Below the pieces are notes generated by a model. That model saw nothing but the letters and a program-made list of their open reading frames with translations, did not search any database and was not told the DNA's origin. From a virus (lineage: Duplodnaviria > Caudoviricetes), in IMG/VR virus record IMGVR_UViG_3300017754_001974, positions 1 to 63,684 of that record: a DNA stretch of 63,684 bases. The stretch is one strand, 5' to 3'. Below, piece after piece: positions 1 to 63,684 of the stretch. The translations under genes were made by a program, and so were the position numbers. Every line of letters starts with the position of its first letter. Position 1 is the first letter of the stretch.

Positions 1-2
1 CA

Positions 3-1379
3 TATGAGTTCATTAGACCAGCAATGGGCTCTGGATTTATAACAACTGGGACATTTATTGCAGCAGGATCTGTTGGAGATTTAGATCAATGTGAACCATT
101 AAAAGAATTAATTTATAATCCTGATGTAAATGATATATATAGCGTTGAAACAGATCTACTTGATGACAAAGGTACAATTGGTAGATCTGGTTTGTTTATT
201 CCTGAACAATGGTCAATGCCTCCTTATATTGATGAATTTGGCAACTCGTTAGTAGAAGAAGCATTAATTGCATTAGATGAACAATTTGAGAAATGGAAAA
301 AAGAACTTGAACCTGAACAGTATCAACTAAGGATATCTCAGAGACCAAGGAATATTGCAGAAGCATTTGCTGCAAGAAAAGAATCTAAATTTCCTGTGCA
401 TTTAGTTACTGCACAAACAAGAAGGATAGAAGATAAAGAATATCCATATGAGCTATTAGAATTAGATAGAGATGCAGAAGGTAAAATTATTGCTGAAGTA
501 TCTAGAAAAGTTCCTATTAAACATTTTCCTATAAAGAAAACAGAAGATGATAAGGAAGGTGCATTTCAAGTTTGGGAAAGACCTAAAAAGGATCCAACTT
601 TTGGAATGTATTATGCTTCTATTGACCCTGTATCAGAAGGTAAAACTACAACATCAGAATCATTATGTTCCATATATGTCTATAAGGCACCAGTTGAGGT
701 AGTTAGAGAAACCTCTAATGGTAAAGAAACATATTTTGAAAAAGATAAAATTGTAGCATCGTGGTGTGGAAGATTTGATGATCTTGTAAAGACACATGAA
801 AAATTAGAATTAATAATTGAATGGTATAATGCCTGGACTATTGTAGAGAATAATATTTCATTGTTTATACAATACATGATTGAAAAAAGAAAACAAAAAT
901 ATCTTGTACCAAAAAGCCAGATATTGTTTCTTAAAGATCTTGGTGCCAATGCTAATGTTTTCCAGGAGTATGGTTGGAAGAATACTGGTATATTATTTAA
1001 AACCCATTTGTTATCATATCTAATCCAATTCTTAACGGAAGAGATTGATCATGAGACTAAACCAGATGGAACTATAGTTAAAACAACCTATGGAATTGAA
1101 AGAATTCCTGATAAAATGGCTATGGTAGAAATGCTTGCTTATAGAGATGGATTAAACGTTGACCGTTTAGTATCTTTAGCAGCATTAATATCATTTGCTA
1201 GAATACAAATTTCTAATAGAGGATTTACTAGAAAGTATGAAACAGATGAATCTGTTAAGTTGCAGAATTCAAATAATTTGTATAAATTAAATAGTAACCC
1301 TTTTAAGTTTATTGGAAATTCTAAACAACCATTTGGTGGACAAAAAATGAAAAGAAATCCATTTAAAAATTTTAGATAA
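3..1379 (+). CDS. terL: Terminase large subunit, C-terminal part (5'-truncated by window)
   Basis: Frame is open from position 3 (YEFIRPAM...). ATPase coupling region (FIAAGSVGD) followed by RNase H-like nuclease motifs YYASIDPVSEG, IVENN and DRLVSL; lies upstream of the portal gene. Confidence 0.92.
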   Translation, partial: YEFIRPAMGSGFITTGTFIAAGSVGDLDQCEPLKELIYNPDVNDIYSVETDLLDDKGTIGRSGLFIPEQWSMPPYIDEFGNSLVEEALIALDEQFEKWKKELEPEQYQLRISQRPRNIAEAFAARKESKFPVHLVTAQTRRIEDKEYPYELLELDRDAEGKIIAEVSRKVPIKHFPIKKTEDDKEGAFQVWERPKKDPTFGMYYASIDPVSEGKTTTSESLCSIYVYKAPVEVVRETSNGKETYFEKDKIVASWCGRFDDLVKTHEKLELIIEWYNAWTIVENNISLFIQYMIEKRKQKYLVPKSQILFLKDLGANANVFQEYGWKNTGILFKTHLLSYLIQFLTEEIDHETKPDGTIVKTTYGIERIPDKMAMVEMLAYRDGLNVDRLVSLAALISFARIQISNRGFTRKYETDESVKLQNSNNLYKLNSNPFKFIGNSKQPFGGQKMKRNPFKNFR

Positions 1380-1606
1380 TGATAACTAAAAACCAAACTA
1401 AAATCCAAATTGTAAAAGAGTTACTTGATAAAAAGCAAATAACATTTGAACAATGTTTAATCTTGTTAGAAGAACCAAATGAAAAAGTATCTAAAACAGA
1501 AAATAGATTGCCTAGCAATAATCCTTACAATTCTTCTAGTAATATTTATAGTAATACCTATAATGGGTATACATCTAATAGTACAGATGATTCTACCATC
1601 AAATAA
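1379..1606 (+). CDS. Small hypothetical protein
   Basis: 75-aa ORF overlapping the terminase stop (TAATG coupling); helical N-terminus, N/S/Y/T-rich tail. Confidence 0.7.
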   Translation: MITKNQTKIQIVKELLDKKQITFEQCLILLEEPNEKVSKTENRLPSNNPYNSSSNIYSNTYNGYTSNSTDDSTIK

Positions 1607-1615
1607 AAAATAATT

Positions 1616-4381
1616 ATGCAAATATATAACGCTCTAGATATTAAGTCAGGTAAAAAATCTGAATATAATAAGATGGGTACGCTCACGCAACCCATTCAAT
1701 TTCTACCAAAAGATAAGAAAGATCAAGAGTGGGCTGCTTGGAATTTAGATTGGTTAGAATTACAAGGTCAGAAGCAACTACGCAGAAATGCTAGAAGACT
1801 GATGAAAAATTATAAACTAGCTAAAGGTCTAATTGATAAGACAGATTATATTGTAGAAGAAGATAATGATTATGCAGATCTTGTAGAGACATTAACAAAA
1901 CAAGATGAATCTGCATTAGAATTAAAGTTCTATCCTATTATTCCAAATGTTATTAATGTACTAGTTTCTGAGTTTTCTAAAAGAGCAAGTAAAGTTGCTT
2001 ATAGAGCTGTTGATGAAATGTCTTATAACGACATGCTAGAACAAAAGAGAGCTAATGTAGAAGAAGTTCTATTACAAGAAGCTCAAGATAAAGTAATGGC
2101 CAGTTTAATTGAAGCTGGAATGGATATTGAATCTGAAGAGGTTAAACAGCAGTTGTCCCCAGAGAGTTTAAAGACTCTACCAGAAATTGAACAGTTCTTT
2201 AAAAAAGATTATAGATCAGTTATTGAACAGTGGGCATGGCACCAACATCAGGTAGATGAAGAAAGATTTAAAATACAAGAACTAGAAGAATTAGGATTTA
2301 GAGATCTACTAATTGCTGATAGAGAATTCTGGCATTTTAAAATGATGGAAGATGACTATGATGTTGAATTATGGAATCCATTATTAACATTCTATCATAA
2401 ATCACCAGATACACGTTATATCTCACAATCAAATTGGGTTGGTAAATGTGATATGATGACTATTGCTGATGTGGTTGATAAGTATGGTTTCCTAATGTCT
2501 CAAGAACAAATAGAATCAATTGAAGTATTATATCCTGTAAGATCATCTGCTTATCCTATTACAGGTATGCAAAATGATGGATCTTATTATGATAATACAA
2601 GATCACATGATTGGAATACAAATCAACCATCTCTTGCATATAGACAATTTGTATCAATGCATGATAATTATATATCAGATGGTAATGATATTGTAAATAT
2701 GATTCTTTCAGATAGTGAAGACCTATATGATATGGGTTCTGCACACTATTTAAGAGTTACAACATGTTACTGGAAAAGCCAACGTAAGATTGGACATTTA
2801 ACAAAGGTTGATATTGATGGATCAATTGTAGAAGATATAATTGATGAATCATATAAAGTTACATTAAAACCAGAGTATGATACTCTATTATTCAAAAATA
2901 AAACAAAAGAGAATCTAATTTTTGGTGAACATATAGATTGGATTTGGATTAATGAAACTTGGGGTGGTATTAAGATTGGTCCTAATAGACCTTCTTATTG
3001 GGGTATGGATAATCCTGATGGATTATCTCCTATTTATCTAGGTATAACAAAGAATCAAATATCTAAACTACCATTTCAATTCAAAGGTGATCTTTCTTTA
3101 TATGGTTGTAAACTACCAGTAGAAGGTGCTGTATTCTCAGATAGAAATACTAAGTCTGTATCTCTTGTAGATTTAATGAAGCCATATCAAATAGCATATA
3201 ACATTGTAAATAATCAAATTGCTGATATTCTAGTAGATGAATTAGGTACAGTAATTATGTTGGATCAAAATTCTATTCCTAGACATTCATTAGGTGAGGA
3301 TTGGGGTAAGCATAATCTTGCTAAAGCTTATGTTGCAATGAAGACATTTCAAATGCTTCCGTTGGATACTTCCATCACAAACACAGAAAATGCTGTAAAT
3401 TTCCAACATTATCAAGTTTTAAATCTAGAACAGACACAACGTTTATTATCTAGAATTCAACTAGCTCAGTATTTTAAAACACAAGCATTTGAATCTATTG
3501 GTATTACTCCACAAAGAATGGGTAGTGCAGTGGAACAACCAACTGCTGAAGGAGTTAGAGTAGCTGTAAGTAATTCATATGCTCAAACAGAAACTTACTT
3601 TACTCAACACTGTGATAATCTAATGCCTAGAGTACACAATATGCGTACAGACCTAGCACAATATTATCATTCAAATAAACCATCTTCAAGATTACAATAT
3701 CTAACGTCTCATGATGAGAAAGTTACATTTACTGTAGATGGAACAGATTTATTAATGAGAGATCTTAATATATTCTGTACTACTAAAGCTAATCATAGAA
3801 ATATTCTAGAACAATTAAAGCAATTAGCTTTAAATAATAATACATCTGGAGCATCTATTTATGACTTATCTAATATTATAAAGTCTCAATCAATACCAGA
3901 AGTAGACGTTGCTCTAAAATCTGCTGAAGAAAAACAAGATAGAATTAGACAAGAACAAAGTCAGGAACAACAGAAATTGCAAGAACAACAATTACAAGCA
4001 ATGGCTGCTGAAAAACAAGCTGAAAGAGATTTTCAAATGCAGGAAAAAGATAAGGATAGACAAACAGATATCATGGAAGCTCAAATTAAAGCTGCTGGTT
4101 ATGGAGCTATGCAAGATGTTAATGAGAATAAACAAAGTGATTATCTAGATGTTATGAGGGAGATAAGAGCATCTGATGAATATCAACAAACAATGTCTTT
4201 TAATAATCAGAAAGAGAATAATAAAATGTCTGCAATAAAATCTAAAGATGATCTTAAGAGAGAAGACAATGCTATTAAAAGAGAAATAGCAAACAAGCAA
4301 CTTGAGATAGCAAGGATTAATAAAAATAAATATGACATGAAACAAACTTTAAAAGCTAAAGAAAAGAAAAAGAATAAATAG
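1616..4381 (+). CDS. Portal protein (crAss-like)
   Basis: 921 aa between terminase and capsid genes; crAss-type segments (YPIIPNVINVL, SLVDLMKPYQIAYNIVNNQ, GITPQRMG) and a C-terminal Q/E/K coiled coil. Confidence 0.9.
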   Translation: MQIYNALDIKSGKKSEYNKMGTLTQPIQFLPKDKKDQEWAAWNLDWLELQGQKQLRRNARRLMKNYKLAKGLIDKTDYIVEEDNDYADLVETLTKQDESALELKFYPIIPNVINVLVSEFSKRASKVAYRAVDEMSYNDMLEQKRANVEEVLLQEAQDKVMASLIEAGMDIESEEVKQQLSPESLKTLPEIEQFFKKDYRSVIEQWAWHQHQVDEERFKIQELEELGFRDLLIADREFWHFKMMEDDYDVELWNPLLTFYHKSPDTRYISQSNWVGKCDMMTIADVVDKYGFLMSQEQIESIEVLYPVRSSAYPITGMQNDGSYYDNTRSHDWNTNQPSLAYRQFVSMHDNYISDGNDIVNMILSDSEDLYDMGSAHYLRVTTCYWKSQRKIGHLTKVDIDGSIVEDIIDESYKVTLKPEYDTLLFKNKTKENLIFGEHIDWIWINETWGGIKIGPNRPSYWGMDNPDGLSPIYLGITKNQISKLPFQFKGDLSLYGCKLPVEGAVFSDRNTKSVSLVDLMKPYQIAYNIVNNQIADILVDELGTVIMLDQNSIPRHSLGEDWGKHNLAKAYVAMKTFQMLPLDTSITNTENAVNFQHYQVLNLEQTQRLLSRIQLAQYFKTQAFESIGITPQRMGSAVEQPTAEGVRVAVSNSYAQTETYFTQHCDNLMPRVHNMRTDLAQYYHSNKPSSRLQYLTSHDEKVTFTVDGTDLLMRDLNIFCTTKANHRNILEQLKQLALNNNTSGASIYDLSNIIKSQSIPEVDVALKSAEEKQDRIRQEQSQEQQKLQEQQLQAMAAEKQAERDFQMQEKDKDRQTDIMEAQIKAAGYGAMQDVNENKQSDYLDVMREIRASDEYQQTMSFNNQKENNKMSAIKSKDDLKREDNAIKREIANKQLEIARINKNKYDMKQTLKAKEKKKNK

Positions 4382-4418
4382 CGTTATAATGAGATTTTTG
4401 AAATTTGAAAATCAAATA

Positions 4419-4483
4419 TTATAAGTTTACTCAAATTACTTTTCTTATATTATTCTATAACAAAACCAATAAAACCAACATAA
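4419..4483 (+). promoter_or_regulatory. Putative promoter/leader of the head operon
   Basis: Intergenic TTATAAGTTTA (4419-4429, repeated at 40991-41001), TTCTTATATTA (4442-4452) and leader AAAACCAATAAAACCAACATAA before ATG 4484. Confidence 0.45.
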
Positions 4484-5674
4484 ATGAGTCAAGAAACAAC
4501 TATGCAAACGGAAGTTAAAGAAGTTGATGTAAATATTGATGAGTTATTTGGAGCTACTCCAGGTGCTGAAAGCATCTTATTACCAGGAGTAGAAGAAAAA
4601 CCAAATATCTTTTCCAATAAAAAAACTGATTTAAAATTCCTAGATGAAGAACCAAGTTCTTCAGAAGCAACATCTCAAGATGAAGTATCACAGATTCTTG
4701 AAGAAACAATGAGTCAACTTGAAGCTGAACCTACAAAAGGAAGATCTAAAGTTGATAAAAGTGGATTAGTAGATACATTCTCTAAACTAATTGAAGAAGG
4801 ATTAATTATGCCATTTGATGATGATAAATCATTAGATGAGTATTCTATTAAAGACTGGAAAGAATTAATCCAAGCAAATTTTGAAGAGAGAGAATCTAAA
4901 ATCAAACAAGATACTCCTAGAGAATTTTTTCAAGCTTTACCACATGAACTTCAGTTTGCAGCAAAATATGTATCTGATGGTGGTCAAGATTTAAAAGGAT
5001 TATTTAGAGCACTTGCTCAAGTAGAAGAAGTAAGAGATCTTGATATTGATAATGAACATGATCAAGAAGTTATTGTAAGAAACTATCTAAGAGCTACACG
5101 TTTTGGAAATGATGATGAAATCAGTGAAGAAATTGATAGTTGGAGAGATATGAATAAACTTGAAGAAAAAGCTTCAAAGTTTAAACCAAAATTGGATAGA
5201 ATGCAAGAGCAGATTGTTGTACAACAATTAGCTGAACAAGAAAATAGAAAGATCCAACAGCAAGAAGCTGCAGAAAGTTATATGGAAAGTGTTTATGAAA
5301 CACTTAAACCATCTGAACTTAATGGACTTAAGATTGATAAAAAGACTCAATCTTTATTATATACAGGTTTAGTACAACCTGCTTATCCTTCTATTAGTGG
5401 AAGACCAACTAATCTATTAGGACATTTATTAGAGAAATATCAATTTGTTGAACCCAGACATGATCTAATTGCTGAAGCACTTTGGTTATTGGCTGACCCA
5501 GACTCTTATAGAAATGAAATTAGGAAGAATGCCAAAAATGAATCTGTTAAAGAAACTGTTAGAAGTCTTAAGACAGAAGAGCAAAGAAAGCAAACATTTT
5601 CTTCTGTAGCGGAAGAAGAACCTAAGAGAACTCCTAAGATTGCAAGAAATAATAATAATTTTTTCAAAAGATAA
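4484..5674 (+). CDS. Acidic helical scaffold-like protein
   Basis: 396 aa, E/D-rich, coiled-coil; sits between portal and MCP as in crAss-like head modules. Confidence 0.75.
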   Translation: MSQETTMQTEVKEVDVNIDELFGATPGAESILLPGVEEKPNIFSNKKTDLKFLDEEPSSSEATSQDEVSQILEETMSQLEAEPTKGRSKVDKSGLVDTFSKLIEEGLIMPFDDDKSLDEYSIKDWKELIQANFEERESKIKQDTPREFFQALPHELQFAAKYVSDGGQDLKGLFRALAQVEEVRDLDIDNEHDQEVIVRNYLRATRFGNDDEISEEIDSWRDMNKLEEKASKFKPKLDRMQEQIVVQQLAEQENRKIQQQEAAESYMESVYETLKPSELNGLKIDKKTQSLLYTGLVQPAYPSISGRPTNLLGHLLEKYQFVEPRHDLIAEALWLLADPDSYRNEIRKNAKNESVKETVRSLKTEEQRKQTFSSVAEEEPKRTPKIARNNNNFFKR

Positions 5675-5712
5675 ACAAACAAACAATTATAAACAATTAA
5701 ACACAATTCAAA

Positions 5713-7332
5713 ATGGCAACACCAGTATTAAACAATGGTATTTTTTTACGTGACACTAGCTACCAGGCTAGTTCTCACGTTGATTCATACCACTTAGTTA
5801 ACATGTTGAAGTCATCTGAACCAATGGACATGGGCCCTGTAGATATCTGGGCTATGTCACAAAAAGTTGAGATGCCACTTTATCAAATGTCTAGCTTTGG
5901 TGGTAAGAATGTAATTATGGTTGACAATGCACGTGGAGAGTACAAGTGGCAAGTTCCAATTGCCCAAGACTTACCATATGTAATGGAAGACATTGAATCT
6001 GGAAACACGACCAAAGGTATTGATGGTCAAACTTTCAAGATTAAAACAAACAAGCGCATCTTTGGTCATGGTGATATCATCACTTATGATAAATACAATG
6101 GTGCTGAGATGTACATTGTACCTACAGAAGATATCATTCCTACAGGAGATGGTTTCATCTATACAGTACAACTTGTAAACAATGACAACACTAAATATTT
6201 GGATAACAAGTATTTGGCTTCTGGAACTAAACTATTCCGTAAAGGTTCTGCAAGAGGTGAGTATGGTGAAAGATTTTCTGATCTTACTTTACAATCAGGT
6301 TTCCGTGAATTTTATAACTATGTAGGTGGTGCAGAAGCACACGTGCATTATTCTATTTCTTCACGTGCAGATTTGATGATTAAAGGTGGAATGAATGCTG
6401 ATGGTACTGTACCTGTAACTGAAATCTGGAGAAACTTTGATAACAATGCTGATCCATCAATTACTAACCTTGAGTCTTTAGTATCTAAAATGGGTAAAGA
6501 CTATGCAAAACGTGCAATTGAAAATGGTTCATTGAGCCGTACTTTCTTAACACGTCTTGAGTCTGCTCACCTTAGCAAAATTTCTAATGACATTGAATCT
6601 TACTTAATGTGGGGTCATGGTGGTAGAATTAAGCAAGATGGTCCAGATGATATGCGTCTTTCTGTAGGTCTTTGGAAACAACTTGATAATTCATTCAAGC
6701 GTATCTACAATAAAGCATCATTTAACCTTGATCTTTTCCGTAATGAAATTTATAATTTCTTCAATGGTAAGGTTGAGTTCAAAGGTCCAGATCCAAAGCG
6801 TCAAATCATTGTACAAACTGGAATGGGTGGTATGAAAATGGTTAATGAAGCTATTAAGAAAGAAACAGTTAATTCTGGTCTCTTGATTCAAGCTGCTGAC
6901 ATTGGAGCTATCACTGGTCAAGGTATGGATTTAAATTTTGGTTTTGCTTACACTTCTTATGTTATTCCATTCTTGGCTAACGTTAAGTTTGTATTGAATC
7001 CAGCATTTGATAATGTTCATACTAATGACATTGAGAACCCAATCATTGATGGTTACCCACTTTCTTCTTACAACTTCATCGTATTTGATATTACTGATAA
7101 TACAAATGATAACTTGTTCTTGTTGAAACTTAACTGGGATAATCAATTAAAATGGTGGTATCAGAATGGTACAATGGATTATATGGGACGTAACCAAGGT
7201 TTCCAGTCTTCTGGACAATTCAATGGTTATCGTGTTATGATGACTCAAACCATGCCAGCTATCTGGGTTAAAGATCCAACTAAAGTGTTGAAGATTGTTA
7301 TGAAGAACCCAATCACTGGTGGTTCATTCTAA
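5713..7332 (+). CDS. Major capsid protein (HK97 fold, crAss-like)
   Basis: 539 aa; position after scaffold; ESYLMWG, GLWKQL and C-terminal IWVKDPTK segments typical of crAss-like MCPs; codon usage suggests high expression (CGT, TTC, AAC); followed by a terminator. Confidence 0.92.
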   Translation: MATPVLNNGIFLRDTSYQASSHVDSYHLVNMLKSSEPMDMGPVDIWAMSQKVEMPLYQMSSFGGKNVIMVDNARGEYKWQVPIAQDLPYVMEDIESGNTTKGIDGQTFKIKTNKRIFGHGDIITYDKYNGAEMYIVPTEDIIPTGDGFIYTVQLVNNDNTKYLDNKYLASGTKLFRKGSARGEYGERFSDLTLQSGFREFYNYVGGAEAHVHYSISSRADLMIKGGMNADGTVPVTEIWRNFDNNADPSITNLESLVSKMGKDYAKRAIENGSLSRTFLTRLESAHLSKISNDIESYLMWGHGGRIKQDGPDDMRLSVGLWKQLDNSFKRIYNKASFNLDLFRNEIYNFFNGKVEFKGPDPKRQIIVQTGMGGMKMVNEAIKKETVNSGLLIQAADIGAITGQGMDLNFGFAYTSYVIPFLANVKFVLNPAFDNVHTNDIENPIIDGYPLSSYNFIVFDITDNTNDNLFLLKLNWDNQLKWWYQNGTMDYMGRNQGFQSSGQFNGYRVMMTQTMPAIWVKDPTKVLKIVMKNPITGGSF

Positions 7333-7349
7333 ATAATGAAGTATTTAAT

Positions 7350-7384
7350 AGGGGAGGGAGTAATTCCTCCCCTTTATACTTTTA
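7350..7384 (+). terminator. Rho-independent terminator after MCP
   Basis: AGGGGAGGGA-GTAA-TTCCTCCCCT stem (one G:U pair, GNRA loop) followed by a T-rich tract. Confidence 0.85.
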
Positions 7385-7398
7385 ATTAAAAATTATAT

Positions 7399-7406
7399 TA
7401 CATTTG
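7399..7406 (+). promoter_or_regulatory. Bacteroidota sigma-A -7 element (TAnnTTTG)
   Basis: TACATTTG between the terminator and ATG 7435. Confidence 0.5.
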
Positions 7407-7434
7407 AATAAATTAAAAACTAAAACCAAATAAA

Positions 7435-8448
7435 ATGAGTGTAACAATTGTAGAAAGATATCCTAGTAATAAATCTGGAGCTATCTCAATCAAACCATAT
7501 TTTGAGTCTTCTATTTCTAATATGGGTTTAGAGAATTATGGAATGAATGTTTTTGATGGAGTATTCCATGAAGAACAATTAACTTGTATTGAAATTAATG
7601 GTATCAAAAGATACCTTACTGGATTAAATGAATTTGCCGCTGAAGTTAAAATGCTTCCAGAAGATGAAAAGGAAGCTAAAATAAAAGAAATTAGAACTAC
7701 TGTATCTGAACTTGAAAAAGATCTTGCAGCTAATTATATTGATCCAACAGATAAAGAATTCTGGAATAAAGTAAAATTGCTAAGACCAGATAATCATGAG
7801 TTTTGGGAAAAAATTGTACTACGTGTAGGAAATGAACCTACTTTCTTAGAACCTAAGACAGATCCTTATGATTTAATTAAACTAATTGCAATTAATGCAG
7901 GTGGTTTTTCTCTTGTAGCAAAAAGTTATGATGCTGCTAGACATCTACCAACTCCTCCTAAATTTTATTTAGATAAACATGAAGATACAGTAAGTACTAA
8001 AACGGAATACAAAAAGATTCGTAATAAAGCACTTGCAGAACTTCAGAAATTATTTGATAAGAATACTAATAAGTTATTCTTAGTTGCTAAAGTTGTTGAT
8101 ATTGATTCTATTCAATATAAAAAATCAACACCTAATGATATCCTATTTGAAAATATGGATAGACATATCAATGGAAATGGTTCTGAAGATAATAAGAAAA
8201 AAGCAGCAGAAAAGTTCATTGAAACTTGTGCAGCTGATATGGAAACTTTAAAATTGAAAGCTCTTATTAAAGATGCTGGATATTATAAGATTGTTTTACA
8301 TAAATCTGATGGTTTTATTTATCATATTGAAAGTTCAACTATGATGGGTAGAAATACAGCAGATATGGTAGAGTTCTTAAAAAATCCATTAAATGATCAA
8401 ATTCTTTTAGATATTACTAAAAAAGTTGAAAAGTATTGGAATTCTTAA
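7435..8448 (+). CDS. Conserved crAss-like protein downstream of MCP, function unknown
   Basis: 337-aa ORF in the syntenic slot after MCP; own promoter-like element and A-rich leader. Confidence 0.7.
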   Translation: MSVTIVERYPSNKSGAISIKPYFESSISNMGLENYGMNVFDGVFHEEQLTCIEINGIKRYLTGLNEFAAEVKMLPEDEKEAKIKEIRTTVSELEKDLAANYIDPTDKEFWNKVKLLRPDNHEFWEKIVLRVGNEPTFLEPKTDPYDLIKLIAINAGGFSLVAKSYDAARHLPTPPKFYLDKHEDTVSTKTEYKKIRNKALAELQKLFDKNTNKLFLVAKVVDIDSIQYKKSTPNDILFENMDRHINGNGSEDNKKKAAEKFIETCAADMETLKLKALIKDAGYYKIVLHKSDGFIYHIESSTMMGRNTADMVEFLKNPLNDQILLDITKKVEKYWNS

Positions 8449-8467
8449 TATATTATATATAGATATC

Positions 8468-8614
8468 ATGGCAAAGAAAAAAGTAGTAGAGTACAAGGGT
8501 ACTAAAGCTGAAGAAACATATTCTAGTAAGTCTGCAATGATGAAACATGAAAAGACTGAAGGTAAGAGTATGGAAAAGAAAGAGAAAACTTTAATGCGTA
8601 AAAAGAAGAAATAA
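8468..8614 (+). CDS. Small Lys-rich protein (48 aa)
   Basis: ATG at 8468: MAKKKVVEYKGTKAEETYSSKSAMMKHEKTEGK...; preceded by TTAATATATTA. Confidence 0.75.
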   Translation: MAKKKVVEYKGTKAEETYSSKSAMMKHEKTEGKSMEKKEKTLMRKKKK

Positions 8615-8778
8615 TGGCTACTAAGAAACATCCAGGATTTAAAGCAGTACAGAAAAAAATTGCTAAAGAACAAGGAGTTTCAATGAAATCTGCTGGAGCA
8701 ATCCTTGCAAGTTCAAGTAGAAATGCTTCTCCTAAAGCTAAAGCTAAAAATCCTAAACTTAAAAAAGTAAAAGGATAA
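8614..8778 (+). CDS. Small Lys-rich protein (54 aa; not in the ORF track)
   Basis: Read manually: MATKKHPGFKAVQKKIAKEQGVSMKSAGAILASSSRNASPKAKAKNPKLKKVKG*; TAATG overlaps at both ends. Confidence 0.8.
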   Translation: MATKKHPGFKAVQKKIAKEQGVSMKSAGAILASSSRNASPKAKAKNPKLKKVKG

Positions 8779-8927
8779 TGGCTAAGGAACTTTTGAAAAG
8801 AAAAGATGGAAGTTATTCCCAGAGAGGACTCTGGGATAACATCCGTGATAACAAGGGTTCTGGTAAAAAAGCTACCAAGAAAATGTTAAAAGAAGAGGAT
8901 AAGATAAAATCTAAATCTAAGAAATAA
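8778..8927 (+). CDS. Small Lys-rich protein (49 aa; not in the ORF track)
   Basis: Read manually: MAKELLKRKDGSYSQRGLWDNIRDNKGSGKKATKKMLKEEDKIKSKSKK*; TAATG-coupled to the previous ORF. Confidence 0.8.
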   Translation: MAKELLKRKDGSYSQRGLWDNIRDNKGSGKKATKKMLKEEDKIKSKSKK

Positions 8928-8929
8928 TC

Positions 8930-9877
8930 ATGGCAACTTTAAAATCCTACGGTTTAAAAAATAAACAAACAAATTCTCTTGTTCCTGGTAGTTTAATTAA
9001 AGCATATAAAAAACCATCACCAGGACCTTGGTATGAAGTATTTTCTGAAGCAAGTGGAGTAGTTAGTAATCCATCTGATTATGATGCTACTGTTAGAATT
9101 ACTTATCCTAATGCTGTGTTAGCAGAAAGATTTGGTACACAAGCTAAAAATTTTATTCAATCTAAAGGTTATAGCCCAGACAATATAGTATTATCTAATT
9201 CAATTTGTTCAGATGATGTTGATGGGCCTGTTTATATTGATGTTAATAATATTGGTCAAACACCAGCATCTCAGAATCAATTCTTAGGTGCATTTATGTC
9301 TGGTGGTTTAGCAGGATATCCACATACAGGTATACTAGGTATACAAGCTTGGGGATCTCATATTACCTCAACTACAAATGGTGGATTGTTTATGATTAAT
9401 ATGCCACACATTGGGATATCAAGAGCAGGCAATGTAGGTAGAATACATAGAAGAGGTAAAACTTCTACTGAATCATTAACAGATAATACTTGTGGTGCAG
9501 TTGCTACTGCAATTGCTTGGGTTGCTGCTAATGGAAGTGCTCCTGTTGTTGGTAATTTTCCAAATAACTATCAGAACTATACTTTATGTAGTATATTATT
9601 TCCATTCAAAAGTGATCTTGCTGCTTTAGCAACATATGGTGAAAAAATGGTATTTGCTACAGAAAAAATTAGATTATCTGGTAATACATTCTTAACAGGA
9701 GCTACTGGAATAGTTGATACTAATGTTGGTGCTAATGTAGATGTATTTTATTGTAGTGGTATTTTTATAAATACAGATGATGGTTTTAATGCTTATGTTG
9801 ATGTAATAGCATTTAAAAAATATAATAGTGTTGACGGATGGGTAGATTTAACAACTGAATTTTTAGCAACATTATAA
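8930..9877 (+). CDS. LCIB/theta-type carbonic anhydrase-like protein with N-terminal extension
   Basis: Ordered motifs SICSDD (C93), FMSGGLAGYP.TG..G..A..SH, MPHIGI...G.VG.I.R.G (H160) and TCGA (C188) match the Cys-His-Cys Zn site of the LCIB family. Confidence 0.8.
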   Translation: MATLKSYGLKNKQTNSLVPGSLIKAYKKPSPGPWYEVFSEASGVVSNPSDYDATVRITYPNAVLAERFGTQAKNFIQSKGYSPDNIVLSNSICSDDVDGPVYIDVNNIGQTPASQNQFLGAFMSGGLAGYPHTGILGIQAWGSHITSTTNGGLFMINMPHIGISRAGNVGRIHRRGKTSTESLTDNTCGAVATAIAWVAANGSAPVVGNFPNNYQNYTLCSILFPFKSDLAALATYGEKMVFATEKIRLSGNTFLTGATGIVDTNVGANVDVFYCSGIFINTDDGFNAYVDVIAFKKYNSVDGWVDLTTEFLATL

Positions 9878-9879
9878 TT

Positions 9880-10131
9880 ATGGCAAAGACAGCTGCTTGG
9901 CAAAGAAAAAAAGGTAAGAATCCTGATGGTGGATTAAATGAAGCAGGACGTAAATCTTATGAAAAAGAAAATCCTGGTTCAGATTTAAAAGCTCCTCAAC
10001 CTGAAGGTGGATCTAGAAAAGATTCTTTTTGTGCAAGAATGAAAGGTATGAAGAAGAAATTAACTTCAGAGAAAACAGCTAAAGATCCTAATAGCAGAAT
10101 AAATAAATCACTTAAAAAGTGGAAGTGTTAA
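9880..10131 (+). CDS. Small basic phage protein (DUF6321-like, from memory)
   Basis: AWQRKKGKNPDGGLN..GRKSY...DLKAP...SFCARM..MKKK...KKWKC, a widespread small basic protein type in aquatic phages. Confidence 0.7.
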   Translation: MAKTAAWQRKKGKNPDGGLNEAGRKSYEKENPGSDLKAPQPEGGSRKDSFCARMKGMKKKLTSEKTAKDPNSRINKSLKKWKC

Positions 10132-10148
10132 CAATTAATAACTAAAAA

Positions 10149-10430
10149 ATGGCTAAGAAAATTTTAAAGAAAGCACAAAAAGGAATGGAGATTCCTGCAG
10201 AAGGATCAGCACCTGTGAAACGAGATTCTTCTATTAAGAAAAAGTATGATTTTTCTGAAACTGAGCAAAACTTTCCAAGTGTGTCAAGAGAAATGAAACC
10301 AAAAATGACTAAGATAAATCAACAAGGATTCATAAAAAATAATGAACCTGGATTTAAAAAATCTCCATATGAAAAAAAACCAGTAACACCACCTATGAAA
10401 AAAGGTGGATCTGTTAAAAAGAAAAAGTAA
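10149..10430 (+). CDS. Small Lys-rich protein with KAQKG and MKKGG motifs
   Basis: 93-aa ORF with A-rich leader; ends PMKKGGSVKKKK. Confidence 0.75.
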   Translation: MAKKILKKAQKGMEIPAEGSAPVKRDSSIKKKYDFSETEQNFPSVSREMKPKMTKINQQGFIKNNEPGFKKSPYEKKPVTPPMKKGGSVKKKK

Positions 10431-10455
10431 TTATAAACAATTAATAATTAATACA

Positions 10456-10605
10456 ATGGCAACTAAGACAACTAAAAAAATGGCTCCAACAAAAGGACCA
10501 ATGAAAATGAAAGAAAAAGAATCAATGATGACACCTATGAAAAAAGGTGGTGCATCAATGCCAGCTTATAAAAAAGGTGGTTCAATGAAAAAAGGTAAAT
10601 GTTAA
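10456..10605 (+). CDS. Small Met/Lys-rich protein with tandem [MY]KKGG motifs (49 aa)
   Basis: ATG at 10456: MATKTTKKMAPTKGPMKMKEKESMMTPMKKGGASMPAYKKGGSMKKGKC*. Confidence 0.75.
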   Translation: MATKTTKKMAPTKGPMKMKEKESMMTPMKKGGASMPAYKKGGSMKKGKC

Positions 10606-10608
10606 TAC

Positions 10609-11313
10609 ATGAACGTAGCAACTATACAGATTAAAGTTAAGGAAAGACTTAACAAGTTATCTTCTAATGATTATGACAATATTGAATGTTGGCAGATTGT
10701 AGAAGCTTTTAATAAAGCTCAACTACAATGGGTGCGTAGACAACTTCATGGTTTTAATCAATTCAAGGAAGGTGATGAACAATCTAAACGTAGAGTTGAT
10801 GACTTACAAATACTATTAACAGACTTTCCTTTAAGTCTAAGTAACAGTCAATTGTTTTTTGAATCAACAATTTGGCCTTCAAACTATTTAGAATTTAAAA
10901 AGGTAAGTGCTTATGCAATGGATGATTGTTGTCCTGATCCAAGAAGGTTGATGGTCTATCTAACTGAAGAAGCTAATGTTGATCTTCATTTAACTGACAA
11001 AAATAGAATGCCTAGTTATGAATGGGGAGAAACGTTTAATACTTTAGTTGGTAATACAGTAAGGATCTATACAGATCAAAAGTTTATTATTTCAAGTGCT
11101 TCATTAATGTATTATAGAATACCAGTATTTATTGAAATTGCTGGATGTGTAAATCCTTATACAGGTTTAGTATCTGCAGCTAATGTTGATCCTGAGTTTA
11201 AAGATGATATTGTTGAATTATTAATTGATGAAGCAATTGGAATTTTAGCTGCTGATATAGAATCAGTTACACAATATCAGAGATCACAACAAGAAGTAGA
11301 AAAGAATAACTAA
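10609..11313 (+). CDS. Neck ring / head-tail adaptor protein (crAss-like)
   Basis: LNKLSSN, FNKAQ, EQSKRRVDDL, YYRIP and ELLIDEAI segments resemble crAss ring (tail tubular) proteins. Confidence 0.7.
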   Translation: MNVATIQIKVKERLNKLSSNDYDNIECWQIVEAFNKAQLQWVRRQLHGFNQFKEGDEQSKRRVDDLQILLTDFPLSLSNSQLFFESTIWPSNYLEFKKVSAYAMDDCCPDPRRLMVYLTEEANVDLHLTDKNRMPSYEWGETFNTLVGNTVRIYTDQKFIISSASLMYYRIPVFIEIAGCVNPYTGLVSAANVDPEFKDDIVELLIDEAIGILAADIESVTQYQRSQQEVEKNN

Positions 11314-11315
11314 TT

Positions 11316-11759
11316 ATGGAACCAAATAGAGTATTAAAAAGAACAGACTCATCTAATTACTCAGCACCAACTAGTGGTTCATTAGAATCTACTACTGCTG
11401 CTTGTGTAACAGAGTTAATGAATGCAGCAACATCATTTCATAAATTACATCTCAAAGTTCAAGGTATGGGTTCTTATGCTGGACATAAAACTCTAAATGA
11501 ATTATATGATGCTATGCATGGTCACGCAGATAATTTAGCTGAAGGATTTCAAGGTGCTTCTGAAAAGATATTAGAATATAGTGATGTTGCTCCAAGAGTT
11601 CTAAATTCTGTTCAAGATGCTATCTCATATATTAGAGATATTAATCAGATGGTTAATTCATTACAAGCTAAAATGCCTTATAGTGAAATTGTAAATGATC
11701 TTGATACAATTAAAAGTACATTGAATTCAGGAAAATATAAATTATTGTTTTTAAAATAA
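11316..11759 (+). CDS. Ferritin/Dps-like protein
   Basis: HKLHL...SYAGHKTLNELYD...DNLAE..QG and C-terminal KYKL, the Dps/ferritin four-helix-bundle pattern. Confidence 0.75.
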   Translation: MEPNRVLKRTDSSNYSAPTSGSLESTTAACVTELMNAATSFHKLHLKVQGMGSYAGHKTLNELYDAMHGHADNLAEGFQGASEKILEYSDVAPRVLNSVQDAISYIRDINQMVNSLQAKMPYSEIVNDLDTIKSTLNSGKYKLLFLK

Positions 11760-11820
11760 TTTGGAAATAAGAAAAAAAAGAATTAATATATATTATTGTC
11801 TAACTTAAAATTTTTGTAAA

Positions 11821-13008
11821 ATGGCTTATTTTAATCACGCTTTCCAGAAAGTATTTATTGGTACTGCTGGATTCCACAATACAGGTGGAGAAACAACTGC
11901 AGACTTAGCTACACTAGAATATGGTGTCTATGATGCAAAAACTTATGCTACCTATACTACAGGTACGAAACAACCATTTATTATTGCATCAGGTTCAATC
12001 TATGCAAATGATAAAATTGGACCTTTTCATGGAGGTTACAAAGAATCTAATAAATCTAAGGAAATTAATCCTAAGTATATTAATGCATTCTATAAAGTAA
12101 CTGATAAAGTATCTACTCAAGCTGTTACCATTATTGGTAAAACTGATGATGCTTCAACTGATGAATGTGTATGTCCAGAATTTGCTTGCGGGCAAACTTA
12201 TAGATTACGTTTAGATATTAAAGGTTCTCCTGCTTTACGTTTCTTGAATCACCAATTGTATAAAACTGTTGATGCTTACACAGGATGCTGTGCAAATCCT
12301 GCATCTCCTACTAATGTAGATCCAGTTACTGTATTTACAGCATGGGCTACACAAATTGCAAATGATCCTTTCCTTTCTCAATTTGTTGCTCCAGTTGTTA
12401 GATATACACTTGATATTACTGCAGGTTCTCCAACTTGGGTAACTTTAGATACAGTTGCAGAATTTGAAGCTTATTCAGCTGCTACAACTGGAATTGAAGA
12501 TATTTGTGTTGGTTTAGAATTAACTGGTGCTTATGTTGATACGGTATTTGGAGATTGTTCTTTCAGTCCAATGGATCATTTTGAAAAAGAACCAATCCAA
12601 ATTTATGCATCATTTGTAGATGACATTGGTGATCCTTGTCAATACCAAACAGTATGTGTAACACGTTCTGTTTTAGGTAAACAAGGTGAAGGATATGGTG
12701 AAACAGTAATTCGTGATTTGATTCTTTCTGAATCTTATGCTCAAAATTACTTCAATGATGATCCAAGAATTCGTGAGATTACTCAAGGTAATTCAATTTA
12801 CTCAGCAGTAACACGTGCAGCAAAATATACTACTTACTATTTACTTCACAGTGTTCCTCGTTTCAATAATCCATCTGGAACATTTGATAATGATCAGTAT
12901 TTGTTGAAAATTGTTTTACCAACTGGTACTACAGCAACAGCTTTTGAAACAGTAATTGGTCAAGCTTTAACAGCTGCTATCAATCCTGTGGCATTAGAAA
13001 CTTTCTAA
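11821..13008 (+). CDS. Abundant structural protein (auxiliary capsid protein-like)
   Basis: 395 aa, beta-rich, MCP-like codon usage, own leader and strong terminator; GEGYG and terminal YTTYYLLH pattern resembles crAss auxiliary capsid proteins. Confidence 0.6.
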   Translation: MAYFNHAFQKVFIGTAGFHNTGGETTADLATLEYGVYDAKTYATYTTGTKQPFIIASGSIYANDKIGPFHGGYKESNKSKEINPKYINAFYKVTDKVSTQAVTIIGKTDDASTDECVCPEFACGQTYRLRLDIKGSPALRFLNHQLYKTVDAYTGCCANPASPTNVDPVTVFTAWATQIANDPFLSQFVAPVVRYTLDITAGSPTWVTLDTVAEFEAYSAATTGIEDICVGLELTGAYVDTVFGDCSFSPMDHFEKEPIQIYASFVDDIGDPCQYQTVCVTRSVLGKQGEGYGETVIRDLILSESYAQNYFNDDPRIREITQGNSIYSAVTRAAKYTTYYLLHSVPRFNNPSGTFDNDQYLLKIVLPTGTTATAFETVIGQALTAAINPVALETF

Positions 13009-13030
13009 GTGCTACCTTAGACTAAAGAAG

Positions 13031-13064
13031 AGGGAGAGAGAGGAAACTCTCCTCCCTTTTTTTT
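13031..13064 (+). terminator. Rho-independent terminator
   Basis: AGGGAG(A)GAGAG-GAAA-CTCTCCTCCCT hairpin followed by a run of 8 T. Confidence 0.9.
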
Positions 13065-13109
13065 GTTTAATACAATTTTATTTGTAAATTATCTATATAT
13101 ACTTATTCA

Positions 13110-13655
13110 ATGGAACGACACATACTGGGTTTAAACATTCCTGATATACTTAATACATGTGTTATTAAGATAGAAGATGTAAGTGATTATAGTAATTTAC
13201 TAGAAGTGACTTGTCCATTATTACAAATAACTCCTCCAGGATTTACTTTTGCTGTACACTTTCATGATTTACCAGAACTATTTACAAGAGTATATAATGC
13301 TGAGGATTTAGGATTAGGTAGTGCTGGTGATCCATTACCTGATGGAGTTTATGTGATTAGATATAGTGTAGCACCACAAGATGCATTAGGAAATAATAAA
13401 GTATTTATTGAATATAACTATTTAAGAATAGCTTCAATAATGAATTCTTATTATAATGTACTTTGTGCTCTTGAGTTAACTACTTGTGAGCCAGATATTG
13501 ATATCAAAGAAAAATTAAATCAATTAAGATATATCAGAATGCTAATTGATGGTGCAAAATCTAAAGTAGAATATTGTCATTCAATTACAGAAGGTATGGA
13601 TTTATACAATTACGCTTTAAAACTTTTGAATAAATTAGATTGTCAAACCTGTTAA
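13110..13655 (+). CDS. Putative tail collar/hub structural protein
   Basis: 181 aa; LPDGVYVIRYSVAP Ig-like core with a Cys-containing helical C-terminus; first gene of the fibre operon. Confidence 0.55.
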   Translation: MERHILGLNIPDILNTCVIKIEDVSDYSNLLEVTCPLLQITPPGFTFAVHFHDLPELFTRVYNAEDLGLGSAGDPLPDGVYVIRYSVAPQDALGNNKVFIEYNYLRIASIMNSYYNVLCALELTTCEPDIDIKEKLNQLRYIRMLIDGAKSKVEYCHSITEGMDLYNYALKLLNKLDCQTC

Positions 13656-13666
13656 AACCAATAACA

Positions 13667-13858
13667 ATGAGTAAATGTCCTAATTGCGGTAGAGTACTAA
13701 CCTGTGGATGCCAAAAGGCTACAGCACAAAATGGTGCTATTGTATGTAATAGTTGTGTTGCATCTTATAATAATGCTTTAAGATCTAAATCTAGATCAAC
13801 TGTTATTTCAAATGTTTATGCAACAGCTAAAAGATTAGATAATGATGACTCCATCTAA
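13667..13858 (+). CDS. Small Cys-rich protein (63 aa)
   Basis: ATG at 13667 after AAAACCAATAAC leader; CPNC...CGC...CNSC. Confidence 0.7.
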   Translation: MSKCPNCGRVLTCGCQKATAQNGAIVCNSCVASYNNALRSKSRSTVISNVYATAKRLDNDDSI

Positions 13859-14483
13859 AAATACCATAAAGACTAATGCTAAGTTTGCTGATGAGGTATA
13901 CAAATATTTCCTTAATAGGAAACATGGTATTGGATCTTGTTGTGGTGTTGAATTAGATAGATATTATACTAAAAAAGAAAATTGTGATTTAGCGCATAGG
14001 ATCCTAGATGGATATTGTATGCCTGAACCAGTTATACCAGTAGCTCCTGATTGTCCAGTAGAATGTATTGAAGGATCATATGCAACAGCATATTTCAATT
14101 TATTAAGTTTAGCATATCCTATAATAACAGTAGATCCTCCTGCATCAAGTATTAATTTTCAAATTTTTAATATTACTGCATTAACTTTTAATATTGATAA
14201 TAGAAATGTAGTTTATGCATTTTCTGATCCAGCTACTTTAGAACCTTTTATTACAACTGTAAATAATATTTATAGTGCTAATTCAATTCCATTAACATTA
14301 TCGTTTGCTGAATCAATTCCAGGAGCAATTGGTTATGGTTTAGTATTAACTTCAAATGATAAAACTGATGTTTATAATGATTTAGTTTTTAGTATTCAAC
14401 TTATTAATTTAGGTGAGCCAGGAAGTTATTATGATTTGAATTTAGATTCAACAATGAGTGGTGGAGTTATCTCTACTTGTTAA
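13842..14483 (+). CDS. Putative tail-associated protein
   Basis: 213 aa; N-terminal KHGIGSCC segment, PEPVIPVAP linker, beta-rich C-terminal domain. Confidence 0.55.
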   Translation: MMTPSKNTIKTNAKFADEVYKYFLNRKHGIGSCCGVELDRYYTKKENCDLAHRILDGYCMPEPVIPVAPDCPVECIEGSYATAYFNLLSLAYPIITVDPPASSINFQIFNITALTFNIDNRNVVYAFSDPATLEPFITTVNNIYSANSIPLTLSFAESIPGAIGYGLVLTSNDKTDVYNDLVFSIQLINLGEPGSYYDLNLDSTMSGGVISTC

Positions 14484-14515
14484 ATTTTTTGTATATTATT
14501 ATATATCTATAAAGC

Positions 14516-16048
14516 ATGTTACCAACTAAATCAAATCATACAAAAGACGGATGTGTTACAACATCTTCCAATTGTGTTATATGGCAAGGACCAGATCTTA
14601 ATTGTATCAATTTATGTAATGGTGATAGTATTAGCGAAGTAATAGCTAAACTAGCTTTAGAGTTATGTGATTTAATAGAACAAACATCTATTGATGGATT
14701 TAATATTACTTGTTTAAATGCTTTACCTATTCCACTTGATTTTCATGATTTAGTACAATTACTTATTACTAGAATTTGTGCATTAGAAGCAGAAGCTGGA
14801 GGCGGTGGAGGTGGAGAATTTCCTCCTATAAGACCTGATGGGTGTCCGAATTGTACGGTAGATTTACCACCATGTTTACAATATCAAAATCCAGCAACAC
14901 AAAGTTTAGTTACTCAACTTGATTTAAGTGATTATGCTGCTTTAGTAGCTACTGAATTATGTGAAACAATTGCAAAAGTTACAGAACTTCAAGAAACAGT
15001 ACTACAAAATAGTACTGATATTACAAATTTAGATACTAGAGTAACTAATTTAGAAGCAAGTTCTTCTGCAACTCCAACATTACCTAATGTAGATATTAAA
15101 TGTATTAATAATTTATTATCTACACCATTAACAACTGCAGTAGTTGCAATTGCTGATGAGTTATGTGATTTAGAATCATCAATAGGAACTATAACAGAAA
15201 TTCTAAACACTGCATTAACGCAATGTCCAGGACTTGATAGTTCTCCAGCTTTGTCACAACCTGGTGTAATGAGTAGTCTTACAGGATGGACAAGTTCTGC
15301 AAATAGTTTAACTGAAACAATAACCAATCTTTGGTTAACTGTTTGCGATATGAGAGGAGCTATTATGACTATACAAACAAATTGTTGCGGTACATTATGC
15401 TCTTCTATTAATGTAGATTTTAGTGTTACAGTTGATAGTCAAATAAATCTTCTTTTAACTGGAATTATTCCAACAAGTTTTACTGAATGTAATCCCTTAG
15501 GAACTCTTTTTACAATTATTGGAGAAGGTTTTAGTGGAAGTATAGGTAGATTTAATGTTCCAAATCTTATTGGTAATCCTTTTGGAATTAATATTCCTGC
15601 AGGATTAAATGTTAATGCAGATTTTACTGTATCAGCAAATCTTTGTTTACAAGATGTAAGCGGTTCACAATGCGAATCTACATTAACTTATGTTTACAAA
15701 TCAACAATAGCTTGCCCTGTATTAACATTAACTCCTGGAGATACTACAATCGGATATTCATTTCCAAATATAGTAGGAAATCCAATTTATTATAATATTG
15801 AGTTATTAAATTCAAGTGGTACTAGTGTAATACAAACTCAGTTAAGAGCTAATCCAACAATTGGTCCAGTAACTGGTTCATTTACAGGTTTACTATTAGC
15901 AACAACATATCAAGTTAGAATTAAATATAGTTCTGATAATATGACATACTTACGTTGTCCACTTAATAGTACATCAACTACAACTCCTAGTTGTACACAA
16001 ATTGATTTATTATCTACAGTAGCAACTATTGAAATAACCCCAACATAA
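14516..16048 (+). CDS. Cys-rich tail fibre with coiled coil and C-terminal FN3-like domain
   Basis: CVIWQGPDL.C N-terminal module, heptad segment (ITNLDTRVTNLE), FTGLLLATTYQVRI FN3 signature. Confidence 0.7.
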   Translation: MLPTKSNHTKDGCVTTSSNCVIWQGPDLNCINLCNGDSISEVIAKLALELCDLIEQTSIDGFNITCLNALPIPLDFHDLVQLLITRICALEAEAGGGGGGEFPPIRPDGCPNCTVDLPPCLQYQNPATQSLVTQLDLSDYAALVATELCETIAKVTELQETVLQNSTDITNLDTRVTNLEASSSATPTLPNVDIKCINNLLSTPLTTAVVAIADELCDLESSIGTITEILNTALTQCPGLDSSPALSQPGVMSSLTGWTSSANSLTETITNLWLTVCDMRGAIMTIQTNCCGTLCSSINVDFSVTVDSQINLLLTGIIPTSFTECNPLGTLFTIIGEGFSGSIGRFNVPNLIGNPFGINIPAGLNVNADFTVSANLCLQDVSGSQCESTLTYVYKSTIACPVLTLTPGDTTIGYSFPNIVGNPIYYNIELLNSSGTSVIQTQLRANPTIGPVTGSFTGLLLATTYQVRIKYSSDNMTYLRCPLNSTSTTTPSCTQIDLLSTVATIEITPT

Positions 16049-16057
16049 TATTAAGAT

Positions 16058-17563
16058 ATGGCCTGTGATCATTCTCAACCATGCGGTTGTAACCAAGACG
16101 AACTAACAACACTTCCAGATCCATGTGATACCACACCTTGTATAGATGGGGAACCATGTGATGAGATTATTGATTGTAATTGTGTTAGATATAGTGGTGC
16201 ACCTATTCCTCAGTTTAATGTTGAAACAGGTGATTCCTTATGTGATATTATTACTGATCTTATAGGATTAGGAGGAATACCAGGTGCAAGTGCTTATAAT
16301 ATAGCAGTTGCAGATGGATTTGTAGGAACTGAAGAAGAATGGTTAGAATCATTAGTTGGACAACAAGGAACTGCAGGATTAAAAGGAGATAAAGGAGATG
16401 ATGGGGAACCTGGAGGTCAAGGTGAAAGAGGTTTTACTGGTGATCAAGGTCTCTCAGGATTATCTGGTTTTTTACCACAAGATGATACAGGTTGGCATAA
16501 CTTAGAAGGATTTGCTTACTATCAAGGTCCAGCTACTTCTATAATACCACAAGCTAGAAGAATTAATAGAAATATATATTTTAGAGGAAATGTCGTTATT
16601 CCTATTTCATCTACTGGTACATCAGCAGGTAGTGTTGATCAGTTAACACTAGTACCTCTAAATGTCATAGCTAATGGTACAAATGGAAAATATTATGAAA
16701 GTACTCCATATTGCCATACATATGGTTATAAAACCACAGGAACTCATGCGTCAGATACAACAGGTATGTGTTATCTAAATTATGATGGAGCTATTACATT
16801 TAATGCTGAAAAATCAGTAATACCTTTAGCAGTTTTACCTGCAGATATGATAATTGATAAATCTTGGTCATCAAATTGGACACCTATAGCAAGAAGGATT
16901 TATACAACTCCAAATGAAGATACTGATCATGGTTCAGTAAGTTTAACTGCTTTTGTAACTATAATTATGAGTACTGAAGGTAAGTTAACTTTACAATGTG
17001 TTAGAGATATTGAAAATAATAATCCTGTTGCAACTTATGGTTTAAAATCATCTTTATTTAGATCTTTTTCTAGTGTAATTACAGCAGGTCAAAACATTCA
17101 AGAATATAAATTTTCTGGAACTGGTGCTACTGGTAATTGGATAGGTGGTAATGAAACAACAAGTGAACAATATCCATTTACTATAGATGCAACTTGGCAT
17201 ACTGATTTAGGTGGTTTTATATTTAAATTAGATGATATAGTTTTAACACTACCACCAGTAGTATTAGCAACAATAACTCCTCTTACAACAGGAGCAATAA
17301 CTTCTACATCTATTACAATGAATGCTAATATAGCTAGTGCTGGTAATGGTGATATAATATATAAAGGATTCTGTTATTCAAAAACACAAAATCCTCCAAC
17401 TGTAAATAATTATTATGTTTTAAATACAAGTCCTGGCTTATCAATAAGCAATACAGTACTTACACCATTAACACCAGATACTACATATTATATCAGATCA
17501 TTTGTTGTAAATCAAGCTGGTATTGTTTATGGAACACTATATACATTATCAACACCAGCATAA
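16058..17563 (+). CDS. Tail fibre with collagen-like repeat and FN3-like domain
   Basis: CVRYSG module paralogous to the previous gene, GASAY.IAV..GF.GTEEEWLESL.G motif, Gly-X-Y run (about 16358-16470), LTPDTTYYIRSFVVN FN3 signature. Confidence 0.8.
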   Translation: MACDHSQPCGCNQDELTTLPDPCDTTPCIDGEPCDEIIDCNCVRYSGAPIPQFNVETGDSLCDIITDLIGLGGIPGASAYNIAVADGFVGTEEEWLESLVGQQGTAGLKGDKGDDGEPGGQGERGFTGDQGLSGLSGFLPQDDTGWHNLEGFAYYQGPATSIIPQARRINRNIYFRGNVVIPISSTGTSAGSVDQLTLVPLNVIANGTNGKYYESTPYCHTYGYKTTGTHASDTTGMCYLNYDGAITFNAEKSVIPLAVLPADMIIDKSWSSNWTPIARRIYTTPNEDTDHGSVSLTAFVTIIMSTEGKLTLQCVRDIENNNPVATYGLKSSLFRSFSSVITAGQNIQEYKFSGTGATGNWIGGNETTSEQYPFTIDATWHTDLGGFIFKLDDIVLTLPPVVLATITPLTTGAITSTSITMNANIASAGNGDIIYKGFCYSKTQNPPTVNNYYVLNTSPGLSISNTVLTPLTPDTTYYIRSFVVNQAGIVYGTLYTLSTPA

Positions 17564-17587
17564 CAATAAAAACTAAAAATAAAAACT

Positions 17588-18670
17588 ATGTTAGTAGAAT
17601 TAACAGTAAATTGGGCATATGCATCTACTCCTGTAGATCCTTTTCCTACAAGAGTGTATTGGAGATTAAAAGGTAGTACTAATTATTCTTTACAAAATGT
17701 AGCAAATGGTACAACCACTACTATTACAACAATAAATAATACATCATCTACACTCAGTACAGCATGTGATTTAGAATATGAAGGATATGTTATTCCTGAA
17801 TGTTATATAGATGATCCAACAAATTGTGATCCGTATTTAGCAGATGGGATTACAGTAAATCCAGCATGTCCAACTACTAATAGATCTTATTGGACAGCTA
17901 CTATTGATGCAACAGACTTACAAGCTTGTAGAGGTGTTGAAGTATCTTGTGAAAGTTGTGGTGTATATGCCATACATGCTGTAGATCCAGAATTAATGTT
18001 TGCACAAACATATACTATTGATGGTTTTCCTATTATAGAAATATCAGATGAAGGTACGGGTACTGGTTTTTCAGCCATTGCACGTTTAGATGCTTATGAT
18101 GATTTTACATGCCAAATTATTAAAGATTGTTGGACAATTACTCAAGGTAATAGTTATACTACAACTCCTACAATAAAAATAGCTGCATCAGATGATGGTA
18201 TAGAAATACCTATGATAGTTACAATGGCTTGTAATGATTTTACATATGAAGATTGTAAATCTGGTACTCAATTAAGTGGACAAGTATTATTAGGAGAATC
18301 ACGAACAGTATGTATGCCAGAATTTAAGTATAGTTCTTTTACACCTACAGCTGATAATTCAGTTTTTGAAAAAAGTTTAAATGGTTGTTGTACAGGTAAT
18401 GGTAAAAAGTATACACTGACTTTTACTAGTCCTGATCCTGTAGCATATCCTACAGTTGATTATACATATCTTGGTGCAGTTGTAAATGGTTCAGCACAAA
18501 CAGAAAATACATTATATCATGGAGTACCATATACAACAAGTAATTGTATTGTAATTGGTAGTATAAAAGCCTTTACTCCTTCTCCAGAAGTAGCATGTCA
18601 AACAGAATCAGAAATTAATATATGGTTATTTAATAATCATGTGTTAATAACTCCTGGAGCAGATTGTTAA
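17588..18670 (+). CDS. Cys/Thr-rich beta protein, putative fibre/receptor-binding component
   Basis: 360 aa; last gene of the fibre operon; GTGTGFSAIA...ITQGNSYTTTPTIKI resembles phage fibre beta repeats. Confidence 0.55.
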   Translation: MLVELTVNWAYASTPVDPFPTRVYWRLKGSTNYSLQNVANGTTTTITTINNTSSTLSTACDLEYEGYVIPECYIDDPTNCDPYLADGITVNPACPTTNRSYWTATIDATDLQACRGVEVSCESCGVYAIHAVDPELMFAQTYTIDGFPIIEISDEGTGTGFSAIARLDAYDDFTCQIIKDCWTITQGNSYTTTPTIKIAASDDGIEIPMIVTMACNDFTYEDCKSGTQLSGQVLLGESRTVCMPEFKYSSFTPTADNSVFEKSLNGCCTGNGKKYTLTFTSPDPVAYPTVDYTYLGAVVNGSAQTENTLYHGVPYTTSNCIVIGSIKAFTPSPEVACQTESEINIWLFNNHVLITPGADC

Positions 18671-18674
18671 AATA

Positions 18675-18704
18675 AGATTACGTTTTATTGGTTTTTCGTA
18701 ATCT
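18675..18704 (+). other. Stem-loop with 8-bp perfect stem and 14-nt loop (candidate regulatory RNA element)
   Basis: AGATTACG-TTTTATTGGTTTTT-CGTAATCT immediately before a terminator. Confidence 0.6.
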
Positions 18705-18706
18705 AT

Positions 18707-18738
18707 GAAACCCTGGCTTATGCTGGGGTTTCTTTTTT
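18707..18738 (+). terminator. Rho-independent terminator
   Basis: GAAACCCTGGC-TTAT-GCTGGGGTTTC (two G:U pairs) followed by 6 T. Confidence 0.88.
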
Positions 18739-18750
18739 AAATAAAAACTA

Positions 18751-18758
18751 TATATTTG
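18751..18758 (+). promoter_or_regulatory. Bacteroidota sigma-A -7 element (TAnnTTTG)
   Basis: TATATTTG 20 nt upstream of ATG 18778, just after a terminator. Confidence 0.55.
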
Positions 18759-18777
18759 TTTAACCAAATTCTTTAAA

Positions 18778-19959
18778 ATGAAAAACTTTGAACAAAAATT
18801 AAGAAAACTAATGGGTTTTAAAAAGTCAGTAGCTTACATGGCTAGTAGACTTAACACAACGGAAGAAAAAGTTAAAGAAGAAATAAAAAAAATTAGACTT
18901 CAAGGTACTAACAAATATGAAGGTATTACTGAAGCCAAAGTTAATCTAGAAAATAAAACAACTGAGTTAAAAGGAATTGCTTTTAGTGAACCTCAAAGCC
19001 CAGAAGAAATAATTGAACTTCTAAAAATTGATACTGATATATGGAAGTTATCTTCATACTGGAATAAACAACAATCTGATCATTGGCTAGTCTCAGCTCT
19101 AGTATCACAAAAGACACTCACACAAGAAAATCTTCTAGTTGAGTGTCTTTCTAACTTTAAGCCAGACTATACTCCACTTAAGAAAAGTGAAATCTTTGTT
19201 AATAATGATGAAGATGATAGTTGTGCAATACTTTCAATTCAGGATTTACATTTTGGTAAAGAAGGAAATGAAGATATTAAATCAAGATTTAAAAAGACAT
19301 TATATAGACTTTTAGCAAACTCACATAATGCTCATAAGTTAAATAAGATTATATATGTTGTAGGAGGTGATTTAATCAACGTAGATACCTTTAATGATAC
19401 AACAACGAGTGGAACACCAGTTGACTCTTCAAAGGGTGCTATAGAGTCTTATTCAGAGGCATTTAATACCATGTACTGGAGTATTAATTTCTTAAAGCAA
19501 TTCTGTACTGAATTACAAGTAGTTTATATTCCAGGTAACCATGATAGATTAAGTTCTTTTCATCTAGCTCATGCATTAGAAAATGCTATTAGAGATGAGA
19601 AAATTATATGGGATTGTGAATACTCTGAAAGAAAGGTTATAACCTTTGGAGTAAATATGTTTGGATTTGAACATGGAGATACTAAAGTTGAACCATTAAT
19701 TTATGCAACTGAGTTTTCTAAGGATTGGGGTAACACTTCTAATAGAGTAATCTTTACAGGACACAAACATATTAAGAGAACAACTACACTTGTAACTGAG
19801 AATGAAGTGAATGGAATATCAATTAAGATACTACCATCATTATCTAATACAGATTACTGGCATTATCATAATAAATATACGGGTTCTAAAAGAGCTGCTG
19901 TTATGGAAATCTATTCTGAAACTGAAGGAAAAGTTGCAGAATATAACGTAACATTTTAA
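18778..19959 (+). CDS. Calcineurin-like metallophosphoesterase (Mre11/SbcD-like) with N-terminal HTH-like segment
   Basis: Complete motif set QDLHFG, GGDL, PGNHD, EHGD, TGHKH. Confidence 0.88.
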   Translation: MKNFEQKLRKLMGFKKSVAYMASRLNTTEEKVKEEIKKIRLQGTNKYEGITEAKVNLENKTTELKGIAFSEPQSPEEIIELLKIDTDIWKLSSYWNKQQSDHWLVSALVSQKTLTQENLLVECLSNFKPDYTPLKKSEIFVNNDEDDSCAILSIQDLHFGKEGNEDIKSRFKKTLYRLLANSHNAHKLNKIIYVVGGDLINVDTFNDTTTSGTPVDSSKGAIESYSEAFNTMYWSINFLKQFCTELQVVYIPGNHDRLSSFHLAHALENAIRDEKIIWDCEYSERKVITFGVNMFGFEHGDTKVEPLIYATEFSKDWGNTSNRVIFTGHKHIKRTTTLVTENEVNGISIKILPSLSNTDYWHYHNKYTGSKRAAVMEIYSETEGKVAEYNVTF

Positions 19960-19987
19960 TATATCCTTCTTTTTTAGTAGATTATAT

Positions 19988-20569
19988 ATGAGATACTATA
20001 GTAAACCTGATTTAAACGCACCTAGACATAGACCTAAGAGATATCTAATTTTAAATGAGGACTTTGTAAAAAGGATACATGAAAAGTTTCCAAAGACAAA
20101 ACATTTAAAGTTGGGTGATCTTAAGAATATAATAGGAAAGTTTAATGATAAGATATGGCAGACAGTAATTGATAATAGAGATGGTGTTGAATTACCAAAC
20201 AATCTAGGTTATCTTTTTATTGGTGTATGTCAGAGACCTACAAAGTATAACAAAAATTATATTAACTCAGAAGAATATAAAACAGATATACGACATAGAA
20301 ATTATGAAACAGATGAGAAACTAGCCAAAATCTTTTATAGTAATTATTCTAAAAAATATTTATTTAAGAATAGGGATCTATGGGAGTTTAAAGGTTATAG
20401 GAGTTTTACTAGAAAAGTATCAGAAACTTTTTCAGAGAATTGGAAAAGATATGTTGAGGTAGATAAAAATTCTTATATATCTAAAATTCTAAAAAGAGAA
20501 AAAGCTAAAGATTATGCTAAGAAATATCTTGTTTTACCAGATGATTATAATGAATTTAATTTAGAATAA
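19988..20569 (+). CDS. IHF/HU-like DNA-binding protein (crAss-type)
   Basis: Basic 193 aa; helical start then GVELPNNLGYLFI, an HU/IHF-like beta arm; adjacent to ring genes as in crAss-like phages. Confidence 0.6.
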   Translation: MRYYSKPDLNAPRHRPKRYLILNEDFVKRIHEKFPKTKHLKLGDLKNIIGKFNDKIWQTVIDNRDGVELPNNLGYLFIGVCQRPTKYNKNYINSEEYKTDIRHRNYETDEKLAKIFYSNYSKKYLFKNRDLWEFKGYRSFTRKVSETFSENWKRYVEVDKNSYISKILKREKAKDYAKKYLVLPDDYNEFNLE

Positions 20570-20570
20570 A

Positions 20571-21245
20571 ATGGCAATCATAAGAGATACAGTATCAAGA
20601 GTAAGAACACTAATAAAAGCTAATACAGAAGATGCTTTTGTTACAGATAGATTTATCTACTCTGAGGTAGCAAAGTATGCTCATATGTTTATCAAAAGAG
20701 ATAATGTAGCAAATACTATCATTAACTTTAATACAATCATTAAAACTCTTCCTTGTGTTGAATTAATAGAAGTAGATAAAGTAAGCGATACTTGTTGTGC
20801 TACTATTAGAAGTGGATGCAAAATTAAAAGAACAAAAGATAAAATTCCACATGTAGTAGAATGTAGATATGGGCCAATCTTCAGATCGGTAACAACATTG
20901 GATAATTCTAATGATTTTACATTAACTACTCCTAATACATTTAATTCTATTACTGGAACTACAACTTATAAATATAATAAGACATTCTACTTCTGGTATA
21001 TAAACGGATACTTATATTTTCCAAATGTAGATTTTGACTATGTTAAAATAGAAGGAATCTTTGAAGATTCAATTGATCCATTTGTTTGTGATAAAGAACT
21101 TAAATGTATCTATAGACAAGATGATGATTTATTTATACCAGATTATTTATTACCTGAAATTGAGCAACTTGTGATTAAAGACTTAATTATGAGAATTCAA
21201 GTTCCAGCAGAAACATCCGATGATAAACAAAATATAAATAGATAA
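20571..21245 (+). CDS. Neck ring / tail tubular protein
   Basis: TDRFIY, LPCVELI, WYINGYLYFPN, IEGIFED; located upstream of the muzzle gene. Confidence 0.7.
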   Translation: MAIIRDTVSRVRTLIKANTEDAFVTDRFIYSEVAKYAHMFIKRDNVANTIINFNTIIKTLPCVELIEVDKVSDTCCATIRSGCKIKRTKDKIPHVVECRYGPIFRSVTTLDNSNDFTLTTPNTFNSITGTTTYKYNKTFYFWYINGYLYFPNVDFDYVKIEGIFEDSIDPFVCDKELKCIYRQDDDLFIPDYLLPEIEQLVIKDLIMRIQVPAETSDDKQNINR

Positions 21246-22111
21246 TGAGCAGCCTATATAATTATACTCTTAAGTATAGAACATTCAATGAATTGTTAAA
21301 CGAGATGTATGTTGAGTTTCAGAGTCCATCAATGGATAAAACTATTGAACCTCAACATCTTATCAAAGTTGCAATGAGAGTTAATTATGATCTTGGACTA
21401 AGAGTCCAAAGAACACGAGAAACTGTATTAGATATTAATAATAGTAAAGCTAAACTACCTCTTAATTTTAGTACTTTAAACTTTGCTTTACTATGTGGAA
21501 GTTATACTGTAACTACTCCAGTTATCCAGGGTACTCAATCTGAAGATATTATTGTTAATCAAGGCAACTGTGGAAATGAAACAGATTGTAATGCTCCATA
21601 TACTTGTTTAAATGATTGTGGTGGTTATGTACAATTAATTCAACACTTTAAAACAGAGACTAGAACTTATAGTCAAAACTTTCCTTTAAGACTAAGTGAA
21701 TCTAAAGAAGTCTCTTGCTCATGTCCTAATGTAAAAGTACATGCATCTAATACTGGTTATATACGTGATGGTTTTCTTTTTGTAGATTTTGAAGTAGGTA
21801 GTGTATATATCAATTATCAATCTACAATGGAAGATGATGATGGTAATTTATTAGTTCCAGATCATCCTCTTTTAAATGAGTATTATGAATATGCTTTAAA
21901 ACAAAGACTTGTTGAAAATAGAGTTTTGTTAGGAGATAAAGAATCAGTTGGTGTTCTACAACTATTAGAACAAAGATTAAGAGCATCTAGAAATAACGCA
22001 TTATCATTTGTTAATACTCCAAACTTTGCAGAACTTAAAAAGATCTGGGAAATGAATAGAGCTACAATGTATGATAAATATTATAATATGTTTAAATCAT
22101 ACAGACAATGA
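21245..22111 (+). CDS. Neck ring / tail tubular protein
   Basis: KAKLP.NF, GSVYINY...DDDGNLLVPD, YYEYAL resemble crAss ring proteins; TAATG-coupled. Confidence 0.7.
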   Translation: MSSLYNYTLKYRTFNELLNEMYVEFQSPSMDKTIEPQHLIKVAMRVNYDLGLRVQRTRETVLDINNSKAKLPLNFSTLNFALLCGSYTVTTPVIQGTQSEDIIVNQGNCGNETDCNAPYTCLNDCGGYVQLIQHFKTETRTYSQNFPLRLSESKEVSCSCPNVKVHASNTGYIRDGFLFVDFEVGSVYINYQSTMEDDDGNLLVPDHPLLNEYYEYALKQRLVENRVLLGDKESVGVLQLLEQRLRASRNNALSFVNTPNFAELKKIWEMNRATMYDKYYNMFKSYRQ

Positions 22112-22470
22112 GTTTCTCAAAAAGCTATAAAATAGATTTATATTCTTGCAAGTTTACAGTTATTGTAACAGATAACATGTTTAATGAAGAAAAAAAAATC
22201 TATAATAAATATGATGAAGAACATGATGACTATTCCGATATAGATGGTTTAAGTATATGTTTTTCTCATGATGATTATTATATATTATTTAAAGAGGGTA
22301 TTATAACACATAATCTTATTGCTCATGAACTATATCATCTTGTATGTAGTATGATGGATCATAGAATGATTGATGATGAAGAAGCAAGAGCATGGTTAGT
22401 AGGTTATGTTACATCTCTAGTTTATCAAACATTTGATAAAGCAAAAATTTTAATAGGACATGGCCACTAA
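22108..22470 (+). CDS. Small zincin-type metallopeptidase-like protein
   Basis: LIAHELYH (HExxH) with downstream DEEARAWLVG. Confidence 0.75.
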   Translation: MSFSKSYKIDLYSCKFTVIVTDNMFNEEKKIYNKYDEEHDDYSDIDGLSICFSHDDYYILFKEGIITHNLIAHELYHLVCSMMDHRMIDDEEARAWLVGYVTSLVYQTFDKAKILIGHGH

Positions 22471-25400
22471 AAAAAATGATGCTGGAGCATCTCAACAAAG
22501 TAGTTCAGGTGATGGTTCATTAAATACCTTTAATACAGGTATGATGATGGACATTGATGATATTGTTGTACCACAGGGTGTATGGTTAAAAGCTAGAAAT
22601 GCTATTAATAATTCTGATAAAGGTCATCTTGGTGTTTTAGGTAATGAACCATCTAATGTTTTATGCCAAACACTACGTGATAATATGATCATCATTGGTA
22701 TGATATATTTAACAGATGGTGTATGGTCAGTTTTTTCAACTAATAATATTGATTCAGAAATAGGAACTTATACTGAAGACTCTTGTTCTTATTTTAGACT
22801 TTTTCGTGATACTCAAGGTTGTTTAAATTTTAAAACAACTAATTTAGTTAAAGGTGTATCTAAAGAAAACTTTGATTGTACAAGACAATTATATTGGGAT
22901 GATGGTTTAAATCCATCAAGAACACTTGCCTTAACTAAAGACTTTTCAGATATTGTTGATGAGTATTTTATAAATAATAGAATACGTACAATAACAACTC
23001 CAGGTACTAGTTTTGGAAATTCATTTACACCTGGAGGTACTACTGTAAATCCAAATCAAGTATATCCACAAAATGTACAACCAAGTATTCCGACTATAGG
23101 AACTGTTATACCATTCAGTCTTCCAGATCAATATCAATTTACATGGTATTTTGGTGGTGGAATGGCATTTAGAGCTTCATATAAACTTGGAGGACCAACA
23201 ACATGTGGAGGTAATCAAGGTTATATACATACTTCAGCATATAGAGAACAAATGGATAATCCATTTGATAAATGGCAAGTTAGTATTGACCAAGTTAATT
23301 GGTCTACTCCTCAACAAGTTGGAAATATTCCATTTCCAAATACTTTCAATGATGTTCAGTTTAATAATTTAACTGCTGGAACTTATAATATATATTTTAG
23401 AAAATTTCCACAAATAAATGTTGTAAGAACACAAACAATAACATTATATGATCCTGTTGAATGTAGTAATGCTGAAGCTGCTGGTCAATATTCTGCATTA
23501 CTTGGAGACTCTACAGAATTTTGTGAGATAGATAATTATGATGATACTAAATTAGATTGTGATAAAATAAGATTAGCAACATTAGTTAATGCTCCATGTG
23601 TAAGACTTAGAAAAAGTAATTTTGCAGGAAGTATTGCTAATGGCTCATATCAAGTATTTATAGCATATACAATTAATGATCAAAGAGTTACAGATTACAT
23701 TGGTGTAAGTAATGTTCAATCATTATTTACTCATGAAAATGTAAACAGTTCATTAGAAATTGTAATTAGTTCTATAGATGAAAGATTTGACGAATTTGAA
23801 TTGGTTATAGTTAATTTCTTTAATCAACAGACTGTAGCTAAAAAACTAGGTATATATAGTACTGCAACTGGTACAATTACAATAGATTATATTAATAGTG
23901 AATTAATTACAGTTCCAATTACTCAATTACCAATTACATCAACAGTGTATGAGAAATCAGAAGCGATGTATAAAAATGGTGATTATCTATTAAGAGTGTC
24001 TCCAACTGGATACTTAGATTTTAATTATCAACCAAGAGCTAATCAAATTACTACTAAATGGTTTGCTACAGCATATCCTGAAGACTATTATTCTAAAGGT
24101 GGTAATAAAACCACATATCTTAGAGACGAGGTATATACATTTTTTATTAGATGGGTATATGATACTGGATATAAATCTCCATCATTTCATATTCCAGGTA
24201 GAGATAAAACAACATATGATGCAAGTACTACAGGTATAGATCATTCTAATAGTCAAGTTGATACTTCGGAAAATTCTTTAGAACTATGGAAAATTAAAAA
24301 TACAGCTTCTAAAACACTACCACTTGGTCCAATAGATTATAATACAGCATTACCAAATTCAGAACAAGGAGATGGTGGTATTGTTGTAGCTGAAGGTTTA
24401 ATGGGTTACTGGGAATCAACTGAATTATATCCTAATGATAAAGAAGAAATTTGGGGTGATAATTGTGGTAGAAGAATTAGACATCATAAATTTCCTGATG
24501 TAGATGTTATTCCACATTTTCATGGGGATAATACTGATCTTACTTTAATAGGAGATACTAGTCAAAGTAACTATTGTAATGTATCTAGTCATACTAGACC
24601 AAATACATTTGCTTTTACAAAAGGTTCAAATTATAAAATTATAATTCTAGGTGCTAAATTTGATAATATATTACCACCAGTTGATGAATTTGGAAATAGA
24701 ATTCCTGGAATCATTGGTTATGAGATATTAAGAGGTACAAGAGAAAATAATAGAACTATTATAGCAAAAGGTGTAGTTAGTAATTTAAGAGAATATGACT
24801 ATCCTGAATTTAGTAGTACTTCAAATAAAAAGAAAGGTTTATTTTTAAATTATCCATTTAATGATTTAAGAGATGATGAATTACTTGCAACTTCAAAAGT
24901 TGATGGTGGTTGTAGACCTTCTTGTGATATAAGCAGACATCAACCATTAAGAATATTTAATAAAACAAATATTGCTTTTCATTCACCAGATACAAATTTC
25001 GGAAATCCATTTTTAGATGTTGATGAAATTAAATATACAGCTGAACTTAATGGAGTTGCTGAAGGTAAATTTACACAAGTAAATAAACATCCTAGACATG
25101 CTTTACCTAATGATGCAGCCTTGATTGTAGCAGGAATATTTGGATTTATTACAGCAATGAATTACACTTTTTTTAGTGGATTTTGGTCAGGAACTCCTGA
25201 ATTTCGTACAGAAGTTGGAGGTAATGTTTTAGGAGTAGCTAATAAACCACCTATTGATGATTTACCTGGTCCATTTGATAGACTAGTTAGTATTATATTA
25301 AAACCAGTAGCATTTGTTTATTATACAGTACAAGTTACTCAAGGTTATTTAGATGCAATGATGGCATTAATGTCTACAAGACAATATGCACTTCAACATA

Positions 25401-27856
25401 AAGCACATTGTTTTTATTCAAGTTTAAGAGTAATTACACCATCTAGACAAAATGTAATTAAATCAGCATATATAAAAGATGTAAGACAAACAATAGATGA
25501 TGTTTATACTATAAATAATATTTACAGAACTAATTTTGTTTGGTTAAATACTTCAAAAGGATATATACCACCTGTACTTCAAGATACTAGTAGATATTCA
25601 GTATATAAAGTTTTAGGAAGAAATGGTATAACTATTTCAGATCCTACAAATAGAATAGTATCAACTACTTCTTCTTGTATGTATGCTACATTAAAATTAA
25701 AAATTAGAAATCTATATGGTCAATTAAATTCTATTAGACAATTACCAGTAAGTAATTGTTTATATTCTATACCGAAATTTACTAGTCCAGATTTATATGT
25801 AGATGGTACAGGATATACTGTATACGGAGGAGATAATTATATAGGAAGATATACTGAAAAAAATACCTTTTTCTTTTTCTACGAATGGTTAATGGATCAA
25901 CCAGATGAAATTGAATTTGACTATAGAAAATATGTAATGATCCCATATCCTAGATATTGGATTAATACAGAAAAATATGATACAAGTAAAATATTAGATA
26001 ATTTACTTCCAGATTTTGGATGTAATGGTAGTGATGCTGATGATACTCAAGATGGTAATCTTCGTGCACTTAAAGATACTTATCAAAATAGATTTCCTAG
26101 TGATAGTGCTTCCTTAACAAGGAGTCAATGTGGAGTATTTAGTCTTAAAACTTTACGTTGTTCAAGTTCTAAGGATGATGCTTTATTTAGAATAGATGGA
26201 TGGTTCTATTTATTTTATAGCGGTGTTAAAGATTTCTTTGTTGAATCTGAAGTTAATTTAGCTCAAAGAGACTATGATGAAGTTCCTGAAAAAAGATTCT
26301 ATGATAAGAATTCATACACAGATCTTGATCAAATGTTTGATAGTAGTATAATTAAAAAATCTAACTATTATAAATATGATAAATCATTAAGTATTGCTAA
26401 GTATGCTAACATATTTCCATCTTGGAGTTCAATGCAACCAAGAAGTTATAATCCAGCAATTGCTGCAAGTTGTTATCAAAACTATCCAAAAAGAGTAATA
26501 TATTCTTTACCTAGTTCTAAAGAACAAAAGAAAGATTATTGGAAAATATTCTTAGCATTTAATTATAAAGATTTCAATTCAACAGTAACATCTATTTCTC
26601 CTATTAGTAAGAATGGAGCAATGATACATTTTAAGGATATTAGTCCTACACAATTTATCGGAGTTGATACTTTACAAACTGATATAGGAACAAAGATTAC
26701 TATTGGAGATGGTGGATTATTTCAACAACCATTACAGAATATAGTTAATACTGATGCTCCATATGAATATGGTTCATGTCAAGATAGAATGTCTATTATC
26801 AATACTCCATTTGGTTTATTCTGGATAAGTCAAGATCAAGGTAAGATATTCCAATATGGTGGTCAGATAAAAGAGATTTCTGCAAAAGGGATGAGATGGT
26901 GGTTTGCTAGATATTTGAAATATGAGTTAATAACAGTATTTCCTAATTTTCCAATTTTACAAAATCCTGTAGCTGGAGTTGGTTGTCAAGCAATCTATGA
27001 TAATAAGAATCAGATAATCTATTTTTCTAAAAGAGACTATAAACCACTTAGTCCAAATATAGTTTATAATGCTAGTACTAATAAGTTTACATTAAGTACA
27101 ACAGGTCTTATAATATCATTAACTGATCCTAGATATTTTGAAGATGCATCTTGGACTATATCATATGATCCTAAAACTGAAGCATGGATCTCATTTCATG
27201 ACTGGCATCCTAATTTTATGATACCAGAAAGAAATACTTTTACAACTGTTTTAGGAAGTAGTTTCTGGAAACATAATAATACTTGTACAAGTTATTGTAA
27301 TTTTTATGGGGTAAATTATCCATTTGAAATTGAAACAATAATTAATACTGGACAGACTGTAACTACTACAAGAAGTGTTGAGTATATGATGGAAGCATAT
27401 AGATATGCTGAGAATTGTTTTGATGGACACCATCTATTAGATTACAATTTTGATGAGATGATAGTATATAACTCTGAGCAAATTTCTGGATTATTAAGGT
27501 TAAATCTAAATAGTAAAAATAATCCTATTGGTAATTTGCAATATCCAATTGTAAATAATGGTGTAATAGATGTACTATATAGTAAAGAAGAAAATAAGTA
27601 TAGAGTAAATCAATTTTATGATATAACTTTGGATAGAGGTGAGTATACAGGTAATACAAATATTGTATGGAATACTAGTGCTAATGGTTATATTAAAAAT
27701 TTAAATCAAGCATCTTTAAACTATAGTAAAGATCCATTAGAACATAAAAAATTCAGACACTATTCAAATAAAGTATTATTCAGAAAGAATATAAATAACA
27801 ATATCAAAATGTTATTTAAAATATTCAATGTTAAACAGCAGATATCAATCCGATGA
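22460..27856 (+). CDS. Tail stabilisation / muzzle protein (P22 gp10-like, crAss-type)
   Basis: 1798 aa; NTFNTGMMMD N-terminus, LYWDDGLNP, YLRDEVY.F.I, IRHHKFP, GGDNYIGR, WTISY....AWISFHDW.P, typical of crAss-like stabilisation proteins. Confidence 0.82.
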   Translation: MATKKNDAGASQQSSSGDGSLNTFNTGMMMDIDDIVVPQGVWLKARNAINNSDKGHLGVLGNEPSNVLCQTLRDNMIIIGMIYLTDGVWSVFSTNNIDSEIGTYTEDSCSYFRLFRDTQGCLNFKTTNLVKGVSKENFDCTRQLYWDDGLNPSRTLALTKDFSDIVDEYFINNRIRTITTPGTSFGNSFTPGGTTVNPNQVYPQNVQPSIPTIGTVIPFSLPDQYQFTWYFGGGMAFRASYKLGGPTTCGGNQGYIHTSAYREQMDNPFDKWQVSIDQVNWSTPQQVGNIPFPNTFNDVQFNNLTAGTYNIYFRKFPQINVVRTQTITLYDPVECSNAEAAGQYSALLGDSTEFCEIDNYDDTKLDCDKIRLATLVNAPCVRLRKSNFAGSIANGSYQVFIAYTINDQRVTDYIGVSNVQSLFTHENVNSSLEIVISSIDERFDEFELVIVNFFNQQTVAKKLGIYSTATGTITIDYINSELITVPITQLPITSTVYEKSEAMYKNGDYLLRVSPTGYLDFNYQPRANQITTKWFATAYPEDYYSKGGNKTTYLRDEVYTFFIRWVYDTGYKSPSFHIPGRDKTTYDASTTGIDHSNSQVDTSENSLELWKIKNTASKTLPLGPIDYNTALPNSEQGDGGIVVAEGLMGYWESTELYPNDKEEIWGDNCGRRIRHHKFPDVDVIPHFHGDNTDLTLIGDTSQSNYCNVSSHTRPNTFAFTKGSNYKIIILGAKFDNILPPVDEFGNRIPGIIGYEILRGTRENNRTIIAKGVVSNLREYDYPEFSSTSNKKKGLFLNYPFNDLRDDELLATSKVDGGCRPSCDISRHQPLRIFNKTNIAFHSPDTNFGNPFLDVDEIKYTAELNGVAEGKFTQVNKHPRHALPNDAALIVAGIFGFITAMNYTFFSGFWSGTPEFRTEVGGNVLGVANKPPIDDLPGPFDRLVSIILKPVAFVYYTVQVTQGYLDAMMALMSTRQYALQHKAHCFYSSLRVITPSRQNVIKSAYIKDVRQTIDDVYTINNIYRTNFVWLNTSKGYIPPVLQDTSRYSVYKVLGRNGITISDPTNRIVSTTSSCMYATLKLKIRNLYGQLNSIRQLPVSNCLYSIPKFTSPDLYVDGTGYTVYGGDNYIGRYTEKNTFFFFYEWLMDQPDEIEFDYRKYVMIPYPRYWINTEKYDTSKILDNLLPDFGCNGSDADDTQDGNLRALKDTYQNRFPSDSASLTRSQCGVFSLKTLRCSSSKDDALFRIDGWFYLFYSGVKDFFVESEVNLAQRDYDEVPEKRFYDKNSYTDLDQMFDSSIIKKSNYYKYDKSLSIAKYANIFPSWSSMQPRSYNPAIAASCYQNYPKRVIYSLPSSKEQKKDYWKIFLAFNYKDFNSTVTSISPISKNGAMIHFKDISPTQFIGVDTLQTDIGTKITIGDGGLFQQPLQNIVNTDAPYEYGSCQDRMSIINTPFGLFWISQDQGKIFQYGGQIKEISAKGMRWWFARYLKYELITVFPNFPILQNPVAGVGCQAIYDNKNQIIYFSKRDYKPLSPNIVYNASTNKFTLSTTGLIISLTDPRYFEDASWTISYDPKTEAWISFHDWHPNFMIPERNTFTTVLGSSFWKHNNTCTSYCNFYGVNYPFEIETIINTGQTVTTTRSVEYMMEAYRYAENCFDGHHLLDYNFDEMIVYNSEQISGLLRLNLNSKNNPIGNLQYPIVNNGVIDVLYSKEENKYRVNQFYDITLDRGEYTGNTNIVWNTSANGYIKNLNQASLNYSKDPLEHKKFRHYSNKVLFRKNINNNIKMLFKIFNVKQQISIR

Positions 27857-30800
27857 GCAAACTAGAAAAATTCATAGTAGATCCAAAAGGACAATATAAT
27901 CATCCAGGAAAAAAAACAAAAATACCTAATGCGGATGGTAGCATTACAATGAAAGGGGTACCTTATCCTGTATTAGGTATAGATGATGAGGGTAATCAAC
28001 AAATGATGTATCCTAATAGAGACTATCAATTTCCTGGAAATAGTGTCTATGAAATTCCTATGGCTCAATTTGGTTTTGAGAAAAAAGAGAAGGAAGATCC
28101 TAATAAATTATACCAAGAATATCTAAAGTTACAAGATGAAGTTAATCGAATACAAGAAAATGAAGATAGTTATGAAAGTAGATTAAATGCTGCTTTAATA
28201 CCTATGGTTGGAAAAGATGTTAAAACTTCAGGATTTGTACCTGATAATATAGTAAATTGGAAAGATCCTATTACAGGACATGAAGCTGCTTTTTGTATAT
28301 CTGGAGTATGTTATGCATTAACTGAATTTGGAGAACCCATTAAATATTTTGATAATGTAGAAATTCAAGATGATGTTGTGGCTGGAAAAGTTAAAGGTAG
28401 ATATTTAGATCAAAGTGAAAAAGGACTTAAATCTGGAGATATATTACAATTTAAAAGAACCTCATTAAGAGGTGAAGATAAAGGTGGTCCTTTTCATGCA
28501 TATTTAGTTACAACAGTTCATCCACCTGATAAAGATGGTTATAGAAAAGTAGATGTTTTTGGAAATAGTGGGGGTGGTGTTCAAGGATTTGATTCATATT
28601 TTTTAGGACCAGATAATAAAATTCAAGGACACGATACACAAGTTATTAAAAGAGAAATTGATCCTGAGTTACATAGTAGTATTATTAAAAGAAATAAATT
28701 AAAAGAATCTATAGAAAAAGATTATCCTAATATTTTTAAAAAATTAGATGTAGATACAGACACTTTTAAAGCAACAGCCTTTGTAAAACGTGATAATCTA
28801 TATAATTATATAAGTGAATCTGGTGATCATGATGAATTTATTAATCTTAAAGAATCTAAGATAGATGAGATTTTAACTCAGTTTTCAAATCCAGATTTTA
28901 AGAAGAATTTTATGAAGCAACAACAAGTCAGTAATGATGAGTATGATGCTATTGTAAAAAATGTAATAGGTATATATGGTGCAGAATCAAAATTTGGAAC
29001 TGGATATAAAAGAGAACCTTTATGGTTACAAAAGAAATTTGGTTCATTAACAGACTCTATTGGTCCATTTCAAATTAATCCTAAACAATTACAAACTGAT
29101 AGATTTGATAGAAAAGATTTCTTTGATCCAGTAATAGGATCTGAAATAGCTGCAACATTTCTTGCTGAGAATTTACCATTACTTAGAAGTAGAGCTAAAG
29201 CACAACCTGGAGATAAACATTATAGTGAGAATTTAAATCAAGATAACTATTTAGATTTTATTCCATACTTAATGAATCAACAAGCTTTGTTAAAAGGTGA
29301 TGCGTATACTAAAGAAACACATCCTGGAAGATTAGCAAGATTTTTTGGAGTAGAACCAAAACCTACACCAGAAAATAAATTAGTTGGTGATTCAGAATAT
29401 AACTTAAGAGTAAAAGATTATGCTAAAAAGATTGGTTTAGATATTGTTCCAGCTAGTACTGATGTATTTGAAACACCTGAAGAACAAGAGGAATATTATA
29501 ATTTCTGGCCTAAATATCAAGATGGTGGTGCATTTAATCCAGACACAGATGAGTTTATAGGATATGCAGATGAATTACCTAAAGATGAAGTAGAAGAAGA
29601 AATTGAATATAGTCCATCTAGAGTAATACTTAGAGAACTAGGTAATATTAGAAGATATGATAGTAAAAAAGAAGGTATTATAAAAGAACCATATAAGAAC
29701 TCACATGAGGTTTATATGGATAAAAAAGGTTGGAGAAATGTTTCACCTGAAGAATATCAATTATTATTAAAACAGTATCCTGGTGCAGATAAGTCACCTG
29801 GTTGGATTAGACCAATTAAAAAAGCACAAGATGGATTACAGACTGGTGAGAAATTTGTGGAAATGGATATTCCAAGTCATAGGTATTATCCAGATTTATC
29901 AGAAGGTGAAACTTTTATAAAAGATGCTAGAGTTTGGAATCCTGTAACAAATGCTAAAATAGTACCTACACGTGATTTAAAAGGTGGTCATTATTCTAAT
30001 AATGTTATTAGACGTATAGTGGAAGCAGCATATAGAAATGATATGCTACCTCATACTTATACAGGAATGTCTATGGCATTACAAGAAACTAATTTAGGTA
30101 AAACAGATCCTAATCTTGGACATGTTATAGATGTTAAACCATATTCAAATCCAACACCAGAAGATGATTTATTTAGAGCTTTAAAAGAAAAATATAAAGA
30201 AGCAGATAGACTAGGATATAAAAATGATCCATTACAAAGATTACAAACATATAATGGAAACTATTTAACTAGAGATACTGAAAAAGAATATCATAAGGGT
30301 CAGTCTCAAGCATTTTATGGAGTACCTGTTCCTGAAGAAGGAATTAATTTAAGAAAAAATCCATTGTATGCAAAGAAAATATTTAATTTAAGAGATAGTG
30401 TTTTATTACAAAATCCTGAACTAATTAATTTTGTAAATAAAGCAACTAATGAATATGCTGATAAGTATAGTATTGAACAAGCACAAAAAGCTGCTAGAAA
30501 TGTTGACTTTACAGATATGAATCAAGTAATGTCTGCTATGGCTAAATTTGCTAAAACTAATCCTAGAGAATATAAAAGATTACAACAAAAATATTTAAAG
30601 AGTAATAAAAAACAAACAGGAGGAACATTCAATCCTGATACTGATGAATTCATTGGATATAGTGATGAATTAGATACTTATCAAAAAGGTGGAAATAATA
30701 ATCTTGAAAAAACACTTGCTGATTTAAGAAGACAATCAGCAAAGCCTGTTGGTAGTTTTTCTGACTGGAAAACACAATCAGCAAAACCTGCTAGTACATT

Positions 30801-33800
30801 ACCTACTGCACAACAAAATTTTGTTAATGCTACTAAAAATATTCCTAGAAATAGGAAGCCAGTTAAAATAGAAACTCATTATACAACTAATGAAGAAATG
30901 GCTGCTAGACCTTATCCAGCATCTGGTTCATTAACTCCTGTATATCCTGAAGCACTTTTAATGGCTGGACCTGCAGCTAACATGGCAAAATCTGCATTAG
31001 GCACTGTAGGTACTGCTATGAATCTTCCATTTACTGTTGGTGCCACAACTATACCAGGTCTTACAGCTAATAATTTATTGACTGGTTATTTTGCATCTAA
31101 AGTACCAGGTAATTTACAAGAAGGTGAATATATTAATGCTGCTTTAAATGGGTTACCTATGGTAGGTCCTATTTTAAGAGAATCTTATAATGCTGCAAAA
31201 ACACTTCCTTTTTTTAAACAAACACCTAGTTCTAATAATATATCTAGATTATCAAATAATACTACATTAGGAAATCCTATAGGTAATGCTGAAGATTTAC
31301 GTTCTGTAAATCCTAATTTTAAAACTTGGAGAGATCCAGATACTGGAAATATAGTTTATCAATTAGATAAAGAAGATTATGCTTTTGGTAATGACTGGGA
31401 AACAATTGCATCAAAAGATTTTAAAGATTATATAACTGGATGGTTAAATACTAAACCAAATTCTGGAGGATATAGTGAAATTCCAGAATTTAATGAAAAA
31501 CTTAGAGAACTAACAGCTTTAGCAAGTTATGGTAAAAGAGCTGGCATTAAAAGCTTTAATGAATTAAAACAAGTTGATAAAGCAAAACAAGAGATGGATA
31601 GAATAAGATACTGGGGTCCTAGTGTCACAGATCTTAATCCATCAGATGACTTTTATAAAATGTGGTTTCCTGGAGGTGGTAAAGCAGAAGTTTTTCCAAA
31701 TCCTAAAAGAAAACCTTTTACTGGTATTGAGGCATTCCAAAAAATAAATCCAAATAAGTATGGAGGATCTATATATAAAAATGGAGGTTCATATAATTCA
31801 AATACTGATGAATTTTTAGGATATACTGATGAGTTAGATAGTTATCAGGATAAGGGTCAAGTTAATTATACTGGTAAAAAAGGAATTAAAGGAGAAGTAC
31901 CAGTTAATAAAGAAGGACTTCCTTATGTTAATTTAAGAGAAGCTGAAATTACATCTACAAATCCTAATAGTAGACCAAATCCATATTCACCTGCTTCATT
32001 AAAAGATCTTTTTACTTTTATGAATCCTATGAATTGGGGTGTAAATGATTATTCAAATGCAGGTACTTTTAATAAAGCTTATAGTAGTGCTAAAAAATCT
32101 GGGGAAGAAGACTTTTTATTTAATAATAAAAGATATAATACAAAATATGCTGGTACACCTAGACAAGAAGTTGGTGCTTATGGGATAAATGGAAAACCTA
32201 TAGATTTAAATTCGCTTGATTATCCTGCTCATGTTAATTTATATCCACCATTTGGAAGATATCTTCCAGGACATATATCAGCATCTACAGGAGATGATAA
32301 TTATTCTGTTGATTATTCTGCTTATGGAAATAGAAATAGTGGTATACTTCATAGGAGATTAAAACCAGGAGAACAATCTTTTAATGTTTATAATTATGAC
32401 AATGATGTCTTTGAAAAAAAAGCTATAAATTTACCTGAAGGTAAACATGCTTTTAATGCTACTAGATCTAAACCTTCTGATTGGAATTTATTTACAAATA
32501 ATTGTGCTGATAATGTTTGTGATGCTTTTGGAATACCTAGAGATGCAGGATTACAATATCCTTCAGAAGCATTAGAAAAAATTAAAAGGACTTATCCTAC
32601 ATTAGATGTAACAGGAAGAACCCATCGTGATTATGGTAGAATGATAAGAAAATTAAAAAATCCAAAAGATCTTTTAAATAAAATAGATGAAATTATAGGT
32701 ATTATATCATCGCCAGATATATCAAATTCATCTTTTGCAAGAGAAATAGTTGAAAAAATACAAGAGGCTTTATCTAAAGAAGGTTACGGATTACCAAAAT
32801 CTACTAAAATTTGGGATGAAAATGGTAAGTCTGGTTCATTTGATGGAGTACTAGGAGAAGAAACTAAAGAAGCATTAGCAGATTGGAAATCTAAAAATAA
32901 AAATAAGAAAAAAGAAGGTGGAGAAAATTTACCTACTTATCAAAAGAAAGGTCAAGTTAAACCTACTTATTTATCACCTGAAGAATTAGGTGCTAGACAA
33001 ATAATGGAACCAAATACAACAAGAGTTGCTCCTGTAGTAAATCATGTTAAAGAAGCACAGTATCATGCACAAGCTGCTAAAGATGTTGCAAATCCAAAAA
33101 TAACCGATGATGATTTTAGAGATAAACATGGATATAATAAACATGTTTATCAAATGAATAATGATCCTCAGTATAGAGCAGAAGTAGAAGCTAATGCAAA
33201 GATAACAGCTAATAAAAATGGTTCAATAGACTACCCATCTACATATATGGATAGTAAATCTTATACTGGTAATCCTAATCTTAACTACATGATACCAAAT
33301 GGATTAACTGGAGAAGCTAGGAAAGGATATGAAGAATCTCAAATGAATGTAGTTGGTGCAGCATTACCAATACCAGGATTACAACAAGTAGGTAGAGTTC
33401 CAAGTGTTTTAGGTGCAGGTAAAAATGCAATTATAGCTGCAGGTAAAACATTAGATAAATTTGGAAATGTTATTACAACACAAACACCTTTAAGAAATGC
33501 TTATAAATTAAACCCATATGCATTAAAAGAAAAAGATATAGACATGTTATGGAGATGGCAAGCTGATAATCTACCTGCTGGATTACTTAAAGTAAATGCT
33601 GTGCCTGCAGAATATACAGGTAGATGGTTTCAGATAGGAGATCCTACTGATGTTTTTGAATATATGAAAATGAGACCAGGTCCTGGAACATTAAAAGGAT
33701 TAGCATTACCTAAAGGAGTAGCAACATTACCAGAAGATGCCGCAAAATTTACAGGTGCTGAATACTTAAAAGATGTTGAAAGAATTGTTCCTACTGAAGC

Positions 33801-34776
33801 ATTACAAAATACAACAAATTTTAGATTAGAAAATAATCCTTTTTTACCTGGTAAAGTTGATAATCCTAATTTTCTTGAAGATTTTACAGGTTTACAACCA
33901 CTATTTAAAAATGCAAAAGTTACACCACATTGGTTCAGAGGATACCCAGTAAATAATACAGGTAATATAAATATGAATGAAATAATGTCTTTAGCAGCAC
34001 CTAAAGGAAATATGTATGGACAAAATCAAGTTTTAGTACAACAATCAAGATTATTAAATCCAGCAACAAGAGCAAAATTTTTTCAAAATCAAGCTCCAGA
34101 AATTAATGCAACTATAAATAGAGATTTTCTAGGTGATAGAATAATGAAAGTTCCTAAAGATTTTAATAATAGGATAACTCCTGAAAATTATGAAGAATTT
34201 GTAAATAGAATACATGGTTCTACAGGATATAATTTAGCAAGTGATTCTTGGAGAAAACCTACAAATTTAGGAATTGGAAATTATAACAAAACAGGAACAG
34301 TTTTTTCTGATGCTCCATTAAATAATTTAGGTAAGGATATTATAAACGCACATGAAAAAAATCATGGTATGTTTGCAGGAACTTTATCTGCAGAAATGAG
34401 TGATGATTTATTAAGACCATTTGGAACTAAAAAAGTAATACCTCATTATCAAGGTAAACATCAAGCAGATGAAGTATTAGCAAGAATGGGTCAATTTAAA
34501 AATGCTATCGGTATGGGAGATGATCAAATTTTTACTTTAGGTCATTTGAATTTAATACGTAAGAATTATGCAAATAGTTTTATAGATAATGGTATAACTG
34601 AAATGCTTAAAAAAATCAAACCAGGAAGTAAAGGAGAAAAAGAGTTTTTAAAAAATATGAATAAATATGCATTTGGATCTGCACCATTCATTATAGGAGC
34701 AGGAGCATTGAAAAATAAAAAACAAGGAGGTACCTTCAATCCTAATACTGATGAGTTTTTAGGTTTCGTAGACTGA
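27853..34776 (+). CDS. Modular virion cargo protein: CHAP/NlpC-like, two lysozyme-like, permuted papain-like + PG-binding and zincin-like modules
   Basis: 2307 aa; FCISGV...GDIL.F...FHAYLV; GAESKFG...SIGPFQI; ALQETNLG; PGHI...WNLFTNNCAD; IQEAL...G.FDGVLGEET..AL; HEKNH...DEVLAR; modules separated by repeated linkers. Confidence 0.7.
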   Translation: MSKLEKFIVDPKGQYNHPGKKTKIPNADGSITMKGVPYPVLGIDDEGNQQMMYPNRDYQFPGNSVYEIPMAQFGFEKKEKEDPNKLYQEYLKLQDEVNRIQENEDSYESRLNAALIPMVGKDVKTSGFVPDNIVNWKDPITGHEAAFCISGVCYALTEFGEPIKYFDNVEIQDDVVAGKVKGRYLDQSEKGLKSGDILQFKRTSLRGEDKGGPFHAYLVTTVHPPDKDGYRKVDVFGNSGGGVQGFDSYFLGPDNKIQGHDTQVIKREIDPELHSSIIKRNKLKESIEKDYPNIFKKLDVDTDTFKATAFVKRDNLYNYISESGDHDEFINLKESKIDEILTQFSNPDFKKNFMKQQQVSNDEYDAIVKNVIGIYGAESKFGTGYKREPLWLQKKFGSLTDSIGPFQINPKQLQTDRFDRKDFFDPVIGSEIAATFLAENLPLLRSRAKAQPGDKHYSENLNQDNYLDFIPYLMNQQALLKGDAYTKETHPGRLARFFGVEPKPTPENKLVGDSEYNLRVKDYAKKIGLDIVPASTDVFETPEEQEEYYNFWPKYQDGGAFNPDTDEFIGYADELPKDEVEEEIEYSPSRVILRELGNIRRYDSKKEGIIKEPYKNSHEVYMDKKGWRNVSPEEYQLLLKQYPGADKSPGWIRPIKKAQDGLQTGEKFVEMDIPSHRYYPDLSEGETFIKDARVWNPVTNAKIVPTRDLKGGHYSNNVIRRIVEAAYRNDMLPHTYTGMSMALQETNLGKTDPNLGHVIDVKPYSNPTPEDDLFRALKEKYKEADRLGYKNDPLQRLQTYNGNYLTRDTEKEYHKGQSQAFYGVPVPEEGINLRKNPLYAKKIFNLRDSVLLQNPELINFVNKATNEYADKYSIEQAQKAARNVDFTDMNQVMSAMAKFAKTNPREYKRLQQKYLKSNKKQTGGTFNPDTDEFIGYSDELDTYQKGGNNNLEKTLADLRRQSAKPVGSFSDWKTQSAKPASTLPTAQQNFVNATKNIPRNRKPVKIETHYTTNEEMAARPYPASGSLTPVYPEALLMAGPAANMAKSALGTVGTAMNLPFTVGATTIPGLTANNLLTGYFASKVPGNLQEGEYINAALNGLPMVGPILRESYNAAKTLPFFKQTPSSNNISRLSNNTTLGNPIGNAEDLRSVNPNFKTWRDPDTGNIVYQLDKEDYAFGNDWETIASKDFKDYITGWLNTKPNSGGYSEIPEFNEKLRELTALASYGKRAGIKSFNELKQVDKAKQEMDRIRYWGPSVTDLNPSDDFYKMWFPGGGKAEVFPNPKRKPFTGIEAFQKINPNKYGGSIYKNGGSYNSNTDEFLGYTDELDSYQDKGQVNYTGKKGIKGEVPVNKEGLPYVNLREAEITSTNPNSRPNPYSPASLKDLFTFMNPMNWGVNDYSNAGTFNKAYSSAKKSGEEDFLFNNKRYNTKYAGTPRQEVGAYGINGKPIDLNSLDYPAHVNLYPPFGRYLPGHISASTGDDNYSVDYSAYGNRNSGILHRRLKPGEQSFNVYNYDNDVFEKKAINLPEGKHAFNATRSKPSDWNLFTNNCADNVCDAFGIPRDAGLQYPSEALEKIKRTYPTLDVTGRTHRDYGRMIRKLKNPKDLLNKIDEIIGIISSPDISNSSFAREIVEKIQEALSKEGYGLPKSTKIWDENGKSGSFDGVLGEETKEALADWKSKNKNKKKEGGENLPTYQKKGQVKPTYLSPEELGARQIMEPNTTRVAPVVNHVKEAQYHAQAAKDVANPKITDDDFRDKHGYNKHVYQMNNDPQYRAEVEANAKITANKNGSIDYPSTYMDSKSYTGNPNLNYMIPNGLTGEARKGYEESQMNVVGAALPIPGLQQVGRVPSVLGAGKNAIIAAGKTLDKFGNVITTQTPLRNAYKLNPYALKEKDIDMLWRWQADNLPAGLLKVNAVPAEYTGRWFQIGDPTDVFEYMKMRPGPGTLKGLALPKGVATLPEDAAKFTGAEYLKDVERIVPTEALQNTTNFRLENNPFLPGKVDNPNFLEDFTGLQPLFKNAKVTPHWFRGYPVNNTGNINMNEIMSLAAPKGNMYGQNQVLVQQSRLLNPATRAKFFQNQAPEINATINRDFLGDRIMKVPKDFNNRITPENYEEFVNRIHGSTGYNLASDSWRKPTNLGIGNYNKTGTVFSDAPLNNLGKDIINAHEKNHGMFAGTLSAEMSDDLLRPFGTKKVIPHYQGKHQADEVLARMGQFKNAIGMGDDQIFTLGHLNLIRKNYANSFIDNGITEMLKKIKPGSKGEKEFLKNMNKYAFGSAPFIIGAGALKNKKQGGTFNPNTDEFLGFVD
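29515..34776 (+). repeat. Dispersed in-frame linker repeat GGx[FY]N[PS][DN]TDEF[IL]G[YF]xD
   Basis: Copies at 29515-29577, 30610-30693, 31756-31857 and 34720-34773; a degenerate copy (KEGG...YQKKG) at 32911-32952. Confidence 0.92.
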
Positions 34777-34819
34777 TAAAATTTTTGTAAATTAATAGTA
34801 TATTTAGAATAGCACCATT

Positions 34820-37800
34820 ATGAGAAAAGCACTAGTAAGACGTGGAGGTCAAATCATTGAAGTAGATGTAGATGATAACCATGTAAACCAATTACATAAA
34901 GCACAAAAAGGTGAGCAATTTAAATACCCATTAAATGATATGGGTGAAGAAGTTAGATACCGTAAAGAATTTGATAGACGTGGTAAACGTATAACTAAAG
35001 AAAAATTAGTTACTCCTCCAAATGAAGAGGAAGGAGAAAAAGGTAGTACTCGTTATGTAAAAAGAGTTTTAGATGATAGTGGTCAAGGTAGAATGATATC
35101 CAGACCTTCTGGAATAGATTATTTTATAAATCCATTTAGAGCTGATTTTATAGGAGATCCTAGAGATGGAAGTTTTATTGATTATGAAATTAATCCTAAC
35201 TTTAATCAACAACCTAGGATATTCCAAATGGGTGGAGCACCACAAGAGCAAATGGCTCAAGAACAAATGCCTCCACAACAAGAAGGTCAAGCTCAAAGTT
35301 CTGAACAAGATCAAATAATGAGATTAATTCAAGCATATGCTGAAGCTATGGGAATATCTCCTGAAGAGATTATTCAAGAACTTCAGCAAATGGATCCTCA
35401 AGAACAAAAACAAGCTATTGATCAAATGGCTCAAGAGTTACAAGGAGGTCAACAACAAGCACAAGGATCAATGCAACAAATGTCACCTGAACAAATGATG
35501 CAGATGGGTGGTGCTAATAATATATACACACCAGATACTGGTACAGAACAATATGCTCCAGATCCATCTTGGTATGATGGTGGTGATCGTGTAGCTGCAC
35601 CAGGTAATGTAGTTTCTTGGCCTTCATATCCTGAAGGTGGTAGACCTTCTAATATATCTTTATATAACTCTGTTCCAATTGAAGAACAAATAATACGTAG
35701 GGATCCTAGAAGAACAGGTATTACTACATTTAATAGATATCCTTCTGTACCAGAAAGAGAATATGATGATTCTAGTTATTATTATGAAGATGATTATAAT
35801 CCTGTAAGGAGAGTTCCATTCTTTGAAAATTTAGCAGATAGAGTTGGTGATGGTTTTGATAATGTAGGTGACTTCTTTAAAAGATTAAAAAGAAGAGGTG
35901 GAAGAAGAGGTGGAAGAATGAGAGGTAATGGTTTATTAAATTGTAAACCAGGAACTAAATGTTTTAAATTCCAAGAAGGTGGTGATTTACAAAATGATTC
36001 TCCACTTGATAAACTTACAGCTCAATACAAAAGTCAAAATTTTGCAAATCTTGTTAAAGAGTTTGGTCAAAAAAATTACAATATAGCATTCTCTAAAGAT
36101 CTTGCTAATGACTTTAAAAAATTTCAAGCAGGTGGTTATATAACTGATGCTGATGGAAATCAGCAATATAGTTTAGGTCATAATTTTAATTTCAATAAAG
36201 CATATCAACTTCAACAAGAAGCAAATAATAGAGATAAAAATGCTAATACTGGAAAAGCATTCTGGGAATTATTTGGAACTGCTGTAAATTCTGCAAAAAA
36301 TTTAAAATCTAGTATGAGTGGAATGGGAGCAAAACCAACAGCAGGTGGAGCAGCTCCAGCAGCACAAGCTCCAGCAGCAGCAACACCACAAACACCTGCT
36401 ACTACAACACCAGCGGTAACACCTACTCCAGCAGCAGGAGCCACACCAGCTGCTACACCAACAGCAGGTGGAGCTGATCCACTAAAATCACTAAGTAGTT
36501 TATTTAGTGGAGCTGGAGGAGCAGCAGCAGGTGGAATGGATTTATCAGCATTAGCAGGCTTTTTAAGATATGGTGGTAGTTTACCAACTGCAGGTGATGG
36601 TGGCATACTTGGAAACATATTACCTGCAGCAGCTGGAATAGTAGGTACTGCGTTTGCAGGTCCAATAGGTGGAATGGCAGCAAAAACAGTAGCAAAAGGA
36701 ATAACTGGTGGAGGAGCATCAGGTGGTGGAGGTGGAGGATTTGATCCATCAGCATTAGTTTCAATGTTTGCTAAATTTGGTGGTAATTTACCAAGATATC
36801 AATCTAATATTAATACAGGTCAAGTTAGTATATTTGATAAAATAAGACCTGACTTTGTACCACATGATCCAAATTTTGTACCGTGGGCAAATAATAATAC
36901 AGTTTCATCATTTAAACCTTCTGAACATGTATATGATTTTAAAGGTCCTTCAAATCAACCTGATTTTCAATTAATTGGAAAAGGATTAAAAGAAGGAGAT
37001 CCTGATTATGAAAGTATTGAATTACCACCAGATGAACCAGATAATTCTTTAGAAGCATGGAGAAAACAAATGAAAGATAATTCAGCTGTAACAGAAGATG
37101 GTAAAAATTGGGATCCTTTAAAATTTAATAAAGAAGACATTGAAAAATATAATTTAGATCCAACTCAAAATAACATTACTCAAAAGAAAGAAAAATTAGG
37201 ATTTCCAGGTTTCATGCAAGCTACAAAAGGAACGGGTATTGCAGCAGCAGGTTTTCTTGAAGCATGGGGTAATAGAGATAAAGCTAGAAAAGCACAAAAT
37301 AAAGCTGATATGGCATTGCTTTCTGATCATAGTTCTAAAGCAAATACTGCAGATAGATTAGATCAAGGAGGTTATGGAACTAATGTTTATATGCCATTAG
37401 GTGATTACAAACCTAATTCAAATGTACCAATGGGACCTAATGCTAGCGAGTTTGGTAAATACGGTATGCAAGTAGCTAAAGTAGGAACTCAAGTACGGAA
37501 TCCATACATGTCTAATCCTTATTCTCATCCAGAAGCTATTCTTTATGGTGAGCCAGATCCTAAAGTATCTAATACATTAAAGCCAGTTAAAAGAGAAGAT
37601 GCAAATTTAGAAGCAGAAATTGGTGAGGTAGCAGTAACTCCAGCTGGTCCAGATCGTTTATCTAAATTCTTTAATATAGGTGGTAAGAATCACTATGATG
37701 GTGGTACTCCATTAAATCTTCCTGAGAATACATTTATATATTCTAAAACAAGATCTATGATTATTAAAGATCCTAAAATTCTTAAAGAATTAACAGGGTC

Positions 37801-39394
37801 TACTAAACCAGCAACTCCTGCAGATTTAGCTAAAAAGTTTGACTTTTCACAATATATAGCAGTAATTCAAAATAAAAAATCTGATCCAGTAGAAAGAAAA
37901 ACTGCTGAGATGATGATTCAAAATATGATGTATAAACTAGGTCAGATTGCTATTATACAAGAAGCTAAGAAAGGATTTCCTAGTGGTATTCCATTAGTTG
38001 CTGTACCATATCTTGAGAAAGCAGGTATTGATCCACAAATGTTGTTACCTCAATCAGAACAACCAGAAATGGAATCTGGAATGCAACAGCAGATGGATCC
38101 TAGAATGATGCAAGAAATACCTGAAGAAATGATGATGCCTCCAATGGCTAGATATGGTGGTTCTAATATAATGGGTAGTCCTGTATTACCTAGATATCAA
38201 AAAGCTGGTCCTGTAAGTGATTTTCCAGCTCCTATAATGCCTACTTTAGAATCAGAAGAACCTAATTTTGTACAACAAGCATTAGGTCCATTATTTAATT
38301 ATTTACCTGAAGAAGATAGATTAGAAGATATGCCACCTCCTGAAAATTTTAAAAGTTCACTTAATCCATCACCTATACAAATAGCAATTGAGGCCCCAGT
38401 AAAAGGATTTAAAAATATGGATGATCTTAGACAATTTTATAAAGATGGTGATAAACTAGATGTAAATTTAAGACCAATATATAATGCTTATTCTGGAGCT
38501 ATCCGAGGTATTGCAAAATTAAAAAAAGCATTAATAAGTGGTGCTGTACCTTTTGATGTGTATGAAAAAGAAAAAGAAGCATTAGTTAGTAGAATTGATG
38601 GTATTAAAACACAATTAACTAAAACAAATAATGCTATTCCTAATACTACAAGTTGGTCTTATAATCCTTGGAGTACAGCTAATAAAATACAAGATTTAGA
38701 AAATATATTATTAGAAGAAAAAAGTGGTTTAAATGTTAAAGCTACTAGTCTTAAGAAATTTAGAGAACTTCAAAATAATTTATCAACTTTAGTAAATGAG
38801 AAAAAATTATTAATGGTAAAAAGAGATGATCCAAATATTGATGATTTAGATATAATGGAGTTAGATAGAAGAATGAAAGATCTAGATAAAGCTCTTTATA
38901 TCGAAAATATTAAAGTTAAAGATTTTGGTAAACGTTTAATTGACCGTAATGCTTCTGATGTACCTGTTGATGATAAATGGATTGATGAATCATTGAAAGA
39001 AGCTTTACGTATGGAAGATATAAATACTAAAGGAAAACAACCAAATCCTTATGATGGTTCTGCTTCTGGAAATTTATATACATATAAACAATATAAAAAG
39101 CAACATGGATTAATAGGACAACCTACAGTTAATGATTCATCTAATACTACAATTGATAGTTCAACTAATACTTCTATGGATAATCAAATGGTTGCTGATA
39201 GTATTGCTAAAACTACTCCATATGTTGAAGTTCCAGTTGAAGCACCATCACAACCAGTTCAATCACAACCAGCTAAAACACAATCAGGTAAACCTACTGT
39301 AAGTAGACCTACCACAAATAAATCTAATAATAGAAAGATAATAACTGTTGGTCCTAATGACCTAAAGGGTATTCAAATAATTCAACAACCATAA
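34820..39394 (+). CDS. Virion cargo/ejection protein with Q/M-rich, Pro/Ala/Thr-rich and glycine-zipper regions
   Basis: 1524 aa; many xxxGG motifs; crAss cargo-type domain NLEAEIGE...GGKNHYDGGTPL.LPENTFIYS; hydrophobic Gly/Ala helices. Confidence 0.65.
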   Translation: MRKALVRRGGQIIEVDVDDNHVNQLHKAQKGEQFKYPLNDMGEEVRYRKEFDRRGKRITKEKLVTPPNEEEGEKGSTRYVKRVLDDSGQGRMISRPSGIDYFINPFRADFIGDPRDGSFIDYEINPNFNQQPRIFQMGGAPQEQMAQEQMPPQQEGQAQSSEQDQIMRLIQAYAEAMGISPEEIIQELQQMDPQEQKQAIDQMAQELQGGQQQAQGSMQQMSPEQMMQMGGANNIYTPDTGTEQYAPDPSWYDGGDRVAAPGNVVSWPSYPEGGRPSNISLYNSVPIEEQIIRRDPRRTGITTFNRYPSVPEREYDDSSYYYEDDYNPVRRVPFFENLADRVGDGFDNVGDFFKRLKRRGGRRGGRMRGNGLLNCKPGTKCFKFQEGGDLQNDSPLDKLTAQYKSQNFANLVKEFGQKNYNIAFSKDLANDFKKFQAGGYITDADGNQQYSLGHNFNFNKAYQLQQEANNRDKNANTGKAFWELFGTAVNSAKNLKSSMSGMGAKPTAGGAAPAAQAPAAATPQTPATTTPAVTPTPAAGATPAATPTAGGADPLKSLSSLFSGAGGAAAGGMDLSALAGFLRYGGSLPTAGDGGILGNILPAAAGIVGTAFAGPIGGMAAKTVAKGITGGGASGGGGGGFDPSALVSMFAKFGGNLPRYQSNINTGQVSIFDKIRPDFVPHDPNFVPWANNNTVSSFKPSEHVYDFKGPSNQPDFQLIGKGLKEGDPDYESIELPPDEPDNSLEAWRKQMKDNSAVTEDGKNWDPLKFNKEDIEKYNLDPTQNNITQKKEKLGFPGFMQATKGTGIAAAGFLEAWGNRDKARKAQNKADMALLSDHSSKANTADRLDQGGYGTNVYMPLGDYKPNSNVPMGPNASEFGKYGMQVAKVGTQVRNPYMSNPYSHPEAILYGEPDPKVSNTLKPVKREDANLEAEIGEVAVTPAGPDRLSKFFNIGGKNHYDGGTPLNLPENTFIYSKTRSMIIKDPKILKELTGSTKPATPADLAKKFDFSQYIAVIQNKKSDPVERKTAEMMIQNMMYKLGQIAIIQEAKKGFPSGIPLVAVPYLEKAGIDPQMLLPQSEQPEMESGMQQQMDPRMMQEIPEEMMMPPMARYGGSNIMGSPVLPRYQKAGPVSDFPAPIMPTLESEEPNFVQQALGPLFNYLPEEDRLEDMPPPENFKSSLNPSPIQIAIEAPVKGFKNMDDLRQFYKDGDKLDVNLRPIYNAYSGAIRGIAKLKKALISGAVPFDVYEKEKEALVSRIDGIKTQLTKTNNAIPNTTSWSYNPWSTANKIQDLENILLEEKSGLNVKATSLKKFRELQNNLSTLVNEKKLLMVKRDDPNIDDLDIMELDRRMKDLDKALYIENIKVKDFGKRLIDRNASDVPVDDKWIDESLKEALRMEDINTKGKQPNPYDGSASGNLYTYKQYKKQHGLIGQPTVNDSSNTTIDSSTNTSMDNQMVADSIAKTTPYVEVPVEAPSQPVQSQPAKTQSGKPTVSRPTTNKSNNRKIITVGPNDLKGIQIIQQP

Positions 39395-39399
39395 ATCAT

Positions 39400-40974
39400 A
39401 TGTACACACCTTATAATATTTTCAGCCCAGAATTAAAAAAGTATCAAAATACTGGTGCAGTAACTGGACCCGTTCTACAAGTAGGTACAGTCTATGTTAA
39501 AGACGGTAAAACTTATAGAATTGTTGCATTAAGAAGTCAAACTGATTTTGATGTAGAAGATATAACAGATAAAACAAATGTCGCAGTAGATAAAAGTTCA
39601 GTTAAAAAATATAAAGATCGTGGTATTAGTATAGATTTTGGTAATGTTGGTGAAGATAGATATGTTAATCAGCAACCAGCTGAAAGTGGGGCTCCAGGTA
39701 GACATGGTGATGCCACTAAAAACGAACAAGGGTGGAAAGACACTTGGAAAGATGTATATCCAGAATATGATAAATTAATTAACTCATTACCTAGATATGC
39801 AACTGGTATACCAAATCCTGAAGTTAGAAAATTTCAGAAATGGGTAAATGAAACTTATATACCAAATAATATTAAAATAATTAATGAACAAAGAGTAAAA
39901 TCAGGTTATAAACCATTAAGTACAGATGAAAGTAAAGCTCTTGAAAATGATTTAATAGCTGATTATGGTTTTAATCCATCTAAAAAAGGAAAAGCATATG
40001 ATGGATTATGGGGAACCTTTACATCATCTAGAAGACCTTTAAATTATAGTATTGACCCTATGGATATGTCAGTAGATGAAGATGAAAAAGATACAAATAC
40101 TGGTAAAGAAATTATACCTAATAAACCAGGTACTTTTGGAAAAATACCTGAAGTAGGTGCATTTCCACAAGATAGAAATAATCTTATTGGAGCATTAACA
40201 GATTGGACAGGAATAAAAAAATATCCACCTTACATGCGAACAGCAACCTTAGCACATTATGATCCTACATTTAAAGATCCCTCTGCTATTAATGCGCTAA
40301 TTATGGGACAAGCTAATATGGGTACTCAAGGATTAAATGCTTATTCTAATCCTCAAGCCTATTTAGCTGGTTATAGTAAAATAAATGCTGACGCTACAGA
40401 AAGGGCTGTAGCTAATATGTCAGCAATTAATAATGATAATGTTACTATAGCTAATGATGCTGCTAAATATAATGCTGAAGTAGATAGTAAACAAGCATTA
40501 TATGATGCACAAAAAACTGGTAACTACTATGATCAAACAGTTATGGCAAATCAACAGCATGATAATGCTAAGAGAGATGCCAAAAATAAAACAATTGCTG
40601 CAATGAATGCTCTTAGAACTCATAGAGCTTATGCTAATACTTTAAATTATATGCATCCATATGAATACTATTTAGATCCAAGTGATGGAGGTAGTATTAG
40701 ATTAAATCAAGATAATCTACCAAAAAGTTATGATGAAACATATAAGGCAGATGCTCAAAGAAGAGAAGAGCAAATGACTAATTTTTTAGGTGGTAAATGG
40801 GGAAAATTACCTGATGAAACTAAATGGAATATCTATGATAGATTATATCCATCGGAAACTTCACCTGTAAATTATAGAAAACAAAAAAGTCAACCTTCTA
40901 ATGAAAGAGATTTGCAAGCATATTATCAAATGATGCAACAAATGGGTTTAGGTTATGATCCATACGGAGGATAA
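39400..40974 (+). CDS. Putative cargo/ejection protein
   Basis: 524 aa; split PG-binding-like motif (VRKFQKW...DGLWGTFT); N/Q/A-rich helical C-terminal half. Confidence 0.6.
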   Translation: MYTPYNIFSPELKKYQNTGAVTGPVLQVGTVYVKDGKTYRIVALRSQTDFDVEDITDKTNVAVDKSSVKKYKDRGISIDFGNVGEDRYVNQQPAESGAPGRHGDATKNEQGWKDTWKDVYPEYDKLINSLPRYATGIPNPEVRKFQKWVNETYIPNNIKIINEQRVKSGYKPLSTDESKALENDLIADYGFNPSKKGKAYDGLWGTFTSSRRPLNYSIDPMDMSVDEDEKDTNTGKEIIPNKPGTFGKIPEVGAFPQDRNNLIGALTDWTGIKKYPPYMRTATLAHYDPTFKDPSAINALIMGQANMGTQGLNAYSNPQAYLAGYSKINADATERAVANMSAINNDNVTIANDAAKYNAEVDSKQALYDAQKTGNYYDQTVMANQQHDNAKRDAKNKTIAAMNALRTHRAYANTLNYMHPYEYYLDPSDGGSIRLNQDNLPKSYDETYKADAQRREEQMTNFLGGKWGKLPDETKWNIYDRLYPSETSPVNYRKQKSQPSNERDLQAYYQMMQQMGLGYDPYGG

Positions 40975-41030
40975 ACTAATTGAATAAACTTTATAAGTTT
41001 AATAAACTTTATATATTTTTGTATATATTA
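40972..41030. promoter_or_regulatory. Operator-like inverted repeats and promoter of the giant-protein operon
   Basis: TAAACTT(40985)-TAT-AAGTTTA(40995)-A-TAAACTT(41003), an extra TAAACT at 40972, then TATTTTTG (TAnnTTTG, 41014-41021) and TATATTA. Confidence 0.55.
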
Positions 41031-41034
41031 TACT

Positions 41035-43797
41035 ATGGCTACATACTTACAAGGGGTCACGGATGTGATTCAACCGTTTCAACCATTCACTCCTAATTTT
41101 GACTTTTATAATCAAGCTTTACAATTAAAGCATGAGCAATATCAGCAAGGGTATAAGCAACTAAGTGGATTATATTCTACAATATTAAATTCTCCTTTAA
41201 CTAGAGATGAGAATATAAGTAGGAGAGATCAATTTTTTAAAGATACTGATAAAGAAATTAAAAAGATTTCTGGTGTAGATTTATCATTACCTCAAAACGT
41301 ACAAGCAGCATCTCAGATATTTAAACCATTTTATCAGGATAAACCAATGATGGTTGATATGGTTGTGACTAAATCAATTGATGATTCAAGGCAAGCACAT
41401 GAGATACTTAAAAATTGTGTTGGTAAAGATTGTGAAAAATTTGGTGCTTGGGATGAAGGTTTAAAAGCAGTAGAATATAGAAGAGAAGAATTTAAAAAAA
41501 CAGGTACAGATGAATCATTGACTTTTGGTAAAGTATCTTATACACCAAGAGTTAAATATGCTGAAGATGTATTAAAATTTTTAAAAGATCAAAAATTTAA
41601 AATTACAAGAGAAGAACATACAGGAAGATATGATATAACATATGAAAATGGTGATCTGTTAGAAAAGCCATTATATAATATGATTAAAACATTATATCAA
41701 GATGATAGTAATGTAACAGCAATGTATGATACTAAAGCTTATGTTGCTAGAAAAGATTATGCTAGATCTAATGCTCCTATGTTTAATGGTTCAGAAGAGG
41801 AAGCAGAAAAACAATATTTAAATGATAAAGCAGATGTTATATCTAAATCATTAGATGGTCAATTATCTGAAATGGATTTAGAATTAAATTCATCTAAGGC
41901 TAAATTAAATTTACTAGAAACTAAGATTAAAAATAAAGGCATCTCAATGAACAGTAAAGATGCTCAACAATATAGATACTTAAGTCAATTAGTTCCTATA
42001 TTAGAAAAAGGAAGAAGTGGACTAGTAAGAAACAAAGAATATTTTAGTGATCTAGGTTCTGTTGATATTAAAACACTTAGAGGTAGAATAGATGGTCTTG
42101 TAGCAAATGAATATTTTGATAATGATGTTAAAGATATTGCTCATGATTATTCACAAGCAACAAGTTCAATTACATCTAAAGCAAATCCTTTTGCAGTAGC
42201 AGAATTTACTTCAGCACTTTCTTTACATAATTTAAAAGAAATGGCAAAAATGAATTTCGAGATGGATATTGCTAAAATGGATTATAAAGATGCATTAGAA
42301 AGAAAACAGCTTGCTGAAACAATGGGTGCGGGTGAAGAACTTAATGTTACTACAACTGCTCCTGGTGAGGATAATATGAGCAAAGAAGATTTATATACTA
42401 CAAATACTAGAACTATAAATGAAGAAGTTAATGGTTATATGGGTGGTATGCGTGATGTATTAACAGATGTATATACACATTTATATAATGCATCTAAAGA
42501 TGATACTGATCAAGGTAAAATTGCTAAAAAAGATTTTGCTAGATTATTTCCAGGAGCTAAACCAGAAGATGATACTTTTGGAGAATATTTTACTAATATT
42601 AAAGGTTATAAAACATATGAAAGTAAATATACTGAAGCATTAAAAATTATAAAAGGAAATGATCTATATAAAGGTTTAGTTTCTAATAAATCTGGTGTAA
42701 TAAGTAATGTATCCAGGAAAAAAATGGTTGTTGATGCTATCGGTAAATTACAAACTGAGAATGGTAGGAAAATTAAAAGCTCAATGGAAAATGATATAGA
42801 TTCTGATTTAGATTCAGACTATATTCCATATGTAAAAGATTTTTTTACAAATCAAAATGGTATTGTACCTAAAGCTCAATTTCAAGCTAAATTAGTACAA
42901 AATGGAATGGATGCTGATGATGCTGGTGAAATCTATGATGAAATGACTGAAGAATATATTAGACAATATTCTGATGGTACAAGAGATGAAAATTATAGAG
43001 TAAGACCATTTTATGGTGAAGTTGTTACAGAACAAGGTGGTGGAGTTGTTGGTATAAAACCAGTATATCTTGATGCTAATCCATTAAAGAAGCTTAGTCA
43101 AAATTATGCTGCTGCACAAACTATTATAAGTGATATTCAAAATTCAGGATATGATTTAAAAGAAGGTTCTATAGCAACACGTGATATGGTTCAACAATTT
43201 ATTAGAGATTTTTCTAAGAGTTATGATCCTAAAAAAGAAAATGCTAAAATGCCTTTAGCTACATTTAAGTATGAAGGTATTTCTGATAGAGATGGTTATG
43301 CTAAAGTTACAATTACTCCAGATAAACAATGGCTAGAAGATAATATTGTTGGAGCTAAGAAAGAAACAGAAGCTGCAGATTTTGAAAAATTAACTAAAGG
43401 ATTTGAATTATATATTCCAAAAGATAAAGCTAACAACGTATTAGAATCACGTAATAAAAGTTATACAGATCTTATATTTGAAACTAATAATAATAAAATA
43501 CAAATAGGAGAAGTTGATGATGCAGCAGGATATGCAACTATAACTAGAGATCCTGATACTAAATCATTTTCTGTATTTCAAAAAAATCCTAGATGGGATC
43601 CAAATACTCTTCAACAAGCTGATGTACCTTTTGAATATTCAACTAATTCTGTATACAATATGAATTCTGATAAAATCTTTAATGAAATAGAAGCAAGAGT
43701 TGAAGCATCTAAAGCTTTAGTAGAAAAAATTAATGAAAGATTAGAAGGTTTGAAAATCAAAACTAATAATCCTCAAGAGGTATTAAACGGTCAATAA
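41035..43797 (+). CDS. Ejection/cargo protein preceding the giant proteins
   Basis: 920 aa; N-terminal QPFQPFTPNFDF...L..K.EQY resembles crAss ejection proteins; mostly helical. Confidence 0.65.
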   Translation: MATYLQGVTDVIQPFQPFTPNFDFYNQALQLKHEQYQQGYKQLSGLYSTILNSPLTRDENISRRDQFFKDTDKEIKKISGVDLSLPQNVQAASQIFKPFYQDKPMMVDMVVTKSIDDSRQAHEILKNCVGKDCEKFGAWDEGLKAVEYRREEFKKTGTDESLTFGKVSYTPRVKYAEDVLKFLKDQKFKITREEHTGRYDITYENGDLLEKPLYNMIKTLYQDDSNVTAMYDTKAYVARKDYARSNAPMFNGSEEEAEKQYLNDKADVISKSLDGQLSEMDLELNSSKAKLNLLETKIKNKGISMNSKDAQQYRYLSQLVPILEKGRSGLVRNKEYFSDLGSVDIKTLRGRIDGLVANEYFDNDVKDIAHDYSQATSSITSKANPFAVAEFTSALSLHNLKEMAKMNFEMDIAKMDYKDALERKQLAETMGAGEELNVTTTAPGEDNMSKEDLYTTNTRTINEEVNGYMGGMRDVLTDVYTHLYNASKDDTDQGKIAKKDFARLFPGAKPEDDTFGEYFTNIKGYKTYESKYTEALKIIKGNDLYKGLVSNKSGVISNVSRKKMVVDAIGKLQTENGRKIKSSMENDIDSDLDSDYIPYVKDFFTNQNGIVPKAQFQAKLVQNGMDADDAGEIYDEMTEEYIRQYSDGTRDENYRVRPFYGEVVTEQGGGVVGIKPVYLDANPLKKLSQNYAAAQTIISDIQNSGYDLKEGSIATRDMVQQFIRDFSKSYDPKKENAKMPLATFKYEGISDRDGYAKVTITPDKQWLEDNIVGAKKETEAADFEKLTKGFELYIPKDKANNVLESRNKSYTDLIFETNNNKIQIGEVDDAAGYATITRDPDTKSFSVFQKNPRWDPNTLQQADVPFEYSTNSVYNMNSDKIFNEIEARVEASKALVEKINERLEGLKIKTNNPQEVLNGQ

Positions 43798-43799
43798 TA

Positions 43800-46700
43800 A
43801 TGGAAGATATCTTTAAAGATTCAAATACAGTTATTACTCCAGCATTAGATGAATTTTATTCTAATTCTTTTTTAATAAAAGGGAATCCAGCTAATGAAAA
43901 TGTATTACCAGCACCACAAGTAGGTGGTGCTAATGATGATAAATCTGATATTAAAAGTTTAATTAATAAACTTAATAATGTTTCAGACATATCTGCAAAT
44001 AAGATATCTAATATACAAGCCAATTATACAGACCCTTTAGCAGATGCTAAAATGTTTACATTTAATCCAACTTATAAAGGATTAAATTGGGATAGATATA
44101 AAAATCATTCTGATTTTGATAAATTAGGATTTGATCCATTTAGAGATAATGAAAAATTTTATAATGATAATAGTTCTATTTTTTCAGATGTTACAAGAGC
44201 AGCTAAAGGTTTTGGTTATTTAGCATTAGGAACAGGATGGGAAAGTGCAAAAGATTTATATAAACTAGTAACATTTGACTTTTCTCCTAATACAGAAGGA
44301 GCTAAAAATTCAGAAAGAATTTTATCTGAATCAATGTCTACTAGAGGAACGTTTGGTTCAAGTGTAATTAATTTTGGAGTAAACGCAGGTTTTACTGTAG
44401 GTATTATAGGTGAATTAATTGCAGAAGAAATGTTACTTGCTGCAGTTGGTCTTGGTGGATCTTTTGAAACTGGTGGTGCTTCATTAGGAGCAGCTGGTTA
44501 TCTTGCTGCTGTTAGAGCTAATTTGGCTGTCAGTAAAATTGCCAGTATTCCAAAAACAACAGGAGCACTACTCAAAACTTTAAAAAATTTAGATAATGCT
44601 GTTGAAGCAAAAAAGTACTTTACACAATTTGGAAGAGGAGCTGCTGAATTCTTAAATCCATTACAATCTACAACAGATCTTGTAAGAAATTGGGATAAAC
44701 TAAATGGATTAGGGCAAGTAGCTAGAGCTTCTCAAAGTTTTGGTGCTTTCTTTAAAGATATAAGAAATATTAATAGGTCTTTTTCTGAAGCTAAACTTGA
44801 AGGTGGTTTTGTTCAAAACACAATGTTTGAAAAACTTTTAGGAGAAGCATATGCTGATGGTAAAACACCATCACCAGAAGAAATAGATAAAATTAAAGAA
44901 ATTTCATTACATGCTGGGTACATGACTGAATTAATAAACTTCCCAGTAATTCAGTATACTAACAATATTACATTTGGAGCATTAACAAGACCACTTAGAA
45001 GACTAATTGGAACTACAGAAGATTCAATTAGAATGTTAAATAAAACTATAACTACAGATATAACTAGAAAAGAAGTATTTCAAGAATTAGCAGGAGGTTG
45101 GAAAGAAGCTTTTAAAAGAGGTATTAATCCTAGATTAATGGCTAAGAATACTCTTAATTATTTTTCAGCTAATATAGCAGAAGGTTTACAAGAGTCTTTT
45201 CAGGAAGCAACATCAATTGCTATGGAAGATTACTATACTAAGTTGTATAATAATCAAAACAGTATAGTACAAGCTCATCAAGAATTAAGTATGCTTGATA
45301 GTTATGGTAAAGGTATTGGTGCTCAATTTAGTGGTCAAGGTGCTGAAACATTCTTAAGTGGTTTCCTTATGGGAGGACTAATGCATAAAAGTGTTAGTGG
45401 AGTTAAAGGAGTAATTACAGGAATAAATGAAAGCTCTAATGCCATAAAAGATTTGTTTTATTCTAAAACTAATCCAGAATCATTCAAGGAAGCTAAAGAA
45501 GCAAGAGAAATAAAAAAAGCAGAAAAGGAAGCTACGATTAAAAAGTATGATGAGTATAGAAATAATTTTATTGAAAGTCAAAATGCTTTTTTTAAAGATG
45601 CTGGTAAAATGTTTTCTCGTGATATAGCACACATGTCAGCTCAAGAAATTATTGATGCTAAAGCTAAACATGCACAAGAAACTGGCGATTATAAATTTCT
45701 AATTGATCAAACAGATGCATCTTTATTTGAAAATGTAGCTAATGCTCAATACTTTGGTAAGTTTGATTTATATATAGAACATCTAGAAAAAATTAAATCA
45801 TTAGATGATCAAGGTTTAATGGAAGCAATGGGTATTGATGATGCTCAAGCTGGTAGACAAAGACTTGAAGTTTCTATTGATAGAGCAAAGAATATTAAAC
45901 AGAGACTTGAAAAAGCTCCTAAAAATCCATTTAATTATAACGATTATAAAGAAGGAACACCTGAATACAATGAAATGATTTTTATGCATAATGCATTTGA
46001 AGATGCAAGAAATGCAGCAGTATTTACTCCATATCATTTTGATAGAGTATTATCAAGAATGAATTCAATTTCAAAAGATTTTTCTGCTATTGATTTAGTT
46101 GCTAATGGAAATGCTACCGAATTCTTACATTTATTTGGAGAAAAAAATATAGCTGAAGAAGTAGCTATTTTATTTCAAGAGAAAGAATCATTAAAAGATG
46201 GGACACCAGAAAATGAAAAACTAGCTAAGGAAAAAGATAAACAAATTGCTGGATTAATTGGAGTACGAAATGCTATAATTGCACATAAAGGATATTTCAA
46301 AGCACTAAAAGAAAATGAAGAAGTAGATCCACAATATGAAAAAAATCTTAAGAAAGCATTTGTACAGTATTTAAGTGCTTATGCAAATATTAAAAAGAGT
46401 ATATTAAAATCTGATAAACTTGATGCAGCATTTAAACTATTTCATGATTTTCATAGATTAAATATTGATTCAGAATTACTTAGTAAAAGTGTTGCTATAG
46501 TAGCAGATCCAGATTTCTTAAGACAAGAATCTTTGAGAAGATATAACGCTATCAAAAAGCTATATGATAATAAAAAAGAATTAATTAAAAAGAAATGGGA
46601 TGTATACTTTAGAAAGATTGGTCTAAATGGTGTATTCCAAAAATTATATGATGCTGGGTTTGCTGGTGATCCAGAACAAATGGTTGCATATAATTTATCA

Positions 46701-49700
46701 GGAGGAAAAGCACCAGTAACAAAATTTTATAGAACTAAAGATTTTAGTTTAGTAACATTTGCTGATGTAGAAGATATTGCAAAGATTAATGAGATATTTA
46801 GTGATTATGAAGATATAACTGGTATAACTAAAGAGAAAGAGGAAGCTGCTAAAAAAGCCGCTGAAGCTGCTGCTAAAAAAGCAGAAGAAGAAGCAGAAGC
46901 TGCTAGAGTAGCTGAGAAAGCAAAAGCTGTTGAAAATTTTACACCAGAAACTAAAGCTAAATTAGTAGCAGCTTATGATAAGTATGAAAGAAAAGATATT
47001 GAAACATTTGAAGAATATATAGAATCAGCTCCTGAAGCTAAACGTATAATTGCAGAAGAAAAACAACCTACTCCTGTAGTACCTACTCCTGCACCTATAG
47101 TTCCACTACCACCTACTACACCTATTTCTGATATAGAAGCTAAAAGACAAAAAGAATTAGAAGAAACTATAACAGATGAAGATGATTTATTAATGTTAGA
47201 ATCTTATAAAAATGATGGTAATGCTGCTAGAATAAGTAAAGAAGTAAAAAGAATGGCCAGCAAAACAAAAAAAGGTTCTAAATTAATTGAAATACATAGA
47301 GCAGAAGATGATGTAGATGATTTAAACAAACCTTTACATGAAAGAGTAAATGCTGGTTTATTTTTACAAGGTAAATCACCAATGCATACAGATGCTCATT
47401 TTACAGATGTTTTAAGAAATATTACATCTTTAATAAAAGATATTGAAAATGGAAGAACTCATCTTTTAGAAAAAGAAAAAAGTTTATATAGTGAAATTAT
47501 AAAACAATTAAAAAAAGGAAATGCACAAGATATTGCACTTGCTAATAAATTAGAAGCAATACAAAGTGTAACAACTCCTTTAAAAGGAGATTCTTATGGT
47601 ATTTATAACGGTGAAAAAATAATTGGTAAAACTGAAAAAGAAATAATTAATGAAATCAATGCTAAATACCAAGCAGAACTAGATTCTTTAAAGAAAAAAG
47701 AAACACCACAAACTAAAGTACAACCTTCTACAATAGAAGGTCAAGTAGGTACTTCTAATTATACTGTAGAAGAAGGATTAATCTTTTATGAAAATGAAGA
47801 TGGATCTAGAAGACCAGTAGCTAATCCTGATAGTAGACCTATTTTAGATGTTATTAAATCTGATATAGAAAATAGAAGAAATGAAGAGTTAACAAAATAT
47901 GATGAAGGAAAATTAACTAATACTGAAATAAAAGTTAATAATTATAAAGCTTATTTACATTCAACCCCAACAAATGTTATTTTAAAAATAGGAGATAGAT
48001 ATGGGGAAATGATTTCTGAAGGTTCTGGTATTTATGGGTATAATCTTGAAAAACTTATAAATGCAGAAACAGGGAATACTATAGAGCAACATCATAATGG
48101 AAGAGATGTAATACAATCTAAATATGATGAAGAACTAGATGCTTTAGAAGGTACTCAAACTACAGATAGTAAAGCTGATGTAGAAAAAACAGTACTAGGT
48201 TCATTTGCAAATACCACTGAAAGGGTTGTAAATAGTAAAGGACCTAGTAACGGTAGAACTTTAAGAACAGAGTTAACAAGTAAAATTAGTTCTGATGGTG
48301 AAGTAATAGTTTTTAAATCTAAAAATACATTTACTGATAATGAAGATTCTGTAATAAGCGCTCCAGCATCGATGAGTATTGAAGAGTTTAAAGAACATTT
48401 TTATCCCATGCTTACTGCTGATGAAATAGAAATGTTTGAAGAAACATTAGAAGTTTATAAAGAAGATGGGTGGAATGGAAGAATATTTTTTAAAGAATTA
48501 AGAGTTGGTTCATCAAAAGCTACTAATTTAAAAGGTCAGGTTAATCTTGATATAATGATAGGTATGGGTAATGACTATGGATTTACTCTTACCAAAAGAT
48601 TAACTGACGCAGAGTTAGATGCTTTACAAGGTAGTATTACAAAAACAGATACTGAAGGTAGTTTATTTGATAAATTTGAAGAAGACTATGGAAAAGATTA
48701 TGCTGATGCAATTGAGTATGCAACTAGTTATTTAGCTAAAGAAACAATAAATGTAGATAAATTTCTAGAGTATTTAAAAAAATGGGATTTAACAAATGAA
48801 GGTAAAATTGGAGCAATTGAATCAGCAATTAGTACATTTAATAAATATAATTTAACAGATAAAGAAAATGCATTAAAGAAATTAAATGCAGAACTAACTA
48901 CTTTAAAATCTGGACAACCTAAAGAAGAACCTAAAGTAAAAGAACCATTTCCTTTATCTCCACAGTTTGAAGGTAAGATAATTTACTTCTCTCCAGGTTT
49001 AGGTAAAACTACATTAGTAAATCAGTATCCAGATCAATTTGTAGATATGGATGTGTTACTATATGAAGAATTTAAAGATGAACCAGGATTTGAAAATGCA
49101 ACACCAGAAACTTTTGGTTCAACTATTTCTGCAATCTATAAAAGAATAAAAAATGATCAACCATCTTTTGATGCATTTGATGCAATTAAAAATACACATT
49201 ATAACAATGCATTTAAAAAAGCTAAAACCTTAGCTAGTCAAGGTAAAACTGTATTGACTGGTTCTGGTGCATTTATTTCTAGGGCTGATTTTAGTGTAAA
49301 GGCTACTAATGAGAAGATATCAAAAGAACAATTAAAAAATAAAACACCTGGTATTGATCCAACAGATCTATCAGAAGCTATGAGTGGTATTAGAAGAAAT
49401 GAGAATAGAAATAATATTCTTATGTCAGTTGATAAGGACTCATTTACCCAATTCTTAATGGGTAACTATGATATTCTTCAATACATTAATGATAATATAA
49501 CTTTTGAACAACTTGATGAATTAGGTAATTTTATTACTAGTGATATGCCTGAAGTAGTTGAAGCATTTAATAAAAAAATGGAATATTTACAAGCAAAGAT
49601 TTTATTATTTACTAACTTGCAGCCAGGTGATACTGTTATAGTATTAAATGAAAAAACAGGAGAAAATGTTAAAACTAAAATTATGAAAAAAAGAAGTCCT

Positions 49701-49973
49701 GATTCATACGACTTAGAACTTACACCAGGTCTAGAAATAAGTACTTTAAATCGTAATAGACTTAATACATTAATAAATGTAATACCTGCACAAGGTGAAA
49801 GTGAGGGTATCAAGGTAGATGATCTTGATAATGCAGATGCTGAAAATAACAAAACAAAAGTAAATGATATAGCAACTGAGACTGAAAGATTAAAAGCTCT
49901 ACTAGAGAAACCTTTTAATGATGATAATTTATTTGATGACGCAGAAGATCCTAATAATTGTAAAACTAAATAA
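43800..49973 (+). CDS. Giant ejection protein with hydrophobic helices, repeat-flanked inserts and a P-loop domain
   Basis: 2057 aa; hydrophobic stretch AGFTVGIIGELIAEEMLLAAVGLGG, EGLQESFQ, FLSGFLMGG; DIExxRxxEL and KYxxELxxL repeats; IIYFSPGLGKTT Walker A. Confidence 0.72.
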   Translation: MEDIFKDSNTVITPALDEFYSNSFLIKGNPANENVLPAPQVGGANDDKSDIKSLINKLNNVSDISANKISNIQANYTDPLADAKMFTFNPTYKGLNWDRYKNHSDFDKLGFDPFRDNEKFYNDNSSIFSDVTRAAKGFGYLALGTGWESAKDLYKLVTFDFSPNTEGAKNSERILSESMSTRGTFGSSVINFGVNAGFTVGIIGELIAEEMLLAAVGLGGSFETGGASLGAAGYLAAVRANLAVSKIASIPKTTGALLKTLKNLDNAVEAKKYFTQFGRGAAEFLNPLQSTTDLVRNWDKLNGLGQVARASQSFGAFFKDIRNINRSFSEAKLEGGFVQNTMFEKLLGEAYADGKTPSPEEIDKIKEISLHAGYMTELINFPVIQYTNNITFGALTRPLRRLIGTTEDSIRMLNKTITTDITRKEVFQELAGGWKEAFKRGINPRLMAKNTLNYFSANIAEGLQESFQEATSIAMEDYYTKLYNNQNSIVQAHQELSMLDSYGKGIGAQFSGQGAETFLSGFLMGGLMHKSVSGVKGVITGINESSNAIKDLFYSKTNPESFKEAKEAREIKKAEKEATIKKYDEYRNNFIESQNAFFKDAGKMFSRDIAHMSAQEIIDAKAKHAQETGDYKFLIDQTDASLFENVANAQYFGKFDLYIEHLEKIKSLDDQGLMEAMGIDDAQAGRQRLEVSIDRAKNIKQRLEKAPKNPFNYNDYKEGTPEYNEMIFMHNAFEDARNAAVFTPYHFDRVLSRMNSISKDFSAIDLVANGNATEFLHLFGEKNIAEEVAILFQEKESLKDGTPENEKLAKEKDKQIAGLIGVRNAIIAHKGYFKALKENEEVDPQYEKNLKKAFVQYLSAYANIKKSILKSDKLDAAFKLFHDFHRLNIDSELLSKSVAIVADPDFLRQESLRRYNAIKKLYDNKKELIKKKWDVYFRKIGLNGVFQKLYDAGFAGDPEQMVAYNLSGGKAPVTKFYRTKDFSLVTFADVEDIAKINEIFSDYEDITGITKEKEEAAKKAAEAAAKKAEEEAEAARVAEKAKAVENFTPETKAKLVAAYDKYERKDIETFEEYIESAPEAKRIIAEEKQPTPVVPTPAPIVPLPPTTPISDIEAKRQKELEETITDEDDLLMLESYKNDGNAARISKEVKRMASKTKKGSKLIEIHRAEDDVDDLNKPLHERVNAGLFLQGKSPMHTDAHFTDVLRNITSLIKDIENGRTHLLEKEKSLYSEIIKQLKKGNAQDIALANKLEAIQSVTTPLKGDSYGIYNGEKIIGKTEKEIINEINAKYQAELDSLKKKETPQTKVQPSTIEGQVGTSNYTVEEGLIFYENEDGSRRPVANPDSRPILDVIKSDIENRRNEELTKYDEGKLTNTEIKVNNYKAYLHSTPTNVILKIGDRYGEMISEGSGIYGYNLEKLINAETGNTIEQHHNGRDVIQSKYDEELDALEGTQTTDSKADVEKTVLGSFANTTERVVNSKGPSNGRTLRTELTSKISSDGEVIVFKSKNTFTDNEDSVISAPASMSIEEFKEHFYPMLTADEIEMFEETLEVYKEDGWNGRIFFKELRVGSSKATNLKGQVNLDIMIGMGNDYGFTLTKRLTDAELDALQGSITKTDTEGSLFDKFEEDYGKDYADAIEYATSYLAKETINVDKFLEYLKKWDLTNEGKIGAIESAISTFNKYNLTDKENALKKLNAELTTLKSGQPKEEPKVKEPFPLSPQFEGKIIYFSPGLGKTTLVNQYPDQFVDMDVLLYEEFKDEPGFENATPETFGSTISAIYKRIKNDQPSFDAFDAIKNTHYNNAFKKAKTLASQGKTVLTGSGAFISRADFSVKATNEKISKEQLKNKTPGIDPTDLSEAMSGIRRNENRNNILMSVDKDSFTQFLMGNYDILQYINDNITFEQLDELGNFITSDMPEVVEAFNKKMEYLQAKILLFTNLQPGDTVIVLNEKTGENVKTKIMKKRSPDSYDLELTPGLEISTLNRNRLNTLINVIPAQGESEGIKVDDLDNADAENNKTKVNDIATETERLKALLEKPFNDDNLFDDAEDPNNCKTK

Positions 49974-49976
49974 AGA

Positions 49977-52900
49977 ATGGCTTGTCTTACACAAAAACAA
50001 TTAGATAATATTTTTCAATCAATTGGTAAATATTTTAAAGATTTAAAAGACCCAGGAGATTATAAACATTTAGATCATCTATTATATATTTATAATAAAG
50101 GTATATCTAGTGGTGTTCAACCTGCTACAGCATTATCTTATGTACAATCTGTACCTAAACTTGTTAATACATATAAATCAATAACTGGAATAAAGTTAAA
50201 TAGAAATGAAAATATTGCTTTAGCAACTATTGAATCTGATTTTGATGATAATGATTTAGATTTTGTAGCAACATATCTAGGATTAAATACTCAGAAAGAT
50301 ATTAAAGAAAAAGAAACAATTACTGAAAAAGAGTTTGTTACACCTGAAGGTAAAATTTTAAATTTATTTCAGGCTAATCCAAATGATCCTAATTCAACTA
50401 CTGGTCCAGATGAAAGAGTAGATCCCCAAACTCAAAAAAGAGATCCAAAAAAAACATGGTACCATAATTTTGTACGTAAATTTCTTGATGTTGCTTCATC
50501 AGGATATGAAGCATCAGGTGTAACAATTAAGAATCATACTGGTTTTAAATTAAAAGCTATTAAGATGTCTGAAATTCCTTATGAGGAATTATTTGATTTT
50601 CTTAAAAGAGAAGGAGTTTCTGAAACTCTACTTAAGACACTACAAGATAATGATCAAACTGTAGCATTAGTTATAACTGATAATGATGGTAATATTCTAA
50701 GATTTAATGAAGACTATTCTACATCCAATGAAGGTAAAATGATTTACTTTCAAATGAGAGATACTGGTTATGATTTATTAGATGCTAAAGAAGCAAGAGG
50801 TGCTATTCAATCAGTAAGAGAGATTGCTAGAAATTTAAAAATAACTGAGAAAGAAGCTGAAGAAAGAGTTAGAACTGGAGTAGAAAATCTAAGAACAATT
50901 CAAAAAGGAGTATTTGAAAATAAAACTATTTTATTAGATATTGTTGGAGGTAGTCCAGGATATATACCACGCATTGCTGGTAGTTTAGATGTAACTTGGG
51001 AAACAGCTCCAACAACATTAGGAGATTTAGTTAAAAATGTAAGTTCATTTGAAATCAATTATAGTACAATTGGTAAAAATACTGCAGAAAGATATGTTAT
51101 TATAAACGGTGAGACTATTCCATTATTAGCACGTAAAGCAACAGATGATGAATTAGATAATTTTACTGCAGCTGCTATTGAGAATATTTTAAAATCTAAA
51201 AATAAAAGTACAGCAACTGCTTTTGAATTTTTAAGTGAATACTTTGCATTAAATGATTCATATAAAAAATTATTAGAGAAGTTACTTGATGATATCCAAA
51301 GTAAAGGAGATGAACAAAGTGGTTTAGAAAGACTAAAATTATTTCTAGAAACTGGTGGTAGTTATAAAAATGGATTCTTTTTAACATATCAAAAAGAATT
51401 ACCTACATATCTTGGCATCAAGAATAGAGAAATTGCTATTATCAATAGAGAAGAGTATTATGATTTTTGGAAAGATAAATTAAAATCACCTATACCATTA
51501 AATGATGATAATGAAGTAGCTCTTTTTAATTCATATTTAAATTTTGAAATGAATCCTGAAACTAGAAAAGAATTAGGATTAGATAAACGTGCAGAATTAC
51601 CTATTGAAACGCCAGCTACAGAAAATAAACTTATAATTGGTGAAAGAGAATGGGATGATAATCTATTAACAAAAGAATATGGTATTACTTCTGAAGCATC
51701 AAAAAAACAAATACAAGATGCTTATGAATGGTATAAAAAAAGTCCTTTAAATGGTGTAGTTCCTTTTATTCCATTATTTGAGGTACCAAATTCAAATGCA
51801 AAAGCTACATGGGGGCCAGCAGGAATTACTTTATATTTTGGTTCTAACTATACAGATTTATATCATGAAGCATGGCATGCTTTCTCTCAATTGTTTTTAA
51901 CACTAGAACAGAAAAAACAATTATATAGTGAAATTAGTAAAATGTCTGGAACATTTCTTTTACCAAGTGGCGTAAGAATTAAATTTTCAGAAGCTAAACC
52001 ACTTCAAATAGAGGAATTACTAGCAGAAGATTTTAGACAATATAGATTATCTAATGGAACTAAAGTCTTTGGGCAAAGACCAGTAACTAATGGAATTTTT
52101 GCTAAAATTCTTAAATTCTTAAACTGGCTATTTGATAATACATCATATCAACAAACTCAAACAGATTTTAATTCATTAAAGAATGTAAAAACTTGGTATG
52201 ATAAATTGTCTTTAGGGAATTTTAAAGATTTGAAACCTGATGCTAAAAACATCATGTTTAAATCATTAGCATCTCCTATAGGTAATATACAGAATGGAGA
52301 AATGTTAACTGTTACTCAATCAGATGAAGTGTCTGATACTATGGATGCAATATTATCTGACGCATTAGAAAAGACAGCTAAAAAGAAAGGAAGAATTTTA
52401 ATTAGTGAATTCTTAGGTTCAAAAGAATCAATAAAATATGTTTATGGTAATATTAAACAAACGTTTGAAGATAAACTAATTGAGCTAAAAGAAGATGTAG
52501 AAAAAAATGCATATGCTATTAGTGTAATACAAACTGCTTTAAATAATTTTGGAGATATCAATGATACAATTGATAATAAAATATTAAATGATAGTACTAC
52601 TATATCATACCATCTTAGAAGTTCTAAGTTATTAGATTTTAAAACTAAGACTCTAGATGAAAGTGATGAGAAAAATGTAAATCTCGATACTAATATTCAA
52701 AAACAACTAGCAGAAAATGGAGAACTTTCATTTGAAGATATGGCTAATGAAAAAGTATTGTTTTTAATTAGAACACTTAAACAATATGATTCTAAAGGAA
52801 ACTTAGAAATGAATAGTTTAGGTTTTCCTAAGTTGACAAAGTATAATAAAACTTTAGGTACTCTTATTAGAAATTTAAATAACAACTCAGGACCTAAATC

Positions 52901-55900
52901 TATCAAAGCTAAATTAGAAGAGTTATATGCTAATGGTGCCTATGAAATGGGTGAACTATTAACTAAACTAGGTAATTTAGATTTAGTACAACAAGATGGT
53001 AGATCTGATATTATGAATGCCTGGATCTTATTTGCTAATAGTTTTAATACAACATCTCTACCATTAATCATTACTAGATTAGAGCAAAAAGTTAGTGATA
53101 ATCCTTTAGAGTATGAATATACTTTATATAATACTCAGGGTAAATTAGATTTATCAAACACTAAACGAAAATTTACTAGAGAGTTTAATTATAATAGATT
53201 AAATACTATTACTGATTTAGTAAATGGAGAAAGAGTTATTAATAGACAAAAACTAATTAATGTATTTGGTAAAGTGTTTGATGGTGGTTACAAAACTTTA
53301 AAGGATACTGATCCTGCTAAGTTTGAATTTGCTGTTAAATTTTATAATGCTATTGGTATTCCAATCAGCAACACTGAAGAATATAGAAATTTACTAAGTA
53401 ATAAAACTGTATTAGAAGGAGCTTGGTATATCTATGATATGCTTATTAATTATAAAGAAAATAAAAAAATAGCTGAACAGATTCCTAATCATCTAAAATA
53501 CTTAACTAGTTCAAAAGATAATCAATCTAATGTAATTGATACAGTTATTGAAGCATATCTTAAAGTAGAAGATATTGTTAGTACGTTTAGTTTATTAAAT
53601 GCTGAAGGTAATATACAGTATGAGAATGTACTTAATAATACAATTACTATTATAAAGAATGGTATAAATGAAGGTGATACATTTGAAGATTTTTATAGTA
53701 AACCTGAGTTTTCACATTACAATCCTAATAGAAATCCAATGGTTAGAAATTCTCTAATCTTTAAAAAACTATTTGGGAATAATCTTACTAATAGAGTAGA
53801 TACTTTAGAACTTCAAAATTATTCTGGTATTCAATTAGATAAAGATGGAGTTAATGTTAATTCAATATCTATTAATGATACGGATGGTCCAACTAAATTC
53901 TATATAGATTTCTATTCTTATATTAATAATGGTTATATAGAATTACCAAGACATGCTGATAAAAAATTAGCATTAGCATACTTTGCTTCCAAGAATCCAC
54001 ATTTTATTAATCCATCAACATATTTATTAGATACTGAATTAGGAGATAGATTTTTCTTTGATGCAATGTATGGTTATTTAAAAGCTGAACATGAAAGAAT
54101 CCAAGATATTAAAAATAATACTATCAGTGATTTAGATTACTTTCCTGATTTTAAAAATCAAGGTAAAGAGTTTCTTATTTTTCATGATATCCTAACAACA
54201 GAACAAAAAAACGAGTTATATGATATGTCTATTGAAGATTTAAAAAATCTAAACTCAGACACAGAATTATATAAAGCAATTGAAGAAAGAATATTGTCTT
54301 ATCTAACTAATCTAACTGCTGATAATAAAAAAGTATTTAATGAGGTAAATTATGTAGATCAAAGTACAATTCTCAAATTAGCTAAAGCTACTGTTAGTAC
54401 TAAGAAATTAAAAGATAATGAGAAAACAGATAGATTACTTAGAGCATATAGTGCTAATTCATTCATATCATTTGTAGAATCTACAACTTTATTCTATGGG
54501 GATATTGCTGCTTATAATTTATTAAAGGAAGAGTTCCATAAGCGTAATGCTTCTGCAGGTTCTACAGGTAAAACTTTTGTTAGTGATCCAGAAATCATAG
54601 CTGCATTTAATAAATTCTATGGTAATCGGTATGCTGAAAAACAAGGATATAAAAACTACGGAATTAAAAAAGATGGTATTTTAAATGTTGCTGTATTTGA
54701 TGATATCCAAGTTCAAAATGATGATCTAATTGAAGAATATAAAAAAATATTTAAAGATCAGTATACTCAAGATTTTATTGCATTTGGTTTGAAAGGTAAA
54801 GCACTTACTGATAGAGTAGAATTAGAAGTAAATAAAGCAGTTAAGAAATATTTTGCAGATGAAATAAAAGAAGGAGATGGTCAAGGTTGGTTAACTTTTG
54901 ATGCATATAGAATGCTAGCTAAACTATCTAATGAATGGTCTAAGGCTCAAGAAGATCTTTACAATAAAATTGTAGAGGGTAAAGAAATTGGTATTGATGA
55001 AGTATTGAAAAACTTTCCTCCTAGAAAATATCAGTACTATGGACCAGTTACAACAGATAAATATCACTTAAATGCATTGCATAAGTTTTCATTAATGCCT
55101 CTTATACCCTCTGTATTAAAGGATACAAATCTATCAATAATACATGATAGAATGATTAAGAATAATGTGCATTATGCAACATTTAAATCAGGTTCTAAAA
55201 CTGCTACAAGATCATATAAAAATGGTAAATCAGATAATTTCTATCAAGATTTATCTACTAGAACAGTAATGCCTGCAAGTACTCCATTAATGATTAATCA
55301 AATTAATCTTAAATACTTACGTAATCAAGTATCTATTAATGATGAGTTTAAAGAAGAAGTAGTATTCTCTACTCAAATGAGAAAACTAATTATCAATGAG
55401 TTGTTTGAAAAAGGTATTCCATTAAATGCTAATGTTGAACAATTAGTAAAATCATACTTAAAGAATATTGAGAAATATATTGAATTCAATAAACAAGAAT
55501 TAAGAGATGAGATTGAACTAAAAAGTGATGGTAAATTTAATGCAGAATCTTTAGCTAAGATTATTAAAAACGAAATGACTCGTAGAGATTTTCCTGAGCA
55601 TTTAATAGATACTGTTACTAAAATTGAAAATGGAAATTTTGCTTATGACTTATCTTATGCTTTAAATGCTGAAGATATTGAAAAAATCTTATTCTCAATT
55701 GTAAACAAGAGAATTGTAAGAAGGAAAGTAAATGGAGAACCATTAGTTCAAGCAGCAGTATCTGGTTTTGAAAGTATAAGACCAGATTTAACTAATGCTT
55801 CTGAACAAGACAAAGAAAAATATAAAGCTTCTACACTTAAATTCTATAGAAGAGATCCAGCAACTGGTAAGACATTACCAATGCAAGTTAAGATTGCACT

Positions 55901-58900
55901 TCAAGGAAAGTTTAAAAAGTTATTATATCTAGAGCATAATGGTGAAGTAATTAAGACTAGAGAAAGACTTAATATAGCATTGAAGGATGAGAAGTGGATG
56001 AAGAAATATGGTAAAATGGTTACTCTTGTAGGTGTACGTATTCCAGTTCAAGGTTTCAATTCAATGGAAATGATGGAAGTTGCAGAATTCTTAGAAGAAA
56101 CTGCAGGTAATATTGTAGTAGCTCCAACAGAGATTGTAAGTAAATCAGGAGGTGACTTTGATATTGATAAGTTATCTATATTCTTTCCTAATATTGAAAA
56201 AGTAGGTAAGAATGTTTTCTTATCAAAACTTGATAATTCAGTTAAATTATCAAATAGCCAATTAAAAAGTAAAATTGCTGAATTAAAAGAAATAATAAAA
56301 GGAATCAAAAGTGAGTCACAAAATGAATTTGAAAATCTAAAAAAGCAAAAGGAATTTAGTAAACTTGCAGATAACGAAAAGCAAATTATAAATACACTAT
56401 ATGAAAAGTATAATAGATTAGTAAAAGAAAATAATGATTTAATATCACTATGGTCTAAAGAATCTATTAAAACTAGAAATGGTAAAATATTATCTAATGA
56501 GATTGATGAATTAAAAAATATTTCAATTTCATTTGAAGATAAGTTCCAGGAACTAACTTTAGCAGAAGCTGAATTAAAACAAAATCTAAAAGTATATTAT
56601 GGTGCTTTCTATCAGGATAAACAACAAAAATTCTGGGATGTACAAGATAAAAAATTAGAAATTGTATTTGATGAAATGAATGCACTAAAAGAGAATCTAA
56701 TTAATTCATCTAATAGTGCTTATGAAAATGCTATAACTGAAGATATCATTAATATTCTATCTGCTCCAGAAATTGCTGCAGCATTAGTAAGACCTAATGA
56801 TACTGACTTAGTACAACCATTGTCTAAAGACATGCTCAAGTATTTTGCTAAGACTTATAATCCTAAAAAGAATTTTAATGATGATCCTGAATCAATGCAA
56901 TTTATTGATGATTTAGAAACAGATCCTAAAAAGAAAGTTAAAACAAGACCTGTATCACCTACTAGAATATTTGAAACAAGATATAATATCTATAAGCAAT
57001 TCTCTAACTCGGTTGGTAAAAAAGCTTTAGGTATAGGTGCAGTGGATAATGCTTACAATGCACTATTCAATCAAGTTGGATTATATCTAAATGATACATT
57101 TGAACATGTTAGAAAAGATAAAAAAACAGGTAAGAAAATAGTTCAGATTAGAAAGAATAGACTACTACTAAACCATAATAGAATGGCTAATGGTAATATA
57201 TCTTTGTCTAATATATTTAATACAGAAGGTACTAAGATATCAGATTTAATTAATCAGTTGATTAATGGATGGGTTGACGTTGCTAAAGATCCTTGGATTG
57301 CTTATGTAATGGGTACTCCTGAAGCATCACCATCTTTACTATATCTAATACAAGCTGGTGTTCCTTTTAAACAAGCAGTTTATTTCTTGGCTAATCCGTT
57401 AGTAAGAGAGTACTTTGATACTCTTAAGAAAATGGAAAGTCCTTTAGCCGCATTACAACAAAGTAAAGCATTAGATATAAAAGGAAATATTATAGATATT
57501 TCATCATTACCAGAAAATGAGTTTAAACTCAAAACTAGTATGCTAGAATTAAATGAATATGCAACTGGTCATGATGTATATAAAAAAATTCTAACATTAA
57601 CTAATGGTATTGAGAATATAACTGAAGAACAATTAAAAGACAGATTAGAAGCTAGTTTAGATCCAATGTGGACTCGTGATGAAACAGATATGGCAGTTTT
57701 TGCACATTTCTTAGAAGTACTTGATGTTTCAAAAGGTCTATTTAAAATTAAACAAGCTTTGAATTTTGATACTAAGACATCTGCTACTATGTATGATGCC
57801 TATGTAAGAAATCAAAAAAAGGATGCAGTTATTGGTTATGATGAAGATGAAATAAATATTCTTAGGATATTTCCAAAGGATAGATTAAAATCTTTATATA
57901 GTGATACCATCCTTAGTAATTTTGATGTAGGTGACTTACAAATGGAAATGTTTAAAGATTTATATGAAGTTAGAAATCATCCTAACTTGAACAAGTATCT
58001 TTCAGAATTCTATTCAAATAGTTTATTATTTGGTTCCAATATTTATGATAGAGTAATACAGATTTTTGGTGGAAATGATAAAATGATATCTGAATTTAAA
58101 AATGATTTTACTACAGCTATTACACTCAGAGCTTTTAGAGATATTGATATATCAGAAGATGTATATAAAGGATATGAAGTTGTACAAGTAAATAGTAAAG
58201 AGTATGATAAAGTAATAAATAAGAAGGTAAATAAAGCTTTACCTAAAGAAAAATTACATTTTGCTAAGAATAACTACACTAAAGATACTCCAGAGAAATA
58301 TCCAAAGTATGGTTTCATTTTTACTGAGAATGCAGAAAAACTAGGTACTGATTATAATGTGTCAACAACCCAGGCTGTTATTAGAACTAATAAACAAGGA
58401 GAAAGAAATCCTAATGCATTAGCTATTGTAACAAAGAAGATGCAGAAAGCTGGAGCTAACTTTACAAATTCTGAAGCAGACTTTACTCAGTTTAAAGAAC
58501 TTAATACTGAATTAATAAACAATATTGTTAATTCTAAGTTTGAAAGAATTATAGTTCCTACTGGTGGATTTGCAATGGAGAAAGCTAAATTGCCTACTAG
58601 ATTTGCTGAATGGTTACAAAGTGAATTGCAAACTAAATTAGGTATTGCTACTGATCTAGTAGATAGAGGAACTGGAATGAGTGGTTTAACTAACTCTAAA
58701 AAATATGAAGAACCTACTACTCAAGCATCTAGTACTGATAATCCAACAGAGTATACAAACCATTCTGGTGGTGCTTTAGGAGCTGATAGTATGTTTGATA
58801 CTATTGGTAAAGAATATGGACAAACAAATCAAAACCATTACTATTATGGATCTAAGCCTCCAAAAGGAAATGTGCTATTGACAGATGCTCAAGTAAAAGA

Positions 58901-61900
58901 AGGAATAGTTGAAATGGAAAAGGCTGCTAAGATTCTTAGTAGAAATCCATCTAAAACAGCAACTATAAATCTATTGGCTAGAAACTGGTTTCAAGTTAAA
59001 AACAGTACTCAAATTGTGGCAATAGCTCCTATTGATGAGTCAATGAAGTTTGTTGAAGGTGGTACAGGATGGGCAGTAGCAATGGCTCAAGCTAATAACA
59101 AAGAAATACATGTTTTCAATATTAAAGATAATAGCTGGTATAAATGGAATGGTAGTACATTTATAAAATCTTCAGTTCCTATATTAGCTAAAAACTTTGC
59201 AGGTATTGGCAGCAGACAAGATAAAGGTAAAATGACATCTGAATCTATTCAAGCTATTAGAGATGTTTATGAAAATACATTTAAAACTTCTACTAGTATT
59301 GCTCCAAAAGGAGAAAAAGTTAAAGATGGTATATATGTAAATCAAGAAGGTTTATCACCACAAGAAGAACTTGAATTATTTGAACTTATTAGACCAGTTT
59401 TAGAAGAACAAGCTGTTAAAAGTAATGCAGGTAAGAATGCTCCAAAAATGGCAGGACTAGGTCTTAACTGGGATTATCTTAATGGTGTAACTAAAAGAAG
59501 AGATAATGGATTTGAAAAAGTTGATATACAAGATCCTTTAAGAAAAAATACAGCATATGGATGGTTTACATCCTCATCTACTGGTGAGAAATTAGGTTCT
59601 ATTTCTAAAAGAATGGTAGAACTAATGAGCAAAGCTACTGGTATAGATGTTACTGATTATGATGGTTCTATTATAAATATCTATAACTCCGATAGTTTTA
59701 TTGGTAATCATCCTGATATTGATGAAAGTAAAACAGCAGAAAAATATCCTGTTGTTGTTGTTAATATAGGTGGACCAGGAAACATTGTATTAGGTAGTGA
59801 TAAAGTAAATTTAAAATCAGGAGCAGGATATGTATTTGGTGTAGGTGGTAAAAATAGAACTATATCTCATTCTACTTATGCATCACCTATTAAAGGTACA
59901 TTACCATCTATAACAACACAAATGGATGGTGAAACTTTAAAGGCTGGTTCTTACAGAGTTTCAATTACAATGAGAAGAGTTATGCCTTTAGAAAAAGGTA
60001 TGCCTGAATCTCCAAAAGTTATTTCTAAAAAACCATCTACTATTACTAGTATTGGACCAGAGACTAAAATTAATATATATTCTAAAGATAAAAATGGATT
60101 TGAAGATTTGAGCAATTTTGCTGAAAGATCTGTTAAGCTTGGTAATGAAACTTTTAGAACTCCTGAAGGTGCTTATCAAGCTATGAAAATTTGGTTTACA
60201 AATGCTGCTTTATTACGTACACCTATTAGTAAAGAAAATCTTGAAATATTAGAAAAATTAAAAACAGCTTCAGGTCTAGAAGCAAAAGCTTTAGGAAATA
60301 ATATTACAGATTTATCTAAAGACACCTGGGATAGAGATTCATCAGGTGTAATGAAAAATATTTTAACACTTTCATTTCAACAAAATTCTAAAGCTTTAGA
60401 TAAACTTCTTTCTACTGGTAATGCTACTCTAACTCATACTCAAGATAAAACTAAGTGGAAAACTGAATTTCCTAAATTATTAATGGAAGTTAGAAATGAA
60501 CTTAGAGGTGAACAACCTAAAGTTAATGAGCCAATTGAAGTAGAACAAGTTCCCACTAAGGGAACTAATATTCCAGGATATATCCCTATAGGAGTATATA
60601 TTCAAGATGGTATAATGTATGTAGATAAAGATACATTATATGATCAGTTTGAATCTGGTGAATATTCTAATAATAATACAAAAGCTTATGGTGCAATTAT
60701 TAATACTCCAGAAGGTGGTAAATATTATCTAGAAAAATTAAATCCTAGAACCTTTAATAACAACTTTAGTGAGTATGTTAGATTTGTAATGGAAAGGGAA
60801 TATCAAAGAAGTATACTAAAAGCTTCAGATATAACTAATTTTGATAAGGTATTATTAGAAACAATAACTGAATATAAGGATAAAGTTTTTATTCCAGGCG
60901 GTATTCTTAAAACTAATACTCCAGAAATGATACAGTTCCTATCGGAAACTGCTAAAATGGAAAGAAATGAATATGGTTATTACAATGTAGTTGATAGAGA
61001 AAATGGTCAAACCTACTATGAAAATTTGAAAAAAATAAAAAATGGTGAATGGCAACAGTTTACTTTAGATACATTAAAAGCAAAAGCATTAGAATATAAA
61101 TTAATAGAAAAATATCTTACTAATAAAGCTCTTAAGAATATACTTAATTCTTATTCTTATATGCAAGATCCTGTTAATGCATACTCTAAACAATTATTTA
61201 AATTAATTGATCAATACGATAATTTAAAAAAGGATTATAGTATTCTTGAAGCTTTAACAGAAAGTAAATCTAAAAGCAATGGGATATTTAATCTTATTTT
61301 TAAAGAAGGAAAACCTGATGCTAGAAGTATAAATAACTACAATGAAGAACTAAAGAAGCTAGCAGATATTGGTGTTGAAAAACATCCAGATAAAAATATC
61401 AATCAAGAAATATCTGAATTCTTTGATAAGTTTCAATATTATGTTTTATTATCAACTGGTTTTAGCTCTGGTAGTCAATACTCTTTAAATTCTATTATAT
61501 CACAAGATAAGATTTTGAATTTTACAAATTCATCTATTATTAAAAAGACTACTAATAGAATTTTAAACGATTCTGATTATTCTGTTGTTAAAGATAATTT
61601 GGATAAGTTTACTGATAAGTTCCTAAAAAATAGGTTAGGTATTGTATTAGATTCTAATGAAAAAATTGCTTCATATACTCCAGGATTTTCCACAGATAAT
61701 GCTAATAGGATTAAAACCTATACAGCTAAACCAATAAGTAAACCTTTAAATATATCAAATGCTAAACTAGTAAGTCCTTTAGATGATACACTGAGACAAG
61801 TAAATGATTCTTTATTTTTAGTTGATTTACAGGCTATAAGAGAAGAAGGTACTTATTCAAGTGATAAACTGTTTTTTACTAAAGCACTTACAAAATTGGC

Positions 61901-62267
61901 TGAGACACATGATGATAAATTGTTTATTTTTACATCAAAAGATAATATACCAGCTACAGTAAAAGCAAGTAATATATCAATATTTAATACTGCTGAACAA
62001 ATTAAAAACATTGAATTTGAAGGAGCTATTATCTTACCAAGATTTGGACTTAAAGTTGAAAATGAAACGGAAATGGCAGAAATGTCAAAAGAACTATTTG
62101 AAAAATTTAAAGTGACAAATCCTGGATTTCAAAATCAAAGTAGTAAACTTACTATTCGTGAAATGATGAATAGTGATTCTTTTATAGCATCAGTTGATGT
62201 AATTAATAGTATTAGAATAAAATCTCATGCTATCTTAGATGAATTAAATAACTCTTGTAAACGATAA
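49977..62267 (+). CDS. Giant virion RNA polymerase (crAss/phi14:2 gp66-type) with zincin, SLOG-like, AlkB-like and NADAR-like domains
   Basis: 4096 aa; catalytic GGDFDIDK (56154-56168) preceded by DGQGW, STQMRKL and RIPVQG; VDVAKDP; HEAWH...EELLAE zincin; accessory domains at 58300-60510. Confidence 0.92.
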   Translation: MACLTQKQLDNIFQSIGKYFKDLKDPGDYKHLDHLLYIYNKGISSGVQPATALSYVQSVPKLVNTYKSITGIKLNRNENIALATIESDFDDNDLDFVATYLGLNTQKDIKEKETITEKEFVTPEGKILNLFQANPNDPNSTTGPDERVDPQTQKRDPKKTWYHNFVRKFLDVASSGYEASGVTIKNHTGFKLKAIKMSEIPYEELFDFLKREGVSETLLKTLQDNDQTVALVITDNDGNILRFNEDYSTSNEGKMIYFQMRDTGYDLLDAKEARGAIQSVREIARNLKITEKEAEERVRTGVENLRTIQKGVFENKTILLDIVGGSPGYIPRIAGSLDVTWETAPTTLGDLVKNVSSFEINYSTIGKNTAERYVIINGETIPLLARKATDDELDNFTAAAIENILKSKNKSTATAFEFLSEYFALNDSYKKLLEKLLDDIQSKGDEQSGLERLKLFLETGGSYKNGFFLTYQKELPTYLGIKNREIAIINREEYYDFWKDKLKSPIPLNDDNEVALFNSYLNFEMNPETRKELGLDKRAELPIETPATENKLIIGEREWDDNLLTKEYGITSEASKKQIQDAYEWYKKSPLNGVVPFIPLFEVPNSNAKATWGPAGITLYFGSNYTDLYHEAWHAFSQLFLTLEQKKQLYSEISKMSGTFLLPSGVRIKFSEAKPLQIEELLAEDFRQYRLSNGTKVFGQRPVTNGIFAKILKFLNWLFDNTSYQQTQTDFNSLKNVKTWYDKLSLGNFKDLKPDAKNIMFKSLASPIGNIQNGEMLTVTQSDEVSDTMDAILSDALEKTAKKKGRILISEFLGSKESIKYVYGNIKQTFEDKLIELKEDVEKNAYAISVIQTALNNFGDINDTIDNKILNDSTTISYHLRSSKLLDFKTKTLDESDEKNVNLDTNIQKQLAENGELSFEDMANEKVLFLIRTLKQYDSKGNLEMNSLGFPKLTKYNKTLGTLIRNLNNNSGPKSIKAKLEELYANGAYEMGELLTKLGNLDLVQQDGRSDIMNAWILFANSFNTTSLPLIITRLEQKVSDNPLEYEYTLYNTQGKLDLSNTKRKFTREFNYNRLNTITDLVNGERVINRQKLINVFGKVFDGGYKTLKDTDPAKFEFAVKFYNAIGIPISNTEEYRNLLSNKTVLEGAWYIYDMLINYKENKKIAEQIPNHLKYLTSSKDNQSNVIDTVIEAYLKVEDIVSTFSLLNAEGNIQYENVLNNTITIIKNGINEGDTFEDFYSKPEFSHYNPNRNPMVRNSLIFKKLFGNNLTNRVDTLELQNYSGIQLDKDGVNVNSISINDTDGPTKFYIDFYSYINNGYIELPRHADKKLALAYFASKNPHFINPSTYLLDTELGDRFFFDAMYGYLKAEHERIQDIKNNTISDLDYFPDFKNQGKEFLIFHDILTTEQKNELYDMSIEDLKNLNSDTELYKAIEERILSYLTNLTADNKKVFNEVNYVDQSTILKLAKATVSTKKLKDNEKTDRLLRAYSANSFISFVESTTLFYGDIAAYNLLKEEFHKRNASAGSTGKTFVSDPEIIAAFNKFYGNRYAEKQGYKNYGIKKDGILNVAVFDDIQVQNDDLIEEYKKIFKDQYTQDFIAFGLKGKALTDRVELEVNKAVKKYFADEIKEGDGQGWLTFDAYRMLAKLSNEWSKAQEDLYNKIVEGKEIGIDEVLKNFPPRKYQYYGPVTTDKYHLNALHKFSLMPLIPSVLKDTNLSIIHDRMIKNNVHYATFKSGSKTATRSYKNGKSDNFYQDLSTRTVMPASTPLMINQINLKYLRNQVSINDEFKEEVVFSTQMRKLIINELFEKGIPLNANVEQLVKSYLKNIEKYIEFNKQELRDEIELKSDGKFNAESLAKIIKNEMTRRDFPEHLIDTVTKIENGNFAYDLSYALNAEDIEKILFSIVNKRIVRRKVNGEPLVQAAVSGFESIRPDLTNASEQDKEKYKASTLKFYRRDPATGKTLPMQVKIALQGKFKKLLYLEHNGEVIKTRERLNIALKDEKWMKKYGKMVTLVGVRIPVQGFNSMEMMEVAEFLEETAGNIVVAPTEIVSKSGGDFDIDKLSIFFPNIEKVGKNVFLSKLDNSVKLSNSQLKSKIAELKEIIKGIKSESQNEFENLKKQKEFSKLADNEKQIINTLYEKYNRLVKENNDLISLWSKESIKTRNGKILSNEIDELKNISISFEDKFQELTLAEAELKQNLKVYYGAFYQDKQQKFWDVQDKKLEIVFDEMNALKENLINSSNSAYENAITEDIINILSAPEIAAALVRPNDTDLVQPLSKDMLKYFAKTYNPKKNFNDDPESMQFIDDLETDPKKKVKTRPVSPTRIFETRYNIYKQFSNSVGKKALGIGAVDNAYNALFNQVGLYLNDTFEHVRKDKKTGKKIVQIRKNRLLLNHNRMANGNISLSNIFNTEGTKISDLINQLINGWVDVAKDPWIAYVMGTPEASPSLLYLIQAGVPFKQAVYFLANPLVREYFDTLKKMESPLAALQQSKALDIKGNIIDISSLPENEFKLKTSMLELNEYATGHDVYKKILTLTNGIENITEEQLKDRLEASLDPMWTRDETDMAVFAHFLEVLDVSKGLFKIKQALNFDTKTSATMYDAYVRNQKKDAVIGYDEDEINILRIFPKDRLKSLYSDTILSNFDVGDLQMEMFKDLYEVRNHPNLNKYLSEFYSNSLLFGSNIYDRVIQIFGGNDKMISEFKNDFTTAITLRAFRDIDISEDVYKGYEVVQVNSKEYDKVINKKVNKALPKEKLHFAKNNYTKDTPEKYPKYGFIFTENAEKLGTDYNVSTTQAVIRTNKQGERNPNALAIVTKKMQKAGANFTNSEADFTQFKELNTELINNIVNSKFERIIVPTGGFAMEKAKLPTRFAEWLQSELQTKLGIATDLVDRGTGMSGLTNSKKYEEPTTQASSTDNPTEYTNHSGGALGADSMFDTIGKEYGQTNQNHYYYGSKPPKGNVLLTDAQVKEGIVEMEKAAKILSRNPSKTATINLLARNWFQVKNSTQIVAIAPIDESMKFVEGGTGWAVAMAQANNKEIHVFNIKDNSWYKWNGSTFIKSSVPILAKNFAGIGSRQDKGKMTSESIQAIRDVYENTFKTSTSIAPKGEKVKDGIYVNQEGLSPQEELELFELIRPVLEEQAVKSNAGKNAPKMAGLGLNWDYLNGVTKRRDNGFEKVDIQDPLRKNTAYGWFTSSSTGEKLGSISKRMVELMSKATGIDVTDYDGSIINIYNSDSFIGNHPDIDESKTAEKYPVVVVNIGGPGNIVLGSDKVNLKSGAGYVFGVGGKNRTISHSTYASPIKGTLPSITTQMDGETLKAGSYRVSITMRRVMPLEKGMPESPKVISKKPSTITSIGPETKINIYSKDKNGFEDLSNFAERSVKLGNETFRTPEGAYQAMKIWFTNAALLRTPISKENLEILEKLKTASGLEAKALGNNITDLSKDTWDRDSSGVMKNILTLSFQQNSKALDKLLSTGNATLTHTQDKTKWKTEFPKLLMEVRNELRGEQPKVNEPIEVEQVPTKGTNIPGYIPIGVYIQDGIMYVDKDTLYDQFESGEYSNNNTKAYGAIINTPEGGKYYLEKLNPRTFNNNFSEYVRFVMEREYQRSILKASDITNFDKVLLETITEYKDKVFIPGGILKTNTPEMIQFLSETAKMERNEYGYYNVVDRENGQTYYENLKKIKNGEWQQFTLDTLKAKALEYKLIEKYLTNKALKNILNSYSYMQDPVNAYSKQLFKLIDQYDNLKKDYSILEALTESKSKSNGIFNLIFKEGKPDARSINNYNEELKKLADIGVEKHPDKNINQEISEFFDKFQYYVLLSTGFSSGSQYSLNSIISQDKILNFTNSSIIKKTTNRILNDSDYSVVKDNLDKFTDKFLKNRLGIVLDSNEKIASYTPGFSTDNANRIKTYTAKPISKPLNISNAKLVSPLDDTLRQVNDSLFLVDLQAIREEGTYSSDKLFFTKALTKLAETHDDKLFIFTSKDNIPATVKASNISIFNTAEQIKNIEFEGAIILPRFGLKVENETEMAEMSKELFEKFKVTNPGFQNQSSKLTIREMMNSDSFIASVDVINSIRIKSHAILDELNNSCKR

Positions 62268-62269
62268 TT

Positions 62270-63684
62270 ATGGCTTGTAGAATTCTTAGAAATGATGATG
62301 GTACTGTAAATCAAGTACTTGCTAGTAATAATGAACCCTCAATTCTTTATAAAGCTCTTGAACAAAACATGAGTGAAGAAGAAGCACTATTAGAATATGC
62401 GGGAACCTTTACGGATGATTTTACTAATGTGTTAGATTACTTAAAAGAAGTAGATAATAAATCTAATATATATGATGTTAATGGTGAAGTTCAATATGAT
62501 ATATATGACTACATCATGCATCCTGAAAAGTATATTGGTCAAAATTCTAATGAAGTAATAAGAACAGCATTTCAAAAAGATAGAAAAAATGATTTAAGAA
62601 CTGCTGGGTTATCCTATTTAACAAATACTTTAGAAATTCTATCTGTAAAATTCGGATTATCTTATGAAGTTATTTTTGATGAAAACAATCCTAATAAAGG
62701 ATATGTAGATGTAATGTCTTATAATCAACCAACTATTGTAATAAATGCTGCTAAAGCTTCACATGACACTCCACTTCATGAGTATGGTCACATTTTTATT
62801 AATCTTATTAAATCATCTAATAAAAACTTATATTCAAATCTAATAAAAGAAGTATTAAATACGGAAGAAGGTAAAAGAGAATTATCTAATGTTCAAAATT
62901 ATTATTCAAATTATACATTAGAAGAGCAAATCGAAGAAACTATAGTTGAATTATTAGGTAGATATGCTAGAAATGAATTTGATCCTGAATCAGGTATACA
63001 TAAAACAATTAAAAAAATATGGAATACTATATTAGAATTTTTATCTAAGACATTCAATGTTGAAATTAAAGATATTTCTCCAAATATGTCAATTGAACAA
63101 CTTGCTAAACTTTTAAGTAATCCTAATATAAACTTTAATCAAAAATCTTTTATAGATCAAGAAATAGATACTATTAAACAAGATAACATTAGGAATAAAG
63201 AACGATTAGAAAAAGACTACTTAGATTTTAAAAAAATAAATAATCCATCTTTAGTAAAAGAAAATAATTATATACTAATCGTAAACAAAGATGAGTTTGA
63301 TAAATTCAAAACGGAAATAGAAAATTTTATAAATAGTTTAAAAGAATATAGTAAAAGTCAACTATTAATAGATATAGACAATATTAAATCTAAAATTAGA
63401 ACTTTTAAACAAAGAGATGATTTTGATTATAGTAGATATCCTATGTTTACTAAAACTTTAAAGTTTTTTCATCCAAATCCAAACACTGCACTATATGTTG
63501 TAGATAGGGAAATACAAAATGGAAATATAAATAATGAGATTAAAAATAGTTTAAATTTTTTAGATAAACCATTAAATGAAATAATAGAAGATGTATTATC
63601 TGGCTATAGTATAAGTGATAGGATAGAAATAAATGTTCCAGATTTTTATAAAATGCCATTTTATACATTTAGCAATTTTAACTC
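62270..63684 (+). CDS. Next giant virion protein, N-terminal part with zincin motif (3'-truncated; not in the ORF track)
   Basis: Read manually: MACRILRNDDG..., open to the end of the window; DTPLHEYGH (62777) and EETIVELLG. Confidence 0.85.
   Translation, partial: MACRILRNDDGTVNQVLASNNEPSILYKALEQNMSEEEALLEYAGTFTDDFTNVLDYLKEVDNKSNIYDVNGEVQYDIYDYIMHPEKYIGQNSNEVIRTAFQKDRKNDLRTAGLSYLTNTLEILSVKFGLSYEVIFDENNPNKGYVDVMSYNQPTIVINAAKASHDTPLHEYGHIFINLIKSSNKNLYSNLIKEVLNTEEGKRELSNVQNYYSNYTLEEQIEETIVELLGRYARNEFDPESGIHKTIKKIWNTILEFLSKTFNVEIKDISPNMSIEQLAKLLSNPNINFNQKSFIDQEIDTIKQDNIRNKERLEKDYLDFKKINNPSLVKENNYILIVNKDEFDKFKTEIENFINSLKEYSKSQLLIDIDNIKSKIRTFKQRDDFDYSRYPMFTKTLKFFHPNPNTALYVVDREIQNGNINNEIKNSLNFLDKPLNEIIEDVLSGYSISDRIEINVPDFYKMPFYTFSNFN

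Follow-up and report, generated by a model that had tools for sequence, protein, structure and literature searches.

An optional gene for a predicted LCIB-type carbonic anhydrase with a candidate portable N-terminal module in crAss-like phages of lake water

Enzymes that are borne on virions have so far been mostly polymer cutters, namely depolymerases, lysins and esterases. Short N-terminal segments as docking elements are described for the crassvirus PhicrAss001, where the head fibres gp21 (a trimer, residues 1-38) and gp29 (a dimer, residues 1-58) dock in pockets of the capsid hexons and the first 26 residues of the tail fibre gp22 dock in the tail hub; that report also expects uncharacterised fibre analogues in other crassvirus groups (PMC10172136). 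[quoted passage not shown] The sections of that preprint available to us name these three clades only and mention no LCIB type, virion adaptor or structural-module context. The solved enzymes of the LCIB family, to which PtLCIB4 of Phaeodactylum tricornutum belongs, are homodimers whose active site lies at the interface. Here we describe an LCIB-type gene of a crAss-like phage and compare it with both kinds of system.

The window, which is the whole stretch of 63,684 nucleotides that was analysed, is a linear IMG/VR virus record that is 53% complete and encodes a terminase, a portal and a major head protein. The proteins of PhicrAss001 (gp21, gp29, gp33-36 and others) were searched with phmmer against the window ORFs and matched only the portal and R2 and R1, the two tail-barrel ring proteins. 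The crAss-like head module that had been assigned to this region in the first-pass annotation is therefore correct, and a homologue of the auxiliary capsid protein or of the head fibres was not identifiable in the window by this search. The closest cultured relative is the phage Lbo-JY46 of the cyanobacterium Leptolyngbya (portal 30.5% identity, E 1e-107; head protein 28%), followed in likeness by Cellulophaga and gut crassviruses. No tRNA was found in the window, and both Bacteroidota and Cyanobacteria are candidate hosts. The near-complete relatives of the clade have genomes of 111-130 kb, one of them with terminal repeats, and the clade is an abundant one of lake water, with at least 577 head-protein relatives confirmed in IMG/VR. 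Parts of the stretch were contained in 22 DNA runs, mostly from freshwater or lakes, with one riverine run and one plain metagenome, and one DNA run had contigs that were identical over the LCIB gene. Contigs of one freshwater RNA library covered positions 9143-9866 with about 91% identity; such contigs cannot show transcription, and DNA may also occur in libraries of this kind. The features of the region are listed in Table 1.

Table 1. Features of the LCIB gene region (window coordinates)
Feature	Position	Strand	Basis and remarks
Major head protein (clade-defining)	5713..7332	+	phrog_11589
Conserved left flank o337, position of PhicrAss001 gp33	7435..8448	+	44-66% identical in LCIB-selected loci; gene order
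Hypervariable island holding the LCIB gene	8449..10608	+	between o337 and o234; small Lys-rich ORFs, DUF6321 gene
Predicted LCIB-type carbonic anhydrase gene with N-terminal handle	8930..9877	+	315-aa ORF, ATG start; Pfam, AF2, Foldseek
Candidate handle, residues 1-45	8930..9064	+	outside the Pfam domain; predicted strands 5-10, 23-25, 34-37
Predicted LCIB_C_CA catalytic domain, residues 65-296	9122..9817	+	PF18599, family alignments, Foldseek
C93-S94-D95: predicted first Zn ligand, Ser at PtLCIB4 S47 position, catalytic Asp	9206..9214	+	C93 and D95 invariant
H144, PtLCIB4 His88 equivalent	9359..9361	+	invariant; counted along the 5b5y alignment; predicted dimer interface
H160, predicted second Zn ligand, PHIGIS motif	9407..9409	+	alignments
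R174 of the RRG motif, predicted active-site Arg	9449..9451	+	invariant; predicted dimer interface
C188, predicted third Zn ligand	9491..9493	+	alignments
Conserved right flank o234, virion structural protein	10609..11313	+	phrog_29507 E 2.1e-9

The first-pass annotation had read the ORF as a tightly packed gene for an LCIB/theta-class carbonic anhydrase with an N-terminus foreign to the fold. The packing was confirmed on both sides: just 2 nt separate the ORF from the end of its upstream neighbour at 8927, and another 2 nt from the start of its downstream neighbour at 9880. These gaps, and the absence of terminator-like sites between 7842 and 11900, make a late co-transcription of the LCIB gene plausible. 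The identity of the product was checked with Pfam and Foldseek. The protein matched the Pfam family LCIB_C_CA (PF18599) along profile positions 4-220 of 223 (E 1.5e-27), scoring 96.8 bits where the family cut-off is 25, and 97.2 bits in a second search. As a single sequence it matched the solved chains 6kfs, 9vzj, PtLCIB4, LCIC and LCIB, and the LCIB family profile found 6kfs with E 3e-63 and PtLCIB4 with E 6e-58 in the PDB. The AF2 model of the 315-residue protein (pLDDT 86.4, pTM 0.80) was matched by Foldseek to 6kfs (E 1.4e-17) and PtLCIB4 (E 3e-17), with a target TM of 0.83-0.85 to both, followed by LCIB and LCIC (E 1e-8) and then by the canonical beta-carbonic anhydrases. By profile and predicted fold, the ORF product is a carbonic anhydrase of the LCIB family and of the theta/beta type, in agreement with the earlier assignment.

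The phage protein shares its Pfam family and its predicted fold with PtLCIB4 and PtLCIB3 of P. tricornutum, 6kfs and 9vzj, but the identity to PtLCIB4 and 6kfs in the structural alignment is just 21-22%. It differs from the solved LCIB chains by an extra loop at residues 100-109, which was modelled with low confidence, and from PtLCIB4 by being phage-encoded and by its place in a distinct, long-branched clade of phage proteins. The phage protein carries a segment of 45 residues, here called the handle, where the algal LCIB proteins carry a targeting peptide. Related viral proteins were then looked for in the reference collections. Foldseek found no viral model in BFVD that matched at E <= 0.001, the best-ranked one covering just 46 columns with E 0.9, and a profile search of the LCIB ORF against PHROGs gave 0 families. 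A tblastn search of the protein against INPHARED, with 50,697 GenBank phage records, had no match, so no cultured phage in this collection carries the gene.

The active site was examined by alignment. C93-S94-D95, H160 and C188 aligned with the equivalent residues of 6kfs, 9vzj and 5b5y, so that the Cys, His, Cys and Asp residues lie where the earlier reading had put them. C93, D95, H144, H160, R174 and C188 are among the invariant columns when 67 sequences are aligned, some of them just 23-32% identical. All six residues were kept in 140 of 145 phage-type sequences with 45-89% identity, and H144 was invariant in all 145. The remaining five are two fragments, one sequence with C93S and two long variants, P0144 and P0162, that are without all three zinc ligands. 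Counted along the 5b5y alignment, His88 of PtLCIB4, the residue exchanged in its H88A mutant, corresponds to H144, and its positions 102 and 126 correspond to H160 and C188. C46, H102 and C126 of PtLCIB4, which we take to be its zinc ligands, agree with the residue counts on 5b5y. In the alignments of 5b5y and 5b60, the S47R exchange of PtLCIB4 falls on the residue that follows the first Cys and precedes the Asp, and Ser94 of the phage protein corresponds to the active form of PtLCIB4 and not to the S47R mutant. The phage protein thus has in common with PtLCIB4 the Cys-His-Cys set, the Asp, the Arg, the His88 equivalent and the Ser at the S47 position. For CrLCIB and LCIC, the equivalent residues His162/161 and Arg194/193 are named as important in a review, and all zinc-site residues are present, yet both proteins are reported to be inactive in vitro (PMC5876011). 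Intact residues are therefore no proof of activity.

The formation of a dimer was analysed by structure prediction. The homodimer of the phage protein reached an ipSAE of 0.93, compared to 0.00 for the best control, with a contact agreement of at least 86% between runs and a partner pLDDT of 90. In the calibration, 20 of 30 proteins with a solved paired structure attained the ipSAE mark, as did 1 of 23 with a solved single-chain structure, and the pass of the phage protein may stem from its resemblance to the solved LCIB dimers. The predicted interface includes residues 94-97, 132-137, 143-144 and 174-178. As in the solved LCIB enzymes, the phage protein is predicted to be a homodimer with active-site residues at the interface, and the conserved residues and the model suggest that it is probably active as a zinc carbonic anhydrase.

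The distribution of the gene was studied in IMG/VR. Relatives of the LCIB gene with 45-87% identity were found in 29 loci. The gene was located in the head module in 23 of them, with the head protein upstream in 22, and the other 6 had no head genes nearby; in two loci it follows o234 instead of lying in the interval between o337 and o234. Among the best 80 head-protein relatives (83-98% identical), just one had an LCIB gene, and in the 41 loci that cover both flanks it was found in none. PF18599 was not detected in any of 10 additional clade members, all but one of them at least 90% complete, with a search that was positive in the window. The interval between o337 and o234 varies from 69 to 5013 bp in the 41 relatives. 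Its genes code mainly for small Lys-rich proteins, DUF6321 (E 7.7e-23 for the gene in the island of the window) and products that resemble GIY-YIG or HNH homing endonucleases by their sequence. Since the head proteins are about 82-84% identical while the LCIB genes are 45-87% identical, the gene belongs to the flexible pool of the clade. The LCIB gene is an optional cargo of this hypervariable island. Of the placement in the head module by the first-pass annotation, the position between head genes stood, and a fixed membership did not. The gene was accordingly rejected as a core gene of the module, as none of the 41 flank-spanning loci and none of the 9 near-complete relatives carry it.

An exhaustive HMMER search gave 550 matches, 23 of which were at E <= 1e-30. 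Twenty-two of these are 40-58% identical to the phage protein and 257-401 residues long, and the remaining one has 643 residues and 29% identity; below the top 23 the identity drops to 29-36%. In a tree of 94 core domains, 39 phage-type sequences and the two zinc-less variants formed one clade (branch 0.82, SH-aLRT 100); the tree comes from a quick LG+G4 search, for which 74 of the 168 input sequences were left out because their cores were incomplete. P0144 and P0162 have a branch length of 0.83. All phage LCIB proteins form one clade on a long branch. The neighbours in the ESM Atlas are LCIB clusters that are labelled 69-93% viral. When the GTDB species genomes were searched for the phage-type pattern from a 22-row alignment, a single MAG contig of 1571 bp was found, which is probably binned phage DNA. 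The N-terminal regions in front of the LCIB core differ among the phage lineages.

These results bear on the possibility that the protein is a cytoplasmic auxiliary enzyme, which is made late, stays in the infected cell and buffers the pH or supplies bicarbonate or CO2 for carboxylations. The N-terminal module would then have a role in oligomerisation, solubility or the like, and in a cyanobacterial host the enzyme could short-circuit the CO2-concentrating mechanism. The intact catalytic set is in line with such an enzyme, and so are the optional, moron-like nature of the gene in an island shared with ORFs like homing endonucleases and the cyanobacterial host of Lbo-JY46. [quoted passage not shown] The phage clade, however, is on a long branch far from the cellular homologues, which argues against a recent capture from a host. 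Close cellular homologues, as they are expected for a host-derived auxiliary gene, were not found in the search, where the best matches outside the clade were 29-36% identical. A cytoplasmic role also leaves unexplained why the enzyme is fused to at least three lineage-specific N-terminal modules, each of which also occurs on fibre- or adhesin-like proteins. We therefore consider a cytoplasmic auxiliary enzyme unlikely.

We then analysed the N-terminal segment. The Pfam match begins at residue 65, and the first aligned residue of the PDB matches is one of residues 48-54, which leaves the first 45 or so residues outside the LCIB fold, as had been proposed for about the first 38. When the handle was modelled alone (pLDDT 80.3), it kept all three strands of the full-length model. 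The handle model had 0 matches in the PDB at E <= 0.001, with a best E of 3.8. An HMM built on residues 1-45 of the LCIB proteins matched non-LCIB ORFs that adjoin LCIB genes in two loci. A scan with the N-terminus of one of these non-LCIB ORFs found 41 loci, and the 40 new ones (L165-L204) were analysed. They contain 73 handle-carrying ORFs, which correspond to 60 unique proteins of 43-627 residues, 8 with and 52 without an LCIB domain. The earlier suggestion to search the N-terminus for variable C-terminal fusions was thus borne out by the module on 52 unique non-LCIB proteins. One to three copies of the handle are present per protein in tandem, and the genes often lie in arrays. The records with such arrays have a major head protein that is 83-84% identical to that of the window and hence come from the same phage clade.

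As a control for circularity, an HMM was built from the window-type LCIB N-termini alone (68 of 79). Among 3048 ORFs it still picked out non-LCIB ones, the best at E 1.6e-25. With hhalign, the window-type LCIB N-termini and the non-LCIB handles aligned over 46 columns with 98.3% and E 2.5e-14. The handle of the window alone matched the non-LCIB HMM weakly (E 0.014, 9.3 bits), and an antisense decoy reached E 0.018. The link of the handle to the other proteins therefore rests on the N-terminal profiles of the LCIB family. Profiles and models together argue that residues 1-45 are an autonomous and portable mini beta-module. In the window, which covers 53% of the genome, a second handle gene was not found. 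The complete genome G001 has two handle genes in a plus-strand cassette at 91.0-98.7 kb, which also contains a virion structural protein (phrog_1645, E 1.7e-124) and a lysozyme-like gene.

Ten of the cargoes that follow the handle were scanned for known families. Two had Fib_succ_major, one a BspA-type LRR and one Lcl_C at the cut-off, and six had no family. The handle proteins have Thr/Pro-rich linkers and Cys-Cys pairs; the handle of the window is without the Cys-Cys pair that comes after most of the array handles. The handle might be a capsid-targeting sequence by which variable proteins are loaded inside the head and ejected, so that the enzyme would act early in the host cytoplasm. The internal proteins of phage T4 are packaged in the head and ejected into the host in this way. 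The N-terminus of the handle is basic, the small Lys-rich ORFs in the neighbourhood resemble DNA-associated internal head proteins, and crassviruses store and eject cargo proteins (PMC10172136). Against an ejected cargo speaks that a folded zinc dimer must unfold to traverse the tail. In addition, lectin-like Fib_succ_major domains, BspA-type LRRs, Lcl_C, Thr/Pro-rich linkers and Cys-Cys pairs are typical of extracellular and not of injected proteins. We give the loading of the enzyme into the head only a slim chance.

The same cargoes were considered with respect to the function of the LCIB domain. The domain could be displayed on the virion as a non-catalytic binding or spacer module in which the zinc site is kept for the stability of the fold alone. 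The other handle cargoes that can be named are binding domains, and a non-catalytic action has been proposed by some for CrLCIB/LCIC (PMC5876011). P0144 and P0162 persist without the three zinc ligands, and a non-catalytic role is indicated at least for these two because handle and domain were kept while the ligands were lost. Their long branch is, on the other hand, expected once the constraint is lost. Asp, Arg and the His88 equivalent are kept along with the zinc ligands in nearly all phage-type sequences over a wide range of identity, and the Asp, Arg and His are not needed for the stability of the fold. A purely non-catalytic display is therefore improbable for the family.

The handle proteins were compared with the fibres of PhicrAss001, which is a member of the same virus order. 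In gp21, gp29 and gp22 as in the handle proteins, a short, separable N-terminal segment precedes a C-terminal domain that varies. The dimeric state of gp29 matches the one predicted for the phage carbonic anhydrase. The cargo is an enzyme here, compared to an Ig-like or a phi29 gp8.5-like domain in the PhicrAss001 fibres. The handle itself has no likeness in sequence or fold to gp21 and gp29. Since the handle family fits the pattern of gp21, gp29 and gp22 and the dimer would suit a two-fold site, we read the gene as coding for a virion-tethered protein. In this proposal the handle would be a plug-in adaptor that is used on many interchangeable proteins of the phage clade, and comparative anatomy and the PhicrAss001 precedent suggest that it docks its cargo on the exterior of the virion. 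The likeliest mode of docking would be in a hexon pocket like gp21 and gp29, or in the tail hub like gp22, and the one handle on each chain of the dimeric enzyme would suit a two-fold site. Virion-borne carbonic anhydrase dimers may speed the interconversion of CO2 and bicarbonate and hence the relaxation of the pH, in the boundary layer or in the capsule or EPS of the host surface.

A virion-tethered and probably active carbonic anhydrase dimer is the reading we favour tentatively, by analogy with these fibres, and we put it at slightly below an even chance. The wider proposal is that this crassvirus clade hangs interchangeable cargoes on its virion, including a working zinc carbonic anhydrase, which would alter the carbonate chemistry or the pH at the host surface and aid adsorption or penetration. 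We regard this wider proposal as doubtful. The activity of the enzyme, its attachment to the virion and its benefit to the phage are all inferred from the comparisons above.

We found no LCIB-type or virion-borne carbonic anhydrase of phages in the literature, which was judged partly by titles and the openings of abstracts; the earlier annotation had likewise known of no described case in crAss-like phages. New here are the optional gene, the single clade of phage LCIB proteins with differing N-termini and the apparently portable handle. If the wider proposal is true, this would be the first enzyme of inorganic-carbon or pH chemistry that is borne on the surface of a virus particle. Compared to the polymer cutters, a particle-borne carbonic anhydrase would be a tool of another kind, since it would bring small-molecule chemistry of CO2, bicarbonate and pH to the contact between phage and host. 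The handle family may mark a large repertoire of exchangeable proteins, probably of the virion surface, in a very common group of lake phages, and the handle could serve as a natural display tag. For biochemistry, the phage clade offers many compact and probably soluble theta-type carbonic anhydrases, which could help to explain why LCIB proteins differ, with some active and others inactive.

An LCIB protein of the same clade was also observed on another N-terminus in a different phage lineage. This LCIB type has an N-terminal motif that is common to 22 other phage ORFs of 85-814 residues with 53-87% identity. These ORFs are fibre-like and rich in Gly/Ser/Thr repeats, and one of them has YadA-head repeats. 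The gene is flanked by a head-tail adaptor and by a major head protein (phrog_138) other than that of the window, and the combination of the LCIB domain with an N-terminus found on fibre-like ORFs appears as a convergent anatomy. The P0137-type LCIB protein of 358 residues, which also belongs to the same LCIB clade, was found on IMG/VR contigs of up to 192 kb.

The LCIB-type carbonic anhydrase gene of the window was flanked on both sides by small, very lysine-rich ORFs, one of which, the member of 83 residues, matched DUF6321 (E 7.7e-23). In relatives, the same island was occupied by other sets of small lysine-rich ORFs. The proteins encoded by these ORFs may be internal, DNA-associated head proteins. 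The head module has a second insertion point for the LCIB gene, which was seen in the relatives L010 and L012 (5288-6942). There, the gene was located after o234, the conserved right flank of the island, and immediately before the Dps-like gene. The Dps/ferritin-like protein was kept across the relatives with 43-70% identity.

Features of the window and of the loci of relatives
Feature	Location	Details
Small, very Lys-rich ORFs (48, 54, 49, 83, 93 and 66 aa)	window 8468-8927 and 9880-10605	flank the LCIB gene on both sides
Dps/ferritin-like protein gene	window 11316-11759	within the head module; phrog_858 E 6.5e-21; DUF5856 E 9.5e-14
Terminator-like hairpin, strong	window 7350-7373	10 pairs, 6 of them G-C, then a T-rich tail
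Giant ORF row (1798, 2307, 1524, 920, 2057 and 4096 aa)	window 22460-63682	after the ring-protein genes
Tandem handle-gene arrays	L183 2940-6684; L170 4966-7177; L194 5992-8217; L174 2879-5972	2-4 genes each; C-termini unrelated

The handle, the portable amino-terminal beta-module of the LCIB protein (residues 1-45), was also found in tandem gene arrays of relatives. In these arrays, a Cys-Cys pair comes after most of the handles, and a Thr/Pro-rich linker after some of them. For many of the cargoes of 130-160 residues that are joined to the handles in the four arrays, no family match was obtained. The same handle as in the window was present in the database proteins P0144, P0162 and P0132, which are long LCIB variants of 398-549 residues. 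In P0144 and P0162, all three zinc ligands were missing and the two variants were placed on a long branch. They resemble pseudo-enzymes that are extended at the C-terminus.

The sole phage-type LCIB found among the GTDB species genomes (75% identity) was encoded on a MAG contig of 1571 bp, L210, which is probably phage DNA that was binned into the MAG. Judged from its sequence, the ORF upstream of the LCIB gene in this contig looks like a DUF1566/Lcl_C-type lectin domain.

When the portal and the head protein of the window were used for comparison, the nearest named relative was the cultured cyanophage Lbo-JY46 of Leptolyngbya (PP438436.1). The gene order terminase-portal-x-MCP was common to both, and a large tRNA array was present in Lbo-JY46. 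In the window, the terminator-like hairpin was located immediately 3' of the gene of the major head protein (MCP). Judged by position, the giant ORFs would encode the muzzle protein, the cargo proteins and the virion RNA polymerase. One of them, of 4096 residues, is exceptionally long.

Follow-up and report, generated by a model that had tools for sequence, protein, structure and literature searches.

In a 63,684-nt stretch of DNA from an uncultured phage that is distantly related to the crAss-like phages (IMG/VR record IMGVR_UViG_3300017754_001974; we call the whole stretch the window), one open frame (27853..34776; + strand, like every feature below) encodes a putative modular cargo (ejection) protein of 2307 aa. 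Comparison with homologs shows that the TDEF linker between its modules is a long and rare variant of a GG-flanked tag that occurs throughout the family; the tag commonly reads GGWLxKY followed by Q.GG. From the gene alone, the product is probably a virion-carried protein that is injected into the host. We narrowly favor the view that it is a phage-type polyvalent protein, with modules assigned by motif, which occupies the first cargo slot after the muzzle protein and whose tags are uncut hinge or docking elements.

The gene lies directly 3' of a 1798-aa ORF (22460..27856), and its ATG overlaps that ORF's stop codon as ATGA. PHROG, BLASTP, and synteny suggest that the 1798-aa ORF, which is outside the polyprotein, encodes the tail "muzzle" protein: it matches the virion structural protein phrog_37948 (E = 2.5e-50), and it has two collinear weak BLASTP matches to gp44, the muzzle of crAss001 (E = 3e-7 and 7e-6). 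Its homologs are found before the M0 gene (described below) in L006, L007, and L008, and Leptolyngbya phage Lbo-JY46 has the same order. Genes for terminase, portal, and major capsid protein are upstream of the 2307-aa gene, and giant ORFs are downstream. Its position between the muzzle-like ORF and further giant ORFs confirms a late/virion gene setting. The nearest relatives of the portal are from Lbo-JY46 (30%), Cellulophaga phages phi17:2 and phi4:1 (26%), and crAss-like phages (23%).

The protein's N-terminal domain, M0 (aa 6–74; 27868..28074), is a conserved, beta-rich domain of about 65 aa that marks the family, as seen from alignment, profile, and an AlphaFold2 model with six short strands (pLDDT about 59–68). 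Our alignment of M0 (A6) has 33 sequences and 20 invariant columns. Its profile matches the 2307-aa protein (P0001) with E = 1.9e-29 and, in public data, it matches 4135 representatives of clusters at 50% identity with E ≤ 0.001 (3253 with E ≤ 1e-10). The profile also matches 190 IMG/VR loci; in 185,579 species genomes, its matches are limited to 3 short MAG contigs. When 50,697 phage records were searched with M0 by tblastn, Lbo-JY46 was the sole match. We define M0-family tagged cargo proteins operationally, as having M0 and one and the same GG-flanked tag both at module junctions and at the exact C-terminus; the 2307-aa protein has M0, three internal tags, and one terminal tag.

The linker's consensus is GG-x-[FY]-N-x-x-TDEF-[IL]-G-[YF]-x-D. 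The four copies have TDEF cores at aa 565, 930, 1318, and 2299 (nt 29545, 30640, 31804, and 34747), with distances of 1095 and 1164 nt between the first three, and they start at 29515, 30610, 31756, and 34720, in agreement with the strings quoted in an earlier note on this DNA. A six-frame scan of the window found the motif 4 times, all in this frame, and a degenerate DNA pattern for the linker had 4 forward matches, 0 reverse matches, and 0 matches with a reversed control. The C-terminal 9-mer has 3 internal copies, versus 0.02 expected (100 shuffles). Linker 1 (YQDGG-AFNPDTDEFIGYADEL-PK; 29515..29583) has a homology breakpoint at aa 580 and lies inside a low-confidence stretch of the structure model (aa 526–630), and linker 2 (KQTGG-TFNPDTDEFIGYSDELDTYQ-KGG; 30610..30693) has a breakpoint at aa 947 and lies inside another such stretch (aa 900–950). 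Linker 3 (KYGGSIYKNGG-SYNSNTDEFLGYTDELDSYQ-DKG; 31756..31857) has a breakpoint at aa 1311. The terminal tag (KQGG-TFNPNTDEFLGFVD; 34720..34773), identified by the motif scan, is followed directly by the stop codon. Linkers 1, 2, and 4 are low-confidence, non-domain stretches in AlphaFold2 models. What had been described as a degenerate copy at 32911 (KKEGGENLPTYQKKGQ; 32908..32955) is a homology breakpoint, with 18 HSP ends clustering at aa 1686, but it is a separate type of seam without the TDEF core. This seam recurs as GGENLP.YQK.GQ in P0002, P0004, and P0007.

Homology blocks show at least seven modules after M0, which are unrelated to one another and each have their own set of homologs. 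That the stretches between linkers are unrelated to each other, as the earlier note stated, also holds in BLASTP of the protein against itself, which gave no off-diagonal HSP at E ≤ 10. By motif, there are two cysteine-peptidase-like domains, one transglycosylase-like domain, one peptidoglycan-binding domain, and one zincin-like domain, and three sets of catalytic-type residues are conserved.

Module M1 (aa 83–554, from HSP limits; 28099..29514) has the motifs of a Cys-His peptidase (C148, H215) and then of a lytic transglycosylase (E378 in GIYGAESKFG). Each of these three residues is kept in 8 of the 9–10 rows with a residue there, and in 8/8 homologs carrying M1; the sole family hint is a sub-threshold SLT match in the homolog P0009 (17.4 bits, with a cut-off of 21.3). 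The small module M2a (aa 583–663; 29599..29847) stands alone in P0009 and P0010 and ends in a short KKAQDG seam, with a breakpoint at aa 663. M2b (aa 666–919; 29848..30609) is delimited by homologous blocks, which are present in P0002, P0003, P0005, P0007, P0014, and P0043. It had been called "lysozyme-like" (ALQETNLG, 30076–30099); Pfam and a structure model gave no family or fold match for it. M3 (aa 950–1301; 30700..31755), with partial homologs P0022, P0013, and P0023, has a Gly/Ala-rich, mildly hydrophobic stretch near aa 1049 (Kyte-Doolittle peak of only 1.0).

By motif and homologs, M4 (aa 1383–1685; 31999..32907) is a papain-like domain with His before Cys (H1474, C1551), followed by a peptidoglycan-binding domain (aa 1631–1682). 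Among homologs carrying M4, H1474 is kept in 21/21 rows and C1551 in 20/21. Of 21 homologs, 13 have PG_binding_1 (best E = 2e-9), which is sub-threshold in the 2307-aa protein itself (18.1 bits, with a cut-off of 23). ESM Atlas gave LRAT / IcsB_M / TseH / Lnb_N clusters for M4 (score 0.87), as a lead only. M5 and M6 (aa 1702–2034; 32956..33954) have HSP limits at aa 1871/1892 and 2034, and M6 lies between the motifs NAYKLNPY and PHWFRGYP. In the model, aa 1734–1789 form a helical bundle with pLDDT of 86–92, and the remainder is low. M7 (aa 2035–2289; 33955..34719) is zincin-like by motif (HEKNH at 34351–34365) and conservation. It is the most conserved module, with 61–69% identity across 16 otherwise different proteins, and H2167, E2168, and H2171 are kept in 17/17 rows with M7. 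Its model has pLDDT of 55–83, and the ESM Atlas leads (again, leads only) are the polyvalent-protein domains LPD23 and LPD1 (score 0.85).

Of the module resemblances in the earlier note, the proposed catalytic residues and the peptidoglycan-binding domain gained support, but Pfam, PHROG, and PDB sequence searches name no module beyond PG_binding_1. The AlphaFold check that the note suggested did not confirm any module's fold: the two models are poor, with mean pLDDT of 51.4 and 48.8. Because of this, the models are weak evidence that the linkers are disordered, and the modules' identities rest on motifs and leads.

Relatives have just portions of this protein at the same locus, and the modules that recur do so in varying order, so the idea of a payload of exchangeable cassettes fits well. 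Each of 32 homologs of similar length covers just 2–27% of the 2307-aa query, and modules F3, F4, and F5 are at differing positions in 12 members of the TDEF clade. Alignments of these relatives show that modules were swapped preferentially, not exclusively, at the tags. With counts that rest on where BLAST HSPs end and on motif patterns defined after inspecting the data, 28 of 81 sharp breakpoints in the TDEF clade are within 25 aa of a linker core, versus 5.5 expected (about 5-fold enrichment), and across the family, a breakpoint occurs no more than 30 aa from 84 of the 108 internal A/B linkers, with an enrichment of breakpoints near A/B tags of only 1.65-fold (109/743 versus 66 expected). 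Most breakpoints are away from the TDEF linkers, at other short seams or inside modules. Minimal seams such as KAQ.G and GG..L..YQ, without a long core, are junctions too.

The earlier note also proposed that the linker is a recombination junction in DNA. The enrichment of breakpoints supports the linkers as junctions, but there is no recombination-site signature at the DNA level: among the four linker copies, 39 of 68 amino-acid-identical codon pairs share a codon, versus 46.3 expected from the ORF's codon usage, and the longest nucleotide runs that the copies have in common are 8–13 nt. By these comparisons, the linker is conserved as protein and not as DNA. Since synonymous sites are unconserved and the shared runs are short, there is little DNA homology at the linkers.

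The tag, a short aromatic/acidic core between Gly-Gly hinges that occurs between modules and at the protein's end, is by motif counts specific to the M0 family. We found 107 motifs in 82,416 aa of M0 ORFs and 3 in 415,337 aa of the same loci's other ORFs. Of 859 ORFs, 39 end in an A/B tag, and all 39 are M0 ORFs; among further M0 representatives, 101/148 end in one. Furthermore, in 55 of 114 family proteins, the protein's own C-terminal 9-mer also occurs internally (88 copies, versus 1.24 expected). Each class of tag belongs to particular phage lineages, and charge varies strongly between classes, from the acidic TDEF type to the basic WLNKYK type. No published description of the tag was found in the literature searched, including by term searches within the most relevant papers.

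The copy at the end of the protein has its own form. In the TDEF clade, 13/13 terminal copies stop at the same Asp, and they follow at least five different last modules. Leu at +4 is present in 12/13 terminal copies but 1/27 internal copies, a contrast whose significance is overstated as the copies are related. These alignments show that the end cap is a dedicated form of the tag that is specific to position and not to module.

We considered that the linkers might be passive seams, that is, flexible spacers that are conserved by descent and as tolerated crossover points for illegitimate or short-homology recombination, without a role in binding or processing. This would account for the breakpoints at the linkers, for the minimal seams that are junctions without a long core, and for linkers that are unstructured in the models. 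However, in a passive spacer, 13 of 16 core positions would not stay nearly invariant across 40 copies, nor would a distinct end cap persist after five different last modules. The scarcity of DNA homology at the linkers also seems inconsistent with passive seams, as does the tag's density in M0 proteins, which is about 185 times that in the neighbouring giant proteins, themselves modular. We therefore view passive seams as distinctly unlikely.

Alternatively, the protein could be a processed polyprotein, with tags that are cleaved by a phage protease (M7 or M4 in cis, or another in trans) or by a host protease, so that modules are freed in the capsid or after ejection. The C-terminus is the exact end of the tag core in 13/13 clade members, which is what one would expect had every module originally terminated at a tag. 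There is Gly-Gly before the cores (G at -6 in 38 of 40 TDEF copies), and this protein has two peptidase-like modules with invariant catalytic residues. Some phage head proteases cut at Glu-directed sites, which the acidic residues beside the core (DEL, TDE) would suit. PHROGs recognised no protease among those of the window's ORFs that were scanned; the window is only about half of the phage genome, so a trans-acting protease may lie outside it. Processing in cis, though, does not fit the rest of the family: just 22 of 56 proteins with at least two tags carry M7, M4, or a HETxH module, so a protease is not encoded alongside the tags in every member, and an HExxH string is missing altogether from 25 of the 56. 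Also, terminal and internal tags differ systematically, which is unexpected if cleavage merely recreates the terminal form. Autoproteolytic release of domains by a metallopeptidase was proposed for the polyvalent proteins of phages and conjugative elements, in the parts of Iyer, Burroughs, Anand, de Souza, and Aravind (2017; PMC5512222) that we draw on. On the other hand, cargo protein 1 of crAss001 (gp45) has a GGWLN peptide at aa 427–431, inside a stretch that is modelled without a break in the mature virion: in the cargo-protein passages of Bayfield et al. (2023; PMC10172136; PDB 7QOG and four more entries), residues 425–552 are one resolved, portal-bound domain. Overall, the indirect evidence leans against obligatory cis processing at the linker, and we think that processing of any of these kinds is unlikely.

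A third possibility is that ejected tags bind the host envelope (peptidoglycan, the membrane interface, or a periplasmic chaperone) and so hold the enzyme modules at the site of entry or refold them there. The repeated aromatic and charged cores (W-L-x-K-Y, or F-I-G-Y with Asp/Glu) would suit multivalent, low-affinity binding, and several modules resemble cell-wall enzymes, with PG_binding_1 in 13 of 21 homologs. But lineage-specific classes of tag with strong differences in charge are easier to reconcile with a phage partner that co-evolves than with a conserved host structure as the target, and we consider this explanation very unlikely.

We propose instead that the tags remain uncut in the virion protein. 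The Gly-Gly hinges would keep the modules independent, so that the chain could be stored and threaded through the tail partly unfolded, and the tag cores would be handles, specific to each lineage, that dock on some conserved virion component (portal, tail barrel, or capsid interior), in the way of the GG-flanked segments of gp45. If the tags are hinges and docking handles, then any module placed between them would be packaged and delivered. We also speculate, with some doubt, that GG-flanked tags and M0 are a general cargo-addressing system of crAss-like phages. If so, then the tags would hold cargo on the 12-fold surface of the portal or the tail barrel, uncut and co-evolving with the virion; any module between tags would be loaded into the particle and then injected; and the TDEF form would be a re-keyed version for one lineage. 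The gene would be a natural plug-and-play scaffold for protein delivery. It would then make sense that M0 and the tag persist in thousands of phage lineages that have swapped all that lies in between.

The crAss-like phages rank with the most abundant viruses of gut and marine samples, yet to our knowledge, little is understood of how their large protein cargo is loaded and injected. Here, the constant parts of a large family (4135 clusters) are only a head domain of 65 residues and a short tag, and whole enzyme modules are exchanged between them. As a docking or addressing signal, the tag would supply a testable rule for the proteins that enter a cell with the phage, and a handle for engineering phage-delivered proteins. 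If it is a cleavage site, then these would be true polyproteins in tailed phages. Whatever its role, the tag allows modules of unknown function to be delimited and catalogued straight from sequence.

Among known systems, gp45 also lies directly after the muzzle gene (with weak homology between the muzzles) and is also rich in Gly-Gly motifs, including GGWLN. Its tail-barrel-bound helix (residues 214–245, in the same passages of PMC10172136) begins four residues after another GG. Gp45 has been seen in virions, docked on the portal and tail barrel, while the 2307-aa protein is known from its gene. Gp45 is shorter (842 aa), has no M0 domain, and has no recognised enzyme modules. We found no sequence homology between the two proteins by BLASTP (best E = 1.7), and phmmer against PDB sequences, including gp45, gave nothing at E ≤ 1, so the analogy with crAss001 rests on gene position and a 5-residue peptide.

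Encapsulin cargo-loading peptides are short, conserved C-terminal peptides, following a flexible Gly-rich linker, that load diverse enzymes into an HK97-fold shell. They are a functional analogy for docking and imply no homology; unlike them, the tag is also repeated internally, and binding to a capsid protein is here only part of the analogy. T7 gp16 is an internal ejection protein with a transglycosylase domain, and our putative virion-internal protein would likewise carry a cell-wall-cutting domain for entry. The minimal form is seen in the 495-aa protein of Lbo-JY46, which is encoded directly after a 1654-aa gene and has M0 and a transglycosylase-like domain (sub-threshold Pfam matches of 20 bits, with a cut-off of 27). 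It has no TDEF or GGWLxKY tags, whereas the 2307-aa protein has at least seven modules.

Polymorphic toxin systems, which Zhang et al. are said to have described in 2012, reportedly have conserved junction motifs before the toxin; the VENN-type junction is such a pre-toxin motif. In both cases, a short conserved peptide marks the boundary where unrelated effector cassettes swap. However, our protein has several cassettes in series instead of one C-terminal toxin, its context is a phage virion and not a bacterial secretion system, and its junction is not conserved as DNA. Also, the ORF map shows no small immunity-type ORF after the gene: the next ORF begins 44 nt downstream and has 1524 aa.

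Polyvalent proteins, as they appear in the parts of PMC5512222 used here, are also giant single polypeptides with many unrelated effector-type domains (theirs include peptidases, cell-wall hydrolases, and ADP-ribosyltransferases), are strongly mosaic between relatives, and have a late/virion gene setting, with delivery to the host along with the DNA proposed. In contrast to our family, M0 and the repeated junction and end tag are undescribed there (the word "linker" occurs 0 times in that paper), and a module for the metallopeptidase processing that it proposes is absent from most of our tag-bearing relatives. Pfam's polyvalent-domain models do not match the 2307-aa protein. Its close relative P0005 carries ART-PolyVal at 52.4 bits (cut-off 31.2), so the earlier note's likening of the gene to a polymorphic-toxin array was apt, as is a comparison with polyvalent arrays.

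The earlier note had described a repeated linker in P0001, the 2307-aa protein encoded at 27853–34776 (+ strand), and we found the motif as it was given, with Gly-Gly before each of the four TDEF cores (aa 565, 930, 1318, and 2299). The frame runs for 2307 codons without interruption, and its ATG overlaps the stop codon of the upstream ORF (ATGA). In a six-frame scan of the whole window, the linker motif is confined to this frame; a degenerate DNA pattern for it has 4 forward matches, 0 reverse matches, and 0 matches with a reversed control pattern. The C-terminal 9-mer of P0001 has three internal copies, while shuffled sequences give an expectation of 0.02. The blocks between linkers are mutually unrelated, as had been claimed (self-BLAST gave no off-diagonal HSP at E ≤ 10). 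However, the supposed degenerate copy at 32911 is a separate seam, KKEGGENLPTYQKKGQ, which recurs in relatives.

The earlier note also proposed that the linker serves as a recombination junction in DNA. The four copies are only 71–77% identical over 48 nt, their longest common nucleotide runs are 8–13 nt, and codon pairs for identical amino acids use the same codon in 39 of 68 cases (46.3 expected). These results argue for selection at the peptide level rather than the DNA level. We also considered an assembly artefact, but dropped it, given this divergence among the copies and the presence of the architecture on independent contigs.

P0001 is a mosaic. Its 32 homologs of similar length each cover 2–27% of it, at 35–85% identity, and 21 further, shorter homologs mostly match module M7 or M4. 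With HSP limits as block limits, the N-terminal domain M0 (aa 1–75) is followed by M1 (aa 83–555) and linker 1; the small module M2a (aa 583–663), M2b (aa 665–920), and linker 2; M3 (aa 950–1300) and linker 3; M4 with a PG-binding domain (aa 1383–1685) and a GGENLP seam; M5 and then M6; and M7 (aa ~2035–2289), with the terminal tag at the end of the protein. Twelve proteins with TDEF linkers have the same module families at different positions. For instance, the papain-like module comes after M0 in the relatives P0005, P0006, and P0034, after the second linker in P0004, and after the third in P0001. The idea that the modules are exchangeable cassettes is borne out by this repositioning and by the patchy coverage.

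A variable domain family begins with T.TPL.NAYK[LI]NPW and ends with DW[LW].GYK.V, with strongly divergent interiors. These motifs lie at 33496–33519 and 33925–33948 of the window, and both are found in P0003, P0005, P0006, P0008, P0010, P0011, P0018, and P0025. The pair NAYK[LI]NPW / DW[LW].GYK.V is a further type of cassette boundary.

What are the modules? The catalytic-type residues that the earlier note pointed out are kept wherever the module occurs: C148, H215, and E378 in all 8 M1-bearing homologs, H1474 in 21 of 21 aligned rows and C1551 in 20 of 21, and H2167, E2168, and H2171 in 17 of 17 rows. Both structure predictions were poor. The AlphaFold2 models, which cover aa 1–950 (13-row alignment) and aa 1690–2307 (23 rows), have mean pLDDT of 51.4 and 48.8, and Foldseek found 0 matches in PDB at E ≤ 0.001 for either, so we do not claim a fold for any module. 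(A joint alignment of M4 and M7 was unusable, with M7 rows misaligned.) In Pfam, P0001 as a whole and nine segments of it gave, at E ≤ 10, only sub-threshold PG_binding_1/2 and two chance-level matches. PG_binding_1 was found in 13 of the 21 M4-bearing homologs, one M1 homolog has a sub-threshold SLT match, and P0005 has ART-PolyVal above Pfam's cut-off. ESM Atlas gave leads only (score <0.9): M4 is near LRAT, IcsB_M, TseH, and Lnb_N clusters, and M7 is near the polyvalent-protein domains LPD23 and LPD1. With P0001 itself, searches of PHROGs, of PDB (phmmer), and of 50,697 phage records (tblastn, full length) gave zero matches. The profile A2, which includes the M7 block, had 30 matches in PDB at E ≤ 10, with coiled-coil proteins (myosins) on top, but the best stretch for all 30 was in flanking columns (28–424), outside the M7 block. 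The best match in PDB for another profile (A3) was to a PG-binding domain, at E = 1.3. P0001 has no strongly hydrophobic segment (the Kyte-Doolittle maximum is 1.1 over 19 residues).

M0, the first ~75 residues, is the only part common to most relatives. An M0 profile, built from 33 sequences and with 20 columns invariant, matches the representatives of 4135 clusters (50% identity) at E ≤ 0.001 (3253 at E ≤ 10−10). M0 is found at either terminus or in the interior of the protein, and among the 150 best matches listed, the proteins are from 93 to 3028 aa long. The profile matches two stretches in P0056–P0058, P0060, P0064, and P0069, so M0 can be duplicated within a protein. It also matches 190 IMG/VR loci, of which we kept the best 80; the contigs are about 5 to 130 kb, and the long ones are mostly 80–130 kb. 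Among prokaryotes, with one genome per species (185,579), just 3 short MAG contigs match. Among 50,697 phage records, the only match (E = 3 · 10−3) is in Leptolyngbya phage Lbo-JY46. Its M0 protein (8980–10467 of locus L088; 495 aa, annotated as hypothetical) is encoded directly after a 1654-aa gene and is a minimal version: M0 and a C-terminal transglycosylase-like domain (sub-threshold), without tags.

Are the linkers the sites of exchange? In the clade with TDEF linkers, with HSPs limited to those of ≥60% identity and ≥80 aa, 28 of 81 clustered internal breakpoints have a TDEF core no more than 25 aa away, and 5.5 are expected from coverage. This much of the earlier note's proposal holds. 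But the remaining breakpoints are mostly at other seams (KAQ.G, GGSLQKYQ, or GGENLP.YQ) or at YKLNPW or DWLRGYKPV motifs, and some are inside modules. We extended this to the family with "A/B tags," the motif patterns for the tag in M0 proteins. Three of the 80 locus ORFs, which are cut at a locus end, had already been excluded; of the resulting 131 sequences, 13 were duplicates, which left 118. Of these, we scored the 56 that had both an internal A/B linker and a breakpoint (one or more of each). A breakpoint lies within 30 aa of 84 of the 108 internal tags, and 109 of 743 breakpoints are that close to a tag (66 expected). The counts for the clade and for the family both depend on where BLAST HSPs end and on patterns that were set after inspecting the data. 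Nearly every tag is therefore a junction, but there are junctions away from the tags as well.

The TDEF form of the tag is rare: we collected 14 such proteins in all, another 148 M0 representatives include 2 that have it, and a stricter DNA pattern, which requires the NP[DN]TDEF core, matches 2 other IMG/VR contigs. The common form, GGWL[DNE]KY, is in 101 of those 148 representatives, and 101 of the 148 end with an A/B tag. Hybrid tags, such as a C-terminal GGWLDFVD, bridge the two forms. Across the family, 55 of 114 proteins (the 118, minus four shorter than 300 aa) repeat their own C-terminal 9-mer internally, with 88 copies versus 1.24 expected. In the related loci (without the window's own pieces L001–L004 and the duplicates L005–L007), 859 ORFs are 100 aa or longer; 39 of them have an A/B tag at the C-terminus, and each of the 39 is an M0 ORF. 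If we also leave out L088, the tag density per 1000 aa is 1.30 in M0 ORFs and 0.007 in the rest.

The second cargo slot, filled by the gene that follows the one for M0 (for example, L040 10472–12805, L061 10858–13536, L082 10293–13271, and L032 11099–14284), has its own conserved C-terminal peptides, which are unlike the A/B tag. These include ...RAQGYEIEELD, ...GGQVEYLD, and ...RNGSIVKAIKNL. We had considered one tag common to all cargo genes, and dropped it because every A/B-ending ORF was an M0 ORF. Some M0 proteins carry second-cargo-type peptides at the C-terminus in place of the A/B tag, and this suggests that adjacent cargo genes have fused. Two motif patterns were used to look for a point of fusion to the next cargo gene, and gave zero matches.

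The 40 TDEF tags from the 14 proteins (27 internal and 13 terminal) have the consensus [KY]-Q-x-G-G-T-F-N-P-[DN]-T-D-E-F-[IL]-G-[FY]-x-D, with some variation (N 35 / D 5 and P 38 / S 2; n = 40). In internal copies, the core is followed by E-L and then by a second seam, P-x-A-Q-x-G or x-x-Y-Q-x-x-G, and all 13 terminal copies have the same final Asp. Terminal copies are a position-specific type of their own: Leu is at +4 in 12 of 13 terminal but 1 of 27 internal copies, and Asn is at −1 in 11 of 13 versus 4 of 27, although Fisher p-values for these comparisons overstate independence, as the copies share descent. This end-cap form comes after at least 5 unrelated last modules (10 proteins checked).

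The window, an IMG/VR virus record of 63.7 kb, has an estimated completeness of 53%, G+C of ~30%, and all large ORFs on the + strand. The genes for the terminase large subunit, the portal, and the major capsid protein are all upstream of P0001. The closest relatives of the portal are in Lbo-JY46 (30%), in Cellulophaga phages phi17:2 and phi4:1 (26%), and in crAss-like phages of the human gut (~23%). The adjoining upstream ORF (1798 aa) belongs to a PHROG for virion structural proteins and has two collinear weak matches (E = 3 · 10−7 and 7 · 10−6) to gp44, the muzzle protein in crAss001, where the next gene is gp45 (cargo protein 1, or C1). The 1798-aa ORF also has homologs in loci L006, L007, and L008, and the gene after each has only part of P0001 in common with it: M0, M2a, and linkers in L006, and M0 alone in the others. 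We did not find sequence similarity between P0001 and gp45 (best E = 1.7). By gene order, P0001 probably occupies the C1 slot without being a homolog of C1.

Elsewhere in the window, a block of giant genes encodes 1524, 524, 920, 2057, and 4096 aa. Its position makes the last (49977–62267) a candidate for the virion RNA polymerase that crAss-like phages have; a PHROG scan of the other four gave zero matches. An ORF at 18778–19959 resembles DNA repair exonucleases (phrog_704, E = 1.5 · 10−46) and lies within the structural gene block, with tail-fibre-like genes on one side and virion structural genes on the other. At 14516–17563 are two ORFs of ~500 aa each with Cys-rich N-termini, and aa 70–160 of the second match collagen-like tail-fibre PHROGs.

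As to what the tag does, we lean toward a putative uncut hinge or docking handle, because a minority of the proteins have peptidase-like modules (22 of the 56 with at least two tags), because the terminal copies have a distinct form, and because gp45 has a GGWLN peptide within a continuous domain. This peptide is at aa 427–431 of the GenBank sequence, inside residues 425–552, which are one resolved portal-bound domain according to the text of PMC10172136. That the tags are instead cleavage sites seems unlikely to us: 25 of the same 56 proteins lack any HExxH string, although P0001 itself has two peptidase-like modules, its C-terminus matches the end point of each internal core exactly, and a trans-acting protease may sit in the half of the genome outside the window. 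Linkers 1, 2, and 4 are in low-confidence, non-domain stretches of the AlphaFold2 models, both of which are poor. A complex prediction for M0 (33-row alignment) with the linker-2 region (aa 900–960) scored 0.00, which is no verdict either way.

Two specific cleavage schemes were rejected. M4 might be a Gly-Gly-directed peptidase of the PPPDE/DeSI type that cuts at KQTGG, but it has no such match in Pfam, its ESM leads are LRAT/NlpC-type clusters, and M4 is in just 11 of the 56 multi-tag proteins. As for Asn-Pro autocleavage, modelled on the NPTH-like case, the pair is missing from the common GGWLxKY form and is variable in the TDEF form.

gp45 (1988–4516 of its record) has many Gly-Gly motifs after an aromatic residue (AYGG, AFGG, FAYGG), and a second GGWL within a predicted membrane helix (aa 155–158). 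Its tail-barrel-bound helix (214–245) starts four residues past another Gly-Gly, which also leans toward the uncut reading, and both of its virion-resolved segments (PMC10172136) begin at or just past an aromatic-Gly-Gly motif.

We did not find the combination of M0 and a junction/end tag in the papers searched, including in searches with the tag motif strings. A Crassvirales review has nothing on modular cargo, and the word "linker" is absent from the polyvalent-protein paper (PMC5512222). M0 is detectable in a single cultured phage, Lbo-JY46, which could be an entry point for experiments. P0001 shares a gene slot with the crAss001 cargo protein C1, but not homology. P0001 probably works like the phage-type polyvalent proteins (PMC5512222), and by its architecture it belongs with them.
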